Source of the DNA: Candidatus Aenigmatarchaeota archaeon
GTDB taxonomy: Archaea; Aenigmatarchaeota; Aenigmatarchaeia; QMZS01
Direction: 5' to 3'
Assembly: GCA_016932615.1 (NCBI GenBank)
Contig: JAFGCN010000007.1
Coordinates: 19,189-83,188, forward strand
DNA: 64,000 bases
Shown: positions 1 to 64,000 of the stretch, piece after piece
How the letters are laid out: each line of letters begins with the position of its first letter
Position numbering within the stretch: the first letter of the stretch is position 1
The notes under the pieces: model-generated
Seen by the model: the letters and a program-made list of their open reading frames with translations, nothing else
Told to the model about the DNA's origin: nothing
Databases searched by the model: none
Made by a program: the position numbers and the translations under genes

Positions 1-50
1 TTAATGGAAGGACTCCGCCAGAAGAAGGAACCTTCCTGTGCGAGACCAAA

Positions 51-269
51 GTGCACTTTATGGTCCTCGTAACTAAAGGCAGCGGAAAACTATTCTGCGG
101 CAACTCCACATACCTTGTCGAGGAAGGTGACTGCCTGGATGTCCCTGCAGGAACCCTTTTTGCGGCAGAAGGCAATTTCGAGTACATAACTGCTGAAAGC
201 CCTGCCTGGTACAAAGAGCAGGCAAAAATCGTCGATATTGAGGGAAATTCAGCCGAAAGTGAAACTTAG
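51..269 (+). CDS. small cupin-like protein (possibly 5'-truncated by window edge)
   Basis: 72-aa ORF; sequence pattern reminiscent of cupin beta-barrel; weak. Confidence 0.25.
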   Translation: MHFMVLVTKGSGKLFCGNSTYLVEEGDCLDVPAGTLFAAEGNFEYITAESPAWYKEQAKIVDIEGNSAESET

Positions 270-358
270 ACTTTGGCAAAGCCACACCTTTTTTAAAAAA
301 AAGGCATTTTTATGGGCGTGTAGCTCAGCTTGGATAGAGCGCTACCCTTCTAAGTCAG

Positions 359-384
359 ACCTTCTTTCTTTAGAAAAGAAAGAA
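359..384 (+). repeat. intron hairpin (CTTCTTTCTTT / AAAGAAAGAA) 8 nt after the 5' splice site
   Basis: perfect 9-bp inverted repeat TCTTTCTTT-AGA-AAAGAAAGA. Confidence 0.6.
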
Positions 385-448
385 TGGCCGACACCTCCAA
401 GAAAGAAAACGGACGGTTGATGAAGTCAGGTAGACGTCGCAGGTAGAT

Positions 449-470
449 CCCTTTTCTTGAAAAGAAAAGG
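449..470 (+). repeat. intron hairpin (CCTTTTCTT-GAAA-AGAAAAGG)
   Basis: inverted repeat immediately downstream of the proposed T-loop splice site; same motif as 2163-2183. Confidence 0.6.
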
Positions 471-624
471 TCTCCATCCCAAAAGAAAAAGATTCAAGAA
501 AGACCGATGGAAGGCAAAGCCTCCCGTTATGTTCACCGTTTGGGGTGCAGACCTTTGGCCGAAGGCTAAAGGGTTGCTGCAATCGAATCCTGTCACGCCC
601 AAATTTTTAATTATATCTACACTT

Positions 625-1187
625 ATGTTTGACTATAAACTGGACGTTGGGGAAATGCTTGGAGAGATAAAAAGAGGTGAACGCTATGTCATCTTTCCGT
701 CAGAAATTGGAGAAAGAAAAGACCTGTTTGAAGAGCTTGGGGGGCTGGAGGTAAGCGACACCGATTTTTGGAAAATGTGTGGTCTGCATGGCACCTGGCA
801 AATTCCTGGACTTCCGGGGCTTTTTAGGGAAAAATACGGCCTAAGCGATGAGCAGGAGTTATTACTTGAGTTTCTCATAGAAAACGCCATAATTCATGGA
901 AACGAAATGACCCAGATAAGCAAATAGACATAAAAGTCCTTGTAGGAGACCACACTGCATTTAAGATAACAGACCAGGGGCTTGGATTCTACTCTCGTGA
1001 CGTCCAAGAGCGTTTTGAAAAGGGACTTCCCTATTCGGGAGGTAGTGGACTAGGCACCAGAGTAGCAGCCAAGTGCACCCAGTCGCGTCTTCGCTACCTG
1101 GAAAATGGAACTTCAGTAGAAGTGCTTTTCCTAAACCCAGAGGTTATGCCAAAGCCGTATTTTATGAAACTTTATCCAGCCCATTAG
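625..1187 (+). pseudogene. GHKL (histidine-kinase/anti-sigma-factor-like) ATPase, disrupted by a -1 frameshift near nt 904-908
   Basis: Frame 1 (625-927) ends ...EFLIENAIIHGNE, an N-box-like motif. Frame 0 continues NDPDKQIDIKVLVGDHTAFKITDQGLGF... (G1 box) and GGSGLGT (G2 box) up to the TAG at 1185-1187. The listed ORF start at 457 lies inside the tRNA; ATG 625 is the plausible start. Confidence 0.45.
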
Positions 1188-1193
1188 ACCAGT

Positions 1194-1421
1194 TCATCGC
1201 TCAACCCAGGTCCCAAGATCGTCCTTGACAAATTTTTCCTTTACCGCACTCCAGGCGACCTTGCTTGCAACCTCCTCCCTGCTCTCCTTATTTCGAATCC
1301 TCCTTGGGTCTCTGTAGGTTTCCCAGGCACTGTTAAATGCCTTCAGGTAAATTTCCTGGGCATGCTTTGGGAGCACTCTCCTGACAGAGGGAGGCAAATC
1401 GGTAAGGGATTTATGGGGCAT
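1194..1421 (-). CDS. ChaB family protein
   Basis: 75 aa; LPKHAQEIYLKAFNSAW motif typical of ChaB domain. Confidence 0.55.
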   Translation of the reverse strand: MPHKSLTDLPPSVRRVLPKHAQEIYLKAFNSAWETYRDPRRIRNKESREEVASKVAWSAVKEKFVKDDLGTWVER

Positions 1422-1486
1422 ATTTCATAAATATATGTTTTTTTCAGTATATATGCTACAGAAACTAACTCCTGTCCTGAAAGTAG

Positions 1487-1903
1487 CTAAACAGTAAGCC
1501 GGAGCTTTACTTCAGGGCAGCCGACAACCTCAACCATAACCTCAGTTATGCCTGGAAGAGTTGTCTGAAAGGAGATTGTCCGTATATCTGCCTTCTTTAT
1601 CACTTCAGCCACCTCCTTTAAAAGCTCCTGCCCCTTGTCGCTAAAGCCATAGACTGTGTAGCCCCGTATGTCTGCCCCCGAATTCTGAATCCGGATAAGC
1701 CCCTCCTGCGAGTTATTGTCATACTTGAAGTCCAGATGCTGAATGCTCACGCTCTGGCAATACGCATCCCCCTCAAGCTTTGAAATTTCACCCCGGGTGT
1801 AATTCATGGCCCAGGTGCCCACAATGGTCGCTATTGCAATGCTAAACGCGATAAGAAGAACAGAAGCAACGACAGGAGAAACCCCTTTGGGCCTATATCC
1901 CAT
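1487..1903 (-). CDS. class III signal peptide (archaeal type IV pilin-like) protein
   Basis: N-terminus RPKGVSPVVASVLLIAFSIAIATIV matches archaeal prepilin signal (KG-VSPV-hydrophobic). Confidence 0.55.
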   Translation of the reverse strand: MGYRPKGVSPVVASVLLIAFSIAIATIVGTWAMNYTRGEISKLEGDAYCQSVSIQHLDFKYDNNSQEGLIRIQNSGADIRGYTVYGFSDKGQELLKEVAEVIKKADIRTISFQTTLPGITEVMVEVVGCPEVKLRLTV

Positions 1904-1969
1904 AACTAATACCCTATTTTAAAATAACTCTGGCAATCATTTTATGCCTCTGTAGCTCAGTCGGCTGAA

Positions 1970-1990
1970 TCTTTTTCTTGCGAAGAAAAA
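1970..1990 (+). repeat. intron hairpin (CTTTTTCTT-GCG-AAGAAAAAG)
   Basis: perfect 9-bp inverted repeat 6 nt after proposed D-loop splice site. Confidence 0.6.
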
Positions 1991-2162
1991 GCTCCATGAC
2001 CAAAAAGAACCTGCGTTTTCCTTCGGGAAAACGATGCCTCATTTGCCCACGGGCAAATAGAGGGCAGTTTAGCCGCCTTGCGGCTTATAATTGACTACGG
2101 CTTGGAATTTCCGGCAAAGAGCGCGGGTTTTGTAAACCTGAGGTCGAGGGTTCAAGGTCATC

Positions 2163-2183
2163 CCTTTTCTTAAGAAGAAAAGG
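2163..2183 (+). repeat. intron hairpin (CCTTTTCTT-AAG-AAGAAAAGG)
   Basis: perfect 9-bp inverted repeat, nearly identical to 449-470. Confidence 0.6.
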
Positions 2184-2287
2184 TCTGACAACCCCAAAAG
2201 AAAGGGGGTTGTGATGAGGAGTCTCCCTCCAGGGGCTATATTTTATCAAAAACTATTTCTTTCAAACGAATTAATTCTGGAATTTTC

Positions 2288-3769
2288 TTATTTTCTGCCG
2301 CGATAAACCCTTTTCTGGTGTGTAGGCCGCCTTGCCTTTCCCCGCTTTATTTCGGGAGGGGCTCTTGCTTCGCCGCCTTGCCTGAAGGTTCTTTTTCCGC
2401 CAGTTCTTGGGCCTCCGTTTCCGGACGGCCTGAATCCAACTGGGTTTCCGCCGCTTCTGCCTGAACTAAATCCTCCTCGCGGACCGGACCTGTCTCCATA
2501 GCTGCTTCTTCCATAGCTTCCGCCACGGCTGCCACGGTCATCTCCGGGCCTGCCGCCTTCAGAACGATAACCCTGATCTTTGCCGCCGAATCTGCCTCCC
2601 CTGGAATCAAACCTCCCGCCTCGCTGGTCGCCAGTCCTTATTGACCTAATCCTTTCCACATAGGGCATCTTGGTTTCCGCTATCTCAAACTCATATTCCT
2701 TAAGAACCTGCCTGAAATTATCGGTGTCCCTACCGGAAACAAGGTTAATGACCATTCCCTCTTTGCCGGCTCTAGCGGTCCTTCCAGCCCGGTGGACATA
2801 TTCTTTTGCGTCCTTTGGGGAATCGTAATTGTAAACGTGGGACACGCCCTTAACGTCAAGCCCTCTTGCCGCAACATCTGTGCAAACCAAAACCCCGACC
2901 TTCTTTGAGTGAAATTTCTCCATCACAGTGTCGCGCTTGTTCTGAGTAAATCCGCCGTGTATCGGAAGCGCCTCTATTCCAAGCGCTTTGAGATTCTCGG
3001 AAACAAAATCGACATTCCTTCTCGTGTTGCAAAAAATCATCACAAGCCCAGGGTGCTCCTCTTTCAGAAGGTGGGCAAGAAGCGAGAACTTCAGGTTGTC
3101 AGGATAAACATCATAATAAATCTGCTTCAGTTTCTTCGGGTCAACATAATCGCCTGCAGAAATCCTGGTCGGCTCGCACAAAAACCTCTTTGAAAGCCCC
3201 TCGATTTCATAAGGCATCGTGGCCGAAAAAAGCATTGTCTGGCGGTCTTCAGGGCACTCGTAGATTATGTCCTCGACATCGGGAAGAAAGCCCATGTCAA
3301 GCATCAGGTCCGCCTCATCCAGAACAAGAATGAATACCTCCCGAAGGTCAACAGTTCCCCGGTCAATATGGTCAAGCATCCTGCCTGGAGTCGCAACTGC
3401 AATCTCAGCAGACTCAAGCGCTTTAACCTGCGGGTCAAAGGAAACGCCACCGTAAATAGAGGCGACTTTCAGTTTCTTGGCCTTTGCAAATTTCTTCAGG
3501 GTTTCCGACACCTGGTTTGCAAGCTCCCTTGTGGGAGTAAGCACAAGCCCCTGCAGGCCCTTTCCCTTCTCAATGGACTCTATCATTGGCAGGCCGAAGG
3601 CAAGAGTTTTTCCCGATCCCGTATAGGAAGCGGCAATAATATCCTGTCCCTTTAGCGCCATGGGAATTGTCTTTTCCTGAATCTCTGTAGGCACAGTGAT
3701 TTCAGCTTCCTTCAAAATAACCAGAAGATCATCGCGAATCCCCAGTTTTTTAAACTTGTCCATCACCAT
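2288..3769 (-). CDS. DEAD-box ATP-dependent RNA helicase with C-terminal RGG/Gly-Arg-rich tail
   Basis: Motifs AASYTGSGKT (Walker A), VLDEADLMLDMGF (DEAD), SAT, HRAGRTARAG. C-terminal ~130 aa RGG repeats ending in APPEIKRGKARRPTHQKRVYRGRK. Confidence 0.85.
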   Translation of the reverse strand: MVMDKFKKLGIRDDLLVILKEAEITVPTEIQEKTIPMALKGQDIIAASYTGSGKTLAFGLPMIESIEKGKGLQGLVLTPTRELANQVSETLKKFAKAKKLKVASIYGGVSFDPQVKALESAEIAVATPGRMLDHIDRGTVDLREVFILVLDEADLMLDMGFLPDVEDIIYECPEDRQTMLFSATMPYEIEGLSKRFLCEPTRISAGDYVDPKKLKQIYYDVYPDNLKFSLLAHLLKEEHPGLVMIFCNTRRNVDFVSENLKALGIEALPIHGGFTQNKRDTVMEKFHSKKVGVLVCTDVAARGLDVKGVSHVYNYDSPKDAKEYVHRAGRTARAGKEGMVINLVSGRDTDNFRQVLKEYEFEIAETKMPYVERIRSIRTGDQRGGRFDSRGGRFGGKDQGYRSEGGRPGDDRGSRGGSYGRSSYGDRSGPRGGFSSGRSGGNPVGFRPSGNGGPRTGGKRTFRQGGEARAPPEIKRGKARRPTHQKRVYRGRK

Positions 3770-3882
3770 ATATGCAGGAAAGCTTTAGTAGGGCATATAC
3801 TTGCAAGAAAATCCAATTCGATATATAACTCTAAAAAACAGGCAAAAAAACCAAAACATTCAAGCGATCTTTGGGGAAAATC

Positions 3883-4254
3883 TTATCTTCCCCGGTAAAC
3901 AGTTCTTGCAAGAGTGGTTTCTCCTCTTGCCTTCCCCCTTTTCACTTCGGGGGGCATTTTTTCCTCTTCTTCCTGTCTCCTATAACTTCTTCGTTCCCGG
4001 AACCTGTCCCGGCCTTCGCCTTCGTCCCTGTCTCTGAACCTCGGTCTTCCACGGCCTCTTTCTCCTTCAGGCCTCCGACCAAACCTATCGTCCCTTCTTT
4101 CTCCAAACCTGGAGTAACTTCTTCTTCTAAAGCCCGGCCTTTCGCTTCCCTCGGCGGGGCTTCTTTCACGGGGCATCTCGTCCCCGTAGTCTTCGTATTC
4201 TTCCATTACTGAAGTTGATTTGAAAGCTTTAGTAGTTGGTAAATCTAAATGCAA
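3883..4254 (-). CDS. Arg-rich low-complexity protein sharing the helicase C-terminal motif
   Basis: RD/RE/RG repeats ending MPPEVKRGKARGETTLARTVYRGR, cf. helicase end APPEIKRGKARRPTHQKRVYRGRK. Probable start at the internal Met (MEEYEDY...). Confidence 0.4.
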   Translation of the reverse strand: MHLDLPTTKAFKSTSVMEEYEDYGDEMPRERSPAEGSERPGFRRRSYSRFGERRDDRFGRRPEGERGRGRPRFRDRDEGEGRDRFRERRSYRRQEEEEKMPPEVKRGKARGETTLARTVYRGR

Positions 4255-4982
4255 TTCTGATTATGGTGCCACAGCATAAACCAAGTTTCAAAAATAATAC
4301 CCTTCCACGCCTCCTCCTTCTCGCCATTCTCTCAATACCCTTCATTTTCTTCTCCGAGTTCTATGCGCACTTCAGGGCATACCTGACCGGAAACATCATA
4401 ACGCAGGTCATTGTAGGAAACTGGCCAGTGGTTATTCTCAGCGCCCTTCTCTTTATTGCCTTCCTCATTCCCCTTTCTTACAGGCGGAAAGCCAACTGGG
4501 CAGAGTACGGCCTTGCAACCGCATTCTTCGTCTCGCTCTTTGTCGAGATGTACGGAATCCCCCTCACGCTACTTTTCGCCTCCCGCTTCTTCTACTCCCC
4601 CGAAATTTCGCTCCCAGGCGACTTCGCGCATGTGTCCCTTCCCGGCTTTTCATTTTCGATGGACCTTGCCATGACTTACGGGGCGGGGCTTATGGTTCTT
4701 GGCGGCACGCTCATAATCGCCGGCTGGGTGACTCTCTACAGGAGCGTCAGGAAAAACAAGCTCGTGACAGGCGGAATCTACGCCTATTCGCGCCACCCCC
4801 AGTATCTGGGCTTTATCCTGATTATTTTGGGATGGCTTTTCGGCTGGCCGACAATCCTTACCTTAATCTTCTCGCCAATACTGATTTACATGTACCTTCG
4901 GGCAAGCATCAGGGAAGAGGAGGAAATGGAAAAAATCTCTGACTACAAAAGGTATCGGGAAAGAGTGCCTTTTTTTATATAA
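4236..4982 (+). CDS. isoprenylcysteine carboxyl methyltransferase (ICMT/PEMT) family membrane protein
   Basis: multi-TM; YSRHPQYLGFILIILGW motif characteristic of ICMT family. Confidence 0.55.
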   Translation: MVNLNAILIMVPQHKPSFKNNTLPRLLLLAILSIPFIFFSEFYAHFRAYLTGNIITQVIVGNWPVVILSALLFIAFLIPLSYRRKANWAEYGLATAFFVSLFVEMYGIPLTLLFASRFFYSPEISLPGDFAHVSLPGFSFSMDLAMTYGAGLMVLGGTLIIAGWVTLYRSVRKNKLVTGGIYAYSRHPQYLGFILIILGWLFGWPTILTLIFSPILIYMYLRASIREEEEMEKISDYKRYRERVPFFI

Positions 4983-4998
4983 ATGCCCTTCAGTAATT

Positions 4999-5385
4999 AT
5001 GATTAAGTTTCGTGTTGGTCAGGCCTTTCCAAAAAACCCAAATTGTTGGGATACTCAGAAAGTAACTTCTCTCAAAGGTCCAGACCTAGGAGTTATTTCC
5101 CATTTCTTAGAGCACCTATGCTACGCATACCCGGGATTAAACATCGTAGACAAGGGGGATATTTTCTACATGGGTTCTGGCTGCATTGAGTACGACCTGC
5201 TACTAGAAGACAAACGAATAGGTCTCATCAAGACCTACTACCAAAACAACAAGTTTATGTCCGCAAGTTATGATGGGCTCTATCCTAAATGCAATGATAT
5301 GCCCGTTAACTTCATTTTCGGGAAATATGGGGGTAGAAAGGACAAATCCCCAATAGACCAAAAAGTATCCTTGCCAAATAACTAA
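4999..5385 (+). CDS. hypothetical protein
   Basis: 128-aa ORF, no recognisable motif. Confidence 0.3.
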   Translation: MIKFRVGQAFPKNPNCWDTQKVTSLKGPDLGVISHFLEHLCYAYPGLNIVDKGDIFYMGSGCIEYDLLLEDKRIGLIKTYYQNNKFMSASYDGLYPKCNDMPVNFIFGKYGGRKDKSPIDQKVSLPNN

Positions 5386-5395
5386 CGGGTTAATT

Positions 5396-5611
5396 ATGGC
5401 AGCGGACAAAAAGAAGGAAAGGTGGGTTTATGTCTGCCCAAAATGCGGCAGCAAAGATATTGCCATAAGGTCATGGGACATTGCATTTAACGAAAAAATC
5501 TGCAGCCGCTGCGGCTACACTTCCCAGTTCTTCCCGCAGGTTCCCCTGAAAGCAAGGAAAAAGCAAGCGGGCGAAATCAAGAAGCGGCCCTCTCCAAAAG
5601 GCAAGTTATAG
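5396..5611 (+). CDS. small zinc-ribbon protein
   Basis: CPKCGS...CSRCGY two CxxC pairs, basic C-terminus. Confidence 0.4.
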   Translation: MAADKKKERWVYVCPKCGSKDIAIRSWDIAFNEKICSRCGYTSQFFPQVPLKARKKQAGEIKKRPSPKGKL

Positions 5612-5621
5612 AGATATTGTT

Positions 5622-6155
5622 ATGAACGAAATAGTTGATAAGGTGATTGAGTTTGCGTCCAAGCACTACCAGAAATCTGACGGGATTCATGGAATAAGCC
5701 ACGCAAAAACCACCGCAAAATTCGCCGAGGTTCTTGCCAAAGCCGAAGGGGCAAATGTGGAAAATTGCGTGATGGCTGCCTGGCTTCACGACATTGCCCG
5801 GAAAAAGGAGTGGGTGGTTGAAACCCCGGAAGAAAACCACGGCGTCTGGGCAGCTCGCCTTTCAAGGCCTTTTCTTGAGTCTCTTGGGCTTTCAGGGGCA
5901 GATATTGGCGAAATCTGCACTGCACTAAGCGAGCACTGCCTCCCGGGAAAGCAGACAACGCTCGCCTCAAAAATCCTCTGGGACTCCGACAAATTAAACC
6001 ATTTTGACAAGGAGAGGGAAAAAGAGTACCTGAAATACCTAGCTAAAGAGCAGGGAACTCCTGAGAAAGCGCGCCAGACTGAGGAGAAAATAAGGGCGGG
6101 CTACATTAAGCATTTCCAGACAAAAACCGCCCGGGAACTTTCAGGCCAGAATTAG
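5622..6155 (+). CDS. HD-domain phosphohydrolase
   Basis: HGISHA ... WLHDIARK ... DSDKL motifs (H..HD..D). Confidence 0.6.
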   Translation: MNEIVDKVIEFASKHYQKSDGIHGISHAKTTAKFAEVLAKAEGANVENCVMAAWLHDIARKKEWVVETPEENHGVWAARLSRPFLESLGLSGADIGEICTALSEHCLPGKQTTLASKILWDSDKLNHFDKEREKEYLKYLAKEQGTPEKARQTEEKIRAGYIKHFQTKTARELSGQN

Positions 6156-6173
6156 AAATTTTTAATCCCAGTT

Positions 6174-7013
6174 ATGAGAGAAAAGCCCTATATCGAGGTT
6201 ACGGGCATAGCAACCCAGGAAGACGCAAAGCAGGTGATAAGCGGATTCAAGAGAGCCGGGATTTCAATGGAGAAAAGCCACATTCCGATGGCTGGCGTGC
6301 TCTCCTCGCACGAGCCCGAAAATACTTACACAAGTGACTGGCGCTATCCCCGGCCGGAACGGCTGAGAGGAATTTTTGAAGACCTGTCAAAACTAGGAAT
6401 TGCTGCGCTCCACTACGACAGCAAAAACCCAAAAGGATTTGCAGAAAAGCTTTACCCCATCTTAAGACCCCTTTACGAAAAGGGCCTTTGCAAAGGCCTC
6501 CAGATTAATGTGCATAGCCCCGATAAAGGCCAGGTTAAAAAGATAGCTTCAAGCTTCCCAGAACTTGAGATCATACTCCCCCTCACAAGGAATGGGCTAA
6601 AAATCGCCACAGGAAGTGAAGAATATGAGCCAATAAGAGTGGCTGACTACATAAGACCCTATTACGATTTTATCAGCTATGTCCTGGTTGACCCCTCACT
6701 TGGAAAAGGGGGGGAGTTAAATGCAAATGTCTACGCTGACATCTATGCAGTAATTGATGAACAGTTCCCTGAGGTATGCACAATACTTGCAGGAAGCTTC
6801 GACCATAATAATGTCCACTCACGCATCCGGAATCTGATGGATTACATTGGTTCTGGCTTTGGAATCGATGCCCAAAGTGGGCTAAGGTCCCAGGTCAGGC
6901 CTAAAGGAATAACCGATAGCCAATTCAACAAAAATAAGCACAAATACACCCTCTTTGCTCCCGAACGGGCAAATGAATACCTTAGAAACGCAGCCAGGGC
7001 ATTTGGGGTTTAG
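6174..7013 (+). CDS. phosphoribosylanthranilate isomerase (TrpF)-like TIM-barrel protein
   Basis: YIEVTGIATQEDAKQV (cf. KICGIT..EDA), VLVDPSLGKGGE, ILAGSFDHNNV, GIDAQSGLRS..PKGITD resemble TrpF landmarks; longer than canonical TrpF. Confidence 0.4.
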   Translation: MREKPYIEVTGIATQEDAKQVISGFKRAGISMEKSHIPMAGVLSSHEPENTYTSDWRYPRPERLRGIFEDLSKLGIAALHYDSKNPKGFAEKLYPILRPLYEKGLCKGLQINVHSPDKGQVKKIASSFPELEIILPLTRNGLKIATGSEEYEPIRVADYIRPYYDFISYVLVDPSLGKGGELNANVYADIYAVIDEQFPEVCTILAGSFDHNNVHSRIRNLMDYIGSGFGIDAQSGLRSQVRPKGITDSQFNKNKHKYTLFAPERANEYLRNAARAFGV

Positions 7014-7097
7014 AAAAGATATATAAATAACCTAATTATATTATAGAGCAGTTTTGGCTTTGACCAAATAACTGTAATTTTCCAAAGGTGACCAACC

Positions 7098-8960
7098 ATG
7101 GATTATATCAAAGTCGTTGAGCAAAATCTCCCTGACGTTAGCGACGCCAGGATACACTACGAGGGAAGCAAGATTGTCGTATACACGAGAAATCTCAATT
7201 TTTTCCTCACAGGCGAAGACAAGATAAGGGGGATTGTGGACCAGATTAAAAAAAGAATAGAGGTAAGAATAGAGCCGGACACACTCCCTTCAACTGATGA
7301 CACCATAAAGAAAATAAAGGAGATTATCCCAAAAGACGCAGGAATTGAAGACATTTCATTTGAGCCGGATTTCTCGAAAGTCATAATAAGCGTGCGCCAG
7401 CCGCAGATTGCAGTTGGCGAAAGCGGGGAGACCGTAAAGGAGATAAAAAAGGAAACGCTATGGATTCCATTTGTCCAGAGAGTCGCTTCCCCAAAGTCCG
7501 TGCCTGTCGAAGCCATAAGGAAAGTTTTGTATGAAAGCTCGAAGTTCCGGAAGAAATTCCTTAATGACGTCGGAAAGCAGATTTACAGCGCTGAAAACAA
7601 GGACACCAAATGGGGGCGCGTATCCTGCCTTGGCGGAAGCAGGGAAGTAGGAAGGTCATGCTTCCTCCTCCAGACCCCAAACTCAAAAATACTAATGGAC
7701 TGCGGTCTGTCTACTGGCGCAACAGGGGAAGACCAGTACCCCATATTTCTCAGCGGCGAGTTCGACATAAACTCGCTTGACGCAATAATCCTGAGCCACG
7801 CGCACCTTGACCACTGCGGATTTATCCCTTACCTTTACAAAATGGGCTTTAACGGGCCTCTCTACTGCACTACCCCCACAAGGGAGCTTGCAGCCCTCCT
7901 CCAGATGGACACGATAGACATAATGCAAAAGGACATGGGAAAAAGCCTGTACACTTCAACTGACATAAAGAACATGATTAAGCACACGATACCGCTCAAA
8001 TATAAGGAGATAACTGACATCACTTCCGACATCCGGCTTATTTTCGAGAACGCAGGGCACCTCCTTGGAAGCGCAATCACCCACCTCAACATTTCAAATG
8101 GAAAAAGAAACCTTATCTACACCGGTGACATCAAGTATTCTGTCTCAAACCTTCTTGACCCTGCATTCACCCAATTCATGCGCTGCGAGTGTTTGATAAT
8201 GGAAAGCACTTACGGCGGGCCTAATGACCTAACGCCTCGGCTTGAAGACGCAGAAAAGGACCTTGTTTACGCAGTCGAGGAAACCGCAAAAAGAGGCGGA
8301 AAAGTTTTGATACCAAGCTTTGCGGTTGGAAGAGGCCAGGAGATAATGATAATACTTGACAAGTATGGAATAGACCTTCCGGTTTACATCGACGGAATGA
8401 TTTGGGATGCGTCATCCATACACTCGACTTACCCCAAGTACCTGTCCTACAAGCTTCAGAGGCAGATTATAGAGGAAAACAAAAACCCATTCGAGTCGGA
8501 CAAGTTCATCCATGTTGCAAGCAGAAAGGAGCGTGACCAGGTAATCGCAGACCAAAAGCCATTTGTGGTCCTGGCAACCTCCGGCATGGTAAACGGCGGG
8601 CCGATTATGGAATACATAAAGAAATTCGGCTCCGACCCTAAAAACACGCTTGTTTTCGTCGGTTACCAGGCGGAAGGCACGATCGGGAGAAAAATACAGA
8701 GAGGCGACAAGGTCATCGAAACCCCTGACGGCGAGCAGGTCGAAATCAACCTCCAGATAAAAACTATAGACGGGCTTTCCGGCCACTCAGACAGGAAACA
8801 ATTGCTAAATTACATCGGCCACCTGAAGGAAAAGCCGCAGCGGCTTGTAGTAGCCCACGGCGAGATGAGTAAGTGCGTCAACTTCGCGGATGCTGCAGGC
8901 AAGATTTTCGGGATAGATGCAATAGCGCCGTGGAACCTTGAGACATTCAGGTTTTTGTAG
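7098..8960 (+). CDS. fttA: archaeal CPSF1 / FttA (KH-KH-MBL-beta-CASP ribonuclease, transcription termination factor)
   Basis: 620 aa; N-terminal KH-like region then metallo-beta-lactamase motif ILSHAHLDHCG and beta-CASP region; size and architecture match aCPSF1. Confidence 0.8.
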   Translation: MDYIKVVEQNLPDVSDARIHYEGSKIVVYTRNLNFFLTGEDKIRGIVDQIKKRIEVRIEPDTLPSTDDTIKKIKEIIPKDAGIEDISFEPDFSKVIISVRQPQIAVGESGETVKEIKKETLWIPFVQRVASPKSVPVEAIRKVLYESSKFRKKFLNDVGKQIYSAENKDTKWGRVSCLGGSREVGRSCFLLQTPNSKILMDCGLSTGATGEDQYPIFLSGEFDINSLDAIILSHAHLDHCGFIPYLYKMGFNGPLYCTTPTRELAALLQMDTIDIMQKDMGKSLYTSTDIKNMIKHTIPLKYKEITDITSDIRLIFENAGHLLGSAITHLNISNGKRNLIYTGDIKYSVSNLLDPAFTQFMRCECLIMESTYGGPNDLTPRLEDAEKDLVYAVEETAKRGGKVLIPSFAVGRGQEIMIILDKYGIDLPVYIDGMIWDASSIHSTYPKYLSYKLQRQIIEENKNPFESDKFIHVASRKERDQVIADQKPFVVLATSGMVNGGPIMEYIKKFGSDPKNTLVFVGYQAEGTIGRKIQRGDKVIETPDGEQVEINLQIKTIDGLSGHSDRKQLLNYIGHLKEKPQRLVVAHGEMSKCVNFADAAGKIFGIDAIAPWNLETFRFL

Positions 8961-10352
8961 CTAAAACATATCGGGGTGCTCCGTGTGGATTGGAATCAGA
9001 TTTTCCGCATTTATTTCCCCGATTAATGCCCTTATTTCATCGCCTGATGCATGCCCTGAAGCGTGGGCAAATGCTTCTCTTATTGAGAAGTGCTCAAGCC
9101 AGTTTTTCTTTCTCTCCTCATCAAGCTCCATCTCCTCACAAAACGGCTCGCAGGAAGACTTTATCCATAGCGCGCCTTTTGGCTTGATGTCAACAAGCTG
9201 GCCTATCTCCCACATGTTCATGGAGACTGCAAACTTTTCCGGGCTTTTCTGGAGTTCCCTGTAGGTTATCGAGTTTTTAAGGCCAATGAATTGCCTCTCC
9301 CATTCGCTATAATCCTGGGCAACCTGTTCGCAGCCATATCCCTCCCTGCAGATAAGCCCCCAGCTTTTTGGGGGAATAAGAATTTTCACTTCATCAAGGG
9401 AAAATGGAGCTAAATTCCCCAGGCAGCTTATCAGGTAGGCAAGCTTCAGGTTTACTACAAACTCCCGCTTGTTCTGCTTTGCCGACTGGAAAATCGAATT
9501 AACCCTGTCAGTGTCCCTTATTGGGTGCTCTATGAAAACCATTCCCTTCGAGCCCGATATTTCTTCAGAAATCCTGCTTCTTACCTCACTTTCTGAGGTT
9601 GTGTCCTCTGAGTCAATCCTTGTGCCTTCGCATAAAAGCCACCTTGGCTTTGCTTCCTTTGCTTTTCTTACAAAATCCATGGTAAGGGCCCCATTCGAGC
9701 CGTGAAACCTGATATCTCCTGTGTAAACCAGGTTTCCCTCATCCGAGCGGACAATATATGCGCAGGCGCCCGGTAAGGAATGGTCAACAGGCACCATTTC
9801 CACTTCAAGGGAGCCAATCTTTACCGGGCTGTTTTCGCCCATTATGTTAAAAACTCTCTCCTTTACAAAATCCTGATTTCTCCTTGTAACTCTTGACAAT
9901 CCGCCTTTGGTATTCCTGTAAAAAGTAAACGCCTCGCAGGCAGTGGTGTAGTCAGAGAAAGATCCTATTCCTGTGTTTTCCATCGCCTCAAGGATAATTT
10001 TTGTGGGCTTTGTCGAGTAAATTAAAATGTCAGGGCGCAGGAAATGCAGGTACTGCGTGTGGTCAGTGTGCGCGTGAGTGAGAAAGACAGCGTCTATTGC
10101 CTTGTCTTCTTTAGGCAGGCCCATGTGGCGGATATAGTCCTCCCTGTAAACCCCTTTGAGGTTTGGGAGAAGGCCAAGCTCGAAAAAGTCCTTGAGGGCG
10201 GCGCATTTTCTTGGCTGGAGGAACTCGCAATAGAATTTTCCGGCCTGGGCAAAGCTCATGCCAAAGTCAAGGAAAATCCTTGTCCCCTTGTGCTCGACCA
10301 GAATCTTGTTTCCGCCAATTTCATTTTTCCCGCCTAAAACCGAGATTTCCAT
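8961..10352 (-). CDS. beta-CASP metallo-beta-lactamase ribonuclease (archaeal RNase J-like)
   Basis: 463 aa; GGKNEIGGNK near N-terminus (RNase J-like), FLTHAHTDHTQYL MBL motif; convergent with fttA. Confidence 0.6.
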   Translation of the reverse strand: MEISVLGGKNEIGGNKILVEHKGTRIFLDFGMSFAQAGKFYCEFLQPRKCAALKDFFELGLLPNLKGVYREDYIRHMGLPKEDKAIDAVFLTHAHTDHTQYLHFLRPDILIYSTKPTKIILEAMENTGIGSFSDYTTACEAFTFYRNTKGGLSRVTRRNQDFVKERVFNIMGENSPVKIGSLEVEMVPVDHSLPGACAYIVRSDEGNLVYTGDIRFHGSNGALTMDFVRKAKEAKPRWLLCEGTRIDSEDTTSESEVRSRISEEISGSKGMVFIEHPIRDTDRVNSIFQSAKQNKREFVVNLKLAYLISCLGNLAPFSLDEVKILIPPKSWGLICREGYGCEQVAQDYSEWERQFIGLKNSITYRELQKSPEKFAVSMNMWEIGQLVDIKPKGALWIKSSCEPFCEEMELDEERKKNWLEHFSIREAFAHASGHASGDEIRALIGEINAENLIPIHTEHPDMF

Positions 10353-10522
10353 AATTAGGTCTGTGGCTGCTTAAATCATAAGTTGATTAGTCACAAGGGC
10401 GGGGCTTTCCGAGCATAGTCCCGCTCCGCCGCCTTTTAAAGCATAATCCATCTGGACTGCCATGGTACCCGCTACTCACTGCATATGAAAAGTTGATTTT
10501 AGAATTTCTGAGCAGGGCATAA

Positions 10523-10855
10523 TTAGCCCTTTCTGGCGGAACTGCTCACCAAAAAGCCCTTTTTCGAAACAAGCTTTTCAGCTTTTTTGTTTGACTTTAT
10601 GATTGTAATAATCCTGATTTGTTCCGGGCCTGCTGCGGCAACGATTATGAGATGATATTTTCCGGACATCCTGTATATGAGCTTATATGCCCCGCTTTCT
10701 TCCTGATACTGGGCGTATAGAAACTCCCTGTTGATTAGGTAATCTGCAACCTCCTCTTTTGAAACCGGCCTTTGGGACTGGCGCTTCAGGAAATGCGCCG
10801 TAAAATGCAGGTCTTCAGGTAAAATATCCCTTTTGATGACCTCCCGGAAATACAT
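10523..10855 (-). CDS. DUF4258-like small protein (putative toxin-like)
   Basis: 110 aa; FTAHFLKRQSQRPVSKEEV...YKLIY...KYHLIIV pattern resembles DUF4258. Confidence 0.4.
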   Translation of the reverse strand: MYFREVIKRDILPEDLHFTAHFLKRQSQRPVSKEEVADYLINREFLYAQYQEESGAYKLIYRMSGKYHLIIVAAAGPEQIRIITIIKSNKKAEKLVSKKGFLVSSSARKG

Positions 10856-10878
10856 AAATATACGCCGCTAAATAGATT

Positions 10879-11187
10879 ATGGTTGATTTTGGGTATAGCA
10901 TCGAGGGCGACGTCCTTGAAGTCTTCAGGGAGGGCGAAAAAGTGGATTACAGTGTGGAGCTTTTCGAGGACTACTTTATCGACATCGGCTCAAACGGAAA
11001 AATCGTGGGCCTCGAGATAATTAACGCATCCTCCGCCCTTGGAGTTGACAAAAAAGACCTCCAGAAAATCAGGAAGGCGGAGCTTCACGCTTCAGACGCA
11101 AAAGGCGGGAAAAAAATCGTGTTTATCCTCAAAGTGGATAAAGCCGAGATAAAAAGCCAGATAATGTTGCCTGCCCTTACCGCCTAA
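10879..11187 (+). CDS. DUF2283 family small protein
   Basis: 102 aa; FGYSIEGDVLEV...DIGSNGKIVGLEIINAS pattern typical of DUF2283. Confidence 0.5.
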   Translation: MVDFGYSIEGDVLEVFREGEKVDYSVELFEDYFIDIGSNGKIVGLEIINASSALGVDKKDLQKIRKAELHASDAKGGKKIVFILKVDKAEIKSQIMLPALTA

Positions 11188-11208
11188 AGCCCGGATTTTT
11201 CTAAAAAA

Positions 11209-14118
11209 CTATTTCCCCAAACTCTCCTCGACAATCCTGATTTCGTCTTCGGTTAATCCGTAGAGCTTGTAGACGAGAGAGTCGATTTCTTTATCTGTGG
11301 TTTTGATTTCCTCCTCGATTTTCTTTCTCTCGTCAGTGATTTTCTCTCCCAATTCATTTAGCCGTTTGTTGAGGGAGAGCATCTTAGTCGCTAAAGACAC
11401 AAAATCATTATGGACTTTAAGATTGTCTTGGTTATTCAAGTCAATAGTAGGAAAACAGAAGGGATTTAAAAACTCAGGAGTTAATCTATAAGCATTACCT
11501 CTCAAAGCAGTACTTGTATTGGATATAAAAAACCAGAACAATTTTGAATTTAAAATAGCCAAATATAGCAAGGGGTTTTGTCCCTTTACTCTTTCGCTAA
11601 ACACTACGCTGTGGATAGCGGGGCCATGATAAAAATTTCCTTTTTCGTCGTAAGTTATCCTGTTGCTGATCAGCATATCGGGAACCATTATCTTTGGCTT
11701 ACTATATTCTGGCAAACTGCGTGCTGCCGAATACTTGTAGAAATTAGTCGCATCCGTCTCAATCTTCCTAATTCCTAACGCTTCGCTTAAACCATTCAGG
11801 TATCGATAGCCCATGGGATATTTTACTTTCATTTCTTGGGGGGTGAATAACTGCATCTTACTATTTGTCAAGTGATATGGGAACAATAATCTTTTTTTAC
11901 TTTCCAAGGTTGCATATCTACGCACATCTTCTCCATAAACAAAAGGTTTAAGCAAAGATTTTTCAATCTCTACATTTCTATTGAGTTGCTTTGAAAAAAC
12001 AGTCGAGGTATCTTTATTTTCTTTCACAAGGTCAAACAGAAATATGTCATCATTGCCTGTTGAAGAACCCTTGAATATCTTTTCGGTAATATCCAAAAAT
12101 GAATTTTTATGAGATTTTATTTTAGATATTATCTTTTGAGTATCATCACTGCCAAAATTCCATTTGTTTTCTTTCAACAACTCAACGCTCTTTCTTTCAA
12201 ATTCGATATTCTTCAAGTCAGTAAAGTCTTCCCCTAAAGAAAATTTCTTGTATAAAAAAGTATCATTTTTCTTCTTTGATAGGAATAGTAGGCATGTATA
12301 AGTGGCTGCATCTTCGAAAACTTGATTTGTAGTAAAATCTACAATTTTATGAAGAGACTTTGTCTCATAAATATATTTCCGGATATTTTCTCCCATTTCT
12401 CCTTGAAAGAATTTATGGGGTAAAATTAGCCCGACTAACCCCTCTTCCTTTACTAAACTGAGTGCCTTTTCAATAAACAGAATGTAGATGTCATAATTCT
12501 TCGTGGGAGATTTGTAGTTGTTATTGAAGTAATCAACATCTTTCTTGTCAAGAGTCTGGATTCTGATATATGGCGGGTTCCCAATCACAACGTCAAACCC
12601 GCCTTCCTTCATAACATCCTTGAACTGCTCGCTCCACTTGAACGCCTTGTCGCCTGCAACTTTCTCGTCGTCTATAAGGGAGTTTCCGTTCCTTATGTTT
12701 TTCTGCAAAGTGGGAAGGCGCTTTCCCTTCTCGGTGATTTTGAGAAGCAGGTTTAACTGGGCGATTTCAACGGCCTGCTTGTCAAGGTCCACCCCGAAAA
12801 TATTGTTTTCAAGGATTTTGACTTTCCGGGAATAGGTCGCCTCAAGCCCGTCTGACAGGTCAAGCTTCGACTGGGCTTTTGCGGCCTGTCTTTTGGAATA
12901 GCAGCCATGCAAAACGTCATACGCCTTAATCAGAAATGATCCGGAGCCGCAGGCCGGGTCAAGAACCCTTATTTTCTCTATATCAACGTTCTTGTCTTTA
13001 AGGAGTTCGCCCAGGGTATTTTTGACAATGTAATCAACAATGTAAGTCGGGGTGTAATAAATTCCCTGCTCCTTGCGTTTCGCCTTGCTCTCGGTTAAGT
13101 TAGCCCTTTTGGCGGTTTTCTTCAGGATGTGGCCAAGATACTGCTCGTAGATATTCCCCAAAATATCCGCCTCGATTGCGGCAAAGTCGTAGGAAACAGA
13201 GCGGTCTTTCGTGGAGTAAAGCCCCTCGATAACCTCCTTCCAGGCATCGTCATCGATTTCAAGCTGGTCGCAGAGGTGCCCCTCAAAAAACCTGCTGTCA
13301 TACTGGGCGTTATAATACCCAAACAGCTCCTTGACGCTCCGGTCAAGGCCTCCCCTGCCGCTGCTTTGCCATTCCCTAAGCCGGGAAATAAGTTCCTTTC
13401 CCTCAAGCCCCCTGTCTTCAGAGCTTCGGATAAATATCATCCGGTCAAGCAATCTTTGCACCGCCTCGTCAAGCTCCTCTTCGCTCACATTAAGCTTCTG
13501 GTTTTGCTTTGTGGCATTTTTCGACAAAAGCTCTCTGAAACGGGTAAAGTCAGAAAGAAGCTGCTTGTCAATCGATATTTTCTTGGTCTTCTTTCCCCAC
13601 CTCTCAGCTTCCTTGTCCAGAAGCCCTTTCTCAAAGCTTTCCTTTGAAAGCATCCACAGCCGGCCAAAATCCTCAAGGAAGCTTTCAGAGTAGAGCTCCA
13701 TGAACTGCGAATGAAGGGGGTTTACGATTTTGACCTCGGCATTTAATATCTTTATCTCCCGGAAATTCGTCAAAACTGCCCAGGTGCAGCCCTTGTGGTA
13801 AGCGTAATTCACCGCCTGCTGGATAAACTCGGGCTTGTTTATGTCCTCCTTAAAGGACTTTGCCTCAAGGAAAAACTTCGGCACGCCCTTAATGCGAAAT
13901 CCATAGTCCGGCCTTTTTTTAGCCACCTTTTCCTCACGAGTTACTTCCTCAAAATTACGAAGGTCCCAGCCCAGATACTCGAAAAGCGGCTCTATAAAGT
14001 TTGACTTCGTGTCCTGCTCCGTAAATCTGTTGACCTTTCCCTCATTTTTGGCGTCAAGGTATTTCTGAACAAGAAGCTTTACAAGGTTTTCGCTGCCGCT
14101 CTTGGTGATGCCTTCCAT
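11209..14118 (-). CDS. Type IIG restriction-modification enzyme (fused PD-ExK endonuclease / N6-adenine DNA methyltransferase / target recognition domain)
   Basis: 969 aa; N-terminal PDYGF...FLEAK (PD-ExK), methyltransferase motif I VLDPACGSGSFL and motif IV GNPPY; MmeI/Eco57I-like size. Confidence 0.7.
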   Translation of the reverse strand: MEGITKSGSENLVKLLVQKYLDAKNEGKVNRFTEQDTKSNFIEPLFEYLGWDLRNFEEVTREEKVAKKRPDYGFRIKGVPKFFLEAKSFKEDINKPEFIQQAVNYAYHKGCTWAVLTNFREIKILNAEVKIVNPLHSQFMELYSESFLEDFGRLWMLSKESFEKGLLDKEAERWGKKTKKISIDKQLLSDFTRFRELLSKNATKQNQKLNVSEEELDEAVQRLLDRMIFIRSSEDRGLEGKELISRLREWQSSGRGGLDRSVKELFGYYNAQYDSRFFEGHLCDQLEIDDDAWKEVIEGLYSTKDRSVSYDFAAIEADILGNIYEQYLGHILKKTAKRANLTESKAKRKEQGIYYTPTYIVDYIVKNTLGELLKDKNVDIEKIRVLDPACGSGSFLIKAYDVLHGCYSKRQAAKAQSKLDLSDGLEATYSRKVKILENNIFGVDLDKQAVEIAQLNLLLKITEKGKRLPTLQKNIRNGNSLIDDEKVAGDKAFKWSEQFKDVMKEGGFDVVIGNPPYIRIQTLDKKDVDYFNNNYKSPTKNYDIYILFIEKALSLVKEEGLVGLILPHKFFQGEMGENIRKYIYETKSLHKIVDFTTNQVFEDAATYTCLLFLSKKKNDTFLYKKFSLGEDFTDLKNIEFERKSVELLKENKWNFGSDDTQKIISKIKSHKNSFLDITEKIFKGSSTGNDDIFLFDLVKENKDTSTVFSKQLNRNVEIEKSLLKPFVYGEDVRRYATLESKKRLLFPYHLTNSKMQLFTPQEMKVKYPMGYRYLNGLSEALGIRKIETDATNFYKYSAARSLPEYSKPKIMVPDMLISNRITYDEKGNFYHGPAIHSVVFSERVKGQNPLLYLAILNSKLFWFFISNTSTALRGNAYRLTPEFLNPFCFPTIDLNNQDNLKVHNDFVSLATKMLSLNKRLNELGEKITDERKKIEEEIKTTDKEIDSLVYKLYGLTEDEIRIVEESLGK

Positions 14119-14195
14119 AATAGAACACCTGAACTAATATTTCCGATTGAAAGCGCAGGATATCCTGTTTCTATCTATTAAATAGGCTTTAAATT

Positions 14196-14513
14196 ATGGC
14201 AAAGGCGGCAATAAAAGAATCGGCAGAAGTCAGGAAAATGAAGTCCGTGATAGCAAGTTACAGAGAGATAATGAGGCGAAAGTACAAGGTAAAGGAAATT
14301 GGGCTTTTCGGCTCTTATGCCCGAGGGGAACAGAAAAAGACAAGCGACATAGACCTTCTTGTCAGGTTCAGGGAAAACGCGACACTCTTTGATTTTGTAA
14401 GCCTCGGCGACTTTCTTGAAGAAAAGCTGAAGAAAAAAGTGGACTTGGTCTCTGTTGGAGGCGTGAGAAAGGAGCTTGAGAAAAACATCCAAGAAGAGCT
14501 TATCCGCCTATGA
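14196..14513 (+). CDS. mntA: minimal nucleotidyltransferase (MNT) antitoxin
   Basis: LFGSYARGEQKKTSDIDLLV nucleotidyltransferase motif (GS...DxD). Confidence 0.8.
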   Translation: MAKAAIKESAEVRKMKSVIASYREIMRRKYKVKEIGLFGSYARGEQKKTSDIDLLVRFRENATLFDFVSLGDFLEEKLKKKVDLVSVGGVRKELEKNIQEELIRL

Positions 14514-14857
14514 AACGTAACCCTGGATTGTTCTTGAATGATATCGTTTCCGCAATAGAGAGCATTGAAGAGTTTATCGGGGAGTTAACTCTTGAGGAGC
14601 TTATGAAAGATGATAAAACTTCAAGCGCAGTCATAAGAAAATTTGAGATAATCGGGGAAGCTTCAAAGCACGTTCCTGAAAGCATAAAATCTAGGCACAA
14701 AGAAATTCCATGGAAAGCTATGTCCGGCATGAGAGACCGGCTAATACACGCATATTTTGGGATTGATTATAATCTTGTATGGAAAGCGGTAAAGATCGAG
14801 ATACCCAAGCTAAATCCTAAACTTAAAAAGGCTCTGGCAAAGATGGAAAAAGAGTGA
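14510..14857 (+). CDS. hepT: HEPN-domain (DUF86/HepT) toxin
   Basis: 115 aa; R-x4-HAY HEPN motif (RDRLIHAYFGIDY); 4-nt overlap with MNT gene. Confidence 0.8.
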   Translation: MKRNPGLFLNDIVSAIESIEEFIGELTLEELMKDDKTSSAVIRKFEIIGEASKHVPESIKSRHKEIPWKAMSGMRDRLIHAYFGIDYNLVWKAVKIEIPKLNPKLKKALAKMEKE

Positions 14858-14910
14858 TGCGAATCTGCATGCAGCCAGAGGCGCTTTTATAGTAAATATT
14901 ATCTATATAA

Positions 14911-15525
14911 ATGGATATACTTATGGCAAAGGGCCAGGTTGGCCTCCTTGAGCGGCTTGGAGTATGTGGATTTTGCGATGAAATAAAAAACCTCACTTAT
15001 CTGAAGACTGGAATTTACCAGCCAAAGGCAAGATATATGGCCGAGCTTAGCGCATACTACCTTATTGCATTTATGACCCCTTTCTTTCTTTTCCAATCGC
15101 AGTTCATGCTGGGGACAATCGTAAACTCGATGCTTGTAACCGGAGCCCTATACACAAAGGGAAAGGAGATGCTCCCGGTAATTTTCCTTCCAAGCATCGC
15201 CACTTTGGCGCAGGGCGTGCTTTTCGGCTCGCTTACAAAATACCTGCTCTTCATGCTTCCGTTTATCTGGATAGGAAACGCGCTCCTTGTTTACGGAATA
15301 AAGTCGCTTCACATCAAGAAAAAGCAAAGCTTCGTCACCAGCGCCGCAATGGCAGCAACAGTCAAGGCAGGTTTCCTTCTGGTTGCCTCATACACACTTT
15401 TCACCATAGGGGTCATTCCAGCCGCATTCCTTACCGCTTTTGGAATGATTCAGCTGGGAACTGCTCTAGCCGCAATAATGGTAATCTGGCCGATTCACTC
15501 CTGGCGGCTCAAAAGGCAAAAGTAG
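14911..15525 (+). CDS. integral membrane protein, hypothetical
   Basis: 204 aa, ~6 predicted hydrophobic helices. Confidence 0.35.
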   Translation: MDILMAKGQVGLLERLGVCGFCDEIKNLTYLKTGIYQPKARYMAELSAYYLIAFMTPFFLFQSQFMLGTIVNSMLVTGALYTKGKEMLPVIFLPSIATLAQGVLFGSLTKYLLFMLPFIWIGNALLVYGIKSLHIKKKQSFVTSAAMAATVKAGFLLVASYTLFTIGVIPAAFLTAFGMIQLGTALAAIMVIWPIHSWRLKRQK

Positions 15526-15531
15526 ATTACG

Positions 15532-16872
15532 ATGAATAAGAAAAAAGTAATTTCAGAATTTAGTGAACTTGTTTCCATCCAGTCAGTTTCACCCGACCCA
15601 AAAAGATTTCGCGAATTGCTGGAAGCCGCAGAATTCCTGTCTGAAAAGTTAAAGTCACTAGGATTTTTCGTAAAAAAATATGGCGGCGAAAAGGCGCCGC
15701 CCCTGTTAGTTGCAAAGCTTGAAGCCAGCCAAAACCAAAAGAAGGCAAGAACAGTTGGAATTTACGGCCACTACGATGTCCAGCCAGAAGACCCTCTTGG
15801 AGAATGGAAAACCCCTCCCTTCAAGCTGTCAAAAAGCAAAGGCCGGTTTTGGGGGAGGGGAGTTTCAGACAACAAGGGTCCGATTATCCAGAATCTTGCG
15901 GCAGTGGAAAACCTGATTGAACGAAAAGAGCTTAACAGCAACACCATAATTGTCATTGAAGGCGAAGAGGAATCCGGAAGCGCGCATTTCGAAAAATTCC
16001 TGAAAAAAGCCCTGCCCACTGTTTCAAAAGCGGATGCCTTTTACGTGACAGATGTGGAAATGCAGCATAACTGCACGCCGCAAATTTTTTATGCCCTGAG
16101 GGGTCTTGTCTATTTTGAGCTGCAAATTAAAACCGGGAAAAAAGACCTCCACTCTGGAACTTATGGAAATGCTGTCCTCAACCCTGCGCAGGCGCTTTGC
16201 GAGATTCTCTCCCGGATGAAATGCTCTAAAACGGGCCTGATAAACATTCCGGGGTTCTACAAGGAATTAAAAAAAGTAAGCCCAAAAGAATCCCGCCTCC
16301 TCAGGAAGACCTTCCATAGAGCCAAAGAAAAAGAAGAGGCAGAGGTCTTTGAAATGTGCTACTCTGACAAAAAAGAGCCGCACCTCTCGTCAAAAGCTCG
16401 CCCCTCGATGGACATAAACGGCATCTTCTCCGGCTACACTGGAGAAGGCGCAAAGACAATAATCCCGCATTCCGCTACAGCAAAGTTCTCCTTCCGCCTT
16501 GTAGAGCGCCAAACTCCAGAACGCATGGAAAAGCTTGTAAGAAGATTCGTGGAAAAAAATGTTCCAAAAGAAGCCAGATTTAAGCTTGAATTGCTTGGCA
16601 AAGCAGCCCCATTCTACACACCACCCAATAGCCCCTTCATAAAAAGCACAGCAAGGGTTCTCAGCGAAGTTTTCGGAAAAGAAACCCTGCTTAACAGGGA
16701 CGGAGCAAGCATTCCGGCAGCGGAAATCCTGCAGCGCCTCCTCAAAAAGCCCGTAATCCTCACGGGCTTTGCAAACCCCGGGTGCAACATGCACGCCCCA
16801 AACGAGAACTTCTCAGAGATTAACTTCTGGAAGGGGATTGATGCGCTTGAGAGAATTTACTCACGGGATTAG
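15532..16872 (+). CDS. M20 family metallopeptidase / dipeptidase (ArgE/DapE/CPG2 family)
   Basis: GIYGHYDVQPEDPLGEWKTPPF ... GRGVSDNKGP motifs of M20 peptidases. Confidence 0.75.
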   Translation: MNKKKVISEFSELVSIQSVSPDPKRFRELLEAAEFLSEKLKSLGFFVKKYGGEKAPPLLVAKLEASQNQKKARTVGIYGHYDVQPEDPLGEWKTPPFKLSKSKGRFWGRGVSDNKGPIIQNLAAVENLIERKELNSNTIIVIEGEEESGSAHFEKFLKKALPTVSKADAFYVTDVEMQHNCTPQIFYALRGLVYFELQIKTGKKDLHSGTYGNAVLNPAQALCEILSRMKCSKTGLINIPGFYKELKKVSPKESRLLRKTFHRAKEKEEAEVFEMCYSDKKEPHLSSKARPSMDINGIFSGYTGEGAKTIIPHSATAKFSFRLVERQTPERMEKLVRRFVEKNVPKEARFKLELLGKAAPFYTPPNSPFIKSTARVLSEVFGKETLLNRDGASIPAAEILQRLLKKPVILTGFANPGCNMHAPNENFSEINFWKGIDALERIYSRD

Positions 16873-16875
16873 CTA

Positions 16876-17541
16876 TTATTGCTTCTGTTCCTCAGCGTCC
16901 AATATAAACTGCGCCAGGTCCACTGCCGATTGTACTGCCTCCGGCAATTTCTCTTCAGGCAAAGGATTGTAAATCCCTTCTGGAACCTTATAATTTGAAT
17001 CTTCGAGCTTTTTTCGCTCTTCTTCACTAAAATCAGAAGGCCTTAGCTCAAAAAGCTCCTGAAAAGTCCTGACTTGCCCGGTAACAGGCTTGAGCTGATA
17101 AGTGCAAACCTTTTTTTCGCTGCCTTCTCCTGAATAAAATAATGGAACAACCTGCCATTTTAAATCATGAGTCTTGTTATATGCTTCAACAATTTGCTTG
17201 AGTTTTTCTATATCCCCTTCTGCAGAAACATCTACCCAGGGATACTTTCTGCCACGGTCTGAATGCCCTTCGCACGAAGCTTGCGTGGAATATCCTGACT
17301 TCCATAATGCTCCGACAAGAGGCATGATTCCCTCGTCAACCTCCATTCCAAGCCTATCCTTAACAGCATAGAGTTTGTCAGCCACTTCCTGCCCAAGAGT
17401 TCTATTAAGGTACTCATGCATTGAAACGCTATGCCGATATGCGCCATTTGAACCGCCAGAATATCCTTTTTCAAGATTCAACTGGAGGCCAGACCAATCA
17501 GGATGACTTGTTTCAGAAACAGGGCTTGCTTCTTTCGCCAT
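16876..17541 (-). CDS. hypothetical protein
   Basis: 221-aa ORF, acidic, no recognised motif. Confidence 0.3.
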   Translation of the reverse strand: MAKEASPVSETSHPDWSGLQLNLEKGYSGGSNGAYRHSVSMHEYLNRTLGQEVADKLYAVKDRLGMEVDEGIMPLVGALWKSGYSTQASCEGHSDRGRKYPWVDVSAEGDIEKLKQIVEAYNKTHDLKWQVVPLFYSGEGSEKKVCTYQLKPVTGQVRTFQELFELRPSDFSEEERKKLEDSNYKVPEGIYNPLPEEKLPEAVQSAVDLAQFILDAEEQKQ

Positions 17542-17557
17542 AACTTATAGGGAAACC

Positions 17558-19261
17558 TCAGAAATACCTTGGCTTCCTTTTGTGGTACTTGGTATGAAGA
17601 AGCTTTTCGGCTTTTTTGCTTAGCGGCTTTCCCAGGAAGTCCTTGTAAAGCGTCTGGATGTCCGGGTTGTGGCTTGAAATTCTTATGGAAAGCCCCTTAT
17701 CTTCCTTGTAAAGCGCCTCCATTCTCTTGAGCCGAATCTCATTTGTAGTGGGCCTCGGCTGACCACCGCCCCCGATGCATCCGCCAGGGCACGCCATGAC
17801 CTCGATAAAGTGATATTTCTTCCACTGCCCGCCGTCGAAAAACTTCCTGATGTTTCCTAAGGTGTGGACAATAGCAACCTTTATGCGCTCTCCGGCAATA
17901 GAAATTTCCGCTTCCCTGATTCCATCGAGCCCGCGAACAGAAGTAAAGTCCAGCTTATTCAGGGATTTTCCGGTAAGCTCCTCATAGGCAACCCTTAGCG
18001 CCGCCTCCATCACGCCGCCAGTGACTCCAAAAAGGGCGGCCCCTCCGCTTGAAGAGCCAAGCGGCGTGTCGTAATCCCCGTCAGGCAACTTTGAAAATTC
18101 TATTCCCTTGGACTTAATGACCCGACCAAGTTCCCGGGTAGTCAGAACAAGGTCAACATCCGGCGAGCCGGTTGTCCTCATTTCGGGCCTTGCCGCTTCA
18201 AGCTTCTTTGCAACGCACGGCATTATCGACGCCACGAAGATACCTTTAGCATCTTTTCCAAGAAGCTTTGCGTAGTAATTTTTGGCTACTGCCCCGAACA
18301 TCTGCTGTGGCGACTTGCATGATGAGATATGCTTAAACAGATGCGGGTAATTCTGCTCGGCAAAAACAATCCAGGAAGGGCAGCAGGAAGTAATAAGCGG
18401 CAGGTTTTTCTTCTTTTTGTACCTCTCCAGAAATTCATTTGCTTCCTCCATTATAGTAAGGTCTGCCGCAAAGTTCGTGTCAAACACCTTGTCAAAGCCA
18501 ATTTTTTTAAGGGCGGAGACCATCTTTCCCTTTACCAAAGTGCCTGGAGCCATGCCAAACATCTCGCCTAGCGACGCCCTGACCGCAGGCGCGGTCTGCA
18601 CTACATAAAACTTTTTCTTGTGCGAGATATCCAGTGCCATCTCATCTATCGTTCTTACAAGCTTTTCGCTCAGCGCCCTTTCCCGGAGAGCGGTTGTCGG
18701 GCAGTAGAGCGCGCATTGGCCGCAGAAAGTGCATGGCGATTCGAGCATCGGCGTATTGTAAGGGGTGGTTATGGATGAGCAGACGCTCCGGTTCACAACA
18801 TCAATGTTCTCTATTCCCTGAATCCTGGAGCAGACCTGGGCGCACCTTCCGCAAAGGACGCAAAGCCGGCCTTCCCGCTCCAGAGGAACCGCCCTCTTGC
18901 AGGAAGAAATGCTTGAAGAGCCAAACATTGTCTTTTCTATTCCAAGCTCCCGAAAGACCTTGGTAATCTCCACGTCATTGTCGCTATGCGCATTTCCGTG
19001 CAAAAGCTCCGCATTCAGCTTTCTTGCATCAGTCACCCGCTTCGTATGGGTCAGAACTTCCATCCCTTCCCTTACCGGAGTATTGCAAGACGTTACAAGC
19101 TTTCCGTCTGCTTCAACGATGCATATCCTGCACCGCCCTTCCGGCTTGAGGTCGGGATGGTAGCAAAGTGTAGGTATGCTTATGCCGATTCTTTTGGCAA
19201 CCTCGAGAATTGTCTCTCCATCTTTTGCAAACACCCTTTTTCCATCGATTTTTACCTGCAT
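17558..19261 (-). CDS. hydA: [FeFe]-hydrogenase catalytic subunit HydA
   Basis: N-terminal 2Fe-2S ferredoxin fold, two 4Fe-4S motifs (CVLCGRCAQVC, CTFCGQCALYCP), H-cluster motifs L1 TSCCPSW, L2 MPCVAKKLE, L3 EVMACPGGCIGGGGQP. Confidence 0.8.
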   Translation of the reverse strand: MQVKIDGKRVFAKDGETILEVAKRIGISIPTLCYHPDLKPEGRCRICIVEADGKLVTSCNTPVREGMEVLTHTKRVTDARKLNAELLHGNAHSDNDVEITKVFRELGIEKTMFGSSSISSCKRAVPLEREGRLCVLCGRCAQVCSRIQGIENIDVVNRSVCSSITTPYNTPMLESPCTFCGQCALYCPTTALRERALSEKLVRTIDEMALDISHKKKFYVVQTAPAVRASLGEMFGMAPGTLVKGKMVSALKKIGFDKVFDTNFAADLTIMEEANEFLERYKKKKNLPLITSCCPSWIVFAEQNYPHLFKHISSCKSPQQMFGAVAKNYYAKLLGKDAKGIFVASIMPCVAKKLEAARPEMRTTGSPDVDLVLTTRELGRVIKSKGIEFSKLPDGDYDTPLGSSSGGAALFGVTGGVMEAALRVAYEELTGKSLNKLDFTSVRGLDGIREAEISIAGERIKVAIVHTLGNIRKFFDGGQWKKYHFIEVMACPGGCIGGGGQPRPTTNEIRLKRMEALYKEDKGLSIRISSHNPDIQTLYKDFLGKPLSKKAEKLLHTKYHKRKPRYF

Positions 19262-20370
19262 ACTTCAAGGAATTCTTTTTTGAAATACCTGAGCGCGCAC
19301 TCAAGGTGGGTTGTCGAAAACCGCCCAAGCGTGCAGTAAGACGTGTCACGGATATCTGGCACAAGCGCCTGTATTATTTTAAGGTCAGACCTGCACGACT
19401 TCTTGTCGCGCATTTTCCTGAGCGCTTCAAGAACGCGGAAATTTCCCTCCCTGCACGGAGTGCAATAGCCGCAGGACTCATGGACAAAAAACTCGGCAAA
19501 TATCTTGGACACTTCCGGTATGCTCCGATTCTGACCCACCACGATAAGGGCTCTTGAGCCCATCATAGCGCCGGTTCCGGAAAAGCTTTTTTCATCAAAA
19601 GGCATCTTCCTGAAATTTTTGTATGGAAGGCACCCAGCCGACGCCCCAAAATAAACTGCCTTTGGCTCCTCTTTTGGCTTTCCCATTGCGATAATCTCAC
19701 CAAGGGGAGTTCCAAGCTTGGCCTCATAAACTCCCGGGGCCTGAAGGTCTCCTGAAAGGCACACAACGGTAAGCTCTGGGTTCCACGTTCCGTCAAGTAT
19801 CAGGGGAATAGTTGCCAGGGTTTCGACATTGTTGACGCAGGTAGGCCGACCATTCAGACCTGCCTGAACAGGATAAGGGGGCTTCCTTCTTACGATGGGG
19901 CGGTTTCCCTCCATGGATTCGAGAATTGCCGACTCCTCGCCGCAGAGGTACGCCCCGGCTCCAAGCACAACCGTAATCCTAAGCCCAATCTTCTTCAGCC
20001 GTGAAGAGGATTTTTTTATCTCGGCTTCAAGCTTTGGCCGAATGTAGGAATATTCCCCCCGGAGGTAAATCCACGCCCGCCGGATTCCCATTGCGTAGGC
20101 GGCAATCGCCATTCCCTCAATAAGAAGTGAAGGATTATTTTCCATTATGAACCTGTCCTTAAACGTTCCCGGCTCGCCCTCATCCGCATTGCATACAAGG
20201 TAGCGCTCGCCTTTTCCCATCGACTCCCACTTCTGTCCCGTAGGATAATTCGAGCCGCTTCTGCCGCGAAGCCCTGACTCCTTTACCAGCCCTATAACCT
20301 TTTTCGGGCTTCTCTTGAGCGCTTTTTCATAGCCCCTCCAGCAAGTGTTAGTTAGCAGTTGCATATTCAA
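19252..20370 (-). CDS. hydB: NuoF-like NADH-binding flavoprotein subunit (HydB)
   Basis: GSNYPTG...CNADEGEPGTFKDR FMN/NADH motifs; ESCGYCTPCREG 4Fe-4S motif. Confidence 0.75.
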   Translation of the reverse strand: MNMQLLTNTCWRGYEKALKRSPKKVIGLVKESGLRGRSGSNYPTGQKWESMGKGERYLVCNADEGEPGTFKDRFIMENNPSLLIEGMAIAAYAMGIRRAWIYLRGEYSYIRPKLEAEIKKSSSRLKKIGLRITVVLGAGAYLCGEESAILESMEGNRPIVRRKPPYPVQAGLNGRPTCVNNVETLATIPLILDGTWNPELTVVCLSGDLQAPGVYEAKLGTPLGEIIAMGKPKEEPKAVYFGASAGCLPYKNFRKMPFDEKSFSGTGAMMGSRALIVVGQNRSIPEVSKIFAEFFVHESCGYCTPCREGNFRVLEALRKMRDKKSCRSDLKIIQALVPDIRDTSYCTLGRFSTTHLECALRYFKKEFLEVCR

Positions 20371-20813
20371 TCAAGCCCGGCAAGAATCTGCCGTATTTTT
20401 TCCTCAGTAAGGTTCGTGTAAACCTTGCCGTCAACCATCATTGAGGGGGCCTTGTCGCACTGCCCAAGGCATGACGCCTTCTCAAGCGTGAATTTTCCGT
20501 CGGTTGTCGTATCTCCAAGCTTCACCCCCAGCTCTTTTTTAAGAAAGTCAAGAAGCGTGAAGGACTTATTCAGGTAGCAGGAAGGGCTCCCACAAACGCG
20601 TATAATATGCTGTCCGCACTTTTTTGTCGGAAGAAAAGCATAAAAGCTGGCAACCCCATAAAGCTTTGCTAAAGGCATTCCAAGGCCACGGCTTACCTTG
20701 TCAAGCTTTTCAAAAGAAACATATCCCTCCTGCCGGACAATCTCCTCAAGAACGGTTAAAAGCTCGATTTCGCCATTCCTGCAGGATTTGATGAGCAAAT
20801 CCAGTTTCCCCAT
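20367..20813 (-). CDS. hydC: NuoE-like thioredoxin-fold [2Fe-2S] subunit (HydC)
   Basis: CGSPSCY ... CLGQCDKAPSMMVDGKVY motif of NuoE/HndA. Confidence 0.75.
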   Translation of the reverse strand: MGKLDLLIKSCRNGEIELLTVLEEIVRQEGYVSFEKLDKVSRGLGMPLAKLYGVASFYAFLPTKKCGQHIIRVCGSPSCYLNKSFTLLDFLKKELGVKLGDTTTDGKFTLEKASCLGQCDKAPSMMVDGKVYTNLTEEKIRQILAGLD

Positions 20814-20877
20814 AAATTAGTAAATTATTAAAGAGTTCCCAGGAAGTCAAAAATTACTGCTTGCCATAAAATGACTT

Positions 20878-21710
20878 GTGGTCTATATTATGCTTCCTAT
20901 AACGCTTAGGCCCTGCCCCAAAAAGCATAGCTATGATCTGGACAAAGCAGAATTGCCTGAAGTTACTCTCAAAAGAGTCACTCATGCGCTGGAAACCCTG
21001 GACTCAGAAGTCAGCCTGGAAAATCTTGAAAGCAAGGAAAAACTTTGGGTGTACCGGGCAGTCTCAAAAAAATTTCTAGATATCGACCCGCCATACATCC
21101 GCTGCGGGAGGTCACACGGAAAAGGGGTGACGCAGGTACAAGCAAAATGCAGTGCCCCGATGTAGCAGGTCGAAAGAATAAATGCAAAAAACGTCATGCA
21201 GAACCTTGTAAGAGACCCGGAAACCTTGTTTGAGGCGTATGAAGGGCTCCCTAAAGAGTCGTCTATTCCAATCAGCCAACTGCTTTCCTATGGCTACCAC
21301 CCTTCATTTTACGCTCCCAATGCAGGGCAAGTCTTTAGGAAAAAGAAAATGATGTTCATGAAGGTCCACTGCCTGACAGACAAAACTGAAAAATACCTGC
21401 CGCTTTTCTGGCATCTCTATTTTTACGGAACAAATGGGTTTGCTTCCGGGAACACTTACGAAGAAGCGGTTCTTCGGGCGCTTTGCGAAGTTATCTAAAG
21501 ACATAATAAGATAGAAACCAGAAACAGGTACTTGGAAAGAAAGGAGATTTGGCTTGATTCCCACCAGGAGATTATCTCAGGTCTTCTCAGCAACCTGAAC
21601 GCCTGGGGGTTCAAGCCCATCCTTGAAGAGTGGAGCCGCCCGATACCAGTCCCCACTATCCAATGCAGACTCGGGTACAAGGCCGGATATGGCACATACC
21701 CCAAACCAAA
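20878..21710 (+). pseudogene. degraded YcaO-domain paralog (stop and frameshifts, C-terminus missing)
   Basis: Three ORF fragments (20878-21165, 21196-21498, 21532-~21710) align in order to the intact paralogs at 21966 and 25736. Fragment 1 stops at KCSAPM*, where the paralogs read KCSALMEWVER. Confidence 0.55.
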
Positions 21711-21715
21711 CTCCA

Positions 21716-21886
21716 TCAGATCTTCAAATTTATCTCCTTTAGCTTCTCACGCACAATCGGCGCGCACTCCTGGCATACCCAGCACTCATCCTTTCCAATC
21801 GAGGTCTTCTTTATTATCTGGAGCCGGCCGTTCTTTGTGGGCTTGAACCTTTGCCCGCAAAGTTCGCATTTATGAAGCTTTAGCAT
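21716..21886 (-). CDS. small zinc-ribbon protein (56 aa)
   Basis: MLKLHKCELCGQRF...ECWVCQEC; ATG 21884-21886, TGA 21716-21718; divergent from YcaO gene at 21966; below ORF-track size cut-off. Confidence 0.35.
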   Translation of the reverse strand: MLKLHKCELCGQRFKPTKNGRLQIIKKTSIGKDECWVCQECAPIVREKLKEINLKI

Positions 21887-21965
21887 AATAGATTAAAGAG
21901 TTAACCTATAAAGTACCGGACATTTCCGGTTTGCCTAGTGACCTCCACTACACTAACTGCTTAGC

Positions 21966-23168
21966 TTGCATATATATTTTATGCAACAAATAATGCTGGA
22001 AGCTTGTCCCAAAAAATACACCTATGATCAAGACAAGGCAGAATTGCCCGAAAAAACATTGGAAAATGTACTAGGCATACTAAAAGACAGACATATAGAA
22101 GTAGAATTCAGGGAAGTCCAAAGCCTACTGGGAATCCCGTTTTACAAGTTGATGTCCACCGACCCCGAACGAAATTACTCCTCATATCTATTTTCAGGCA
22201 GCTCTTCTGGAAAAGGATCAACGCGCTTCCAGTCAAAATGCAGCGCCCTTATGGAGTGGGTCGAGCGAGTAAACGCAGGGCAAATCCCAACTAGACTACT
22301 CAACAGCGAAGAGATGGTCCATTGCAGCTATAATGAACTCTGTACAAACTCCAGAATCGCCCCGAAAGAAATGCTGTCCTACAGCTTCCACCCCTCATTT
22401 AAAAGCAATGCCTCAGAAGAGATACTGAGACATAAAAAAATGCACTACCTGAAGTTCCAGTGCCTTTCCGGACAAGAGGGGGCATACCTTCCAATATTCT
22501 GGCACCTGTATTTCAACTGCTCAAACGGACTTGCTGCAGGGAATACTTATGAGGAAGCAATCCTTCAAGCATTGTGTGAAGTCGTAGAGCGTAATAATGT
22601 CATTGAAACAAGGCTGAGAAATCTAAAATATCGAAGAGAAATAGTGCTAGATACCGATTATAAGCCCTTGAGAGATATGTCTGAGGTGCTTCACAAACAA
22701 GGAATAACCCCCATTATAGAGGACTGGAGTTGTCCGATACCAATACCTACAATGCACTGCCGATTTGGACCCAGAGCGGGCTATGGAACCAGCACTAGCC
22801 CCATAAAGTCTGCCATAAGAGCGATAACTGAAATGGTTCAGGACTATGCGATAAACGAAAAACACTGCCTTCCGCCGCAGGAAAATATAATCTATCCTCC
22901 GGCGGATAAAAAGATAGAGCTAAGCAAAATAAAAAGTCTGGAAAGGCAGGATATCCTTTCAGAGATAAAGGAAATCGTCAGCACCCTTAATTCCATGGGG
23001 TACCAGACCTATGTCAGGGACATCTCCCTACAGATACCTGTGCCTACGGTTCTGGTGGTTGTTCCTGGGCTTAAATGCTATGATTTCAGAAATCAAGAGA
23101 GGCATCTTCTGGATTTTAAGAGCAACCTTGTCCAGTATTATAACGATTACCTCATATACCTGCGCTAA
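21966..23168 (+). CDS. YcaO-domain protein
   Basis: 400 aa; SGKGSTRFQSKCSALMEWVER matches the YcaO ATP-binding signature (GKG..T...A..SAL.E..ER). Confidence 0.7.
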   Translation: MHIYFMQQIMLEACPKKYTYDQDKAELPEKTLENVLGILKDRHIEVEFREVQSLLGIPFYKLMSTDPERNYSSYLFSGSSSGKGSTRFQSKCSALMEWVERVNAGQIPTRLLNSEEMVHCSYNELCTNSRIAPKEMLSYSFHPSFKSNASEEILRHKKMHYLKFQCLSGQEGAYLPIFWHLYFNCSNGLAAGNTYEEAILQALCEVVERNNVIETRLRNLKYRREIVLDTDYKPLRDMSEVLHKQGITPIIEDWSCPIPIPTMHCRFGPRAGYGTSTSPIKSAIRAITEMVQDYAINEKHCLPPQENIIYPPADKKIELSKIKSLERQDILSEIKEIVSTLNSMGYQTYVRDISLQIPVPTVLVVVPGLKCYDFRNQERHLLDFKSNLVQYYNDYLIYLR

Positions 23169-23281
23169 CCTCAAAAATGGCCGGGTTCAAGGAGGGGACT
23201 ATTTGAATCTCCAGCATTCCGTTGCCCACCTGCACCAATTAAGCTTGCCTCTAAAACCTTCGTACAGAAAACAGAAGATCA

Positions 23282-23602
23282 TCAAGGAACAAGCCCCGGA
23301 AACTTCTGGCGGCAGTACTGCTTGCACTCGTCAGAATTAAGGGCCATGTTCTTCATGGACAGCCGGCATGCATGAAGAAGAGTGTCTGATGCGCCATCAT
23401 CATCTATGTCGCCAAGCATTAAAGCACTGGGGTCCATACCAGTTTCGGCAAATTTCCTGCAGCCGTCGTTTAAGGCGGACTCAACCGATAAACCTGACAT
23501 CTGTCCCATCGACCCGCTAAGGTAAAGCACGCTTAAGACAAGAACAATTGCTCCAAGAGCAACAATAATTATGCTGTTTACGGTAAGCTCGATGCCCTTC
23601 AT
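23282..23602 (-). CDS. small class III signal peptide (pilin-like) protein
   Basis: MKGIELTVNSIIIVALGAIVLVLSV N-terminus. Confidence 0.4.
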   Translation of the reverse strand: MKGIELTVNSIIIVALGAIVLVLSVLYLSGSMGQMSGLSVESALNDGCRKFAETGMDPSALMLGDIDDDGASDTLLHACRLSMKNMALNSDECKQYCRQKFPGLVP

Positions 23603-23632
23603 AAATATACTGTATTTCTATAGCTATTATTT

Positions 23633-23953
23633 ATGAGGCAAGGCAACCTGACCATAGAACACGTGATTCTATTGTTAATAGCACTCCTTGTTCTCGTAGT
23701 GTCCTACCTTTTCGTAAATGGCTCCATAAAAGGCCCTACAAACAGCACAACCGAGCTGACGCAAACCTACAGCGAGTGTAACAAGTGGAGGATGTTTGGC
23801 TACCTGGGAACAGATTTCTCAACACACGTTGACGGAAAGCCAAAATACCCTGCGCTGTGGCAGACCTACGTAGGTGCAATCACAAATACACCGACCCCAG
23901 AACAAATAGAGCAGGCAAAAAAATACTGCACCCTGTCGCAAAATAGCCCTTAA
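23633..23953 (+). CDS. small membrane-anchored protein, pilin-like N-terminus
   Basis: MRQGNLTIEHVILLLIALLVLVVSY N-terminus. Confidence 0.35.
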   Translation: MRQGNLTIEHVILLLIALLVLVVSYLFVNGSIKGPTNSTTELTQTYSECNKWRMFGYLGTDFSTHVDGKPKYPALWQTYVGAITNTPTPEQIEQAKKYCTLSQNSP

Positions 23954-24006
23954 AAAGCAGGCCAAAACCTCAAAATCAGAAATGAATTATTATTCCAGAT
24001 TCATTT

Positions 24007-25503
24007 ATGTTCATCGAGCATCCTCTGATTAAAAAGGGGGCTTTGCAGATAAGAGACTATCAGGTCGAGATTGCAAAAAGCGCGATAAGTAAAAATACTC
24101 TTGTTGTGATACCTACCGGAATGGGAAAGACGAACATTGCGCTTCTCGTAGTCGCCGAGCGGCTCAATAAGGTGGATGGAAAGGTCCTTTTTCTTGCCCC
24201 CACAAAGCCGCTTGTCGAGCAACACAAGAAGACCTTTGAAAAGCTGTCTGAACTTGCAGACCTGGAAGTCATAACCGGGACAATAAGGCCGGACCTTCGC
24301 GGGAAGCACTACCAGCGCTCAAGAATTATATTTGCAACGCCCCAGACTATTGAAAATGACCTGAAGAGCGGAATTCTAAATTTCGAGGATTTTGTCCTGC
24401 TGATTGTTGATGAAGCGCACCGCTCTGTCGGAAACTATGCTTACACATACATTGCAGAAAACTATATGGGGCGGGCGAAAAATCCACTTCTTATCGCGCT
24501 TACCGCCTCTCCTGGAGGGAGGGTTGCACGGGTCGAGGAAATAAAGAAAAACCTGTTCATAGAATCAGTTGAATTTCGCTCTGAAAAAGATTCTGATGTT
24601 TCCCAGTATGTAAAAGACCGGGAAATGAATACTGTTCAGGTCGAGCTTCCAGCAGAATACCTTGAGGCAAAGAAACTTCTCCAGGAGATAATTTCGTCAA
24701 AGTCCGATACTCTTTGTTCAATGGGCGCGGTTCCTACAAAAAAGTTCTCCAAGAAGATGCTTTTGGAGTTCCAGAATTTCTACGCAAAGAAGGCAAGCCA
24801 GACGAAAAATCCCCGTCTCTTCCAAGCGATGTCAAAAATAGCCGAGCTGATAAAGCTGGACTACTGTCTTGAATTGCTTGAAACTCAAGGGGCGGCGCCT
24901 CTCAGGGAATACCTCAAAAAGCTGAAAACCGAAAGCACCAAGGCCTCAGCCAGCATGCTTAATAACCCCAAGTTTATGGGATTTTTAAAGCGTGCGGAAA
25001 ACCTGCCCGACCACCCCAAAATGAATGAGCTTGAAAAAATCGTCAAAAGCGAAATCGAAAAAAAGGTCATTGTGTTCACTCAGTACCGGGCCACAGCTAG
25101 CGACATACTATTTAACCTGAAGCGCATTGAGGGTGTGAAGCCCGCACTCCTGATAGGGCAGAAATCCGGCCTGACTCAAAAAGAGCAGGTAAGCGTCATC
25201 AGGGACTTTGAGGATGGGTTCTTTAATGTATTGATTTGCACATCCATTGGCGAGGAAGGGCTCGACATAAAAGGCGTTGGAACGGCCGTCTTTTACGAGC
25301 CGGTCCCTTCAGAAATAAGGAGCATCCAGAGAAGGGGGAGGGTTGCGCGGCTTGTCGAGGGAAAGCTGTATGTTCTGGTTGCAAAAGACACCCGGGATGA
25401 AGCATACTACTGGACGGCTTACCACAAGGAAAAGAAGATGAGCCGGTCGCTTGGTGGCGAAAAAGAGCAGGCAAAGCTGGGAGACTTTGAAAGCCAGGGG
25501 TAG
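24007..25503 (+). CDS. Hef/ERCC4-type superfamily 2 helicase (helicase domain only)
   Basis: VVIPTGMGKT Walker A, LIVDEAHRSVGNYAY (DEAH), QRRGRVAR motif VI; inserted helical region between RecA-like lobes typical of Hef/FANCM family. Confidence 0.6.
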   Translation: MFIEHPLIKKGALQIRDYQVEIAKSAISKNTLVVIPTGMGKTNIALLVVAERLNKVDGKVLFLAPTKPLVEQHKKTFEKLSELADLEVITGTIRPDLRGKHYQRSRIIFATPQTIENDLKSGILNFEDFVLLIVDEAHRSVGNYAYTYIAENYMGRAKNPLLIALTASPGGRVARVEEIKKNLFIESVEFRSEKDSDVSQYVKDREMNTVQVELPAEYLEAKKLLQEIISSKSDTLCSMGAVPTKKFSKKMLLEFQNFYAKKASQTKNPRLFQAMSKIAELIKLDYCLELLETQGAAPLREYLKKLKTESTKASASMLNNPKFMGFLKRAENLPDHPKMNELEKIVKSEIEKKVIVFTQYRATASDILFNLKRIEGVKPALLIGQKSGLTQKEQVSVIRDFEDGFFNVLICTSIGEEGLDIKGVGTAVFYEPVPSEIRSIQRRGRVARLVEGKLYVLVAKDTRDEAYYWTAYHKEKKMSRSLGGEKEQAKLGDFESQG

Positions 25504-25548
25504 GGCAAGCAAAAAAAGACACACAAAAAAGCAATTTGGCTAAGTGGC

Positions 25549-25695
25549 TTATTCATCAGTTTTCTTTGGCTTCCTTACCGCAACTGGCCCAATATAGCCG
25601 CAATCGAGGCAGTCGTACTGGTTGTCCTGGCCTCCCAGGTAAGGGCTAAGCTCTGTAGAGCCGCACTTCGGGCACTTGAGAGGCGATTTGTTCAT
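25549..25695 (-). CDS. small zinc-ribbon protein (48 aa)
   Basis: MNKSPLKCPKCGS...YDCLDCGY; divergent from YcaO gene at 25736; below ORF-track size cut-off. Confidence 0.35.
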   Translation of the reverse strand: MNKSPLKCPKCGSTELSPYLGGQDNQYDCLDCGYIGPVAVRKPKKTDE

Positions 25696-25735
25696 AATAT
25701 TCCAAAACTTATAAGAGTTCAAAACTATTGGATTT

Positions 25736-26932
25736 ATGAAGCCAATCGTCCTGAAAAAATGCCTAAAGAAATATACCTACGACACCGACAAGGCAGAAAC
25801 GCCCAAAGACACTATCGGAAGAGTGACTCGGGTCCTAAAGGGGCAAGGACTAAATATCGTCTTCGAAAAGCTGGAAAACAGGGCAAATATTCCCGTCTAC
25901 CGCGTAGTTTCTGCCGATCCTTCCAAGGATTATTCTTCCCTAGTCTTTAGCGGAAAGGCGCACGGAAAAGGTGCGACTGAAAGCCAGGCGAAGTGCAGCG
26001 CTCTTATGGAGTGGGTGGAACGAGTAAATGCTGGAAACGCAATACGCCTGCTTGCAAAAGACAAGGAAACAATCTTCAGGGCTCATGAAACTATCCCTTC
26101 AGAATCCACTATAGATATCAAATATATGCTGTCTTACAGCCATAACCCTAGCTTTTATGGGAAAAGTGCAGAAAGGATTATCAAACGCAAAAAAATGCAT
26201 TTTATGAAAGCTTACTGCCTTACCGATAAACGGGAGAGATATCTACCATTTTTATGGCACCTGTACTTCAATGGGTCAAATGGGCTTGCCTCAGGAAACA
26301 CTTACGAGGAAGCTGTTCTTCAGGCGCTTTGTGAAGTTATCGAAAGACACAATATTGTGGAGATAAAGACATTAAATTCAAAAGTAAACGCTATCGAGCT
26401 AGGCTTTCCCTGCAAGCCCCTCGCAGAAATGCTTTCAAAAATCCAGGAAGTTACTGCAAGACCAATCATACAAAAGTGGAGCCGCCCGATACCAGTCCCC
26501 ACTGTCGCCTGCAGGCTACACGATAGCACTGGATACGGAACTGCTCCAAGCCCAGCAAAAGCAGCCATGAGAGCCATAACAGAAGCCATACAAGAAGATA
26601 CCGCTACGAGACGGTATGGACAAGATAGTGCCACAATCAAGATTGAGTCACAAGAGCCAATACCTCTCAGCAGTATGGAAAGCCTGGAGAGGGAAGATCT
26701 GTATGATGAGATTAATGAAATCTCAAGGATTCTTGAGTCCATGGGGCATATGATATATGTTATGGATTTCTCCTCAATCGTCCCCATACCCACTGTCGAG
26801 GTGATTGTGCCTGGACTCAGGTCTGTCGACTACACTGGAAGAGATCGCCACCTACGGGAATTTCAGTCTTGCCTTATTGAGTATTTTAACCTCGTAGCAA
26901 GCTTACCTCAGTGGAATATTTTAACCGCTTAG
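25736..26932 (+). CDS. YcaO-domain protein
   Basis: 398 aa; SGKAHGKGATESQAKCSALMEWVERVNAG signature; paralog of 21966-23168 (shared CxKKYTYDxDKAExP N-terminus). Confidence 0.7.
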   Translation: MKPIVLKKCLKKYTYDTDKAETPKDTIGRVTRVLKGQGLNIVFEKLENRANIPVYRVVSADPSKDYSSLVFSGKAHGKGATESQAKCSALMEWVERVNAGNAIRLLAKDKETIFRAHETIPSESTIDIKYMLSYSHNPSFYGKSAERIIKRKKMHFMKAYCLTDKRERYLPFLWHLYFNGSNGLASGNTYEEAVLQALCEVIERHNIVEIKTLNSKVNAIELGFPCKPLAEMLSKIQEVTARPIIQKWSRPIPVPTVACRLHDSTGYGTAPSPAKAAMRAITEAIQEDTATRRYGQDSATIKIESQEPIPLSSMESLEREDLYDEINEISRILESMGHMIYVMDFSSIVPIPTVEVIVPGLRSVDYTGRDRHLREFQSCLIEYFNLVASLPQWNILTA

Positions 26933-26992
26933 CCACTCTGCAGAATCACCTTCAGAAGAAGACTTCCATAGATACTTAACCGATAAAAATAA

Positions 26993-27183
26993 CGCTGGGG
27001 GCAAGATTTGAAATCGCGGAAAACCTCATAGCCAATTTAGCAGTAATATTCCTGCTTTGCAGGAATCTGCTTCTTTTGACGTTGAGGCATTATTCTTCCT
27101 CGGGAAGAATAAAGCTTCACTCGCGCCTCCTTGCGGAGACCAGCTTTCCAGGCTGGCGCCTTAGACCACTCGGCCACCCCAGC
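26993..27183 (-). tRNA. tRNA-Ser(GGA) with a ~107-nt intron between T-stem and T-loop (53/54)
   Basis: Minus-strand exon 1 (27183-27120): GCTGGGG-TG-GCC-GAGTGGTCTAA-GGC-G-CCAGC-CTGGAAA-GCTGG-long variable arm-GCGAG. Exon 2 (27012-26993): TTCAAAT-CTTGC-CCCCAGC-G. Acceptor arms pair perfectly; the T-stem GCGAG/CTTGC pairs with one G-U. Confidence 0.65.
27089..27112 (-). repeat. intron hairpin (TTTATTCTTCC-CGAG-GAAGAATAA) 6 nt after 5' splice site
   Basis: inverted repeat in tRNA-Ser intron, same pyrimidine-arm/purine-arm design as the other four intron hairpins. Confidence 0.55.
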
Positions 27184-27317
27184 ATAACATTAGTAGAATA
27201 GTTTCTTAAAGGGCTGAATCCGCCCCACAGGAAGCTTTGCAGAAAACCCCTTCTTTACGGCGCAGGTCCAGATTTATAGGTACGCCATTTCCCAGATAAC
27301 GCCTCCGCAAAATTTGG

Positions 27318-27962
27318 CTAATCTTGGCCGTGCTTTTGACGCTCTTTTTTCTCAAGCTCCTCGCGGATTGATTCATACTGCCCAAAATTCTTGTGAACTG
27401 TTTTTTGTAGTGGCTCTGGTTTTGGCTCTATATCGGCCTTTATCGGATTTTTTTCATAATGCCTGTATTCAAGCCGTGGGACTTTATGCTTTTTGCCTTT
27501 TACTTCCTTTTTGATTTTTGCCAATTCATTTAGGATTATCAAAAGCCCCGGAATGAATATGAAAAGCGCAAAGCCCATTGGAGTCCTTACGAAATTTCCA
27601 AGATGACCCAGGTAAGGAATACAAAATATTACTATTCCTTCAACACTGCCGGGCCGTGTTACTTCCATGTCAGGGTCCTCATTTGCATCACCCTTCGTCA
27701 AAAAGCCATCCGGCGTAACGTTTATAATCCTGTGGGTAGTGTAGGTTCCGGCGCTTCCAAAAGTAATAATGTCGCCGATTTTGAGGTCTGACGCATTTAC
27801 CCTCGCTATGGCAACAACATCCCCTACGTTAATGGCTGGAGACATCGAGCCGGAAACAACAGTCCTGAACTGAATGCCCTGGGATTGCAGGCCAAATGCA
27901 ATGAATGCTGCAAGAGCAAGAACAGCTACTGCTGCGCCAAATTTAAGTATATTGCTTGCCAT
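27318..27962 (-). CDS. signal peptidase I (archaeal/ER-type S26B; SipW-like)
   Basis: N-terminal TM, VVSGSMSP (SGSMxP catalytic Ser box), TKGDAN(E)D box; placed directly upstream of four SipW-cognate substrates. Confidence 0.8.
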   Translation of the reverse strand: MASNILKFGAAVAVLALAAFIAFGLQSQGIQFRTVVSGSMSPAINVGDVVAIARVNASDLKIGDIITFGSAGTYTTHRIINVTPDGFLTKGDANEDPDMEVTRPGSVEGIVIFCIPYLGHLGNFVRTPMGFALFIFIPGLLIILNELAKIKKEVKGKKHKVPRLEYRHYEKNPIKADIEPKPEPLQKTVHKNFGQYESIREELEKKERQKHGQD

Positions 27963-28011
27963 AATATAATATACCTCAAGTTACCCTTTCCTTTATCAGG
28001 CCTATTCAAAA

Positions 28012-29205
28012 CTACTTCTCATTTAGCGAGCTGCACTTAAAGTTAAAGTTATTGAGTCTCTGCTCAGCATAAAAAGACAAGTCTGCAATGAGCGAATCCG
28101 TCTGGGCGACATTGTTCTGGTGAGACGTTCCGTCGCACTCAGCGCTGTAGCCGCTGACGGTTATATGCCCAAAGCACCAGAGAAGGCCTACCCTCTTTGG
28201 AACATTGCTTCTAAGAACCATGTTGTTTGTCGGGTCCGCTATTGGAAAGGAGGTAACCTTGTTGCTTATTGGCCCAATGAAAAGCTTTGTGTCGCCCAGG
28301 CCGTATTTTCCATCCTTAACTGTGTCAATCCACCCAAAAAGCTCTATGAAACCGGAAAGCTCGCCCTGGTCTTCGCCCGAAGTCGTGTCGCCTGCCTCTT
28401 CTTCGGGGTCAATGAGGCCGTTTTCAAGGTCCTGTTTGTTCCTGACAACAAGGCAAGCCCATGCCTCCTGGCCACTGACTGAAATCGAAAAAAGCCCCTC
28501 ACCAGTGTCTCCCGGCTTAACGTCTTCCACTATGAAGGTCGGCTTTCCTTCGATGTCGATGCCGTACCCCCCGCATGACTCCTCAGTCAGATTAATCCGG
28601 TACAAAAGCCCTGCCGTATTCCTGGTCGGGTCGGGAAACCCAGCCCGGTTTTTAACCTTTATCTCAATTGTATTTTCTCCTGCTTTCATCCTTCCAAGAA
28701 GGTTGTAAGTGCGAACCGACCCGTAATTTGTGTTTAAAACGCTTGCGCCTACCAAAAGCCCATTGACCCTAAGCTCATAAGTGTTGTCCGCGGCGAGTTC
28801 AATCATCGCGTATTTCGGCGGAACCGTAAGAGTAACCTTTCTTACAAAAGTATAAGTCTCGTCCCGGCTGGGATTTTCAACATAATAGCTTTTCCATATC
28901 CATTTCGCTCCGGGGATGCTGGTCCAGGCGGGATTTCCGGAGTATGCCTCAACTGCGTTTTCTCCGGTTTCCTTTACGGTGTCCTCCTCACTGCTTGTGA
29001 TAATCTGGTAGCAGGCCTCCGGGTTGGGCGAAGGAAGCAGATTCACGTTAAGAGTAAATGGCTGGGATGAAAATCCACTCCCAGACATTATCGAGTCAAC
29101 TGAAAAAGCGCCGGTAACATTCTCCATGCTCCCAAAAGCCAGGGCAAGAATTCCCACTGCAAGAATGCCTGCAAAAACGACGAGATACTGGGAAGAGAGT
29201 CTCAT
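28012..29205 (-). CDS. secreted protein with SipW-cognate (TasA/camelysin-type) signal peptide
   Basis: N-terminus ...ILALAFGSMENVTGAFSVDSIMSGSG carries the TGAFxxD core of the SipW-cognate signal. Confidence 0.55.
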   Translation of the reverse strand: MRLSSQYLVVFAGILAVGILALAFGSMENVTGAFSVDSIMSGSGFSSQPFTLNVNLLPSPNPEACYQIITSSEEDTVKETGENAVEAYSGNPAWTSIPGAKWIWKSYYVENPSRDETYTFVRKVTLTVPPKYAMIELAADNTYELRVNGLLVGASVLNTNYGSVRTYNLLGRMKAGENTIEIKVKNRAGFPDPTRNTAGLLYRINLTEESCGGYGIDIEGKPTFIVEDVKPGDTGEGLFSISVSGQEAWACLVVRNKQDLENGLIDPEEEAGDTTSGEDQGELSGFIELFGWIDTVKDGKYGLGDTKLFIGPISNKVTSFPIADPTNNMVLRSNVPKRVGLLWCFGHITVSGYSAECDGTSHQNNVAQTDSLIADLSFYAEQRLNNFNFKCSSLNEK

Positions 29206-29323
29206 AAACTATCTTGAAAAACCGCCAATATATACTTTACCTCTCGTAAGTGTCCTGTAATGCTTCTGCACGCCGTCCGTTGTTTCATTCATGCAGAAAA
29301 AACAAATGGCAGAGCCGACTTGA

Positions 29324-30280
29324 TTAAGGCGATTGGCAATGCGCAATGCCCCAAAGAATTGCTTCAAGCCCGCTGTAATCCGACGCACTGAAGAAATAGG
29401 TCGTGTCGGTGGGTATGTTTGTCCTGTACCAGTCTATCCACCCGGCATTTGTCCCGACGAATACGACATATATCTTTATTCCTGCGGCCTTTGCGGCATC
29501 GGCCTGGGCTATTGCGGCGGCCTCACCCGTTCCAGGGTTGCCTGGCTTGTTGGGCATCTTGTCGGCGATAAGTATCATGTAATCCGGCGACCCGGCATCA
29601 TTTCGGTCGTTAGGTCCTGTAAGCTCAGTTGTCGCGTTCAGAAGGCCTCCGTAAAGGTTTGTGTTGCTGCCTGTGTCAAGCAGCTCTATTGCCGCGTCGA
29701 TTGCCGCCCTGTCGCCGGTTAAAATCTGGTCCAGGGTTCCCTCATCAGCATAACTTGCCTGGCCTATGTGCGGCCCATCCAGCTCTGGAGTCAGGTTATC
29801 AACAAAGGAATGAGCTGCTGCCTTTAAGGTGTCCATATCGCCGGACGTGCCTCCAGACCTTTGAAACACAAGCATCACGTCAGGCCTTGCCGAGCACATG
29901 CTTGGAAGAGTGCAGTCCGACAGGCAATTCACGCCATTATTGACGCCGTCATCGCACTCCTCAGGCCCGTTTACTGTTCCGTCGCCGCAGTATTCATCGG
30001 TTATGCATTCATCCCAAAGGCAGCTTTCTGTGCAACCCCTCATTCCGGAGTATCCTAACAGAGTTGTGCAAGAGCCCAGGTTTCCGTCGCACTCTTCGCC
30101 TTCTTCGACCTCCCCGTTTCCGCAAGAAGAAGGAAAAACTGCCGCCACCGAAAATGAATTCCCCGCAGAGCTTTCCGTGTCAGTTATAAAAGCGCCTGTC
30201 GGCTTTTCGGCCGTGCCTGAAAGGATAAGTAAAGCTAGACCAACAAACATTACACCGGCTAAAACTCTTGAACTCACCAT
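29324..30280 (-). CDS. SipW-cognate secreted protein with Myxococcus-type Cys-rich repeats and vWA domain
   Basis: PTGAFITDTESSAGNSFSVA signal; CGNGEVEEGEECD and CGDGTVNGPEECDDG repeats; vWA-like LVFQRSGGTSGD ... LIADKMPN ... IYVVFVG. Confidence 0.6.
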   Translation of the reverse strand: MVSSRVLAGVMFVGLALLILSGTAEKPTGAFITDTESSAGNSFSVAAVFPSSCGNGEVEEGEECDGNLGSCTTLLGYSGMRGCTESCLWDECITDEYCGDGTVNGPEECDDGVNNGVNCLSDCTLPSMCSARPDVMLVFQRSGGTSGDMDTLKAAAHSFVDNLTPELDGPHIGQASYADEGTLDQILTGDRAAIDAAIELLDTGSNTNLYGGLLNATTELTGPNDRNDAGSPDYMILIADKMPNKPGNPGTGEAAAIAQADAAKAAGIKIYVVFVGTNAGWIDWYRTNIPTDTTYFFSASDYSGLEAILWGIAHCQSP

Positions 30281-30409
30281 GCTTAAATATATTTAGCCGG
30301 GGATGCTATATATGCAAAGTGGTTTGTAGTGCTATTGTAATGGTTTTTGCAGACGTTCCTGCCACAGGGGGAAAACAAAAAAGCTGAAAAGTGAAAAGAA
30401 AATGTTGGA

Positions 30410-31189
30410 CTAATCTACTGGGTTGCAAAGGAATTTGCCGTTGTTTCTTGCCTGGACTACCTCAAAGGAGATGTCTGCTGTGTAGCTGTCTGTCTGGACG
30501 CTGTTGTCTATAGGCAGGCCATTGCAGTATCCATCACCTTCGATGGTTCCAAGGCACCATGCTGCGCCTATAAAGTATGTCTTGGTTGGGTCCAATGGCT
30601 CGCCATCAATTCCGCCCACGTTGTTCTCTGCTGCGTCTGCAAGAGTCCACTTGACTGTTGAAATTGCGTCTGCCGTGCCTGCTGTCAAAAGCTCATCGCA
30701 CTCCACCTGATAGATGTTGTCTCCAGGGACTGCATCGTCTTCATCATCGCAAATGTCTGCCCAAATCATGAAGTTGAGGTTTGCTCCAAGCTCTCCATCT
30801 GTATCAGACTCGCAAGTTGGCTCATCATCGATTTCTGGCTCGTTGCATCCGTTTTCATCATCGCTTGTCTTTGTAAGAACCACGCATCCCCATGCAGGGT
30901 TTGTGTCAACGTGGATGCTTATCGTGTTCTCACCATAGTCGCCGGGCTTAAGGTCTGCGTAGTTGAAAAACTTCTGTGCCTCAAGGTCAGTGAGTTCCCA
31001 GCTGCATTCCTCCTTAGGATCTCCATTGTAAGTACAGGTGCTGTCAATCAACAGGTCAATTTCTCCGGCAGTAAATGTGTTGCCCTGTGATGTCTCAGTG
31101 TCAGAGAAGAATGCTCCTGTCATGCTTCCGCCAATAGCTGCTGCTGTTAGTCCGATAACTAGTAAACTGACTAGTATTTTTGTATTCAT
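30410..31189 (-). CDS. SipW-cognate (TasA/camelysin-like) secreted protein
   Basis: MNTKILVSLLVIGLTAAAIGGSMTGAFFSDTETSQGNTFTAGEIDL matches SipW-cognate signal consensus (GAFFSD.E.S..N.F.AG.LDL). Confidence 0.65.
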   Translation of the reverse strand: MNTKILVSLLVIGLTAAAIGGSMTGAFFSDTETSQGNTFTAGEIDLLIDSTCTYNGDPKEECSWELTDLEAQKFFNYADLKPGDYGENTISIHVDTNPAWGCVVLTKTSDDENGCNEPEIDDEPTCESDTDGELGANLNFMIWADICDDEDDAVPGDNIYQVECDELLTAGTADAISTVKWTLADAAENNVGGIDGEPLDPTKTYFIGAAWCLGTIEGDGYCNGLPIDNSVQTDSYTADISFEVVQARNNGKFLCNPVD

Positions 31190-31375
31190 ATAAATAGATT
31201 GTCCTCTACAATATTTAAGGAAAAAATAATTCCATTACGCTCGTAATTGTTGGATACTTCTTGGAAGTCTTATCTGGCAGTAATTTCAAAAAATCGGGCT
31301 TAATGAATTTTATCCGGGAGTAATCAAACTGAACAGAATGAGTAAGAAAAATTAAGAGAAAAAATAAAACAAAAC

Positions 31376-32815
31376 TTAGTCGCCGTTGCTGCAGTTTGCA
31401 AGATCTTCAAGTATCTCCAGCAAGTCGTTGAAATTCCCTGCGTCAAAGTAGTATGTAGAGTCGGTTGCAATATTTGCCTTGAGCCAGTCGGCATTGTCGG
31501 TGCTAACTCCAACCCCTACGACATATATCTTTGTGCCTCTGCTATCAGCAACATCTGCCTGCGCCTTTGCCATGTTTCTTGGCGTGTCTGGGCTTGTTGG
31601 AAGGTTTGGCTCTCCATCAGTTATTATGACCATGTAGTCCGGGGAGTCTGCGTCATCCCTGTCGTAAGAGGCATCTTCAAGCTCTTGGTTTGCAAGCAAG
31701 ATTCCCTCATAAAGGTTTGTGCTTCCGCCAGGAGATACTGCATCTATTGCCGCGTCGATTGCTGTTTTGTCGCTGGTTAAGTGCAGATCAAGTGTTCCGC
31801 TTGTTGAGAAACTTGTCTGGCCCATATGCGCTCCGTCTGTTTTTGGGTCAAGGGCTGTGACAAATGCGTGGGCTGCGTTCTTCATGGTGTTCATCTCAGT
31901 TGTGTCAATGCTTGCTGATCTGTCGAGAACGGTCATCACGTCAGGCGCTGCCGCGCAGATTCCCGGAAGGGTGCAGTCATTTCGGCATTCGTCATCATTT
32001 ACGTCATTTCCGTCGTCGCATTCCTCGCCCTGTTCAAGAATTCCATTTCCGCACACCGGCTCAGTGCCTGGCACGCAAAGGAAGTTCTCATTATGCCTCT
32101 GCTGGATTGCTTCAAAGGATATGTCTGCCATTACGCTGTCTGTCTGGATGATGTTTCCTGTTTCACTGGGAACGCTCCATGCAACCGCTATGCAGTAGTT
32201 GACTCCGGGTTGGACTGGTTCTCCCGTCAGGGCATCGGCAATTGGCCAGACAAGGTCTGTTGCCTTTGCTCCCTGGACAAGGTACTCATCTATTTCTACA
32301 TCGAAGTCGTTTTCGCAGTCATAATCCCTCCAGATGTCAAAAGACAAAACATCCTGCAGTTCGCCTTCGCCTAATCCTTGGTCGCCGCAGGTGCCATCTG
32401 CCTCATCTTCCGGCTCTGTGCAGCCGTTTTCAGCGTTTGAGAGGCCGGATATTTTTGCGCAAACCCAGGCCGGGTTTGAGGTAACGTGGATGCTTATTGT
32501 GCTCTCGCCATAGTCGCCGGGCTTGACATCACCAAAATTTAGGATTGGCTGTCCGTTCAGGTCCTGGGCAAGCCATGTGCATTCGCATTCTGTTCCAGGA
32601 ACAGGGTAATCATTTCCTCCCTGCCAGGTTCCGTCAACGCACTCGTTTCCATTGTAGTGGCATTCGCTGTCTACAGTAAGGTCAATTTCTCCGGCAGTAA
32701 ATGTGTTGCCAGTTGATGTTTCCGTGTCTGAGAAGAATGCTCCAGTCATTGTGCCGCCAATAGCTATCGCTGTCAGTCCGATAACTAGTAAACTGACTAG
32801 TATTTTTGTATTCAT
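31376..32815 (-). CDS. SipW-cognate secreted protein with Myxococcus-type Cys-rich repeat and C-terminal vWA domain
   Basis: N-terminus nearly identical to 30410-31189 product; CGNGILEQGEECDDGNDVNDDEC repeat; vWA MIDAS VLDRSASI ... ITDGEPN ... IYVVGVG. Confidence 0.65.
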   Translation of the reverse strand: MNTKILVSLLVIGLTAIAIGGTMTGAFFSDTETSTGNTFTAGEIDLTVDSECHYNGNECVDGTWQGGNDYPVPGTECECTWLAQDLNGQPILNFGDVKPGDYGESTISIHVTSNPAWVCAKISGLSNAENGCTEPEDEADGTCGDQGLGEGELQDVLSFDIWRDYDCENDFDVEIDEYLVQGAKATDLVWPIADALTGEPVQPGVNYCIAVAWSVPSETGNIIQTDSVMADISFEAIQQRHNENFLCVPGTEPVCGNGILEQGEECDDGNDVNDDECRNDCTLPGICAAAPDVMTVLDRSASIDTTEMNTMKNAAHAFVTALDPKTDGAHMGQTSFSTSGTLDLHLTSDKTAIDAAIDAVSPGGSTNLYEGILLANQELEDASYDRDDADSPDYMVIITDGEPNLPTSPDTPRNMAKAQADVADSRGTKIYVVGVGVSTDNADWLKANIATDSTYYFDAGNFNDLLEILEDLANCSNGD

Positions 32816-32901
32816 ATAAATAGCTTAACTTCGGGATTATAAACATAAAACAGTTTCAATTACATGTGTAATTGATAGATACTGCCCAAAGATTAGCGGT
32901 T

Positions 32902-33465
32902 TTATCCCTTTATCAGAATCTTATTCTGTGTTGTATCGTATTTTATCCTGATGAGCGTCTGGTTTTCGATAACGCCTCCGTAGATTTCCCAGCCAATCTG
33001 GTCCTGGTCTCCGCAGTCCCCGTCATACTCGTACTCGCCCCCCAATTCATCAACGAGCAGGTAGTTTTGAAGGACTTCGCATCCGCCCTGCGTTTCCATG
33101 ACCTTGGTAAAATCGTACTCGGTCAGCCGGCCAGGGTGAGTCTTCAGAAAAACTTCGCTGCAAACAACGTCTTTTTTCTGGGCGGGTTTTATTGCATCCT
33201 GCCAGCAGATTATCGCGCGCGATGCAAGGTCAATTGCAAGCTGCTGGGTTGTCCTCGGCTCGATTTCTTCAGTCAGTCTTGAAAATCCGCTCGGCTTGCA
33301 CCAGTTCGGCTTGACGCCAATTTTTTCGGTCAGGTAGCAAAAACCGTCACTCATTGCCTGTTGGATTGTATTATTGGTAAAGGCAAGAAGAAGCGCTATT
33401 CCGACAAGCGCGATAATCATTGTCCCAACCAGGTCAAGCTCAAGGCCTTTTGCCATAATAGTCAC
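32902..33465 (-). CDS. class III signal peptide (pilin-like) protein
   Basis: MAKGLELDLVGTMIIALVGIALLLAF N-terminus. Confidence 0.4.
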   Translation of the reverse strand: MTIMAKGLELDLVGTMIIALVGIALLLAFTNNTIQQAMSDGFCYLTEKIGVKPNWCKPSGFSRLTEEIEPRTTQQLAIDLASRAIICWQDAIKPAQKKDVVCSEVFLKTHPGRLTEYDFTKVMETQGGCEVLQNYLLVDELGGEYEYDGDCGDQDQIGWEIYGGVIENQTLIRIKYDTTQNKILIKG

Positions 33466-33487
33466 TAATAATATTCAATAAGCAAAG

Positions 33488-34405
33488 TTATCGCTTGGAG
33501 TCCAGGGACTGGTGAACTAGTATCGGCTCTTCCTTCTCCAGGACATATGTGTATGAAGTCGTGATTTTGAGCGTAAGCTCTACGTCCTGGCCGGAGCTAA
33601 GGTGTGGCGGAGAAATCTTGACAATGCAGTCTCCGGTCTTTCCTCCGCGGAGCCGAGCATTCCTGCACTCGCTGGTGTCAACGCTCCCGACAAGGTTTTG
33701 CCCAAGTGACTCGACTTTGACAGAATCTATCGTAAACTCCCTTGGGTCAGAAGTGTCTCCCTGCGGGTATCCATTATCGATATTTGTAAACTTAAGCGTA
33801 ACTGGAATCTTGTCGTTCGAGCCGCCCACAATGAAAACGTTATCCATCAAGACATCCACGACAATCGGCGCCCTGGAGTTTGAAATTGTCTTTGCCGTAT
33901 CCGGCATAACGCCACGCTCGCGCATCCCCTTGTAGGCATCTTCAGTAAGCGCGTAAACCTTGGCGGTTGTTATGGTTGCATAATCGTAATATATCCTAAC
34001 TCCAGCAGTATAGGTCTCAGTTTCCCCAATCTCCGGAACCCGGACGTTTTTCCAGGTAATTGTGCACGGGTCGCCAATCCGGTTAAGCTCCTCGTTAGGG
34101 GGGTAAAGCTGCGGCTGATTGCACCTCTGCTCGCTTGAGTAGCCAACCCAGGAAAGCCGATAGGGCTTTGCAACAACATTTTCTATGGTCGTGTCACCCA
34201 GGTTCTGAACCTTCAGGACAATGTCTATGGTATCACCGGAACTCACATAGTCATACCCTGAGCCAAAGTCAATAATAGAAAGGCCGCTTCCGTAAGTAAT
34301 GGGCTCATTGTTTGAGCCACCAAAAGACGTGCAGCCGCTTGTTGCCACAACCAGGAGCATCATGAATCCAGCAAAAAAGATATTTTTCATGCTACTATTC
34401 ATCAT
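33488..34405 (-). CDS. secreted protein, paralog of 34395-35282 (possible lipoprotein, SGCT after signal peptide)
   Basis: Signal peptide plus SGCT; shares VVAKP..L.W.G...E..C / YYDY / PVTLKFTN blocks with the adjacent gene. Confidence 0.4.
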   Translation of the reverse strand: MMNSSMKNIFFAGFMMLLVVATSGCTSFGGSNNEPITYGSGLSIIDFGSGYDYVSSGDTIDIVLKVQNLGDTTIENVVAKPYRLSWVGYSSEQRCNQPQLYPPNEELNRIGDPCTITWKNVRVPEIGETETYTAGVRIYYDYATITTAKVYALTEDAYKGMRERGVMPDTAKTISNSRAPIVVDVLMDNVFIVGGSNDKIPVTLKFTNIDNGYPQGDTSDPREFTIDSVKVESLGQNLVGSVDTSECRNARLRGGKTGDCIVKISPPHLSSGQDVELTLKITTSYTYVLEKEEPILVHQSLDSKR

Positions 34406-35282
34406 CCTCCAAGCTGGGGTTTACGGTAATCGTCTGCTTCTCTTCTATCGCATAGCTGTACTTAGAGACAATCCTTATGTCCGCCACTATTTCGTCTGTT
34501 GTACTCGAAGGCACCTCAAGCCAGAAAATGCAGTCTCCTGACGCTCCCCCCCTCATAGGTATTTCGCTTCCGCAGTTTCCTAAGTCATCAATTCTCATGC
34601 CGCCGCTTCTTTCAAGGTTCACCTCTACAGAATCAATCTGGTAGCTTCTTGCGTCCCCATCAAATGACTGAGGGTAGCCGCTAGCAGCGTTTGTAAACTT
34701 AAGGTTAACCGGAACTCTCTTTGTTCCGGAGGTTGGAATAATTATTACGCTGTCTATTGAAACGCTCACCTGAATAGGCCCATTAGTGTTCGAAATTGTC
34801 TTTGCCATTGGCACTTCGCCTCTCTCCTTAAGCCCTGCAAATTGCCTTGCGCTTATTGCAAACACTTGGGCACTTGTTTCAGTGGAATAATCATAATAGA
34901 ATCGAACGCCCACAGGGAAAGTCTCCTGGGTCTGTACCTTTGGAACTCTTATGCCCCTCCAGCTTACATAGCACGGCTGGCCTTGCCTTTCAAGGTCGGA
35001 TTTTGGGGGGTAAAGCTCGTCGCAGGTTCTCTCCTGGTTAAAGCCATCCCATGGAAGGTAGATTGGCTTTGCTACTACATGGTCTATTTTCCGGTCGCCC
35101 AGGTTTGTCGCCTGGGCCTCAATTGAAATGCTGTCGCCCGACATAACATAATTGTAGCTTGGGCGCACATAATCAATAGAAAGCCCCGTGCCGCCGCCAG
35201 CCCCGCCATCAGAATCAGAATTCGTACATCCGCTTAATGACACCACCAGCAGAAGAGAAAATATCAGCCAGGTGTTCTTCAT
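34395..35282 (-). CDS. secreted protein, paralog of 33488-34405
   Basis: signal peptide + SGCT; tandem paralog, 11-nt overlap. Confidence 0.4.
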   Translation of the reverse strand: MKNTWLIFSLLLVVSLSGCTNSDSDGGAGGGTGLSIDYVRPSYNYVMSGDSISIEAQATNLGDRKIDHVVAKPIYLPWDGFNQERTCDELYPPKSDLERQGQPCYVSWRGIRVPKVQTQETFPVGVRFYYDYSTETSAQVFAISARQFAGLKERGEVPMAKTISNTNGPIQVSVSIDSVIIIPTSGTKRVPVNLKFTNAASGYPQSFDGDARSYQIDSVEVNLERSGGMRIDDLGNCGSEIPMRGGASGDCIFWLEVPSSTTDEIVADIRIVSKYSYAIEEKQTITVNPSLEDDE

Positions 35283-35336
35283 AATATAACCATATCTATA
35301 TATAAAAGATAAAACAATTCAAAATATCAAAATCAA

Positions 35337-36350
35337 CTAAGGCGTGTCTACTGGCGCGCATTCCGGCTCATCGAGCGTGAAGGTCATCTTTATGTTCCAC
35401 TCCATTGGCTTTCCGTCTTCACCGCCCAAAGGAATAAACTTGTGGTCTGCAAGGTAGATATTTATCGAATGAGGGTCGCCTCCCTGAAGTAAAAGAGGGC
35501 TCATGCACATCTCCTCCTGTTTCTTCCTGATGCAATCGGTGTGTGGCGATGAAAGCTCGGTTATCTTGCATTCTACGTATTCGGGGTTGTCCGGGTCAAG
35601 CTTCTTCTTGAGGTCCTCGCAGAGGTCGTCGTAAGCGATCTTAAGCTTGGTAAGCTCGTCCTCTGGGCAGTTTCCCGCCATGGAAGCAGACATTATCCTT
35701 ATTGGGTTGTTCTTCTCGAACTCTTTACTGAGCACGTTGTAGAAGTGGGTGGACCTTATTGGGCCGATGTCATTAACGTTGAGGGCTCCGTTATAATTGG
35801 TCCTTACAGGGTCTGTTACCTCTATAAGCTCATCCGGAAGGCCCGAGCCAAAGTAGTTGCAGTTGAGGTGATTGCATCCCGAAAGCTCTGGAAGAGTGAC
35901 TCCTACGCACTCCGGGTCCGAAACAGAGATGCCTTTTTCTGCCAATACCGGCTGCTTGTTTAGCGCCTCTACATAGGCAGTCATATACTGAAGCGAATTT
36001 GTGCCTATTGCCGCTTTAAACTCATTTGGAGTAACCGGCTGAGCGACATTGTTGCAGCACCAGTAGGTGTCGGGGTTTGTCGTGCCGCCGTTCTTCGTTA
36101 TGTCCATTACCCCATTCAATGTGCTAAACCTTAAGTCCTGAAGGACCATTGATTTTGTTATCTCAAGCTTCTCCGTAGCCCTGTCCTGGTCAATCTTCTG
36201 AGAGCTGCTTTCCGCAAGCCCGGAGCCCATGGAAGACTGGTAGCTAAGAGCTCCAAGAACTCCAAGAACTCCGACCAATGCAATTATCGCAACCACTGAG
36301 TATGCCACGCCTTTCCTGTGTTTCATTAAGCTAGACATAATAGTATTCAC
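35337..36350 (-). CDS. class III signal peptide (pilin-like) protein
   Basis: MKHRKGVAYSVVAIIALVGVLGVLGA N-terminus. Confidence 0.4.
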   Translation of the reverse strand: MNTIMSSLMKHRKGVAYSVVAIIALVGVLGVLGALSYQSSMGSGLAESSSQKIDQDRATEKLEITKSMVLQDLRFSTLNGVMDITKNGGTTNPDTYWCCNNVAQPVTPNEFKAAIGTNSLQYMTAYVEALNKQPVLAEKGISVSDPECVGVTLPELSGCNHLNCNYFGSGLPDELIEVTDPVRTNYNGALNVNDIGPIRSTHFYNVLSKEFEKNNPIRIMSASMAGNCPEDELTKLKIAYDDLCEDLKKKLDPDNPEYVECKITELSSPHTDCIRKKQEEMCMSPLLLQGGDPHSINIYLADHKFIPLGGEDGKPMEWNIKMTFTLDEPECAPVDTP

Positions 36351-36402
36351 AAGAGAATATATATAGGTAATGCCTAATGACTCTACTCTGGAACTTTAAG
36401 CG

Positions 36403-37626
36403 CTACTTGTTCCAGTGGTAAACATATAGCTCGACATACTTTCCAAGAACCGTGACGGGAAGTATGTTTGTCGAAGACCTTATATTCTTGCCTTTGGGAG
36501 GCACCGTTCCCGCCTCAAGGTAAGGCACTCTGTTTGGCTGGATTTCCTTGATTATCTTCTCTATTGTTTCGGCAGAATCAGAAACATCAGACAGGTCGTA
36601 CATCTGCCCTTTGGTGGTATTGGACATCTCGTCCATCCACTGGGAAAGTGTTCCTCTGCTGCACGAACAGTAATTGTCGGGCACAACTACGCTCTGGCAG
36701 CCCGCCCCAGTCTTTATTGTCCCACAGGCATCGCCTCTGAATGCAAATATGTAGACGTCATCCTGAGTCGCCCTCTTAAGCCCCCTGTCAAAAAGTGTTC
36801 TTGAGCCGCCAGAAGGGCAGCCGCACTCGGTTCCGCCAGGAAGCTCATCAGAAATAGGTATCGCGACTTTTATGACATTTTCTCTCCAGCCAAATTGCCC
36901 GGGTCCCTTGTAAGGCCCCATGGCAATTGCGCACTCGAGGCCTGCGCCCCAGTCCTCATCATTTGAGCCCTGTCCTCCGCAGGGGTTTCTGCATACCATA
37001 TTTTCATAATTCAAAGGCATGGCAACAACATGAAAATAATCGGTTTCCTTTGTTTCCTTTCTCACATCAAATGGAATCCAAGCGCCATTTTTCTGGATGC
37101 AGCAGCTTGGAGTCCCCAAAAGGAAAATGGTCATTTCGGCTTTCTTTCCATTAGCTCTAAGGTCATCAATGACCTGCGGCACATCGGTCACAAGGGCATA
37201 TATCTGCTCGCACATCGAGGCAGACGTGTCTACAACAGCAACAATCTGGACATCCGCAGAAACATTTGGGAATGGAATTCTAAGGTACCAGTTGCCTTTT
37301 CCGTATATGGCATCAAACTTCCACTCAAGCTCTTTTTTGACATCGATTTCCCCAACGCCAGGCCCAAAGTAAATTGTGGTGTTTCCAGACTTTGCTGCTA
37401 TTCCCAAAAGCTCTATCATAGTCTTTCCTGTTCGTGATTCCGTGGTGTAGAGTATAGAGTTTACTCCTGCCTTGAAGCTTTCAAGCTGCTGGCGTTCTGT
37501 CAGGTCTTTTGCGGTGTTCGTATAGTCCTTCATGGAAAAGACCCCTAAAAAGAAAAGAAGCCCAATAATAGCAACTCCAAGAACTACCATGCCAAGTATC
37601 TCAAACGTCTGTCCTTTTGCTTTCAT
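36403..37626 (-). CDS. pilin-like protein with vWA domain
   Basis: MKAKGQTFEILGMVVLGVAIIGLLFF (KG|Q...E prepilin signal); MIDAS VAVVDTSASM. Confidence 0.5.
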   Translation of the reverse strand: MKAKGQTFEILGMVVLGVAIIGLLFFLGVFSMKDYTNTAKDLTERQQLESFKAGVNSILYTTESRTGKTMIELLGIAAKSGNTTIYFGPGVGEIDVKKELEWKFDAIYGKGNWYLRIPFPNVSADVQIVAVVDTSASMCEQIYALVTDVPQVIDDLRANGKKAEMTIFLLGTPSCCIQKNGAWIPFDVRKETKETDYFHVVAMPLNYENMVCRNPCGGQGSNDEDWGAGLECAIAMGPYKGPGQFGWRENVIKVAIPISDELPGGTECGCPSGGSRTLFDRGLKRATQDDVYIFAFRGDACGTIKTGAGCQSVVVPDNYCSCSRGTLSQWMDEMSNTTKGQMYDLSDVSDSAETIEKIIKEIQPNRVPYLEAGTVPPKGKNIRSSTNILPVTVLGKYVELYVYHWNK

Positions 37627-38408
37627 ACTCTCACAATCAGCCGGTTAGGATACTCAAAAGAGGTTGCCAGCCGGTATGTCCCCTTTGATTTTATGTCTTT
37701 CATGTCAAGTTCGCACAGGAGCTTCCTGCAGTCCTTGTTCTTTAGCCCTATGCAAAGCTCGCCCTCTGAGTAGCTTAATGGATAATCAAGCGAGATTTTG
37801 GCTGAGGACTGATTCTTGCAGGAAGACTTTCCCATCATGCAGGCCCGGTCAAGAAAGCCCGCAATCCGGTCAAGCTGGCCGTCGACAACCGTAAGGTTCA
37901 GCCGCCCAAGCCCCACCTCCTTTTCGGAATATTTTATCGCAATGGGCATAATGTAGCTCATCTTGTTATCATAATATTCCCTGGAAAAGTTTCCCCTCCC
38001 AAAGGTCCAAGTCTTCCCAACCCTTGAGCCAAGGTCAGTCATCACAATCTCGCTTACTTCCACCCGAAAGCCAAAGTCATAGTTCCTTGCGCACATCGGC
38101 TCTATTCCCTGATACTCCAATGAAAAGCTGTCAAGCTTCTTTACGTCAACTATGTTTGCATAGGCGCTTTCGCCTGTCGGAAGCTGGTAAGCCAGGCAAT
38201 CCTCAGAGTTGGCAAGAATCAAGAGAACATCCGTTGCCGCGCTTCTAAGCTCCAGGTCCCGCTGGGCTTTCTCTTTCTTTACTTCCGACGAGTTCAGGAA
38301 CATTAGCAAAAAGAGAAGCAGAACAATCATCATCAGCATCGTAAACGGCTTTACGGTAAAACTCATCTGGCCCTTTATTCTCGTCATCCTATCAATCTTC
38401 GCCATCAT
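37623..38408 (-). CDS. class III signal peptide (pilin-like) protein
   Basis: RIKGQMSFTVKPFTMLMMIVLLLFLLMF N-terminus; 4-nt overlap with upstream gene. Confidence 0.45.
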   Translation of the reverse strand: MMAKIDRMTRIKGQMSFTVKPFTMLMMIVLLLFLLMFLNSSEVKKEKAQRDLELRSAATDVLLILANSEDCLAYQLPTGESAYANIVDVKKLDSFSLEYQGIEPMCARNYDFGFRVEVSEIVMTDLGSRVGKTWTFGRGNFSREYYDNKMSYIMPIAIKYSEKEVGLGRLNLTVVDGQLDRIAGFLDRACMMGKSSCKNQSSAKISLDYPLSYSEGELCIGLKNKDCRKLLCELDMKDIKSKGTYRLATSFEYPNRLIVRV

Positions 38409-38409
38409 G

Positions 38410-40905
38410 CTAATATACGCACTTCTCTACCCCTATCATCTGGCACATTCCTTTCGGGTTTTCACGGTTAAGTATGCAGGAAGGGTCAACCTTGCAATTA
38501 AGCTTCCTTATTCCACTTTGAGGGAATGCGTAGCCCGTATCATCATCAACTTTTCCTCCAAAGCCATATATCGAAGGGTCAATCTGCGGGTATGCCCCAT
38601 AGTCATTGTAGGCGATGCACATGTGGTCGCACCATTGGGTTCCTTCAAACGGCTTTATCTCATGCCAGGTAGCATCAAACCAAAGCCACTTCTTTTCGTT
38701 TCCTTTGCATGCAGAAAGAGTCAGGTGGTCGGGAAGGTCCGGGTCACAGAAGTATATGACATAAGCGTGCCTGAACTGCGGGTTTACCGAGCTTGAAAGA
38801 GTTGCATAAACATCATAGGGTGGGACGCCAAGAGTCCTTAAAATGGAAAGCATTGCAACTGCGTGGTCTCCGCAAAAGCCAATCCCATCGCAAAGCGGAC
38901 CTACATAGTCAACGCTTCCGCACCTGCCACAGGAGTCAGCGCAGCAGGTCGAATCGGTAAGGTTGTATTGCTCATTTGCCTCTATGGTCTTGCTTGCATT
39001 TTGGACGAAGCTTCCGTCCTCTGCAGGGGTGCATTTTCCTTGTGAGTTCCTTATTGTCGAGTACCTTGAGCCATCAAATGCAAAGCCAAGAGGATGCGGG
39101 GAGAGCAGGTCTTTTTCGACCTGCTTTATGTCCCATCCCCTCCGGTCAAGATACCGGATGACCGATTCAGAACAAATCTCAATTGCGCCATCTGTCCAGT
39201 AGACCTTATCATTCTGCCAGTTGGTTGGGTCTGTGTCGTAAAAGGCAGGAGACTTATCAAAATTATCGCTCTTATTCACCCTCACAGGGCAATAGCATCC
39301 GGGGGAACTGGCGCATGGGCCAGCCGAGTTGAATTGGCAACAGTCGGGGTCGCAAATCTCGGTATTGCCCTTGCAGTCGGGGTCGCAGTTTCCAGCAGCA
39401 AGAAGCTCCAGAGCGAGGTTCTCTGAAGTGTTATCTGGAGGGACGGCAAAGCTAGGCACATCTTTTACCGGAAGGCAGATGCCATCTCCTTCCCGAGTTT
39501 GCTTCCGGTCATTGACATAAGGGCAACCCGGGTGAAGCGAGCAGTCGGGGTCACAGTAATAATAATCGTCACTGGCTCCGGCATTGGACCAGCCGCCCGT
39601 CGTGTATCCGGTTCTCCAAAGGCAGTCAACCTGGTCGCAGATTCCGTCAACAGTCCTGTCGCATACAAGGTCAGAGGTCCTTATCAGCTGGGTTTCCTTA
39701 TTTTTTATCTGCGAAGCTGTGCAGTCAAGCGGGCAGGTATATGAATTCTCCCAATTCAGGGAGCTATCAACAGCAGAAAAGGCGGGAAGTGTGAATCCTA
39801 CCCCCTGAACTCCCTCAAGAGTCAGCAGGTCTTTTACTAACGGCGAAACCTCGCACTCGCCGTTGCCGCAACAGGCGGGCTTCGTGATGTCGCTTGCGTC
39901 AGCGCAGGTTTTTGTCCCTGGGCAGCAGACTTCAGGAATGTCCTTTGTGCAGCAGGAGAGGGCTATGCAGCTTTCCCCCACAAGGGCGCACTTGTCCTCG
40001 CAGTCCTCGTCAAGGTTGCAGTCGGGGTCGCATACGTTATTCGTGGCATTGCAGTCAAGGTCGCAGATTCCGTCAGAAGTCATTCTCAACGCCTCCCCAA
40101 CCATCTTTTCATAGCAGCCACTGTAGCAAATTCCATCTGCTTCGTCCTCGAACTTATCGCCATCGGAGTCCTTCGGCTTGCAGGCGGGGTCGCATACCCC
40201 TTCAAACCCTGCGGTCCCATTATACCTCTTGAAGCAATCCAGGTCACAGGCGGTTTTGTTCACATTCGCGCAGTCAGGATCGCAGATTCCATCCTCCACC
40301 CCGTCCTGTATGCAGTCCGTGTCGCATATCAGGTCATTTTCATTTGAATAGCAGTCGGGGTCGCATGAGCTATCCCCGCTTTTGGCGCAGTACTTGCTGC
40401 AAAAGTAGTCGGGTTCCTCCGTTTTGCAGTCGGGGTCGCACTTGAAGTCAAGAAGGCAGGCAGGGTCGCACACACCATCATTGAACCGGCAGATGCATTC
40501 TCTTGGGACGATGGTAATCTTCCGGTCATCCCTGTTCTTGACAAAGCACAATCCTTTTGGGTTCTCAAAAAAATATGGGCCCGAATGAATCAGCCCGGAA
40601 AAAGTCTTGCTTGCGGTTCCCTTGTCGTAAATGACCGTCACAATCTTGTTGTCAACCGTCAGGTTTACATTGACGCCTTCAGGAAGCTGGTAATAAGTCT
40701 GCTGGGAACCGGCAAGAGCTGCCGTCCGGTCTATTGCGTAAACAACATCACGTGCTATCGGCTCGATAGAGGAGGCATATGTATTTTCAGAAGACTGGGC
40801 AAAAATTCCCCTTACAACCAGAACTATGAGCACAAAGGACAGCAGCAGGGCAATAACATTTATCATGCTTTCTGAAAGTGCTGCATCGCCCTTCTTAAGC
40901 CCCAT
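38410..40905 (-). CDS. large Cys-rich DGICDPDC-repeat surface protein with C-terminal transglutaminase-like (papain-fold) domain
   Basis: 831 aa; pilin-like N-terminus KKGDAALSESMINVIALLLSFVLIVLVV; >12 copies of CDPDC/CDPAC/CDLDC motif; C-terminal GFCGDHAVAMLSILRTLGVP...H...D resembles transglutaminase-like core. Confidence 0.5.
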   Translation of the reverse strand: MGLKKGDAALSESMINVIALLLSFVLIVLVVRGIFAQSSENTYASSIEPIARDVVYAIDRTAALAGSQQTYYQLPEGVNVNLTVDNKIVTVIYDKGTASKTFSGLIHSGPYFFENPKGLCFVKNRDDRKITIVPRECICRFNDGVCDPACLLDFKCDPDCKTEEPDYFCSKYCAKSGDSSCDPDCYSNENDLICDTDCIQDGVEDGICDPDCANVNKTACDLDCFKRYNGTAGFEGVCDPACKPKDSDGDKFEDEADGICYSGCYEKMVGEALRMTSDGICDLDCNATNNVCDPDCNLDEDCEDKCALVGESCIALSCCTKDIPEVCCPGTKTCADASDITKPACCGNGECEVSPLVKDLLTLEGVQGVGFTLPAFSAVDSSLNWENSYTCPLDCTASQIKNKETQLIRTSDLVCDRTVDGICDQVDCLWRTGYTTGGWSNAGASDDYYYCDPDCSLHPGCPYVNDRKQTREGDGICLPVKDVPSFAVPPDNTSENLALELLAAGNCDPDCKGNTEICDPDCCQFNSAGPCASSPGCYCPVRVNKSDNFDKSPAFYDTDPTNWQNDKVYWTDGAIEICSESVIRYLDRRGWDIKQVEKDLLSPHPLGFAFDGSRYSTIRNSQGKCTPAEDGSFVQNASKTIEANEQYNLTDSTCCADSCGRCGSVDYVGPLCDGIGFCGDHAVAMLSILRTLGVPPYDVYATLSSSVNPQFRHAYVIYFCDPDLPDHLTLSACKGNEKKWLWFDATWHEIKPFEGTQWCDHMCIAYNDYGAYPQIDPSIYGFGGKVDDDTGYAFPQSGIRKLNCKVDPSCILNRENPKGMCQMIGVEKCVY

Positions 40906-40943
40906 AAATACAGTAATATAACTATTTGTAAAGAATCTGTATT

Positions 40944-43900
40944 ATGGAGTTGACATATTCTCCGGGCCAGAAAAACCGGAGCTTTCCCACTATCATGATA
41001 CTTGCACTGCAAGCCATTATTGCCGGCTTGCTGTTTTCACTGCCCGCATACGCAACAAATATAAGCTCCTGCTCAATCATAAGCGCCCCAGGAAACTACA
41101 CTCTTGTAGACAACATAACGCTCACGACAGGCCAAAACTGCATCGAGGTAAATATACGAGATGTAGTAATTGACTGCGCCGGAAACGCAATTGCAGGAAG
41201 CGGTAGCTCGGGCACTTCAGGAGTTTACGCAAGCAAGGACGGATTCATCCTGAGAAACTGCACAATTACAAATTTCCATAACGGCCTCCGCATGGAGGGG
41301 TCAAACAATGGCCTTGTCGAAAATTCCAGGATAATTGGAAACTACCGCGGAATTACCCTTTCGTATTCGGAAAACAATGCTATCTCCAACACGCTGCTTA
41401 TCCAGAACAACATCGGGGTGCAAATTTCCTTTTCCGAGAGAAACCGCTTCTACAACAATCTCCTGAATAACACCAACAACACGGTCTTTATTGGAACAAA
41501 CGAGAACACCTGGTATTCCAGCAAGGAAAAAGGCAAGAGGATATACTCTCCCGGAACTTATATTGGCGGAAACTACTGGTCAAACCCCGGTGGCGGACCC
41601 TCAGATTCCTGTAATGATGCAAACCGCGATGGGTTCTGCGATGAGCCGTACGAAATGGACCCTCAGAATAGGGACTCATTTCCACTAAGCAACAGGTACC
41701 TTTCCGACACCGTGCCTCCAACGATTATAATTAATTCCCCGAAAACAAACCAGATTGTAGACAATACCACAATAACCATATCGATTACCGCAAATGATGC
41801 CGTTTATGCTTATACCAACCTCTCGATAATGCAGGGAAACGAAACCGTAAAGAGTGCAGTCAGCACCAAGAACGGCACCTTTGAGGAAGACTTAAAAGTA
41901 AATAAGGGCGGCTATTACAACATAACCGCAACCGCCTACGACATGGACGGAAACAGCGCATCAAGCACTGTCTACAACATCCTTACCCCTCTGGAAGTCA
42001 CCTCCTGCTCAGACTTGAATGTTGCAGGGGAAAAATACACCGTCGAAAATACTATAACCCACACGAGCGGAAGCATATGCCTCAACATCCAGGCAGACAA
42101 CATCATTCTCGACTGCAAAAACCGGGCAATAACCGGAAAGGAAGCCGCATATAAGACCTACGGCATTTCGCTTAACGGCAGGAAAAACGTCACCATAAAA
42201 AACTGCATTGTTTCTGAGTGGGACTACGGAATATTTTCACAGTTCTCTACAGGCAACCACATCAACAACAACCTTGTCCTCAAAAACAGAAATACCGGGA
42301 TATACCTTTATTCCTCTGGCGGAAACGAAATCCAGGGAAATGTCATTGGCAATAATACCATGGGCATACGGCTCTATTCTTCTTCCGACAACAGGATATA
42401 CAACAATGTATTTAGCAACGAAAAAGAAGCTGGGTTTGAAGGGGAAACGCTGAAAAATTATTGGAACGTCGAAAAGAAAGAAGGCCTCAGAGTAACTTCA
42501 AAGGGCAGCAAAATTGGAGGAAACTTCTGGTCGGGAAAAGGAAACGATTACTCCATAGCATGCACTGACAAAGACACTGACGGGTTCTGCGATGAGCCCT
42601 ATGATGTCGGGTATGGAAGCCAAAATTCCGGCACTGGGTTCTTCCTGAAAGATATTATAACAGGCCTGTTTTTGACGCTCAGTGTTTTTGGCCCGCCTCC
42701 CGAAAGCAATAACATAGATTATCTTCCCCTGAGCGATGAGTTTGCGCCAGATGTTACGCCGCCTGCCACAAATATCACAATAACGCTTCCAAATGGGAAA
42801 GCTTATAACTCAAGCCAGTGGATAAGCGAAAATTATGTAAATGTAACCGCCTACTGCTCAGACGGGTACGGCTCAGGATGCAAGAGAATTCTCTACTGCA
42901 TAGACCGTTATGGAAACTGCACTCCTGAAACAACCTACAAGGAACCGTTCAAGATAGAGCCGGACAAAAACCTGACCGAGCAAATATACCTCAGGTACTA
43001 TAGCGTGGATAAGGAAGACAACAACGAAACAATAAAGATTGCAATGATAAGAAGCTTGTCATCCAGCCAGAAAGTCGTGATATCAAGCCCGCTTGAAGGC
43101 GACCAGTTCAACTCAACAAACATAACCCTGTCGGGAACTGTCCTGAGGGAAAACGAGCACAACACAACCCAGATTAACATATACAATTCAAGCGGAAACG
43201 TTACGCGCACAGTAACCATAACTGCAAACGGCACATTTGAACGTAACCTGACGCTACCCGGAGAAGGCACATACCTTGCAGAGGTAATTTTCAGAAGCAT
43301 CTATGGCTTTAACACCACAGAAAGTGAATTCAGCATAATTGTAGACCTGACCCCTCCGACAATCAGCTTCAAGCTAAACAAGGAGAAGGTATTTGAAGGC
43401 GAAACAATAATCGGAACGTGCAATGCGCAGGACAATTTTAAGGGGTCATTTCAGGGAACAATTACCGGGATAAATACCTCATCAGAAGGCGCAAAAAGCG
43501 CAACCTGCATAGCAATCGATGATGCCGGAAACATAGCACGGGAAACGCTGGATTATCTGGTAGAAGAGAAAGTATGCACCAAGGGCGAGAAAAAATGCGC
43601 GTCAAATGTCCTCTACCTATGCGAAGATAATGCCTGGACCGAAAAAGAAACCTGCGAGTACGGCTGCGATGCCAAGAACAAAGTATGCATCAGTGCTCCA
43701 AAGAATAATTCAAAAAATGGAACCATTGACCCCAGAGATGATGACCCAAATCAGGATGATGGCGATAAAGAACTAAACCCCACCGTAGTTGCAACAAGCG
43801 CATTCCTTCTGCTGTTCATTGTCGGAGTTATGGCATTCCTTTACTTCAAGATTTTCCAAAAGCCGACCTATGACTTTGACAAGAAGCTTGCATTCCTTGA

Positions 43901-44054
43901 AGCAAGGGTGAGAGAAGCCGAAAGCAAGGGAAAAGACACAACAAATGTAAGAAGCGAACTAGAGATGGCCGAGCAGGAAGTCAGCATGGGGCTTTTCGAA
44001 ATGGCAGGCCCAAGAATAAAAGCCCTTGAAAAAGACCTTAAACGGCTGAAGTAA
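40944..44054 (+). CDS. right-handed parallel beta-helix repeat surface protein with C-terminal TM anchor and coiled coil
   Basis: 1036 aa; signal peptide; two blocks of PbH1-like repeats (NCTITNFHNGLRMEGSNNGLVENSRIIGNYRGITL...); C-terminal VVATSAFLLLFIVGVMAFLYF TM. Confidence 0.5.
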   Translation: MELTYSPGQKNRSFPTIMILALQAIIAGLLFSLPAYATNISSCSIISAPGNYTLVDNITLTTGQNCIEVNIRDVVIDCAGNAIAGSGSSGTSGVYASKDGFILRNCTITNFHNGLRMEGSNNGLVENSRIIGNYRGITLSYSENNAISNTLLIQNNIGVQISFSERNRFYNNLLNNTNNTVFIGTNENTWYSSKEKGKRIYSPGTYIGGNYWSNPGGGPSDSCNDANRDGFCDEPYEMDPQNRDSFPLSNRYLSDTVPPTIIINSPKTNQIVDNTTITISITANDAVYAYTNLSIMQGNETVKSAVSTKNGTFEEDLKVNKGGYYNITATAYDMDGNSASSTVYNILTPLEVTSCSDLNVAGEKYTVENTITHTSGSICLNIQADNIILDCKNRAITGKEAAYKTYGISLNGRKNVTIKNCIVSEWDYGIFSQFSTGNHINNNLVLKNRNTGIYLYSSGGNEIQGNVIGNNTMGIRLYSSSDNRIYNNVFSNEKEAGFEGETLKNYWNVEKKEGLRVTSKGSKIGGNFWSGKGNDYSIACTDKDTDGFCDEPYDVGYGSQNSGTGFFLKDIITGLFLTLSVFGPPPESNNIDYLPLSDEFAPDVTPPATNITITLPNGKAYNSSQWISENYVNVTAYCSDGYGSGCKRILYCIDRYGNCTPETTYKEPFKIEPDKNLTEQIYLRYYSVDKEDNNETIKIAMIRSLSSSQKVVISSPLEGDQFNSTNITLSGTVLRENEHNTTQINIYNSSGNVTRTVTITANGTFERNLTLPGEGTYLAEVIFRSIYGFNTTESEFSIIVDLTPPTISFKLNKEKVFEGETIIGTCNAQDNFKGSFQGTITGINTSSEGAKSATCIAIDDAGNIARETLDYLVEEKVCTKGEKKCASNVLYLCEDNAWTEKETCEYGCDAKNKVCISAPKNNSKNGTIDPRDDDPNQDDGDKELNPTVVATSAFLLLFIVGVMAFLYFKIFQKPTYDFDKKLAFLEARVREAESKGKDTTNVRSELEMAEQEVSMGLFEMAGPRIKALEKDLKRLK

Positions 44055-44087
44055 GCGCACCCTAAACAGACAAGCATTTCTCAGCTA

Positions 44088-44657
44088 TCACTTTATTAGT
44101 GTTTCTGCTGTAACAAGCACTGAATGCTCACCGGTCTTGTTTATCGAAAGACGATAATTATATGTGGGATTGCTTCCCATTATGCGGGCAATCCTGCTGG
44201 AAAGAGTAGTCTTCATCGAGGGTGTCCCTATATACGTAAAGTTAAGGTCGCACCGCGATTCCCAACATTTCTTTGGAAGGTTTGTATCTGTATAAGCAAG
44301 TTGGTAGCAAAAAAAGTTTCCAATCGCGGACTTATTTTCCGAAATCATAACAGAAACTTTGTCTGGAGCAGGAATCATATCCGCCTTTGCGACATAAACC
44401 GCCTTGATATTTTCTGGAAGGGAGATATCGTATATCTCATAAGCGCCAGTTCCTTTACTAACACACATAGACCGGAGGCTATTCTGTAGGTTAGTGACCT
44501 CATCAAGAATGAGCCGGTCGGAAACACTCTGAATCTGGCCGCTTATGAGAACATATCCTGCAAAAAAAATCATCAGCCCGAACAAGACGCTCCCAACAAC
44601 CCATATCCACGAAGCCATTCCTTTGGCAATGCCTTTCATGATGCTAGTAGCCACCAT
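44088..44657 (-). CDS. class III signal peptide (pilin-like) protein
   Basis: MKGIAKGMASWIWVVGSVLFGLMIFFAGY N-terminus. Confidence 0.4.
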   Translation of the reverse strand: MVATSIMKGIAKGMASWIWVVGSVLFGLMIFFAGYVLISGQIQSVSDRLILDEVTNLQNSLRSMCVSKGTGAYEIYDISLPENIKAVYVAKADMIPAPDKVSVMISENKSAIGNFFCYQLAYTDTNLPKKCWESRCDLNFTYIGTPSMKTTLSSRIARIMGSNPTYNYRLSINKTGEHSVLVTAETLIK

Positions 44658-45321
44658 ACTCGGGTGGGCTCGGTCCGGAAAAACTCTCTGCAGAAGGAGC
44701 AGAATCCTTTCTGCGCTTTAATCGCCACATTAGTAAAATAGCCAGGATTATTACTAGGAAGATTATTCCAATCACCCAATAATTGGTTTCCTGTGTTTCG
44801 CCATTCTCTATGTCTGGAGCGTCTTCACCACTCTCTGGACCGATCTCTAAAGATGACCCGGGGTTTTCAGAAACTATGCAGGCAGGAGAGTACATTGAAA
44901 CGTCAAGATTCGCCAGAGTACTATTCTGCTCATCATAAATTTTTATCATGGAAGCGTCCCTAAAATAGGGCACAATAAGGGTCTTGTTGAAGCTTTCGAC
45001 GAAATAAGGGCTTCCCGGGTCTTCGCCTTCCCTTGGCGGAGGCGGGAATATGATCTGATTAGTGCCATACCTGAAGGAATAAAGCACTTCCCCCGAGCAG
45101 GAGATGACTTCACAGGTGTGCCCCGACTCCGGCTGAATAAGCCGTTCCGGGAAATACCCTCTGCCAAGCTTAACCGCTGAATAATCCAGCTCGCCCTGGC
45201 TGTAGTGAATATCCACGACATAAATCGTCCCAAAAGCCCCCTGTACAGGGGCAAAACACACCAAAAAAGCAAATAAAGCCCCAAATATCCACGACCCCAT
45301 AACCTTAAACTCAATTTCCAT
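44644..45321 (-). CDS. secreted protein with C-terminal TM anchor
   Basis: signal peptide, C-terminal WVIGIIFLVIILAILLMWRLKRRK anchor. Confidence 0.35.
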   Translation of the reverse strand: MEIEFKVMGSWIFGALFAFLVCFAPVQGAFGTIYVVDIHYSQGELDYSAVKLGRGYFPERLIQPESGHTCEVISCSGEVLYSFRYGTNQIIFPPPPREGEDPGSPYFVESFNKTLIVPYFRDASMIKIYDEQNSTLANLDVSMYSPACIVSENPGSSLEIGPESGEDAPDIENGETQETNYWVIGIIFLVIILAILLMWRLKRRKDSAPSAESFSGPSPPEYGGY

Positions 45322-46759
45322 AGTAATCTAGCTGGCTCTCTATCTGAGCCAGGCAAACCGAACAAAAGCCATACCCTAGGTCCTTCATTATGCAGGAGTC
45401 GCTTGGCCGGTACCAGTTCGTATAGGAACATTCCCTGATGCAATCCATGCCCTGCCCCTCCCAGTCAGTGCAGGAAGGGCTCTCGTCGCAGTTGGGCGCC
45501 TCTTCAGGCATGCTTGTCGGCTGCCCATAGGAGTACTCGTCATAAAGCTTTCCAAAAGCGTGCCCAAACTCATGCACTGCTGCTTTTGTCTCGCTTCTCG
45601 CGACCACAGAAATTCCTTCCGTAATATATCCTCCCCCACCATAGGTCTCGCTGTCAAAGAGAACAATAATCTGGTCAGACGGACACCTCATGGCAAAAGT
45701 CTTTGTTTTTGGAACGTCACAGCAGATGAGCCGTGCAATGCCGGCGCAATTATAGTAGCACCCCAGGTCCCCGGAAAGATTGACCATATAGACATTTATC
45801 TTATTCACATTTTCCTTAAACGGGGAATATGAGAGCAGGGACTCAGTGTGGTTTTGGACATCGCTTCTGAATTTAGACAGGTCTACATAGCCATGCCCGA
45901 CAAAAACCACATTCAGGTTGCTTGATGAAGGACCTGTATGAATAAGGGGGATGCAATATTCCCCAACGGTTTCATTGCCTGCAGAATCTGCAACCCTGAA
46001 CTCCACCCTTGCCTCAGAAGACCTGCCGAAAGCATCATCTACCTTCAAAGTTGCTGTGTGAATTCCCAGGTCCATGCTGGATACCTCAATGACCGATTTG
46101 TTTCCCAGGTGCTTTCCGTCCAGTTCCCAGCCATAATTGTAAGGTGCTTTTCCGCCAGAAATCCACGCCTTAAACGTAATCGTTTCGTCCATTCCATATT
46201 GCGTCCCATTCACGGGAAGAGATATGAGGGCGGTCACATTTCCGGCACTGGAGGTATTTCCTCCGGTATTGCCGTTATCTGAAGAGAATACATTAAGGTC
46301 CCTTACCGATATATACCTTCCATCTGCAACGTAGGAGATTTCCACAAGCGCATCCTTCGCGCCTACAGACCACTTGAGCTTGTCCTGGTCATCATACGAT
46401 TCTGATGTGCAAAAGCTGCAGTTGCCTGTGGAGCAGATATTATTCGGAATCTGCTTGCAATCAAGCTGCTGAGTAACAGTCCTTTCGGTGAAATTCCCTG
46501 TCGCATTGACGATTATTTCTGCGCAAATGTCTGAGGAAGGGTCAAGCCCGCCGCGATGGTTTTCCCAGCAAAGCTCTATCTCTTCAGCAAGCCGTTTTGA
46601 GACATGGCTTGTGTCTCCAAACAAAACATCATCCGCACTCGTGTCAAAAACCCCGGAATACCTTGCGATGAAATAAAACATAATCGCCCCAATTACAAGC
46701 GCTATTATAAGGTACATATAATCCGTAAGCGTGTCCAGTGCGCCCTTCATCTTAGCCAA
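45311..46759 (-). CDS. M64 (IgA-peptidase-like) zinc metallopeptidase with pilin-like N-terminus
   Basis: VHEFGHAFGKLYDEY matches M64 HExxH...DEY signature; N-terminus MKGALDTLTDYMYLIIALVIGAIMFYF. Confidence 0.55.
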   Translation of the reverse strand: MAKMKGALDTLTDYMYLIIALVIGAIMFYFIARYSGVFDTSADDVLFGDTSHVSKRLAEEIELCWENHRGGLDPSSDICAEIIVNATGNFTERTVTQQLDCKQIPNNICSTGNCSFCTSESYDDQDKLKWSVGAKDALVEISYVADGRYISVRDLNVFSSDNGNTGGNTSSAGNVTALISLPVNGTQYGMDETITFKAWISGGKAPYNYGWELDGKHLGNKSVIEVSSMDLGIHTATLKVDDAFGRSSEARVEFRVADSAGNETVGEYCIPLIHTGPSSSNLNVVFVGHGYVDLSKFRSDVQNHTESLLSYSPFKENVNKINVYMVNLSGDLGCYYNCAGIARLICCDVPKTKTFAMRCPSDQIIVLFDSETYGGGGYITEGISVVARSETKAAVHEFGHAFGKLYDEYSYGQPTSMPEEAPNCDESPSCTDWEGQGMDCIRECSYTNWYRPSDSCIMKDLGYGFCSVCLAQIESQLDYYGN

Positions 46760-47639
46760 TAAGGACTATCTCAGTCACGCTTTCGTCTTCAGCAACGCCA
46801 ACGTGCCGGGCAACCCCATCTCCAACAACTGTGACCTTAACAAGCTTAATCAGCTTTCCGTACGAAGATTTTACCCCCTCCACTTCGGTTGCTTCAATGT
46901 CAATGCCCTGGTCGACTATATACTGGCTTGCAAGCTCAATTGCCCGCTCATCCGACAAAGCCATTTCCGCATACTCACATGCGTGGCTTTCCTCATCGCA
47001 TACCTCACCAGGCATGAAGCACTCACAGTCAAGGCAGCAGTTGTCAGGCCCCTCATAAAGCTCACACTTGCCGTTTCCGCAAACAGAGATCACGCAGTCC
47101 TTTTCCACATCAGAGCAGTAAGCTCCTTCGCTGCAGGTGCAGTCCCCCGGAGTATTTACGCAGTTTTCGCCAAAGGATTTCTCACAGATTCCGTTTACGG
47201 CTGCCTTCTTGGTCTCTGTGGCATTGGTCTGGACAACGGTATCGTTCTTCACAGGTTCCTGGGTCTGAGTGGATTCGTCCACGCAAAGCTTTTGCGCCTC
47301 AGAGCATATCTTGCTGCCTGTGCATTTACAGTCCTCAGAAGTAACGCAGTTTTCCCCATATTCTTTCTGGCAAATCCCATCACCCTCATGGCTTTCAGGA
47401 GAATCAGACCCGCCCGAGAAAAATATGAAATAAATCATGACCAGCACCACAAGGCCAATGACTACATAGATGACCTTGGTATAATCTTTCGAGCCGCTTT
47501 GGGCTTGACTAGATGCCTCTGGAGTTGGCATTGAAGGATAATCTTCGTATTGATTTATCAAAGTACCCATAATAGAGACCAAGGAATATATATTATATCT
47601 GACACTGCAGAAGTATATGGTAGCTCGTGCTCCAAGCAA
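46752..47639 (-). CDS. membrane-anchored Cys-rich repeat protein
   Basis: TM helix VIYVVIGLVVLVMIYFIFF then two DGIC.K.FGENCV...DC.C repeats. Confidence 0.35.
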   Translation of the reverse strand: MLGARATIYFCSVRYNIYSLVSIMGTLINQYEDYPSMPTPEASSQAQSGSKDYTKVIYVVIGLVVLVMIYFIFFSGGSDSPESHEGDGICQKEYGENCVTSEDCKCTGSKICSEAQKLCVDESTQTQEPVKNDTVVQTNATETKKAAVNGICEKSFGENCVNTPGDCTCSEGAYCSDVEKDCVISVCGNGKCELYEGPDNCCLDCECFMPGEVCDEESHACEYAEMALSDERAIELASQYIVDQGIDIEATEVEGVKSSYGKLIKLVKVTVVGDGVARHVGVAEDESVTEIVLIG

Positions 47640-47681
47640 GCACTATCTATAGCGCAAGTGCCAAAAACAGAAGCCGCCAGA

Positions 47682-50087
47682 TTATGCGCTAAACCCCTTC
47701 TTTATCTTCAGCGTTGGGTCTCCAAGCAGGCAGTTGATGTGGTAGTGGTACATCTGGCCATAAGGACAGTTATACTTTGGGAAATATGCGTTTTTGCCTT
47801 CCCTGTAGGCATCCCCAATCCGGACGCCCTCCTTAAAGCGTAATGCAATCTCAACATACAAAGAGCCAATGGAATTGTCTCCACCCAAGACATAGCAACT
47901 TCCGAGGGAGCCCAGATTGTTATCTGTGCTTCCGAAAAAAACCGCGCCTCCATTCTTAAGGAAAGTCATTGCAATCGAGTCTGAAGTTGTTTGCTTCAGC
48001 GCAAGGTGCGCCCCGCCACAGGCCATAGTCATCCAGACTGTATTCTTGACACTTATGCCATTGACAAAGCTTGGGCCTACATTAAAGCCCCCTCCATAAT
48101 AAAGATCCTCTCTCGCCGGGCCAGGACCATGTGCAAGAATCATGACAAAGCCCTTGTTGCTTGTGCTTGATGGGCCAAGATTTCCACAGCATCCGCTGCA
48201 GGCCTGGCATGAGGAGCCATAAACGGCCGAGCAAAAACACTTGCCGGAGTTCCATTGTCGATTGTCGAGACCACCACAACCCATAATCGGCGAAACCTTA
48301 TTGGATAAGGATACGCCGCCAGACTTGTGAAGCCCTATTGCAGTATCAAGGGCATTCAGGATTACGTCCATATCTCCCTTCGCTGGATCAGGGAACCTTC
48401 CAACAGAAATATCCATCAAGTACTTTCCGCCATCCCCATTGTCGCTTATGTCACCATATGGGGCGTCAGAGCCGGTCGAGGCAACTGAAGTCTGAGGGAA
48501 CCTTGCATGGCCTCCAATAATTATCAGGTACTTCGAATCAAGCTGCTTTATCAGGGGAACCGTCGTCGCCCGGATGTTTCTCCAGTCCTTGGGGCTAGTG
48601 ACTTTCTTTCCGCAGATATCTTCAACTTCATCGCTGTCAAGGTATAAAAACATTGAGCCGAGGCCATCTGAAGAAAGGGCGGACCGGAAGTCCTCAATCT
48701 TGTCCTCAAGCCGGCTTATGTCCCCTTCAGAATAAACCCCCATATTGGCCTTGATTGCGACAATCAGGACGTCCGCTCTGTCAACACATTCTCCCTCATC
48801 CTCGCTCCACATGTAGCCCAATGGACAGCAGTGGCCTCCCGTACAGGAAAGACCTGAGGAATTATCACACTGGCTGGAGCAGGCGCACTTTTCTCCCTCC
48901 TTCAGCCCCATTTCCGTAGAGCATCCATAGGAATTTCCAAGTGAGGCATATGAAGGGCAGCATACCATCCCTAAGTTTTCGCAGGTCACTCCTTGTGCAG
49001 GGCAATCCTTGCTGCAGGTTTTGCAGTCCTCCATCGCTTCCACAGAACACTTTCCATTGCCGCAGCATTCCGTAAGGTTATTGAAGCCCTGAAAGCCCTT
49101 GGGGCAGTCGGAGTCATTGTCTTCCCTCTCACAACTCATAGAGCAAAATCCGTTGCACGTCTTGTCGCAGACATAGCAGGCACTCGACAAAAGGCCGCCG
49201 GGGTTTCCATCAGACTCGACGCCATCGCAGTCAGGGTCGCACATAGTCAGGTTCTCCGCGCAGTCCGGATCACAGACTCCGTCCACAACACCCATGCTGT
49301 CCGGGTCACAAATCCCGTCAGGCGAATTCACGTTCTGCCAGGCGCAGTCCGGGTCGTATGCCCTCTGCGGGTCAAAAAAGTTATTGTAGCAGTCAAGGTC
49401 ACAGATTCCGTCCATGTCGACGCCCGATATATTTCCATTCCCATCCGAGTCAACGCAGTCGATGTCACAGGGTGTGCCATCACCGGTGCCCTCCTGGTAG
49501 CAAAGGGGGTCGCATACCCCCTCCATATAAGAGCACATAACTTCACAATTGTCATCATAAGGGTCGCATCCTTCTTCAGTAACCGTAATTATAATATCAC
49601 CCTGCGGCGCTCCCTCAAACTTAAGCTCAAGCTTGTCCCACATTTTTATCGGGTAATTTCCCGGATTGCCCCGGATTATTACTGCCCCAATTCCAATCGG
49701 CTCAAGGTCACGCCGGTAGAATATCTGGCTGGCATTTCGCCCAAGCTCCATGCTCTTCATAAGGACAGCTATATCCTCTTTGGTAAGCGAAAAGCTGGTC
49801 TGGACACTTGTCTGGTTTGATGAGCATTTTCCGTCATACATTGCCTGAAGAATCGCTTCCATATCCTTTTGCGCTACCAGTTTACCATTGTATTCCTGGC
49901 AAATATCATAGCTTTTCCCGAATGCTATCGAGCCAGCTGCCTCCCTAAAAACAGAAGCAAACTTTTCGATAGGGGATCCGATTGCTTCGGAGCCAACAGA
50001 AGTAAGAAATCCGATTGAAACCGCAATAGAAACAAGGACTATGAGCATCAAAGCAACAGACTCAAGCTCCATAATATATCGAACCAA
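47682..50087 (-). CDS. large Cys-rich DGICDPDC-repeat surface protein with C-terminal clan-CD (clostripain/gingipain-like) cysteine peptidase-like domain
   Basis: 801 aa; hydrophobic N-terminus; CDPLC/CDIDC/CDLDC/CDPDC repeats; C-terminal ...MILAHGPGP...WMTMACGGAH suggests His-Gly / Ala-Cys catalytic dyad. Confidence 0.4.
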   Translation of the reverse strand: MVRYIMELESVALMLIVLVSIAVSIGFLTSVGSEAIGSPIEKFASVFREAAGSIAFGKSYDICQEYNGKLVAQKDMEAILQAMYDGKCSSNQTSVQTSFSLTKEDIAVLMKSMELGRNASQIFYRRDLEPIGIGAVIIRGNPGNYPIKMWDKLELKFEGAPQGDIIITVTEEGCDPYDDNCEVMCSYMEGVCDPLCYQEGTGDGTPCDIDCVDSDGNGNISGVDMDGICDLDCYNNFFDPQRAYDPDCAWQNVNSPDGICDPDSMGVVDGVCDPDCAENLTMCDPDCDGVESDGNPGGLLSSACYVCDKTCNGFCSMSCEREDNDSDCPKGFQGFNNLTECCGNGKCSVEAMEDCKTCSKDCPAQGVTCENLGMVCCPSYASLGNSYGCSTEMGLKEGEKCACSSQCDNSSGLSCTGGHCCPLGYMWSEDEGECVDRADVLIVAIKANMGVYSEGDISRLEDKIEDFRSALSSDGLGSMFLYLDSDEVEDICGKKVTSPKDWRNIRATTVPLIKQLDSKYLIIIGGHARFPQTSVASTGSDAPYGDISDNGDGGKYLMDISVGRFPDPAKGDMDVILNALDTAIGLHKSGGVSLSNKVSPIMGCGGLDNRQWNSGKCFCSAVYGSSCQACSGCCGNLGPSSTSNKGFVMILAHGPGPAREDLYYGGGFNVGPSFVNGISVKNTVWMTMACGGAHLALKQTTSDSIAMTFLKNGGAVFFGSTDNNLGSLGSCYVLGGDNSIGSLYVEIALRFKEGVRIGDAYREGKNAYFPKYNCPYGQMYHYHINCLLGDPTLKIKKGFSA

Positions 50088-50125
50088 TATCCAAATATAA
50101 GTACTAGCAAGACCTTAAGCCGGAC

Positions 50126-50671
50126 CTAAATAATCTCCAGGCGATGGTCAAATGCATTGTACTTGACAATTATTGTTACCTCTTCACCGGAAATGTCGCC
50201 AATCTTCCACAGGAGGCGATTTGAAGCTCCACAGTCCGTTCCCGACTTCTCCACATCCAAGAAATTGTTTGGGATTGTATCGCAAAGCCCCCTTTCCTCG
50301 AGAAGTGAAGTAAACGTTTCTTCCGTTATAGTTCCGCTTACCTCCCAGACAAAAAGCTCATAGCAGGTGTAAGTCATTCCGCCCATCCCCTCGTCATTAT
50401 TTTCCCAGCACTCCTCTGCATACTGCAGGAGCGTGGCATCGTCAAGAGGGTACTGGAGTTCCTGCCTTGCCGAAGTGTGCTTAAGTCCGCACTGGTCAAG
50501 TGATGGCTTCAGGTGGTGAGGAATTGGAAGGGCTGAAATTGCATTGCCTATGCCGCAAAAAGTGTTTCCGGTTGCGCCCGGGAGCATGCCCTCTATTATC
50601 AGCAAAAAGAAAGCAACGGCAAACAGGGCAACGATAAGCTCAGCTATTGTTTTAAATGCAAGCTCCACCAT
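50126..50671 (-). CDS. class III signal peptide (pilin-like) protein
   Basis: MVELAFKTIAELIVALFAVAFFLLIIEG N-terminus. Confidence 0.4.
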   Translation of the reverse strand: MVELAFKTIAELIVALFAVAFFLLIIEGMLPGATGNTFCGIGNAISALPIPHHLKPSLDQCGLKHTSARQELQYPLDDATLLQYAEECWENNDEGMGGMTYTCYELFVWEVSGTITEETFTSLLEERGLCDTIPNNFLDVEKSGTDCGASNRLLWKIGDISGEEVTIIVKYNAFDHRLEII

Positions 50672-50707
50672 AACTTAACAGCATTTTATTAGTCTCTAGA
50701 TTATCTG

Positions 50708-51142
50708 TCAGCTAACAAAAACCTGCCTTCCGGTGTTGAGATACTCTATCCTTAGGTGGTCTCTTGACAGGTTGGAAGGAAGGTAGACCTTCTCTTGGAG
50801 CTCAATCCGCAAGAGCTGCCTTATCTCAAGAGGGCTTGCAGAAAGTCCTATTTCAGAGCCAGATGTCAGAAGGTAGCAAACTGTATCCTCCCGCTGGCTT
50901 TCCGGAACCTTCAAAATAGCATCATAGCAGTTTTCAACATACCCTGCAATATCCCCGCTCGAAAAAGATTTCTCCTGAATAATTTTTGGAAATTCCTGGA
51001 CTCTGCCAGAAGGGTTTAAAAGATTCTGAATGCGGCCCTTGAGGTCGTTATGCCCTACTATGAAATATGCATTCACTATACCTGCAACAGCAACAAGAAC
51101 TAAAAAAAGAATCACCGTTTCCCGGGTAAGTTCACACTTCAT
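50708..51142 (-). CDS. pilin-like small protein, paralog of 51146-51586
   Basis: N-terminal TM; shared C-terminal block CYDA...DTVCY.L. Confidence 0.4.
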   Translation of the reverse strand: MKCELTRETVILFLVLVAVAGIVNAYFIVGHNDLKGRIQNLLNPSGRVQEFPKIIQEKSFSSGDIAGYVENCYDAILKVPESQREDTVCYLLTSGSEIGLSASPLEIRQLLRIELQEKVYLPSNLSRDHLRIEYLNTGRQVFVS

Positions 51143-51145
51143 AGT

Positions 51146-51586
51146 TTAGCTTACAATTATTTCATCCCCCAATTCCTTGAACTCTATCTTAAGGTGTGTT
51201 TGCGTCAGGTCTGTTTTGAAGTGCAAGTCTTGCCTAATCTTTGCCGAAACTGCACTCCTTATCGCATCGACACTTGTAAAGCCGGAAAAATCGGAATCTG
51301 CCAGAAGGACATAGCAAACAGTATCCTTTTGCTCAACCTCTTCTACCTCTGTCAGGGCATCATAGCAGCTTTCTATATACTGGGCGATGCCTCCTGGAGA
51401 AAAAGTGCTTTGCTCATATGTTTTTGGAAAGTCTGTCTGCAGCTTTTTCTTGTCGGGTCCAAAAAGGTCTTTTACCGCGTTTTTCGAGTCGCCAGAAAAC
51501 CTCATGAAAAGCCCTATTACGATTGCCGCAACAACAAGTATTATCAGAAATTTGACAACCATGTCCAGCGCCAATTCGCCTTTCAT
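51146..51586 (-). CDS. pilin-like small protein, paralog of 50708-51142
   Basis: MKGELALDMVVKFLIILVVAAIVIGLFMRF classic prepilin-like N-terminus. Confidence 0.45.
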   Translation of the reverse strand: MKGELALDMVVKFLIILVVAAIVIGLFMRFSGDSKNAVKDLFGPDKKKLQTDFPKTYEQSTFSPGGIAQYIESCYDALTEVEEVEQKDTVCYVLLADSDFSGFTSVDAIRSAVSAKIRQDLHFKTDLTQTHLKIEFKELGDEIIVS

Positions 51587-51620
51587 AATCTAAAGGCCTT
51601 TTTTAAAATTAGTTTAGACA

Positions 51621-52973
51621 TCATTTGCCTGCAATGGCCTGGTTCGAGTAAACCGCCTTCCTGACGCCGCCTGCGTGATAAGTCACTTTAGCAATGTTAA
51701 ACTGGTAAGTGCCGCCAAGCCCGACTTTTGGAACTATCGTGTAGGTAAATACTCTGGCTTCCCTCGGCTGGATGCTTGGAATCTTCCAGACAATCTTGAT
51801 ATCGTCGCCTTTCCTGTAAAAACCCACCGGCTCGACTCCCGAAAAGCGGCGCTTTATCCTGAAAATCGGCTGGACGAAGTCCTCAATGGTAAGGTCCCGG
51901 ATTTCGCGCCAGGAACGGTTTGTAACCTCAAGGCAGATTCTTATCTCAGTGTCACTTTTTATGTGTACGATTTTTCCCATGACGCTTTTTTTGACCTCCA
52001 CTTCAGTCCTGAGTATCATGGCAAGCAGCACAACTAGGCAGATAGCCACGAAAAAGCCGATAAAGATGAGGTGGTAATTGTACTGGTGGGTAAATGTCCT
52101 GGTCTGCCCTCCTGAGACGGAAAGTTCCCAGATATATTTTGTAACTCCGCCCTCCCGCACCTTTGTAAACGGCTCTGAAGAGCTTATAAGCGGCTCAAGG
52201 TAGCTTTCTGTCTCCAGCTCGTAAATTTTGGTTTCAGTGCCCCTTCCGTTGTTGACCAGTGTCACGGTTGTAACAGATGCGAGCAGGGAATCTTTGGTTT
52301 CCTCGTAGACCTGAAGCTTCGAGCCATATTGCCAGTAGTATGATTCCTGGCCAGAAAAAAGTGCAGTTTCATCCTTGCGGACAGCATAGCTCATCGAGTA
52401 GGTTCCTGTCCCCAGCCCCTCAAAATCCGGAAGGTTGCTAAAGGAATCCCTTCCCGGGCCAATAAGTTCAGTAAACTCTTCAATTGGGGTGTTATTCAGG
52501 GAAAGAACCGCTTCAAGGGCAAGCCCCTCTGTGGTGTAAACGTCCAGCTTAAAGCCATTCTGGTCAAACTTTGCCCCCAGAAGCTCGCTTTTCGGCTCTT
52601 CCGGGACATTAAGCTTAGTCACTTCCAAAAGAATATGGCGGCTCAAGTTGTCCAGCCGGGAAGTTGCCATGATATCGAGGGCATATATGTCAGGCGCCAC
52701 ACTAAGGTCGGGGGCAGCCACAATGCTAACCTCCCTCATTTCGCCCGGCTCAAGGACAACCTGGGAATCGGTTATAAATACCCATACAAACCAGCCCTTT
52801 ACGAAAAGCGAGTAAACAACCGGAGAATCGGACGGATTTGCCAGAGTAACCTTGAAAGAGGTGCTCTTTAGAGGATCCACCTTTACCCAGCTTTCACTAT
52901 CCTCAGCAATGCAAGGGACTATCAGGATGAAAGAAACCGCCAGCAAAAGTATAAGGTAAGCCCTAAACTCCAT
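51621..52973 (-). CDS. secreted/membrane-anchored surface protein, hypothetical
   Basis: 450 aa; signal peptide, central TM LIFIGFFVAICLVVLLAMIL. Confidence 0.35.
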   Translation of the reverse strand: MEFRAYLILLLAVSFILIVPCIAEDSESWVKVDPLKSTSFKVTLANPSDSPVVYSLFVKGWFVWVFITDSQVVLEPGEMREVSIVAAPDLSVAPDIYALDIMATSRLDNLSRHILLEVTKLNVPEEPKSELLGAKFDQNGFKLDVYTTEGLALEAVLSLNNTPIEEFTELIGPGRDSFSNLPDFEGLGTGTYSMSYAVRKDETALFSGQESYYWQYGSKLQVYEETKDSLLASVTTVTLVNNGRGTETKIYELETESYLEPLISSSEPFTKVREGGVTKYIWELSVSGGQTRTFTHQYNYHLIFIGFFVAICLVVLLAMILRTEVEVKKSVMGKIVHIKSDTEIRICLEVTNRSWREIRDLTIEDFVQPIFRIKRRFSGVEPVGFYRKGDDIKIVWKIPSIQPREARVFTYTIVPKVGLGGTYQFNIAKVTYHAGGVRKAVYSNQAIAGK

Positions 52974-53133
52974 TAATAATTATAGGCAAACGATATATAT
53001 TTGGCAATCTGGCGCATTTTTCCGGCAACTTCCCGGAAAAAGGTAATAATGCCTTATTAATTTTTGAATGCCCTATAATTTAATGAGAGCTTGAGTAACC
53101 TAACTCAAGCAATGAAGTAGCTAGAGTAAAATC

Positions 53134-53149
53134 AGCTATGGAACAGGAG
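53134..53149 (+). other. 5' strand of 16S rRNA processing stem
   Basis: AGCTATGGAACAGGAG is the perfect reverse complement of 54680-54695. Confidence 0.7.
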
Positions 53150-53180
53150 GAGCAAAACGAGGAGCGATTAAACCCCGCAG

Positions 53181-54636
<1,456 letters not shown>

Positions 54637-54679
54637 TTTAAGTACAATGTGGTCACACAACAAGTGTGCACAGCTTAAA

Positions 54680-54695
54680 CTCCTGTTCCATAGCT
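54680..54695 (+). other. 3' strand of 16S rRNA processing stem
   Basis: CTCCTGTTCCATAGCT pairs with 53134-53149. Confidence 0.7.
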
Positions 54696-54744
54696 TTCTA
54701 GACTAATTGGCTTACTCGTAAGTATCTGCCGCTGGAAGTATATT

Positions 54745-55383
54745 ATGCCAACCTGGAATTCAATATTCAAAACCCAAAAAGACATCTTGAACGACCCAAT
54801 TCCGGAAATGAAGAACGTTATTGAAATTCTGAAGAAAATGAATGCCAGAAAAGTCCTGGACCTTGGGTGTGGCTCAGGAAGGCACACCATCCTGCTGGCA
54901 AAGAAAGGCTTTGAGGTGTACGGGCTGGATAATGCTAAAGAAGGTCTGGCGCTTACCAGAAAGAAGCTAAAGGCGCTTGGCTTAAAGGCAAAGCTCAAAA
55001 ATTGGGATTGCTACAAACCCTTCCCCTACAGGGACGGATTCTTTGATGCAGTGGTTTCAACGCAAACGATAAACCACAACTACCGCAAAAAGGTGCAGGG
55101 CTGCATCTCTGAAATGAAGAGGGTCCTCAGTCCCGGAGGGCTTATCTTCGTGACAGTTGCCTCACGGCGCCGGCTATCTCCAAGGGCGGGCCTGCCTGGA
55201 AAGTTCAAGACCGTGGCGCCTAACACCTACATTCCGCTGGACGGCCACGAAAAGGGAATTCCCCACTTAATCTACACAAAGGCGCTTTTAAGGCAGGACT
55301 TTAAGGGCTTTGAAATACTTGAGGCCTGCAAAGACCTGGAAAGGAGAAAGTACTGCCTTTTTGGAAGAAAACCAAAGGAGTAA
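54745..55383 (+). CDS. class I SAM-dependent methyltransferase
   Basis: VLDLGCGSGRHT motif I; 212 aa. Confidence 0.7.
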   Translation: MPTWNSIFKTQKDILNDPIPEMKNVIEILKKMNARKVLDLGCGSGRHTILLAKKGFEVYGLDNAKEGLALTRKKLKALGLKAKLKNWDCYKPFPYRDGFFDAVVSTQTINHNYRKKVQGCISEMKRVLSPGGLIFVTVASRRRLSPRAGLPGKFKTVAPNTYIPLDGHEKGIPHLIYTKALLRQDFKGFEILEACKDLERRKYCLFGRKPKE

Positions 55384-55445
55384 GCGCATTACATATGTAA
55401 CCGCCAGCCCTTTTAAAAAGTATATATCTATAAAGTTATAAAAAT

Positions 55446-55979
55446 ATGGCGAAAAAATACCTTGGCGGGCGTAAGGATATTCGTGGATTCCAGCCACATA
55501 AATGTGAAGATAAAAGCAGAGCTGGAAACCCAGAAGCAGGCGCGCCTCAGTGGAAAAAGAGGCCTGCCGGAAGGCCTGAACATGGAAGGATATGTTCCCA
55601 AATTATTGATGGAACCAACACTCTAGTATATGGTGTAACCTTGGATCGCCCATATAATGCCTCCAATGATCTTAGGAGAATCGCCACAGGCCCACTGAGA
55701 GCCAGCGTAATGCTTGCAAGACCTGCTAAAACCGATGAGGAAATGGTTTCTTATGCCCAGGTCTTGAAACCTGAATCAAAAACCCCTTACTGGACTCGGG
55801 CAGCTGTCGACTTTACTGGACGAGGTGCTAATGAAAAGGTTAGCATAAGACCGGATTACACCCAAGCGTTAGTATTGGAGGGGCCAAGAATCTATCTGGG
55901 AGACCTAGGTTCAGTTAACGTAGAGGGAGGCTCTTACAAACTCAATCCAAATGCAGGAGTTTGGGTAAGAACCATATAA
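55446..55979 (+). CDS. hypothetical protein with basic N-terminal arm
   Basis: 177 aa; Lys/Arg-rich first ~50 aa followed by beta-rich-looking domain. Confidence 0.3.
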   Translation: MAKKYLGGRKDIRGFQPHKCEDKSRAGNPEAGAPQWKKRPAGRPEHGRICSQIIDGTNTLVYGVTLDRPYNASNDLRRIATGPLRASVMLARPAKTDEEMVSYAQVLKPESKTPYWTRAAVDFTGRGANEKVSIRPDYTQALVLEGPRIYLGDLGSVNVEGGSYKLNPNAGVWVRTI

Positions 55980-56023
55980 GATAGCACTATAACGCCAAAA
56001 ATAACCAAAAACCAAAATAGCAA

Positions 56024-56308
56024 TTACTCCTCCTTTATCTCCTCGAATTCCTTTCTTCCTTCCTCAAGCTCCTTTTCCTGCTCCTTGTCTTTCTCGAGAA
56101 GAAGTGCCTGGAATTCGCCTACATGCGTTTTTTCCTCCTTTGCGATGTCCAGGAGAAGCTTCTTCAATAGGGCGTCTTCAGCCATTGCCGCCATCTGCTC
56201 GTAAAGGTTTATTGCATCGAGCTCGGCGATAACGCCTGCCCTGAGGATTTCCTTGTCAATTTCACTTCTCTTCGCCTTTGCCAAATCAATCGGGATTTGC
56301 GATAGCAT
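56024..56308 (-). CDS. small ferritin-like/rubrerythrin-like protein (EncFtn-like)
   Basis: 94 aa; single E...ExxH half-site (LYEQMA...EEKTH), acidic coiled-coil C-terminus. Confidence 0.35.
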   Translation of the reverse strand: MLSQIPIDLAKAKRSEIDKEILRAGVIAELDAINLYEQMAAMAEDALLKKLLLDIAKEEKTHVGEFQALLLEKDKEQEKELEEGRKEFEEIKEE

Positions 56309-56498
56309 AACCTATTTTCTACTAGGAATATTAAGCAACACTGAAGAAAAGAAGAGTTTCAGATAATTTCATGATACCCCAAAGCAGAAGTAATCGTAAA
56401 AGGAGGCATACTCTTAAAAATCAAGGGCTCCCTTTTATGCACCTCAAAGCTTAAAAGAACTATCTTCCAGGTAACCGCTTGTGCCGATTTACCTCAAA

Positions 56499-56837
56499 TT
56501 ACTTTCCTGTCGCCTTGAATGCGAAAAGAAGGCCAACGAGGACAATTCCCATCACAATCAGCGTGGAAAAGTAGTTCTGCGGGTTGTCTATCGTTATCGC
56601 GGCGATTGGCTGCACAGGGTACGTCACATAGAACAAAAGCGCAAAAATAAGCACGGTAAAGCCCATCACAGCGAAGTTATCCTTAGTTGTTATTGCAAGG
56701 AATGCTAGCCCACCGACAAGAAGGAATATTGCAAGAGTGAGCGGCTCTGTGCCGACAATTGCGCCCAAAATGAATATAGAAAATAGTATCGCAAGAACGC
56801 CCATAAGCTGATAGTTTGTTCCCTTCATAGTTGTCAC
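56499..56837 (-). CDS. small integral membrane protein
   Basis: 112 aa, three hydrophobic helices. Confidence 0.35.
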   Translation of the reverse strand: MTTMKGTNYQLMGVLAILFSIFILGAIVGTEPLTLAIFLLVGGLAFLAITTKDNFAVMGFTVLIFALLFYVTYPVQPIAAITIDNPQNYFSTLIVMGIVLVGLLFAFKATGK

Positions 56838-56908
56838 CTAATTGTAATATCAATTAAAAGTATAAATAGTTTTATTCAAAATTACACCCAAAGCAAGGAT
56901 AACCTCAA

Positions 56909-57313
56909 TTAGGGCCTTTCCAAGCCAACTTTTGCAATCATGTCTGCGCCCTTCTTGGTTAGAATCCTGCCCATCCTCTTTGTCTTGGACTTCTCGACAA
57001 GACCGCTGTTTTCGAGCTGTATCAGGATTGTCCTTATAAGCTTTCTTGAGCCGCGGAAAAATTTGTCTGTCCTCGAACCCCGGTTCTTCCTTCCGCCATA
57101 GTGGTTGGCCAGCCGCTCTGTCCCGATAGGGCCGTTTATGTAAACTTTCCTCAATATGGAGGCAGACCTTATGTACCACCAGCCGTCATCCTGGGGCACC
57201 CTTTCCCGGGAAACTCCTGTCCTTATGAATCTTGCCCACTCTGGCATCTCGACAATCTTCTCACTCTTCAGTTTTTTCGACAATTCCGCCAGTTTCAGGT
57301 TCATTTCTTCCAT
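56909..57313 (-). CDS. rps19e: ribosomal protein S19e
   Basis: WARFIRTGVSRERVPQDDGWWYIRSASILRKVYINGPIGTERL...GSRKLIRTILIQLE matches eS19 family. Confidence 0.8.
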   Translation of the reverse strand: MEEMNLKLAELSKKLKSEKIVEMPEWARFIRTGVSRERVPQDDGWWYIRSASILRKVYINGPIGTERLANHYGGRKNRGSRTDKFFRGSRKLIRTILIQLENSGLVEKSKTKRMGRILTKKGADMIAKVGLERP

Positions 57314-57611
57314 ATTTCTTATAAGGGTAACGCTTAATATTATTACACCTAAAACATTTTATAGCCATCATCCCGGTCTGGCTGGTTAACCTTATGCTGC
57401 TCGTAAGCCCGGGGATAAGGATGGAGTCACACTTCTTGCAGAATTTGCGCTTTAGGTCCCTTGGAATCGGCTCCTGGACCTTCATCGAGATTTTCCTTGC
57501 AATCCCTATATACCGCCTGGAACGCTCAGGGTTTCCCCTCTTTGCCTCCTCTTCAGCCAAGCAAAAGAGGGTTTTTATCCTGGCAAGCGCGATTTCTTTT
57601 TTCGAGAGCAT
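57261..57611 (-). CDS. rnp4: RNase P protein subunit Rpp21 (Rpr2/RNP4)
   Basis: CKKCDSILIPG...IKCFRCNN zinc-ribbon of Rpr2 family preceded by basic helix; apparent 53-nt overlap with rps19e suggests S19e starts at a downstream ATG. Confidence 0.65.
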   Translation of the reverse strand: MLSKKEIALARIKTLFCLAEEEAKRGNPERSRRYIGIARKISMKVQEPIPRDLKRKFCKKCDSILIPGLTSSIRLTSQTGMMAIKCFRCNNIKRYPYKKYGRNEPETGGIVEKTEE

Positions 57612-57659
57612 AATTTAGTAAATCTCTAGCCATTAAGCATGGCCCGTTCTCCGTAAAGA

Positions 57660-58241
57660 TTAGCTCCAGGGACTGAACAACTGCTGATTCATCTCTCTAT
57701 CAACAGCTTTTCGAACTGACGCATCTAGCACCTTAAGTTCGCTTATGAGGGGCTCTAGAGGTTTGACTATCCTTTGCTTATAGCCCATTCTTATTAATGC
57801 TTCCTCAGCAGAAAGCCCTTTTCCTCTTAATTCATAGTACTCGGGAAATCTTGAATACATAATCTCAGTCACAATTTCCCTGGAAACTGAATCTTTAGTG
57901 GGTAGAATCTTCCACGGTTCGGGCACACGGGTCTCACAAAGACAGCACCCCCCTCCATTAGAAACCATTCCCCGTGCAAGTTCAGCCGCAGTCCCTCTTA
58001 TCAGCGGGTGATGTACCTGCAATGCCTCGGTATGGCTCTCAAGACCATGATAGTGTTTTGCAGAGCAGGTTCCTCCTGCATTCTTGATTTCACCCGCCCT
58101 CAAGCCAGTGATTGCTTCATAGATACTGGTTTTATAGGTCATCCTGCAGAGGGAAGGTCTATCTCCCCCATCACAGAGTTCCGTATATTTCGGAACATAT
58201 ACCCCCCGTTTAGCTGCCCAGCACCCAAGAGACATCTTCAA
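57660..58241 (-). CDS. hypothetical Cys/His-rich protein
   Basis: 193 aa; CSAKHYHGLESHTEALQVHH ... GGGCCLCE putative metal ligands. Confidence 0.3.
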   Translation of the reverse strand: MKMSLGCWAAKRGVYVPKYTELCDGGDRPSLCRMTYKTSIYEAITGLRAGEIKNAGGTCSAKHYHGLESHTEALQVHHPLIRGTAAELARGMVSNGGGCCLCETRVPEPWKILPTKDSVSREIVTEIMYSRFPEYYELRGKGLSAEEALIRMGYKQRIVKPLEPLISELKVLDASVRKAVDREMNQQLFSPWS

Positions 58242-58253
58242 CTCACCCCTAAG

Positions 58254-58637
58254 TCATACAGGAACACCCGACAGGGCTGCGACTTCAGGAACTATTGGAA
58301 GGGCTGCTAGGTCCGAAGAATATGGCCTTGGGCCTGCGGATTTAGGCGCTATGTTAAAGCCCTCAAGCCCCTCCCTTTTCCAGTGCCGGTACAGTATATA
58401 AATCATGCAGATGTTTGTCAGCGCAAGAACCGGATCGTAGTAAGGAAGAGTTGAAGTTCCGGTCAATGCCACATCGGAAAGCCCCATAAATGAATAAGGA
58501 GCCCCGACAAGGGCTGTAGCTGCCGCTGCGTATTCTGCCTTGCCTCCGGGGGTTTCATTTCTAAAGCCCCTAGCGACATCGCCAATAAGCGATTTCGCGT
58601 CCGATACTAAGTTTTCTGCTTCCACCATAGTTACCAC
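58254..58637 (-). CDS. hypothetical protein
   Basis: 127-aa ORF with hydrophobic segments. Confidence 0.25.
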   Translation of the reverse strand: MVTMVEAENLVSDAKSLIGDVARGFRNETPGGKAEYAAAATALVGAPYSFMGLSDVALTGTSTLPYYDPVLALTNICMIYILYRHWKREGLEGFNIAPKSAGPRPYSSDLAALPIVPEVAALSGVPV

Positions 58638-58719
58638 CTAAATATAGTAGGTTATATGCCTATATATGCTTTTCTATTGTTAAGGATATATTGGAAACAA
58701 TACCCTTTGGAGGGAAACC

Positions 58720-59295
58720 TTAGCGAATCGACTCCTTTAGCCCTTTTTCGAACTTCAAGCGAAAGTCCTTGTTTTTCTGGAGCTTCTCGTCAGCAAGCTT
58801 CAGGAGGTAAACCAGGTATTCCTTTGGCACAAGAGGCCTGCCGCCCTCCATTACCGGAACCGCCATGGAGGGTGTCCCGTTAAGCTCAAGGACGTACCTT
58901 TCCGGCTTGAAGACAAACACACCCGAGTGTTTCAGCCCACACTTTATGCCAAGGTCCAGCATCCTTGTCGCCTCGGTCAGGGTCCTTGATGCGATGTGTA
59001 TTATGAAGGGCTCCTGCTTAAGCCACACCCTGCCGCCAAGGCCCTCCGGGCTTGCATTCAGGAAGTCGTCAGGGTTTACCTTCTCGTGCTCCTTTACTAT
59101 AAACTCATTGTCCACCTTCCTCTTTCCAAACTCATGAAGGAAAATAACTCTTCCTGAGCAGCTTGAAGTCGTATAGTAGTCAGTGAGGGAATTTATGTAG
59201 TTAATCATCTCGATAATGGGTCTATCCACCTTGCCCTCTTCAAGCGCCAGGGAATATTTTTTCATCGCCTTTAGCTTATCATTTCTAAATCCCAT
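58720..59295 (-). CDS. taw3: tRNA wybutosine-synthesizing protein 3 (Taw3/TYW3)
   Basis: YYTTSSCSGRVIFL motif of TYW3 family; 191 aa. Confidence 0.75.
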   Translation of the reverse strand: MGFRNDKLKAMKKYSLALEEGKVDRPIIEMINYINSLTDYYTTSSCSGRVIFLHEFGKRKVDNEFIVKEHEKVNPDDFLNASPEGLGGRVWLKQEPFIIHIASRTLTEATRMLDLGIKCGLKHSGVFVFKPERYVLELNGTPSMAVPVMEGGRPLVPKEYLVYLLKLADEKLQKNKDFRLKFEKGLKESIR

Positions 59296-59299
59296 AATT

Positions 59300-59782
59300 A
59301 TGGGAAAGGTTGCAAATATTATTTCAGTTTTGAACCTTTCTCTTGGCGTTCTCGCGATAAGGTTTGCCTTTTTTGGTGAACTCTACACCTCTGCAGTCCT
59401 GCTTCTCCTGGCCGTTGTTGCTGACGTTCTTGACGGAAAGGTCGCAAGAGGCGAAAAAAAGACGGAACTGGGAAAGCAGCTTGACTCTCTTTCCGATATG
59501 ATATCGTTTGGTGCAGCCCCCGCAGTAATCCTCATGGCCTACCTTCCTTTCGAGCTGTTCTTTATCCCGCTTCTTATAGCAATTGCAGGAGAACTTCGGC
59601 TTGCAAGATACAATGTGACAAACCAGAGCAAGGCCTTCATCGGCCTTCCGATTACCTTCAACGGGCTTTTTGTGCCCATCCTGATTTTTGGAGGGCTTAC
59701 CAGCCCCCTTGCGGTAATCGCATACTCGCTAATTGTTTCTATACTGATGGTTTCGACGGTCAGGATTAAAAGGATAATTTAG
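59300..59782 (+). CDS. CDP-alcohol phosphatidyltransferase (archaetidylserine synthase-like)
   Basis: DVLDGKVARGEKKTELGKQLDSLSD = D-x2-DG-x2-AR...G-x3-D-x3-D signature. Start placed at the internal ATG 59300 to avoid overlap with taw3; the ORF track begins at 59216. Confidence 0.7.
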   Translation: MGKVANIISVLNLSLGVLAIRFAFFGELYTSAVLLLLAVVADVLDGKVARGEKKTELGKQLDSLSDMISFGAAPAVILMAYLPFELFFIPLLIAIAGELRLARYNVTNQSKAFIGLPITFNGLFVPILIFGGLTSPLAVIAYSLIVSILMVSTVRIKRII

Positions 59783-59820
59783 CCGAAAAAACTGGTTCTC
59801 AAAATACAATCAAAGCTGAA

Positions 59821-60639
59821 CTATTTGCAGCCGCTAATCAAACCCGATATGCTTGAATTCCCGGTGAGGTTTATTGTCAGGTGGTCTCCCTTCAGGCAGT
59901 AAGTGTCTTCTATCCTTGCAAAGCAGTTCTTGTTCGGAGTAAGGGCCTCAAGAGAAGCGCAGGCAGTGCCTGTTCCGCTCCAGTATGCGATAGTTTTGGG
60001 AGAGCCGGCAACAGAGTACCTTATTGCGCTGAGGTTTAAGTCCCGCTTGTTCGAAACCGGGGTCTTTATCTGGAAGCATATGCCTGAGCCGCACTGGTAA
60101 ACTGACGGTATTGCCAAATCAATCCCTGCATTTTCCTCTCCCGGTGCCACGCTTGTAGAAGTCCCTGTTGTTTGGGTCTGGTTGGTTTTGTTTTGCACAG
60201 TTTCCCCGTCACCGGACGAAATTTCTCCACTTGCCCCAACATCCCTTAGGCAGTCAGACCTGAGCTGAGGCAGGAAGATCTTTTCACATAAAGCAGCGCT
60301 CTTCTTGTAAATGCCTACCCGGAAATAACAGGCATCCTTTTTGGAAGAATCCGTCAATTGTTCGCAAACCGACTCCTCCATCAAAACCTTCGAAACCTCC
60401 TCATAGCAGGTTTCTGTATAAAAGTCTCCAGGAATCCGGTCACAGATTGAAGTGTCCTTATTCTTGACTGCAAGGTCTGTGTAACATCCCACTACAAAGG
60501 AAGTCTGCTGAAAGCTGTCGCACCGGCTGAAGTCTCCGCAGTCATGAAGGAAGTATCCAATAACAGCCCCAATCACCAGACATGCAACTGATGCTGCAAT
60601 TATTGTTCCCCTGGACGAGTTTGGTGCCGATTTTGCCAT
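59821..60639 (-). CDS. membrane-anchored Cys-rich protein, hypothetical
   Basis: N-terminal TM IIAASVACLVIGAVIGYFL; 14 Cys. Confidence 0.3.
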   Translation of the reverse strand: MAKSAPNSSRGTIIAASVACLVIGAVIGYFLHDCGDFSRCDSFQQTSFVVGCYTDLAVKNKDTSICDRIPGDFYTETCYEEVSKVLMEESVCEQLTDSSKKDACYFRVGIYKKSAALCEKIFLPQLRSDCLRDVGASGEISSGDGETVQNKTNQTQTTGTSTSVAPGEENAGIDLAIPSVYQCGSGICFQIKTPVSNKRDLNLSAIRYSVAGSPKTIAYWSGTGTACASLEALTPNKNCFARIEDTYCLKGDHLTINLTGNSSISGLISGCK

Positions 60640-60724
60640 AATTAAAAGAGCAATGGTATTTAAGCGACTATTTTCCCCAAAAGCAGCTTTTTCTGAGAAA
60701 CTTCAAGTCCGGATTGGATATATG

Positions 60725-61519
60725 CTACCTGAATTTAAAATCCACGCAATACCTTGAGATTTTGGCAGAGTATGTGCCGCACTCGACAACATCCAGCACT
60801 TCAACATCCTCCTTAACCTTGCTTAATGCATCTTCCCTGGACTCCGCGAAAACATAGAGATGTATCACTGCGCCGTCTTGGGAAGCGCCCCTTGCCACAT
60901 CGAGAAAAGTTTCTGCATCCTTTGGAAGAGGCATTATTATGCGGTCGAACCTCTCTTCAAGCTTTGGCACGACTTCCCGGACGTCACCGCAGAAAAAACG
61001 TACCCTCCGCCCGACCTTGTTAAGCCGCACGTTTTCTTCCATGTAGCGCACGGCCTCGGGATTTATTTCGACGGCATAGACCATTTCCGGCTTTGCGCGC
61101 TTTGCAATCTGGATTGCGTATGGGCCGATTCCGGCAAACATAACCAGAACCTTTTCGCCTTCCTGCACAAGTCCCACAATCCGCTCCCGCTCGTTTCCAA
61201 GGCGAGGGGAAAAATAGGCCTTAGTGACATCAACCTTGTAGCGGCTTCCATACTCAACATATATCGTCTCTCTCTTGTCCTCCCCCGCAAGAAGAGAGTA
61301 CCGCCTTACCCGGAACTCATCTTCAACAGCGCTCTCACGCTTCAGGACAGTCTTTAGGTTCTTGAAGGACAATAGCTTCTCCCCAATTTCCCTTTCCTTG
61401 CTTTTTAACTCATCCGGAATCCAGATTATTGCAATGTCGCCGACCATGTCAAAGGCAGAAGGGGCAAACTTCATCTCCTCTTCAGTAAGCACACCAGCCA
61501 GCAGTTCTTTTAGTTTCAT
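60725..61519 (-). CDS. Trm5/Taw2 family tRNA methyltransferase (Met-10+ like)
   Basis: FDMVGDIAII, YFSPRLGNER, MFAGIGPYAI motifs. Confidence 0.75.
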   Translation of the reverse strand: MKLKELLAGVLTEEEMKFAPSAFDMVGDIAIIWIPDELKSKEREIGEKLLSFKNLKTVLKRESAVEDEFRVRRYSLLAGEDKRETIYVEYGSRYKVDVTKAYFSPRLGNERERIVGLVQEGEKVLVMFAGIGPYAIQIAKRAKPEMVYAVEINPEAVRYMEENVRLNKVGRRVRFFCGDVREVVPKLEERFDRIIMPLPKDAETFLDVARGASQDGAVIHLYVFAESREDALSKVKEDVEVLDVVECGTYSAKISRYCVDFKFR

Positions 61520-61575
61520 AAATGTTTATCTGAAAAAAACCAAAACTAAGAAGCCAGAAAAAGCAAACCTTACGG

Positions 61576-62169
61576 CTAGCACCCAGAGATGAACCTATAG
61601 TTTTCCATGCCCCAGGAAAGGGATATCTTCAATATGTTTCCGTCAGAGCAGTCTGCGTTGAGGCTTCCATAGCAGCTTTCTCCCGGCGAAAGAACGGGAT
61701 TATCTGCGCAGTCGGGGCCGTCTATTTCTGGGCCATACCAAACTCTTGGCTCCATAGGGACATTGGACAAGTAGTAGCCCGCACCTTCCATAGGCAGGTC
61801 ATAGTCATTTGTGCCAATTGCCTTTACCTCAAAACAAATCCTGGAGCCGCAAATATACGCAGTTGGAATACTGAATTTCTGGCTCATCATTTCGTTTTTA
61901 GCCATCTGCCTGTCAGTCCCTGCCTGAGCAGTCGTTATAAATTCCCTCAGGTAATCATTGACAAAAAAGACCAGAAAGACAGTTACCATCACCATGAGGA
62001 TTGTAGCAATAACCGGCGAAACACCTTTACGAAATCTTTTCGGCCTGACAAAAAGATTCTTTTCAAAAGAAGCCATAATATAAGTAGCTATTTGATATAA
62101 AAACAGCCCATAACTCAGAAAAATCGTTAGCTGCAATTGGATATGCTCTTTGAGTCTTCTGCGCCCCAT
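61576..62169 (-). CDS. class III signal peptide (pilin-like) protein
   Basis: RFRKGVSPVIATILMVMVTVFLVFFV N-terminus; paralog of next gene. Confidence 0.5.
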   Translation of the reverse strand: MGRRRLKEHIQLQLTIFLSYGLFLYQIATYIMASFEKNLFVRPKRFRKGVSPVIATILMVMVTVFLVFFVNDYLREFITTAQAGTDRQMAKNEMMSQKFSIPTAYICGSRICFEVKAIGTNDYDLPMEGAGYYLSNVPMEPRVWYGPEIDGPDCADNPVLSPGESCYGSLNADCSDGNILKISLSWGMENYRFISGC

Positions 62170-62624
62170 GCGATCGAAACCTTGAACACATCCCCAATTC
62201 CACAGTCCTCGTCAAGCATACCATAGCATTTCGCGCCTGGAGCCAGCATCAGGCCAGGGTCCATACAGGAAACACCGCCACTTATGCCCCCCGTCCAATC
62301 TTCCGGACCCTTTGGAACACCATTTATATAGTAGCTTGTTCCCGTCATGTTTACGCTATAAGAATTCGTGGTAAGCGCCTTAAGCTCAAAATAAATTGCC
62401 CCTCCATCCTGATAAACCGTGGTGATTGCGACCTTCTGGTTCAGCTTTTCTGTGTTGGATATTACTTCACTGGTCCTTTGCTGGGAACCCTCCATTGTGC
62501 CCTGAAGCCAGGTATAGCTGAAGGCAATAAGAACAACGGTTATCATGACCATAAGAATTGTGGCCACTACTGGTGAAACACCCTTCCTAAAAGCGTTATT
62601 GCTATTTGAAGCTAAAAGGCCCAT
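62127..62624 (-). CDS. class III signal peptide (pilin-like) protein
   Basis: AFRKGVSPVVATILMVMITVVLIAFSY N-terminus; shared C-terminal C.G.L..DC..G...K block with 61576-62169. Confidence 0.5.
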   Translation of the reverse strand: MGLLASNSNNAFRKGVSPVVATILMVMITVVLIAFSYTWLQGTMEGSQQRTSEVISNTEKLNQKVAITTVYQDGGAIYFELKALTTNSYSVNMTGTSYYINGVPKGPEDWTGGISGGVSCMDPGLMLAPGAKCYGMLDEDCGIGDVFKVSIAWGAEDSKSISNCS

Positions 62625-62672
62625 ATATACTTATATTAAAGTATATATAAATCCGCTTAGGAAAGAAATACT

Positions 62673-64000
62673 ATGAAACCTGTAAATCCAAGTGGGCACA
62701 CCAGTACTTTTTTCTACATACAAACCCATGGCTGTTCCGCAAACCAGTCCGACAGTGAAATTATTGCGGGAATACTTCAGGAATCCGGATTTAAGATTTC
62801 AGAAAACATCGAGAATGCAAAGCTCATCATCATAAACACCTGCTACGTAAAGCAAACAACAGAGAACAGGATACTTGGCCGGTTGAAATATCTCTCGAAG
62901 AAATACCCCTCCAAAAAAATCCTGGTCTGCGGGTGCATGCCTGACGCAATCCGGGACAAACTGGCTAAGGCATCACCAAATGCAGGTCTTTTATCCACAA
63001 ACCGCATCGGGGAGATAAAGAAAGCAGCATTGGCTTTGCTGGACGGAGGCCGACCCGAGCTTCTCGGAAGTTGCAGAAAAGAAAAAGCGGGTCTTCCAAG
63101 AAAGAGAAAAAATCCTCTTGTAGGAATTGTCCAGATTTCATCGGGCTGCCTTGGAAACTGCTCTTACTGCGGGACAAAAATAGCAAAAGGGTCTATTCTG
63201 TCATACTGCCCTGAAAGCATTGTCCATGACGTAAAGGATGCCGTATCTTCCGGATGCACTGAGATATGGCTTACAAGCCAGGATAATGCCTGCTACGGAT
63301 TTGACCTAGGAACTGACCTTTCAGATCTTCTCAAAAACATCCTTCGGGCAAATGGAAAATACTATATCCGTATTGGAATGTTAAACCCTAACCAGCTTAA
63401 AAAAATAATAGGCCCTCTTCTTGAAGTCTGCTCTGATAAGCGGGTCTTTAAGTTCTTCCACATGCCGGTCCAGTCTGGCTCAGCCAAAGTCCTAAGTGAC
63501 ATGAATAGGCCTTACAAGCCAGAGGCGTTTGAAGAGCTTGTGCGGAAAATCAGAAAGAGTTTTCCGCTTTCCACGATAGGCACAGACCTTATCGTTGGCT
63601 ACCCGACAGAAACCAAGGAAGACTTTGAGATGACCCTTGAGCTCATGAGAAAAACCCGACCCGACTGGATAAATATCTCCAGGTATTCCGAAAGGCATGG
63701 AACTCCTGCAGAAAAGCTTAAGCCGCTGGATTCTTCAGTATTGAAAAAAAGAAGCGAAATTGCCCACATGCTTGCAAAAGAAATCGCCGAAGTGGAAACA
63801 AAAAAATGGATTGGCTGGACTGGCGAAGCGCTTATCACAGAAAAGCGAATTGGAAAAAACTTTGCCCATAGGGAGATTATTCTTGACAAGGTTTGCCCTC
63901 CAGGAAAATTTGTAATAGTCAGGGTAGAAAAAACCGAAGGGACAAAAATCTTTGGAAAAATTGATTTGCATAAAACTGCCGAAGAATATTATAATTATAT
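62673..64000 (+). CDS. MiaB-like radical SAM methylthiotransferase (archaeal MtaB/e-MtaB), 3'-truncated by window edge
   Basis: MTTase N-domain (FYIQTHGCSANQSD), radical SAM CLGNCSYCG, TRAM-like C-terminus; ORF open to end of window. Confidence 0.8.
   Translation, partial: MKPVNPSGHTSTFFYIQTHGCSANQSDSEIIAGILQESGFKISENIENAKLIIINTCYVKQTTENRILGRLKYLSKKYPSKKILVCGCMPDAIRDKLAKASPNAGLLSTNRIGEIKKAALALLDGGRPELLGSCRKEKAGLPRKRKNPLVGIVQISSGCLGNCSYCGTKIAKGSILSYCPESIVHDVKDAVSSGCTEIWLTSQDNACYGFDLGTDLSDLLKNILRANGKYYIRIGMLNPNQLKKIIGPLLEVCSDKRVFKFFHMPVQSGSAKVLSDMNRPYKPEAFEELVRKIRKSFPLSTIGTDLIVGYPTETKEDFEMTLELMRKTRPDWINISRYSERHGTPAEKLKPLDSSVLKKRSEIAHMLAKEIAEVETKKWIGWTGEALITEKRIGKNFAHREIILDKVCPPGKFVIVRVEKTEGTKIFGKIDLHKTAEEYYNY

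Follow-up and report, generated by a model that had tools for sequence, protein, structure and literature searches.

Two large genes, designated here as A and B, from the genome of a Candidatus Aenigmarchaeota archaeon (DPANN; tiny and of symbiotic type) encode, as judged from their sequences, paralogous proteins of three parts: an N-terminal module with a hydrophobic helix, a homologous cysteine stalk of about 200 aa composed of ordered Cx3C units, mostly CDPDC, and a C-terminal cysteine-peptidase head. The stalk appears to be a new, previously undescribed domain composed of concatenated twin-Cx3C units. In our opinion, the best explanation as a whole, and a probable one, is that A and B are modular surface proteases on pilin-like anchors and serve as minor subunits of a type-IV-pilus-like or pseudopilus-like assembly.

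According to the list of open reading frames, gene A occupies positions 38410..40905 on the minus strand of the window, i.e., of the whole 64-kb stretch of DNA analysed; it starts with ATG and codes for a pilin-like/stalk/transglutaminase-like protein of 831 aa. Gene B (47682..50087, minus strand) starts with TTG and codes for an anchor/stalk/C25 peptidase protein of 801 aa; NCBI takes as its start the ATG at 50072, five codons further on, which gives 796 aa. Both open reading frames had been proposed at these positions by an earlier sequence-only reading of this DNA and are present there. They are real genes of a Candidatus Aenigmarchaeota genome, because an archaeal 16S rRNA was found within the window and both products are 100% identical to NCBI proteins of Aenigmarchaeota: A to the entry 'MAG: transglutaminase family protein [Candidatus Aenigmarchaeota archaeon]' and B, over 796 aa, to the homologue P0075. 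The organism also encodes an [FeFe]-hydrogenase-like operon.

The stalk of A (aa 137-352; 39850..40497, minus strand) contains twelve Cx3C units, located at residues 146, 156, 169, 181, 194, 208, 220, 238, 260, 281, 292 and 302, followed by a CC...CCGNGECE segment. In the AlphaFold2 model, it is predicted with pLDDT of ~85-94 and nearly without regular secondary structure. The next region, delimited using AlphaFold2 and the homologue alignment, is a variable, low-confidence cysteine-rich linker (aa 353-540; 39286..39849, minus strand) with CPLDC and three extra CDPDC units (positions 391, 451, 507 and 518); pLDDT falls to 31-57 at aa 400-530, and in many homologues the linker region is missing or replaced. 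The homologous stalk of B (aa 171-350; 49038..49577, minus strand) was delimited by hhalign and joint alignment. An EF-hand/dockerin-like loop, DSDGNGNISGVD (aa 213-224; nt 49416-49451, minus strand), was read in it from the pattern D-x-D-x-N-G-x-I-x-x-x-D, and EF-hand_5 matches were obtained in two homologues. The homologue alignment places behind this stalk a second cysteine-rich segment (CCP...CxC...CCP; aa 351-437; 48777..49037, minus strand), every cysteine of which is invariant in 36 homologues. The stalks of A and B match each other with an hhalign probability of 99.5% (E 1e-22), and 24 cysteines stand in register in their joint alignment, being invariant across both families. Thus aligned, the "repeats" present themselves as one ordered stalk domain of ~200 aa, homologous in A and B, and not as a loose array.

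The cysteine motif is real and occurs far above chance: CD.DC has 10 occurrences in A and 4 in B, with shuffle means of 0.06 and 0.02, respectively. Of the 13 C[DN]xxC motifs of A, twelve lie between aa 146 and 522 and the remaining one (C759) belongs to the head; B has six such motifs. The strict form DG[IV]CD[PLI]DC is present only twice in each protein. The "dozen or more" repeats initially ascribed to both proteins are reached in A only by counting all its Cx3C units (12 from the stalk and 4 from the linker). For B the figure is too high: there are about nine Cx3C units, among which 5-6 belong to the CDxxC type.

Isolated stalk fragments of A and B gave nothing in Pfam at E<=10, and the profile of the stalk alignment retrieved no chain of the PDB at the same threshold. 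Thrombospondin type 3, EGF, DUF4215 and other named repeats were rejected as the stalk family in view of these blank searches, in agreement with the initial remark that the repeat matches no nameable family. No description of this family, of DPANN C25 or transglutaminase pilins or of DUF7266 was found in the literature. Only 63 of 1.84 billion protein clusters carry the stalk, so the architecture regarded from the beginning as unusual is indeed rare. Wherever the N-terminus in these 63 clusters is complete, the stalk starts at residue ~125-170, and it always stands behind an N-terminal module of ~130-170 aa. The recognisable heads behind it are nearly all peptidases and belong to six families, namely C25, reprolysin-like, transglutaminase-like, M64, papain C1 and subtilase.

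For the heads, profile searches with full-length families against the PDB were of no use (no match for A; for B only scarabaecin, rejected as a chance match of 21 residues), and the folds were therefore assigned from predicted structures. The head of A (aa 541-831; 38413..39285, minus strand) has a predicted transglutaminase-core fold, and its nearest solved structure is LapG. The candidate catalytic residues are Cys678 (38872-38874), His713 (38767-38769) and Asp744 (38674-38676), all on the minus strand; situated in GFCGDHA, HAYV and DAT, respectively, they are invariant in 19 full-length homologues and >=90% conserved in 62. The match of A itself to Pfam Transglut_core (PF01841) lies below the cut-off (13.8 bits against 23, E 0.073), and 36 of the 62 homologues match this family at E<=0.01 (best 8e-8). 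The transglutaminase/papain-like signature pointed out earlier, G-x-C-x-D-H-A ... H ... D, is present and invariant in homologues, and the assignment of the head to a transglutaminase-like/papain-like fold with a conserved Cys-His-Asp triad is supported. The core fold and triad are shared with LapG-type bacterial transglutaminase-like cysteine proteinases (PDB 4fgo, 4fgq, 4u65), with identity of 18-19% over ~100-130 residues. LapG is an extracytoplasmic protease that targets a surface adhesin. It is small (181 aa), soluble and located in the periplasm, whereas the head of A comprises ~290 aa, has extra cysteine-rich elements and forms one chain with a stalk and an anchor.

The head of B (aa 438-801; 47685..48776, minus strand) was assigned to C25 (gingipain-like) clan-CD peptidases using Pfam and Foldseek. 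B matches Peptidase_C25 with 35.4 bits at a cut-off of 23 (E 9e-9); matches to this family were obtained for 21 of 36 homologues (best 4e-22). The candidate catalytic residues are His653 (48129-48131) and Cys690 (48018-48020), both on the minus strand and corresponding to H648 and C685 in P0075; placed in the motifs LAHGPG and MACGG, neither of them varies among 19 homologues. The catalytic His and Cys each come after a predicted strand, 642-646 and 679-683, respectively (P0075 numbering). In the Foldseek search, the best matches were RgpB (4ief/1cvr, E 9e-13/1e-12) and Kgp (4rbm, E 4.5e-12), with an E range of 9e-13 to 8e-11 for these gingipains, ~400 columns and TM (target) of 0.53-0.57; they are followed by the clan-CD proteases CHAT and separase. 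The suggestion of a clan-CD-like C-terminus, made from the His-Gly and Ala-Cys-Gly-Gly motifs, has thus been strengthened by the invariance of these motifs, the Pfam score and the gingipain fold, and a C25 gingipain-type peptidase with a conserved His/Cys dyad is supported. The gingipains RgpB and Kgp (C25; PDB 1cvr, 4ief, 4rbm) are cell-surface proteases that share with B the whole catalytic-domain fold and the position of the motifs after hydrophobic strands, at 15-16% identity. Unlike them, B has no T9SS C-terminal sorting domain and shows no sign of a gingipain-type propeptide: neither Por_Secre_tail nor another C-terminal sorting domain was found with NCBIfam and Pfam, and the peptidase domain ends the protein. 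B would be attached by its N-terminal anchor and stalk, whereas gingipains use the bacterial type IX secretion and A-LPS route.

The N-terminus of A begins with a short basic leader, MGLKKG (aa 1-6; 40888..40905, minus strand), which ends in Gly and resembles a class-III signal. The cleavage-like context is MGLKKG|DAALSE, and the sequence DAALSESMINVIALLLSFVLIVLVV follows Gly6. In the A family, [KR]G, then xxx[LI]SE, then a hydrophobic helix form a conserved pattern, with residue E12 >=90% conserved in 62 sequences. The AlphaFold2 model of aa 7-133 (40507..40887, minus strand) appears to be a pilin-like "lollipop", in which a long alpha-1 helix of 52 residues (aa 12-63) is packed on a seven-strand sheet (aa 68-133); pLDDT of aa 50-133 is mostly >90. 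In B, the corresponding region (aa 6-170; 49578..50072, minus strand) was predicted by AlphaFold2 as helices 3-27 and 34-49 followed by an alpha/beta domain (P0075 numbering, pLDDT ~90), and neither a basic residue nor Gly stands ahead of the helix (M-ELESVAL...). When a short hydrophilic leader with a basic residue, then Gly/Ala, and ~20 hydrophobic residues are looked for, A has them and B does not. The prepilin-like hydrophobic N-terminus attributed to both proteins is consequently correct for both in its hydrophobic part, and the conserved basic leader ending in Gly is found in A only. N-termini of the relatives of B differ: some begin with MKG|IAVD, some with ME..., and some with an ordinary Sec-type signal peptide. 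A clear RG-type leader is joined to a C25 head in the homologue P0142, and the [KR]G motif with the acidic residue is common to the A-type and a third N-terminal type.

Pilin profiles (Pfam Pilin_N, N_methyl and TadE; NCBIfam) did not match A or B even at E<=0.1, and NCBIfam as a whole gave no match for either protein; a related N-terminal module matches DUF7266 weakly. Genes of pilus machinery (T2SSE/FlaI ATPase, TadC/FlaJ platform, prepilin peptidase A24) were not found in any sizeable open reading frame of the 64-kb window, and the secretion ATPase, platform protein and prepilin peptidase were not found within 10 kb in four related loci (L001-L005). Near A and B there are only other pilin-like genes, and canonical KG|VSPV archaeal pilins are present elsewhere in the window. 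According to PMC8407114, most MAGs of Aenigmarchaeota have FlaI and FlaJ. The interpretation as a pilin has good grounds in A, owing to the conserved [KR]G leader, the predicted 52-residue helix with the sheet and the conserved cluster of genes with class-III-like signals, and is weaker for B.

This cluster comprises ~11-16 genes, mostly encoding proteins with similar N-termini, and is kept in four other loci. Downstream of A, three coupled genes (261, 407 and 337 aa; 35337..38408, minus strand), the starts and stops of which abut or overlap, each have a [KR]G-type class-III-like N-terminus; those of 261 and 407 aa follow A in every related locus examined (L001-L005). An invariant DxSxS motif in the 407-aa product is a hint of a vWA protein, for which the PDB profile search yielded spurious antibody matches only. 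Between B and A (44088..47639, minus strand), the ORF list and Pfam indicate a cysteine-rich membrane protein of 295 aa, an M64-like metallopeptidase of 482 aa with a KG-type N-terminus and two further products (225 and 189 aa), each with a hydrophobic segment at the N-terminus. Upstream of B (50126..52973, minus strand), the ORF list has a 450-aa protein and three small ones (181, 144 and 146 aa), each of which begins with a very short leader (MV/MKC/MKG) and bears a hydrophobic helix; paralogy was observed here, and the order of these genes is the same in L001, L004 and L005.

We propose that the N-terminal module, which in A has type IV pilin features, would anchor the protein in the membrane and that the stalk of ~10-12 Asp-rich Cx3C units would act as a rigid spacer poor in secondary structure, probably with bound Ca2+. 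The heads, by their predicted residues, would be catalytically intact cysteine peptidases, LapG-like with Cys-His-Asp in A and gingipain-like with His/Cys in B. Since at least six peptidase families occur on the same anchor plus stalk across the lineage, this combination may represent a display platform with exchangeable heads, and the data suggest that the lineage displays interchangeable proteases away from the cell surface. A and B would be modular minor subunits, at the tip or on the surface, of a type-IV-pilus-like or pseudopilus-like surface assembly; this mechanism seems the most likely because of the conserved cluster of ~11-16 genes, most products of which have similar N-termini. Such an assembly would hold the proteases tens of angstroms off the membrane, where external proteins could be cut, possibly host surface layers or proteins scavenged as nutrients. 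The analysis shows the domain architecture, the folds, the conservation of the catalytic residues, the homology and rarity of the stalk, the covariation of its cysteines and the conserved synteny; what we infer within this scheme is that a prepilin peptidase processes the proteins, that they enter a filament, and which substrates they have.

Another explanation, possible but rather unlikely in our estimation, takes A and B for plain type II membrane ectoenzymes with a signal anchor: the N-terminal helix would serve only as a tether to the cell membrane, the stalk would raise the protease through the S-layer, and there would be no assembly of the pilus type. A plain anchor needs neither [KR]G nor the acidic residue, found right before and inside the helix, yet both are conserved across the A-type and the third N-terminal type; moreover, a continuous helix of ~50 residues on a beta-sheet, predicted here with 52 residues, is a pilin hallmark (PMC8179133), and the genes are inherited together with many small proteins of the same N-terminal type. 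As to the activity of the head of A, it might be a true transglutaminase cross-linker or a cell-wall isopeptidase instead of a LapG-like endopeptidase, for example joining pilus or S-layer subunits or cutting pseudomurein-type isopeptide bonds of a host; we consider this unlikely.

The stalk also admits more than one interpretation. The cystine-knot-like stalk imagined in the sequence-only reading was not borne out and was set aside for a hairpin ladder, since adjacent Cx3C units show strict pairwise covariation of cysteines. In the C194/C212 columns, both cysteines are present in 23 sequences, neither in 37 and a single one in none, with at least four independent changes on the tree, and cysteines in the C198/C208 columns are kept in nearly all sequences; for C313/C327, the counts are 25 with both, 34 with neither and one with a single cysteine. 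As the cysteines are gained and lost in pairs, the Cx3C units most likely pair as twin-Cx3C hairpins with two putative disulfides each. We infer both the actual disulfides, from covariation alone and for habitats that are presumably anoxic, and the binding of Ca2+ by the stalk. The alternative that the stalk is a metal-binding module, whose cysteines and flanking Asp residues chelate Zn, Fe or other metals for metal capture or redox functions instead of serving as a spacer, agrees with the similarity of Cx3C with an invariant Asp on either side to metal-binding motifs and with a reducing habitat, made probable by the hydrogenase-like operon mentioned above. Nevertheless, one cysteine pair comes and goes while the neighbouring pair is nearly invariant, which is more easily understood as one disulfide lost from a two-disulfide hairpin than as damage to a four-ligand metal site, and the domain always lies between the anchor and the enzyme head, as a spacer would. 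Metal binding as the function of the stalk is, in our view, very unlikely.

In twin-Cx3C/CHCH hairpins, pairs of Cx3C are bridged by an outer and an inner disulfide, and thrombospondin type 3 repeats are Asp-rich, disulfide-braced, have little secondary structure and bind Ca2+. The hairpin-type stalk resembles both in outline, the likeness being by description only; it differs from them in the absence of Pfam or PDB similarity, in the concatenation of up to twelve units and in belonging to an extracellular archaeal protein.

Modular pilins, including those with peptidase modules, are widespread in bacteria (PMC8179133). They have many architectures and are thought to sit at the filament tip; one example, which has a vWA module, is PilB of Streptococcus sanguinis (Raynaud et al. 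2021, PMC8179133). As in these pilins, a small N-terminal module, pilin-like by prediction (a short Gly-ending leader, a helix of ~50 residues and a beta-sheet), carries a bulky C-terminal module. In contrast to them, A and B come from a DPANN archaeon, match no pilin profile and have a cysteine-rich stalk of ~200 aa interposed, the heads behind which are cysteine or metallo-peptidases of six families, and filament assembly is only presumed. Transglutaminase-family surface peptidases (arCOG02164, arCOG09555 and arCOG03450) have been connected with loci for type IV pili in archaea (Makarova et al. 2016, PMC4858521). They resemble A, as compared by description only, in being transglutaminase-like peptidases genomically tied to archaeal pilin genes, but they are separate proteins from loci of Methanococci, Methanobacteriales and Methanomicrobiales, and fusion to a pilin module via a Cx3C stalk was not reported there (PMC4858521).

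The ways in which DPANN archaea attach to and exploit their hosts are, to our knowledge, largely unknown, and we know of no cultured representative of Aenigmarchaeota. The locus provides candidate proteins for interaction with the host, as a set that is defined, conserved and open to experiment: two predicted-intact cysteine proteases, placed on a new stalk behind pilin-like anchors, a metalloprotease and adhesin-like neighbours. The idea of the modular pilin would reach beyond bacteria to archaea, and beyond binding modules to a whole panel of proteases, and the twin-Cx3C stalk might appeal to protein engineers in need of a rigid spacer braced by disulfides. Should the link with pili fail, A and B would still represent a rare kind of stalked ectoprotease. 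A bolder and unlikely version is a lineage-specific surface organelle of Aenigmarchaeota, a type-IV-pilus-like filament or pseudopilus encoded by the conserved cluster, with changeable proteases (transglutaminase-like, gingipain-like, M64, reprolysin-like, papain and subtilase) borne by its tip or surface subunits on rigid twin-Cx3C stalks braced by disulfides and Ca2+, and used as a proteolytic grappling device to open the S-layer or wall of a host cell; if true, it would explain in concrete molecular terms how DPANN archaea attach to hosts and gain access to their resources.

A further surface protein of 1036 aa (40944..44054, plus strand) with a C-terminal membrane anchor belongs to the NosD/beta-helix type (Pfam NosD 9e-42, Beta_helix 4e-27); its gene is divergent from A, and the same arrangement occurs in the close relatives L001/L002. 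A DUF4215/myxo_disulf_rpt match falls on another protein of the window (31376-32815), which is neither A nor B.

Two minus-strand open reading frames singled out by the sequence-only reading, A (38410-40905, 831 aa) and B (47682-50087, 801 aa counted from a TTG codon), were both found. An NCBI "transglutaminase family protein" on a 163-kb contig of a Candidatus Aenigmarchaeota MAG is 100% identical to A, and a hypothetical protein on the same contig, starting at an ATG five codons downstream of the TTG, is identical to B over 796 aa, which makes the source organism a member of the DPANN archaea. Cysteine is abundant in A (69 residues, 8.3%) and B (52, 6.5%), and the motif CD.DC occurs 10 and 4 times, respectively, far over the shuffle expectation (0.06 and 0.02), which confirms that the cysteine motif is real. 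The supposed dozen or more repeats per protein can be reached in A only if all Cx3C units are counted, and are not reached in B.

The Cys-rich regions (aa 137-352 of A and 171-350 of B) are homologous (hhalign probability 99.5%, E 1e-22, 184 columns), and their joint alignment places 24 cysteines in register, all invariant, which indicates a single ordered domain and not a loose repeat array. This stalk, lying between the N-terminal module and the C-terminal peptidase domain (head), is a run of Cx3C units, twelve of them in A (residues 146-302), with near-invariant Asp within and flanking every unit. In an AlphaFold2 model of A obtained from an alignment of 62 sequences (mean pLDDT 81), the stalk reaches pLDDT of ~85-94 with near-absent regular secondary structure, only one-turn helices being present, at the Cx3C units. 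An EF-hand/dockerin-like loop in B (DSDGNGNISGVD), whose pattern is kept among homologues, hints at Ca2+ binding.

Of the 62 A-type sequences, 23 have both C194, which opens the Cx3C of one unit, and C212, which closes that of the following unit; 37 have neither, and none has only one of the two. On a neighbour-joining tree, no fewer than four independent changes are needed to explain this pattern. The inner C198 and C208 are retained in nearly all A-type sequences, and in the B family both outer cysteines are missing from the homologous position (AYDPDC ... CDPDS). The pairs C313/C327 (both/neither/single, 25/34/1) and C318/C334 (53/7/1) behave likewise. Such paired gain and loss favours a disulfide ladder, in which neighbouring units would form twin-Cx3C hairpins with one outer and one inner disulfide; a four-ligand metal site and a cystine knot are disfavoured by the pairwise covariation of adjacent units, and the "Cys-knot-like stalk" of the earlier reading thus gives way to a hairpin ladder.

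At E≤10, neither Pfam nor the PDB sequences gave a relative of the stalk, in agreement with the earlier remark that the repeat matched no family that could be named. When 1.84 billion representative proteins were searched with its profile, only 63 clusters (53 at E≤1e-10) proved to contain it. Where the N-terminus is complete, it always starts at residue ~125-170. The recognisable heads are C25, reprolysin-like M12, transglutaminase-like, M64, papain C1 and subtilase S8 domains; beta-helix or FG-GAP modules also occur in weaker relatives of A, and a complete C25 head is found in P0142, which belongs to a third group of such proteins. From this rarity and variety, it may be concluded that the stalk is a lineage-restricted platform with swapped heads, mostly proteases.

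In the head of A, Cys678 (GFCGDHA), His713 (HAYV) and Asp744 (DAT) are invariant across 19 full-length homologues and, judging by order and sequence context, make up the predicted transglutaminase-core triad. A itself scores under the cut-off of Pfam Transglut_core (13.8 bits), which is matched by 36 of its 62 homologues; the head is modelled at pLDDT >90, and the top six Foldseek matches are all LapG, a bacterial transglutaminase-like cysteine proteinase. These data bear out the proposed transglutaminase-like C-terminus. Judged from sequence, the activity may be LapG-like peptide-bond cleavage, PeiW-like isopeptide cleavage or protein cross-linking. The clan-CD-like C-terminus of B was also confirmed: Pfam Peptidase_C25 matches B with 35.4 bits (cut-off 23) and 21 of 36 homologues (best 4e-22), His653 (LAHGPG) and Cys690 (MACGG) are invariant in homologues, and the predicted model (pLDDT 82) matches the gingipains RgpB and Kgp (E 9e-13 to 8e-11, ~400 columns), then the clan-CD CHAT and separase proteases. 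Both heads look catalytically competent.

A and B are located inside a run of ~20 minus-strand genes (27318-52973), nearly all coding for N-terminal hydrophobic segments, and numerous proteins of 32902-52973 have [KR]G-type or very short leaders. The order conserved on other Aenigmarchaeota contigs is [~145 aa][~185][B-type][~190][~155][~190][A-type][~255][~430][~365][~285], and the least that is conserved is A with the following two genes. A and the three genes after it adjoin or overlap at their start and stop codons, an arrangement suggestive of a co-translated complex. A 407-aa protein (36403-37626, minus strand; class-III-like N-terminus MKAKG/QTFEIL) is always coded downstream of A and the 261-aa gene; its MIDAS-like D133-x-S135-x-S137 (DxSxS) is invariant in 16 homologues, and no vWA match was obtained in Pfam or PDB profile searches. 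The gene of a 1036-aa NosD/beta-helix protein with Ig-like domains and a C-terminal membrane helix (40944-44054, plus strand) is divergent from A, the start codons being 38 bp apart (40906-40943), and the same pair occurs in the related loci L001 and L002. A 295-aa membrane protein (46752-47639, minus strand; 7% Cys) with duplicated DGIC...C.C modules matches nothing in Pfam at E≤10; its CGNGKCE motif also closes the stalks of A (CCGNGECE) and B (CCGNGKCS). An M64-like metallopeptidase (45311-46759, minus strand; KG-type N-terminus MAKMKG/ALDTL) resembles, in its N-module (aa 57-107), a 181-aa protein (50126-50671, minus strand; phmmer E 4e-7, local set), and the two look like another pair of small module and grafted head, without the Cx3C stalk. 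At the related Aenigmarchaeota locus L005 (840-kb contig), a 487-aa GH43/GH32-type glycosidase (8512-9975, plus strand) immediately precedes the A-type gene, in the place of a small pilin-like gene in other loci.

In our opinion, A and B are best explained as modular pilin-like surface proteins. The N-module would be an anchor or assembly part, the stalk a rigid disulfide-braced spacer, probably binding Ca2+, and the proteins, with their protease heads, would serve as minor or tip subunits in a structure resembling a type IV pilus or pseudopilus and made up of the neighbouring small proteins. The main rival, plain membrane-anchored ectoenzymes without filament assembly, is especially plausible for B, which has no basic leader and whose helix is broken. 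Moreover, in the B-type proteins P0107, P0112, P0116 and P0118 an ordinary Sec-type signal peptide, immediately before a conserved YDVCEA motif, replaces the long hydrophobic helix, so the B-type anchor module is dispensable. Two further results speak against the pilin-like reading: no pilin profile matches A or B, and genes for an assembly ATPase, a platform protein or a prepilin peptidase were found neither in the window nor, within 10 kb, at related loci; FlaI and FlaJ have been reported for most Aenigmarchaeota MAGs (PMC8407114).

The pilin-like reading is better founded for A. Its N-terminus is MGLKKG/DAALSESMINVIALLLSFVLIVLVV, and a [KR]G that precedes xxx[LI]SE and a run of hydrophobic residues is conserved in the family (Glu12 in at least 90%). 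The modelled N-module, a single unbroken helix (12-63) on a seven-strand sheet (68-133) with pLDDT >90 across most of it, is predicted to be the helix-on-sheet "lollipop" that defines type IV pilins (PMC8179133). The claim of pilin-type N-termini holds for the leader of A, though no pilin profile supports it, and fails for the leader of B. The third group of stalk proteins has textbook class-III-like signals, e.g., MEKRG/ATVLNYVLMIGLL, and archaeal pilins of the Pilin_N family (Pfam) with the canonical KG/VSPV... are coded elsewhere in the window.

Bacterial modular pilins, with 264 catalogued architectures including a peptidase module (PMC8179133), provide a parallel, and the genomic linkage of transglutaminase-family surface peptidases to archaeal type IV pilus loci (PMC4858521) fits the pilin-like reading. 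Proteases held on stalks away from the cell might plausibly, if speculatively, open a host envelope or scavenge peptides; this DPANN archaeon is presumably host-dependent. In the literature searched, there is no description of the A/B family, the stalk or DPANN pilin fusions with C25 or transglutaminase domains. Transglutaminase-like and C25 peptidases, class-III-type N-termini and the modular pilin concept are already known; the stalk domain, archaeal setting, panel of exchangeable protease heads and conserved gene cluster are new.

Several other features of the window deserve mention. A SipW-type archaeal signal peptidase I (TIGR02228, E 7e-28) and three adjoining paralogues with camelysin/TasA-type, SipW-dependent signal peptides (27318-32815, minus strand), two with vWA domains and one with a myxo_disulf_rpt/DUF4215 Cys-rich repeat, look like an operon for a fibre of TasA-like or archaeal-bundling-pilus-like type that includes adhesin subunits. 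A complete archaeal 16S rRNA gene (53182-54636, plus strand) shows the window to be archaeal; it is followed by a methyltransferase gene, not a 23S rRNA gene, so the rRNA genes are unlinked here. A tRNA spanning 191 nt by Rfam (26993-27183, minus strand), absent from the ARAGORN output, is probably an intron-containing archaeal tRNA. This DPANN genome also codes for a HydABC-like set (17558-20813, minus strand), consisting of an [FeFe]-hydrogenase large subunit with NuoF-like and NuoE-like partners, and for two YcaO proteins (21966-23168 and 25736-26932, plus strand) on either side of a DEAD-box helicase.
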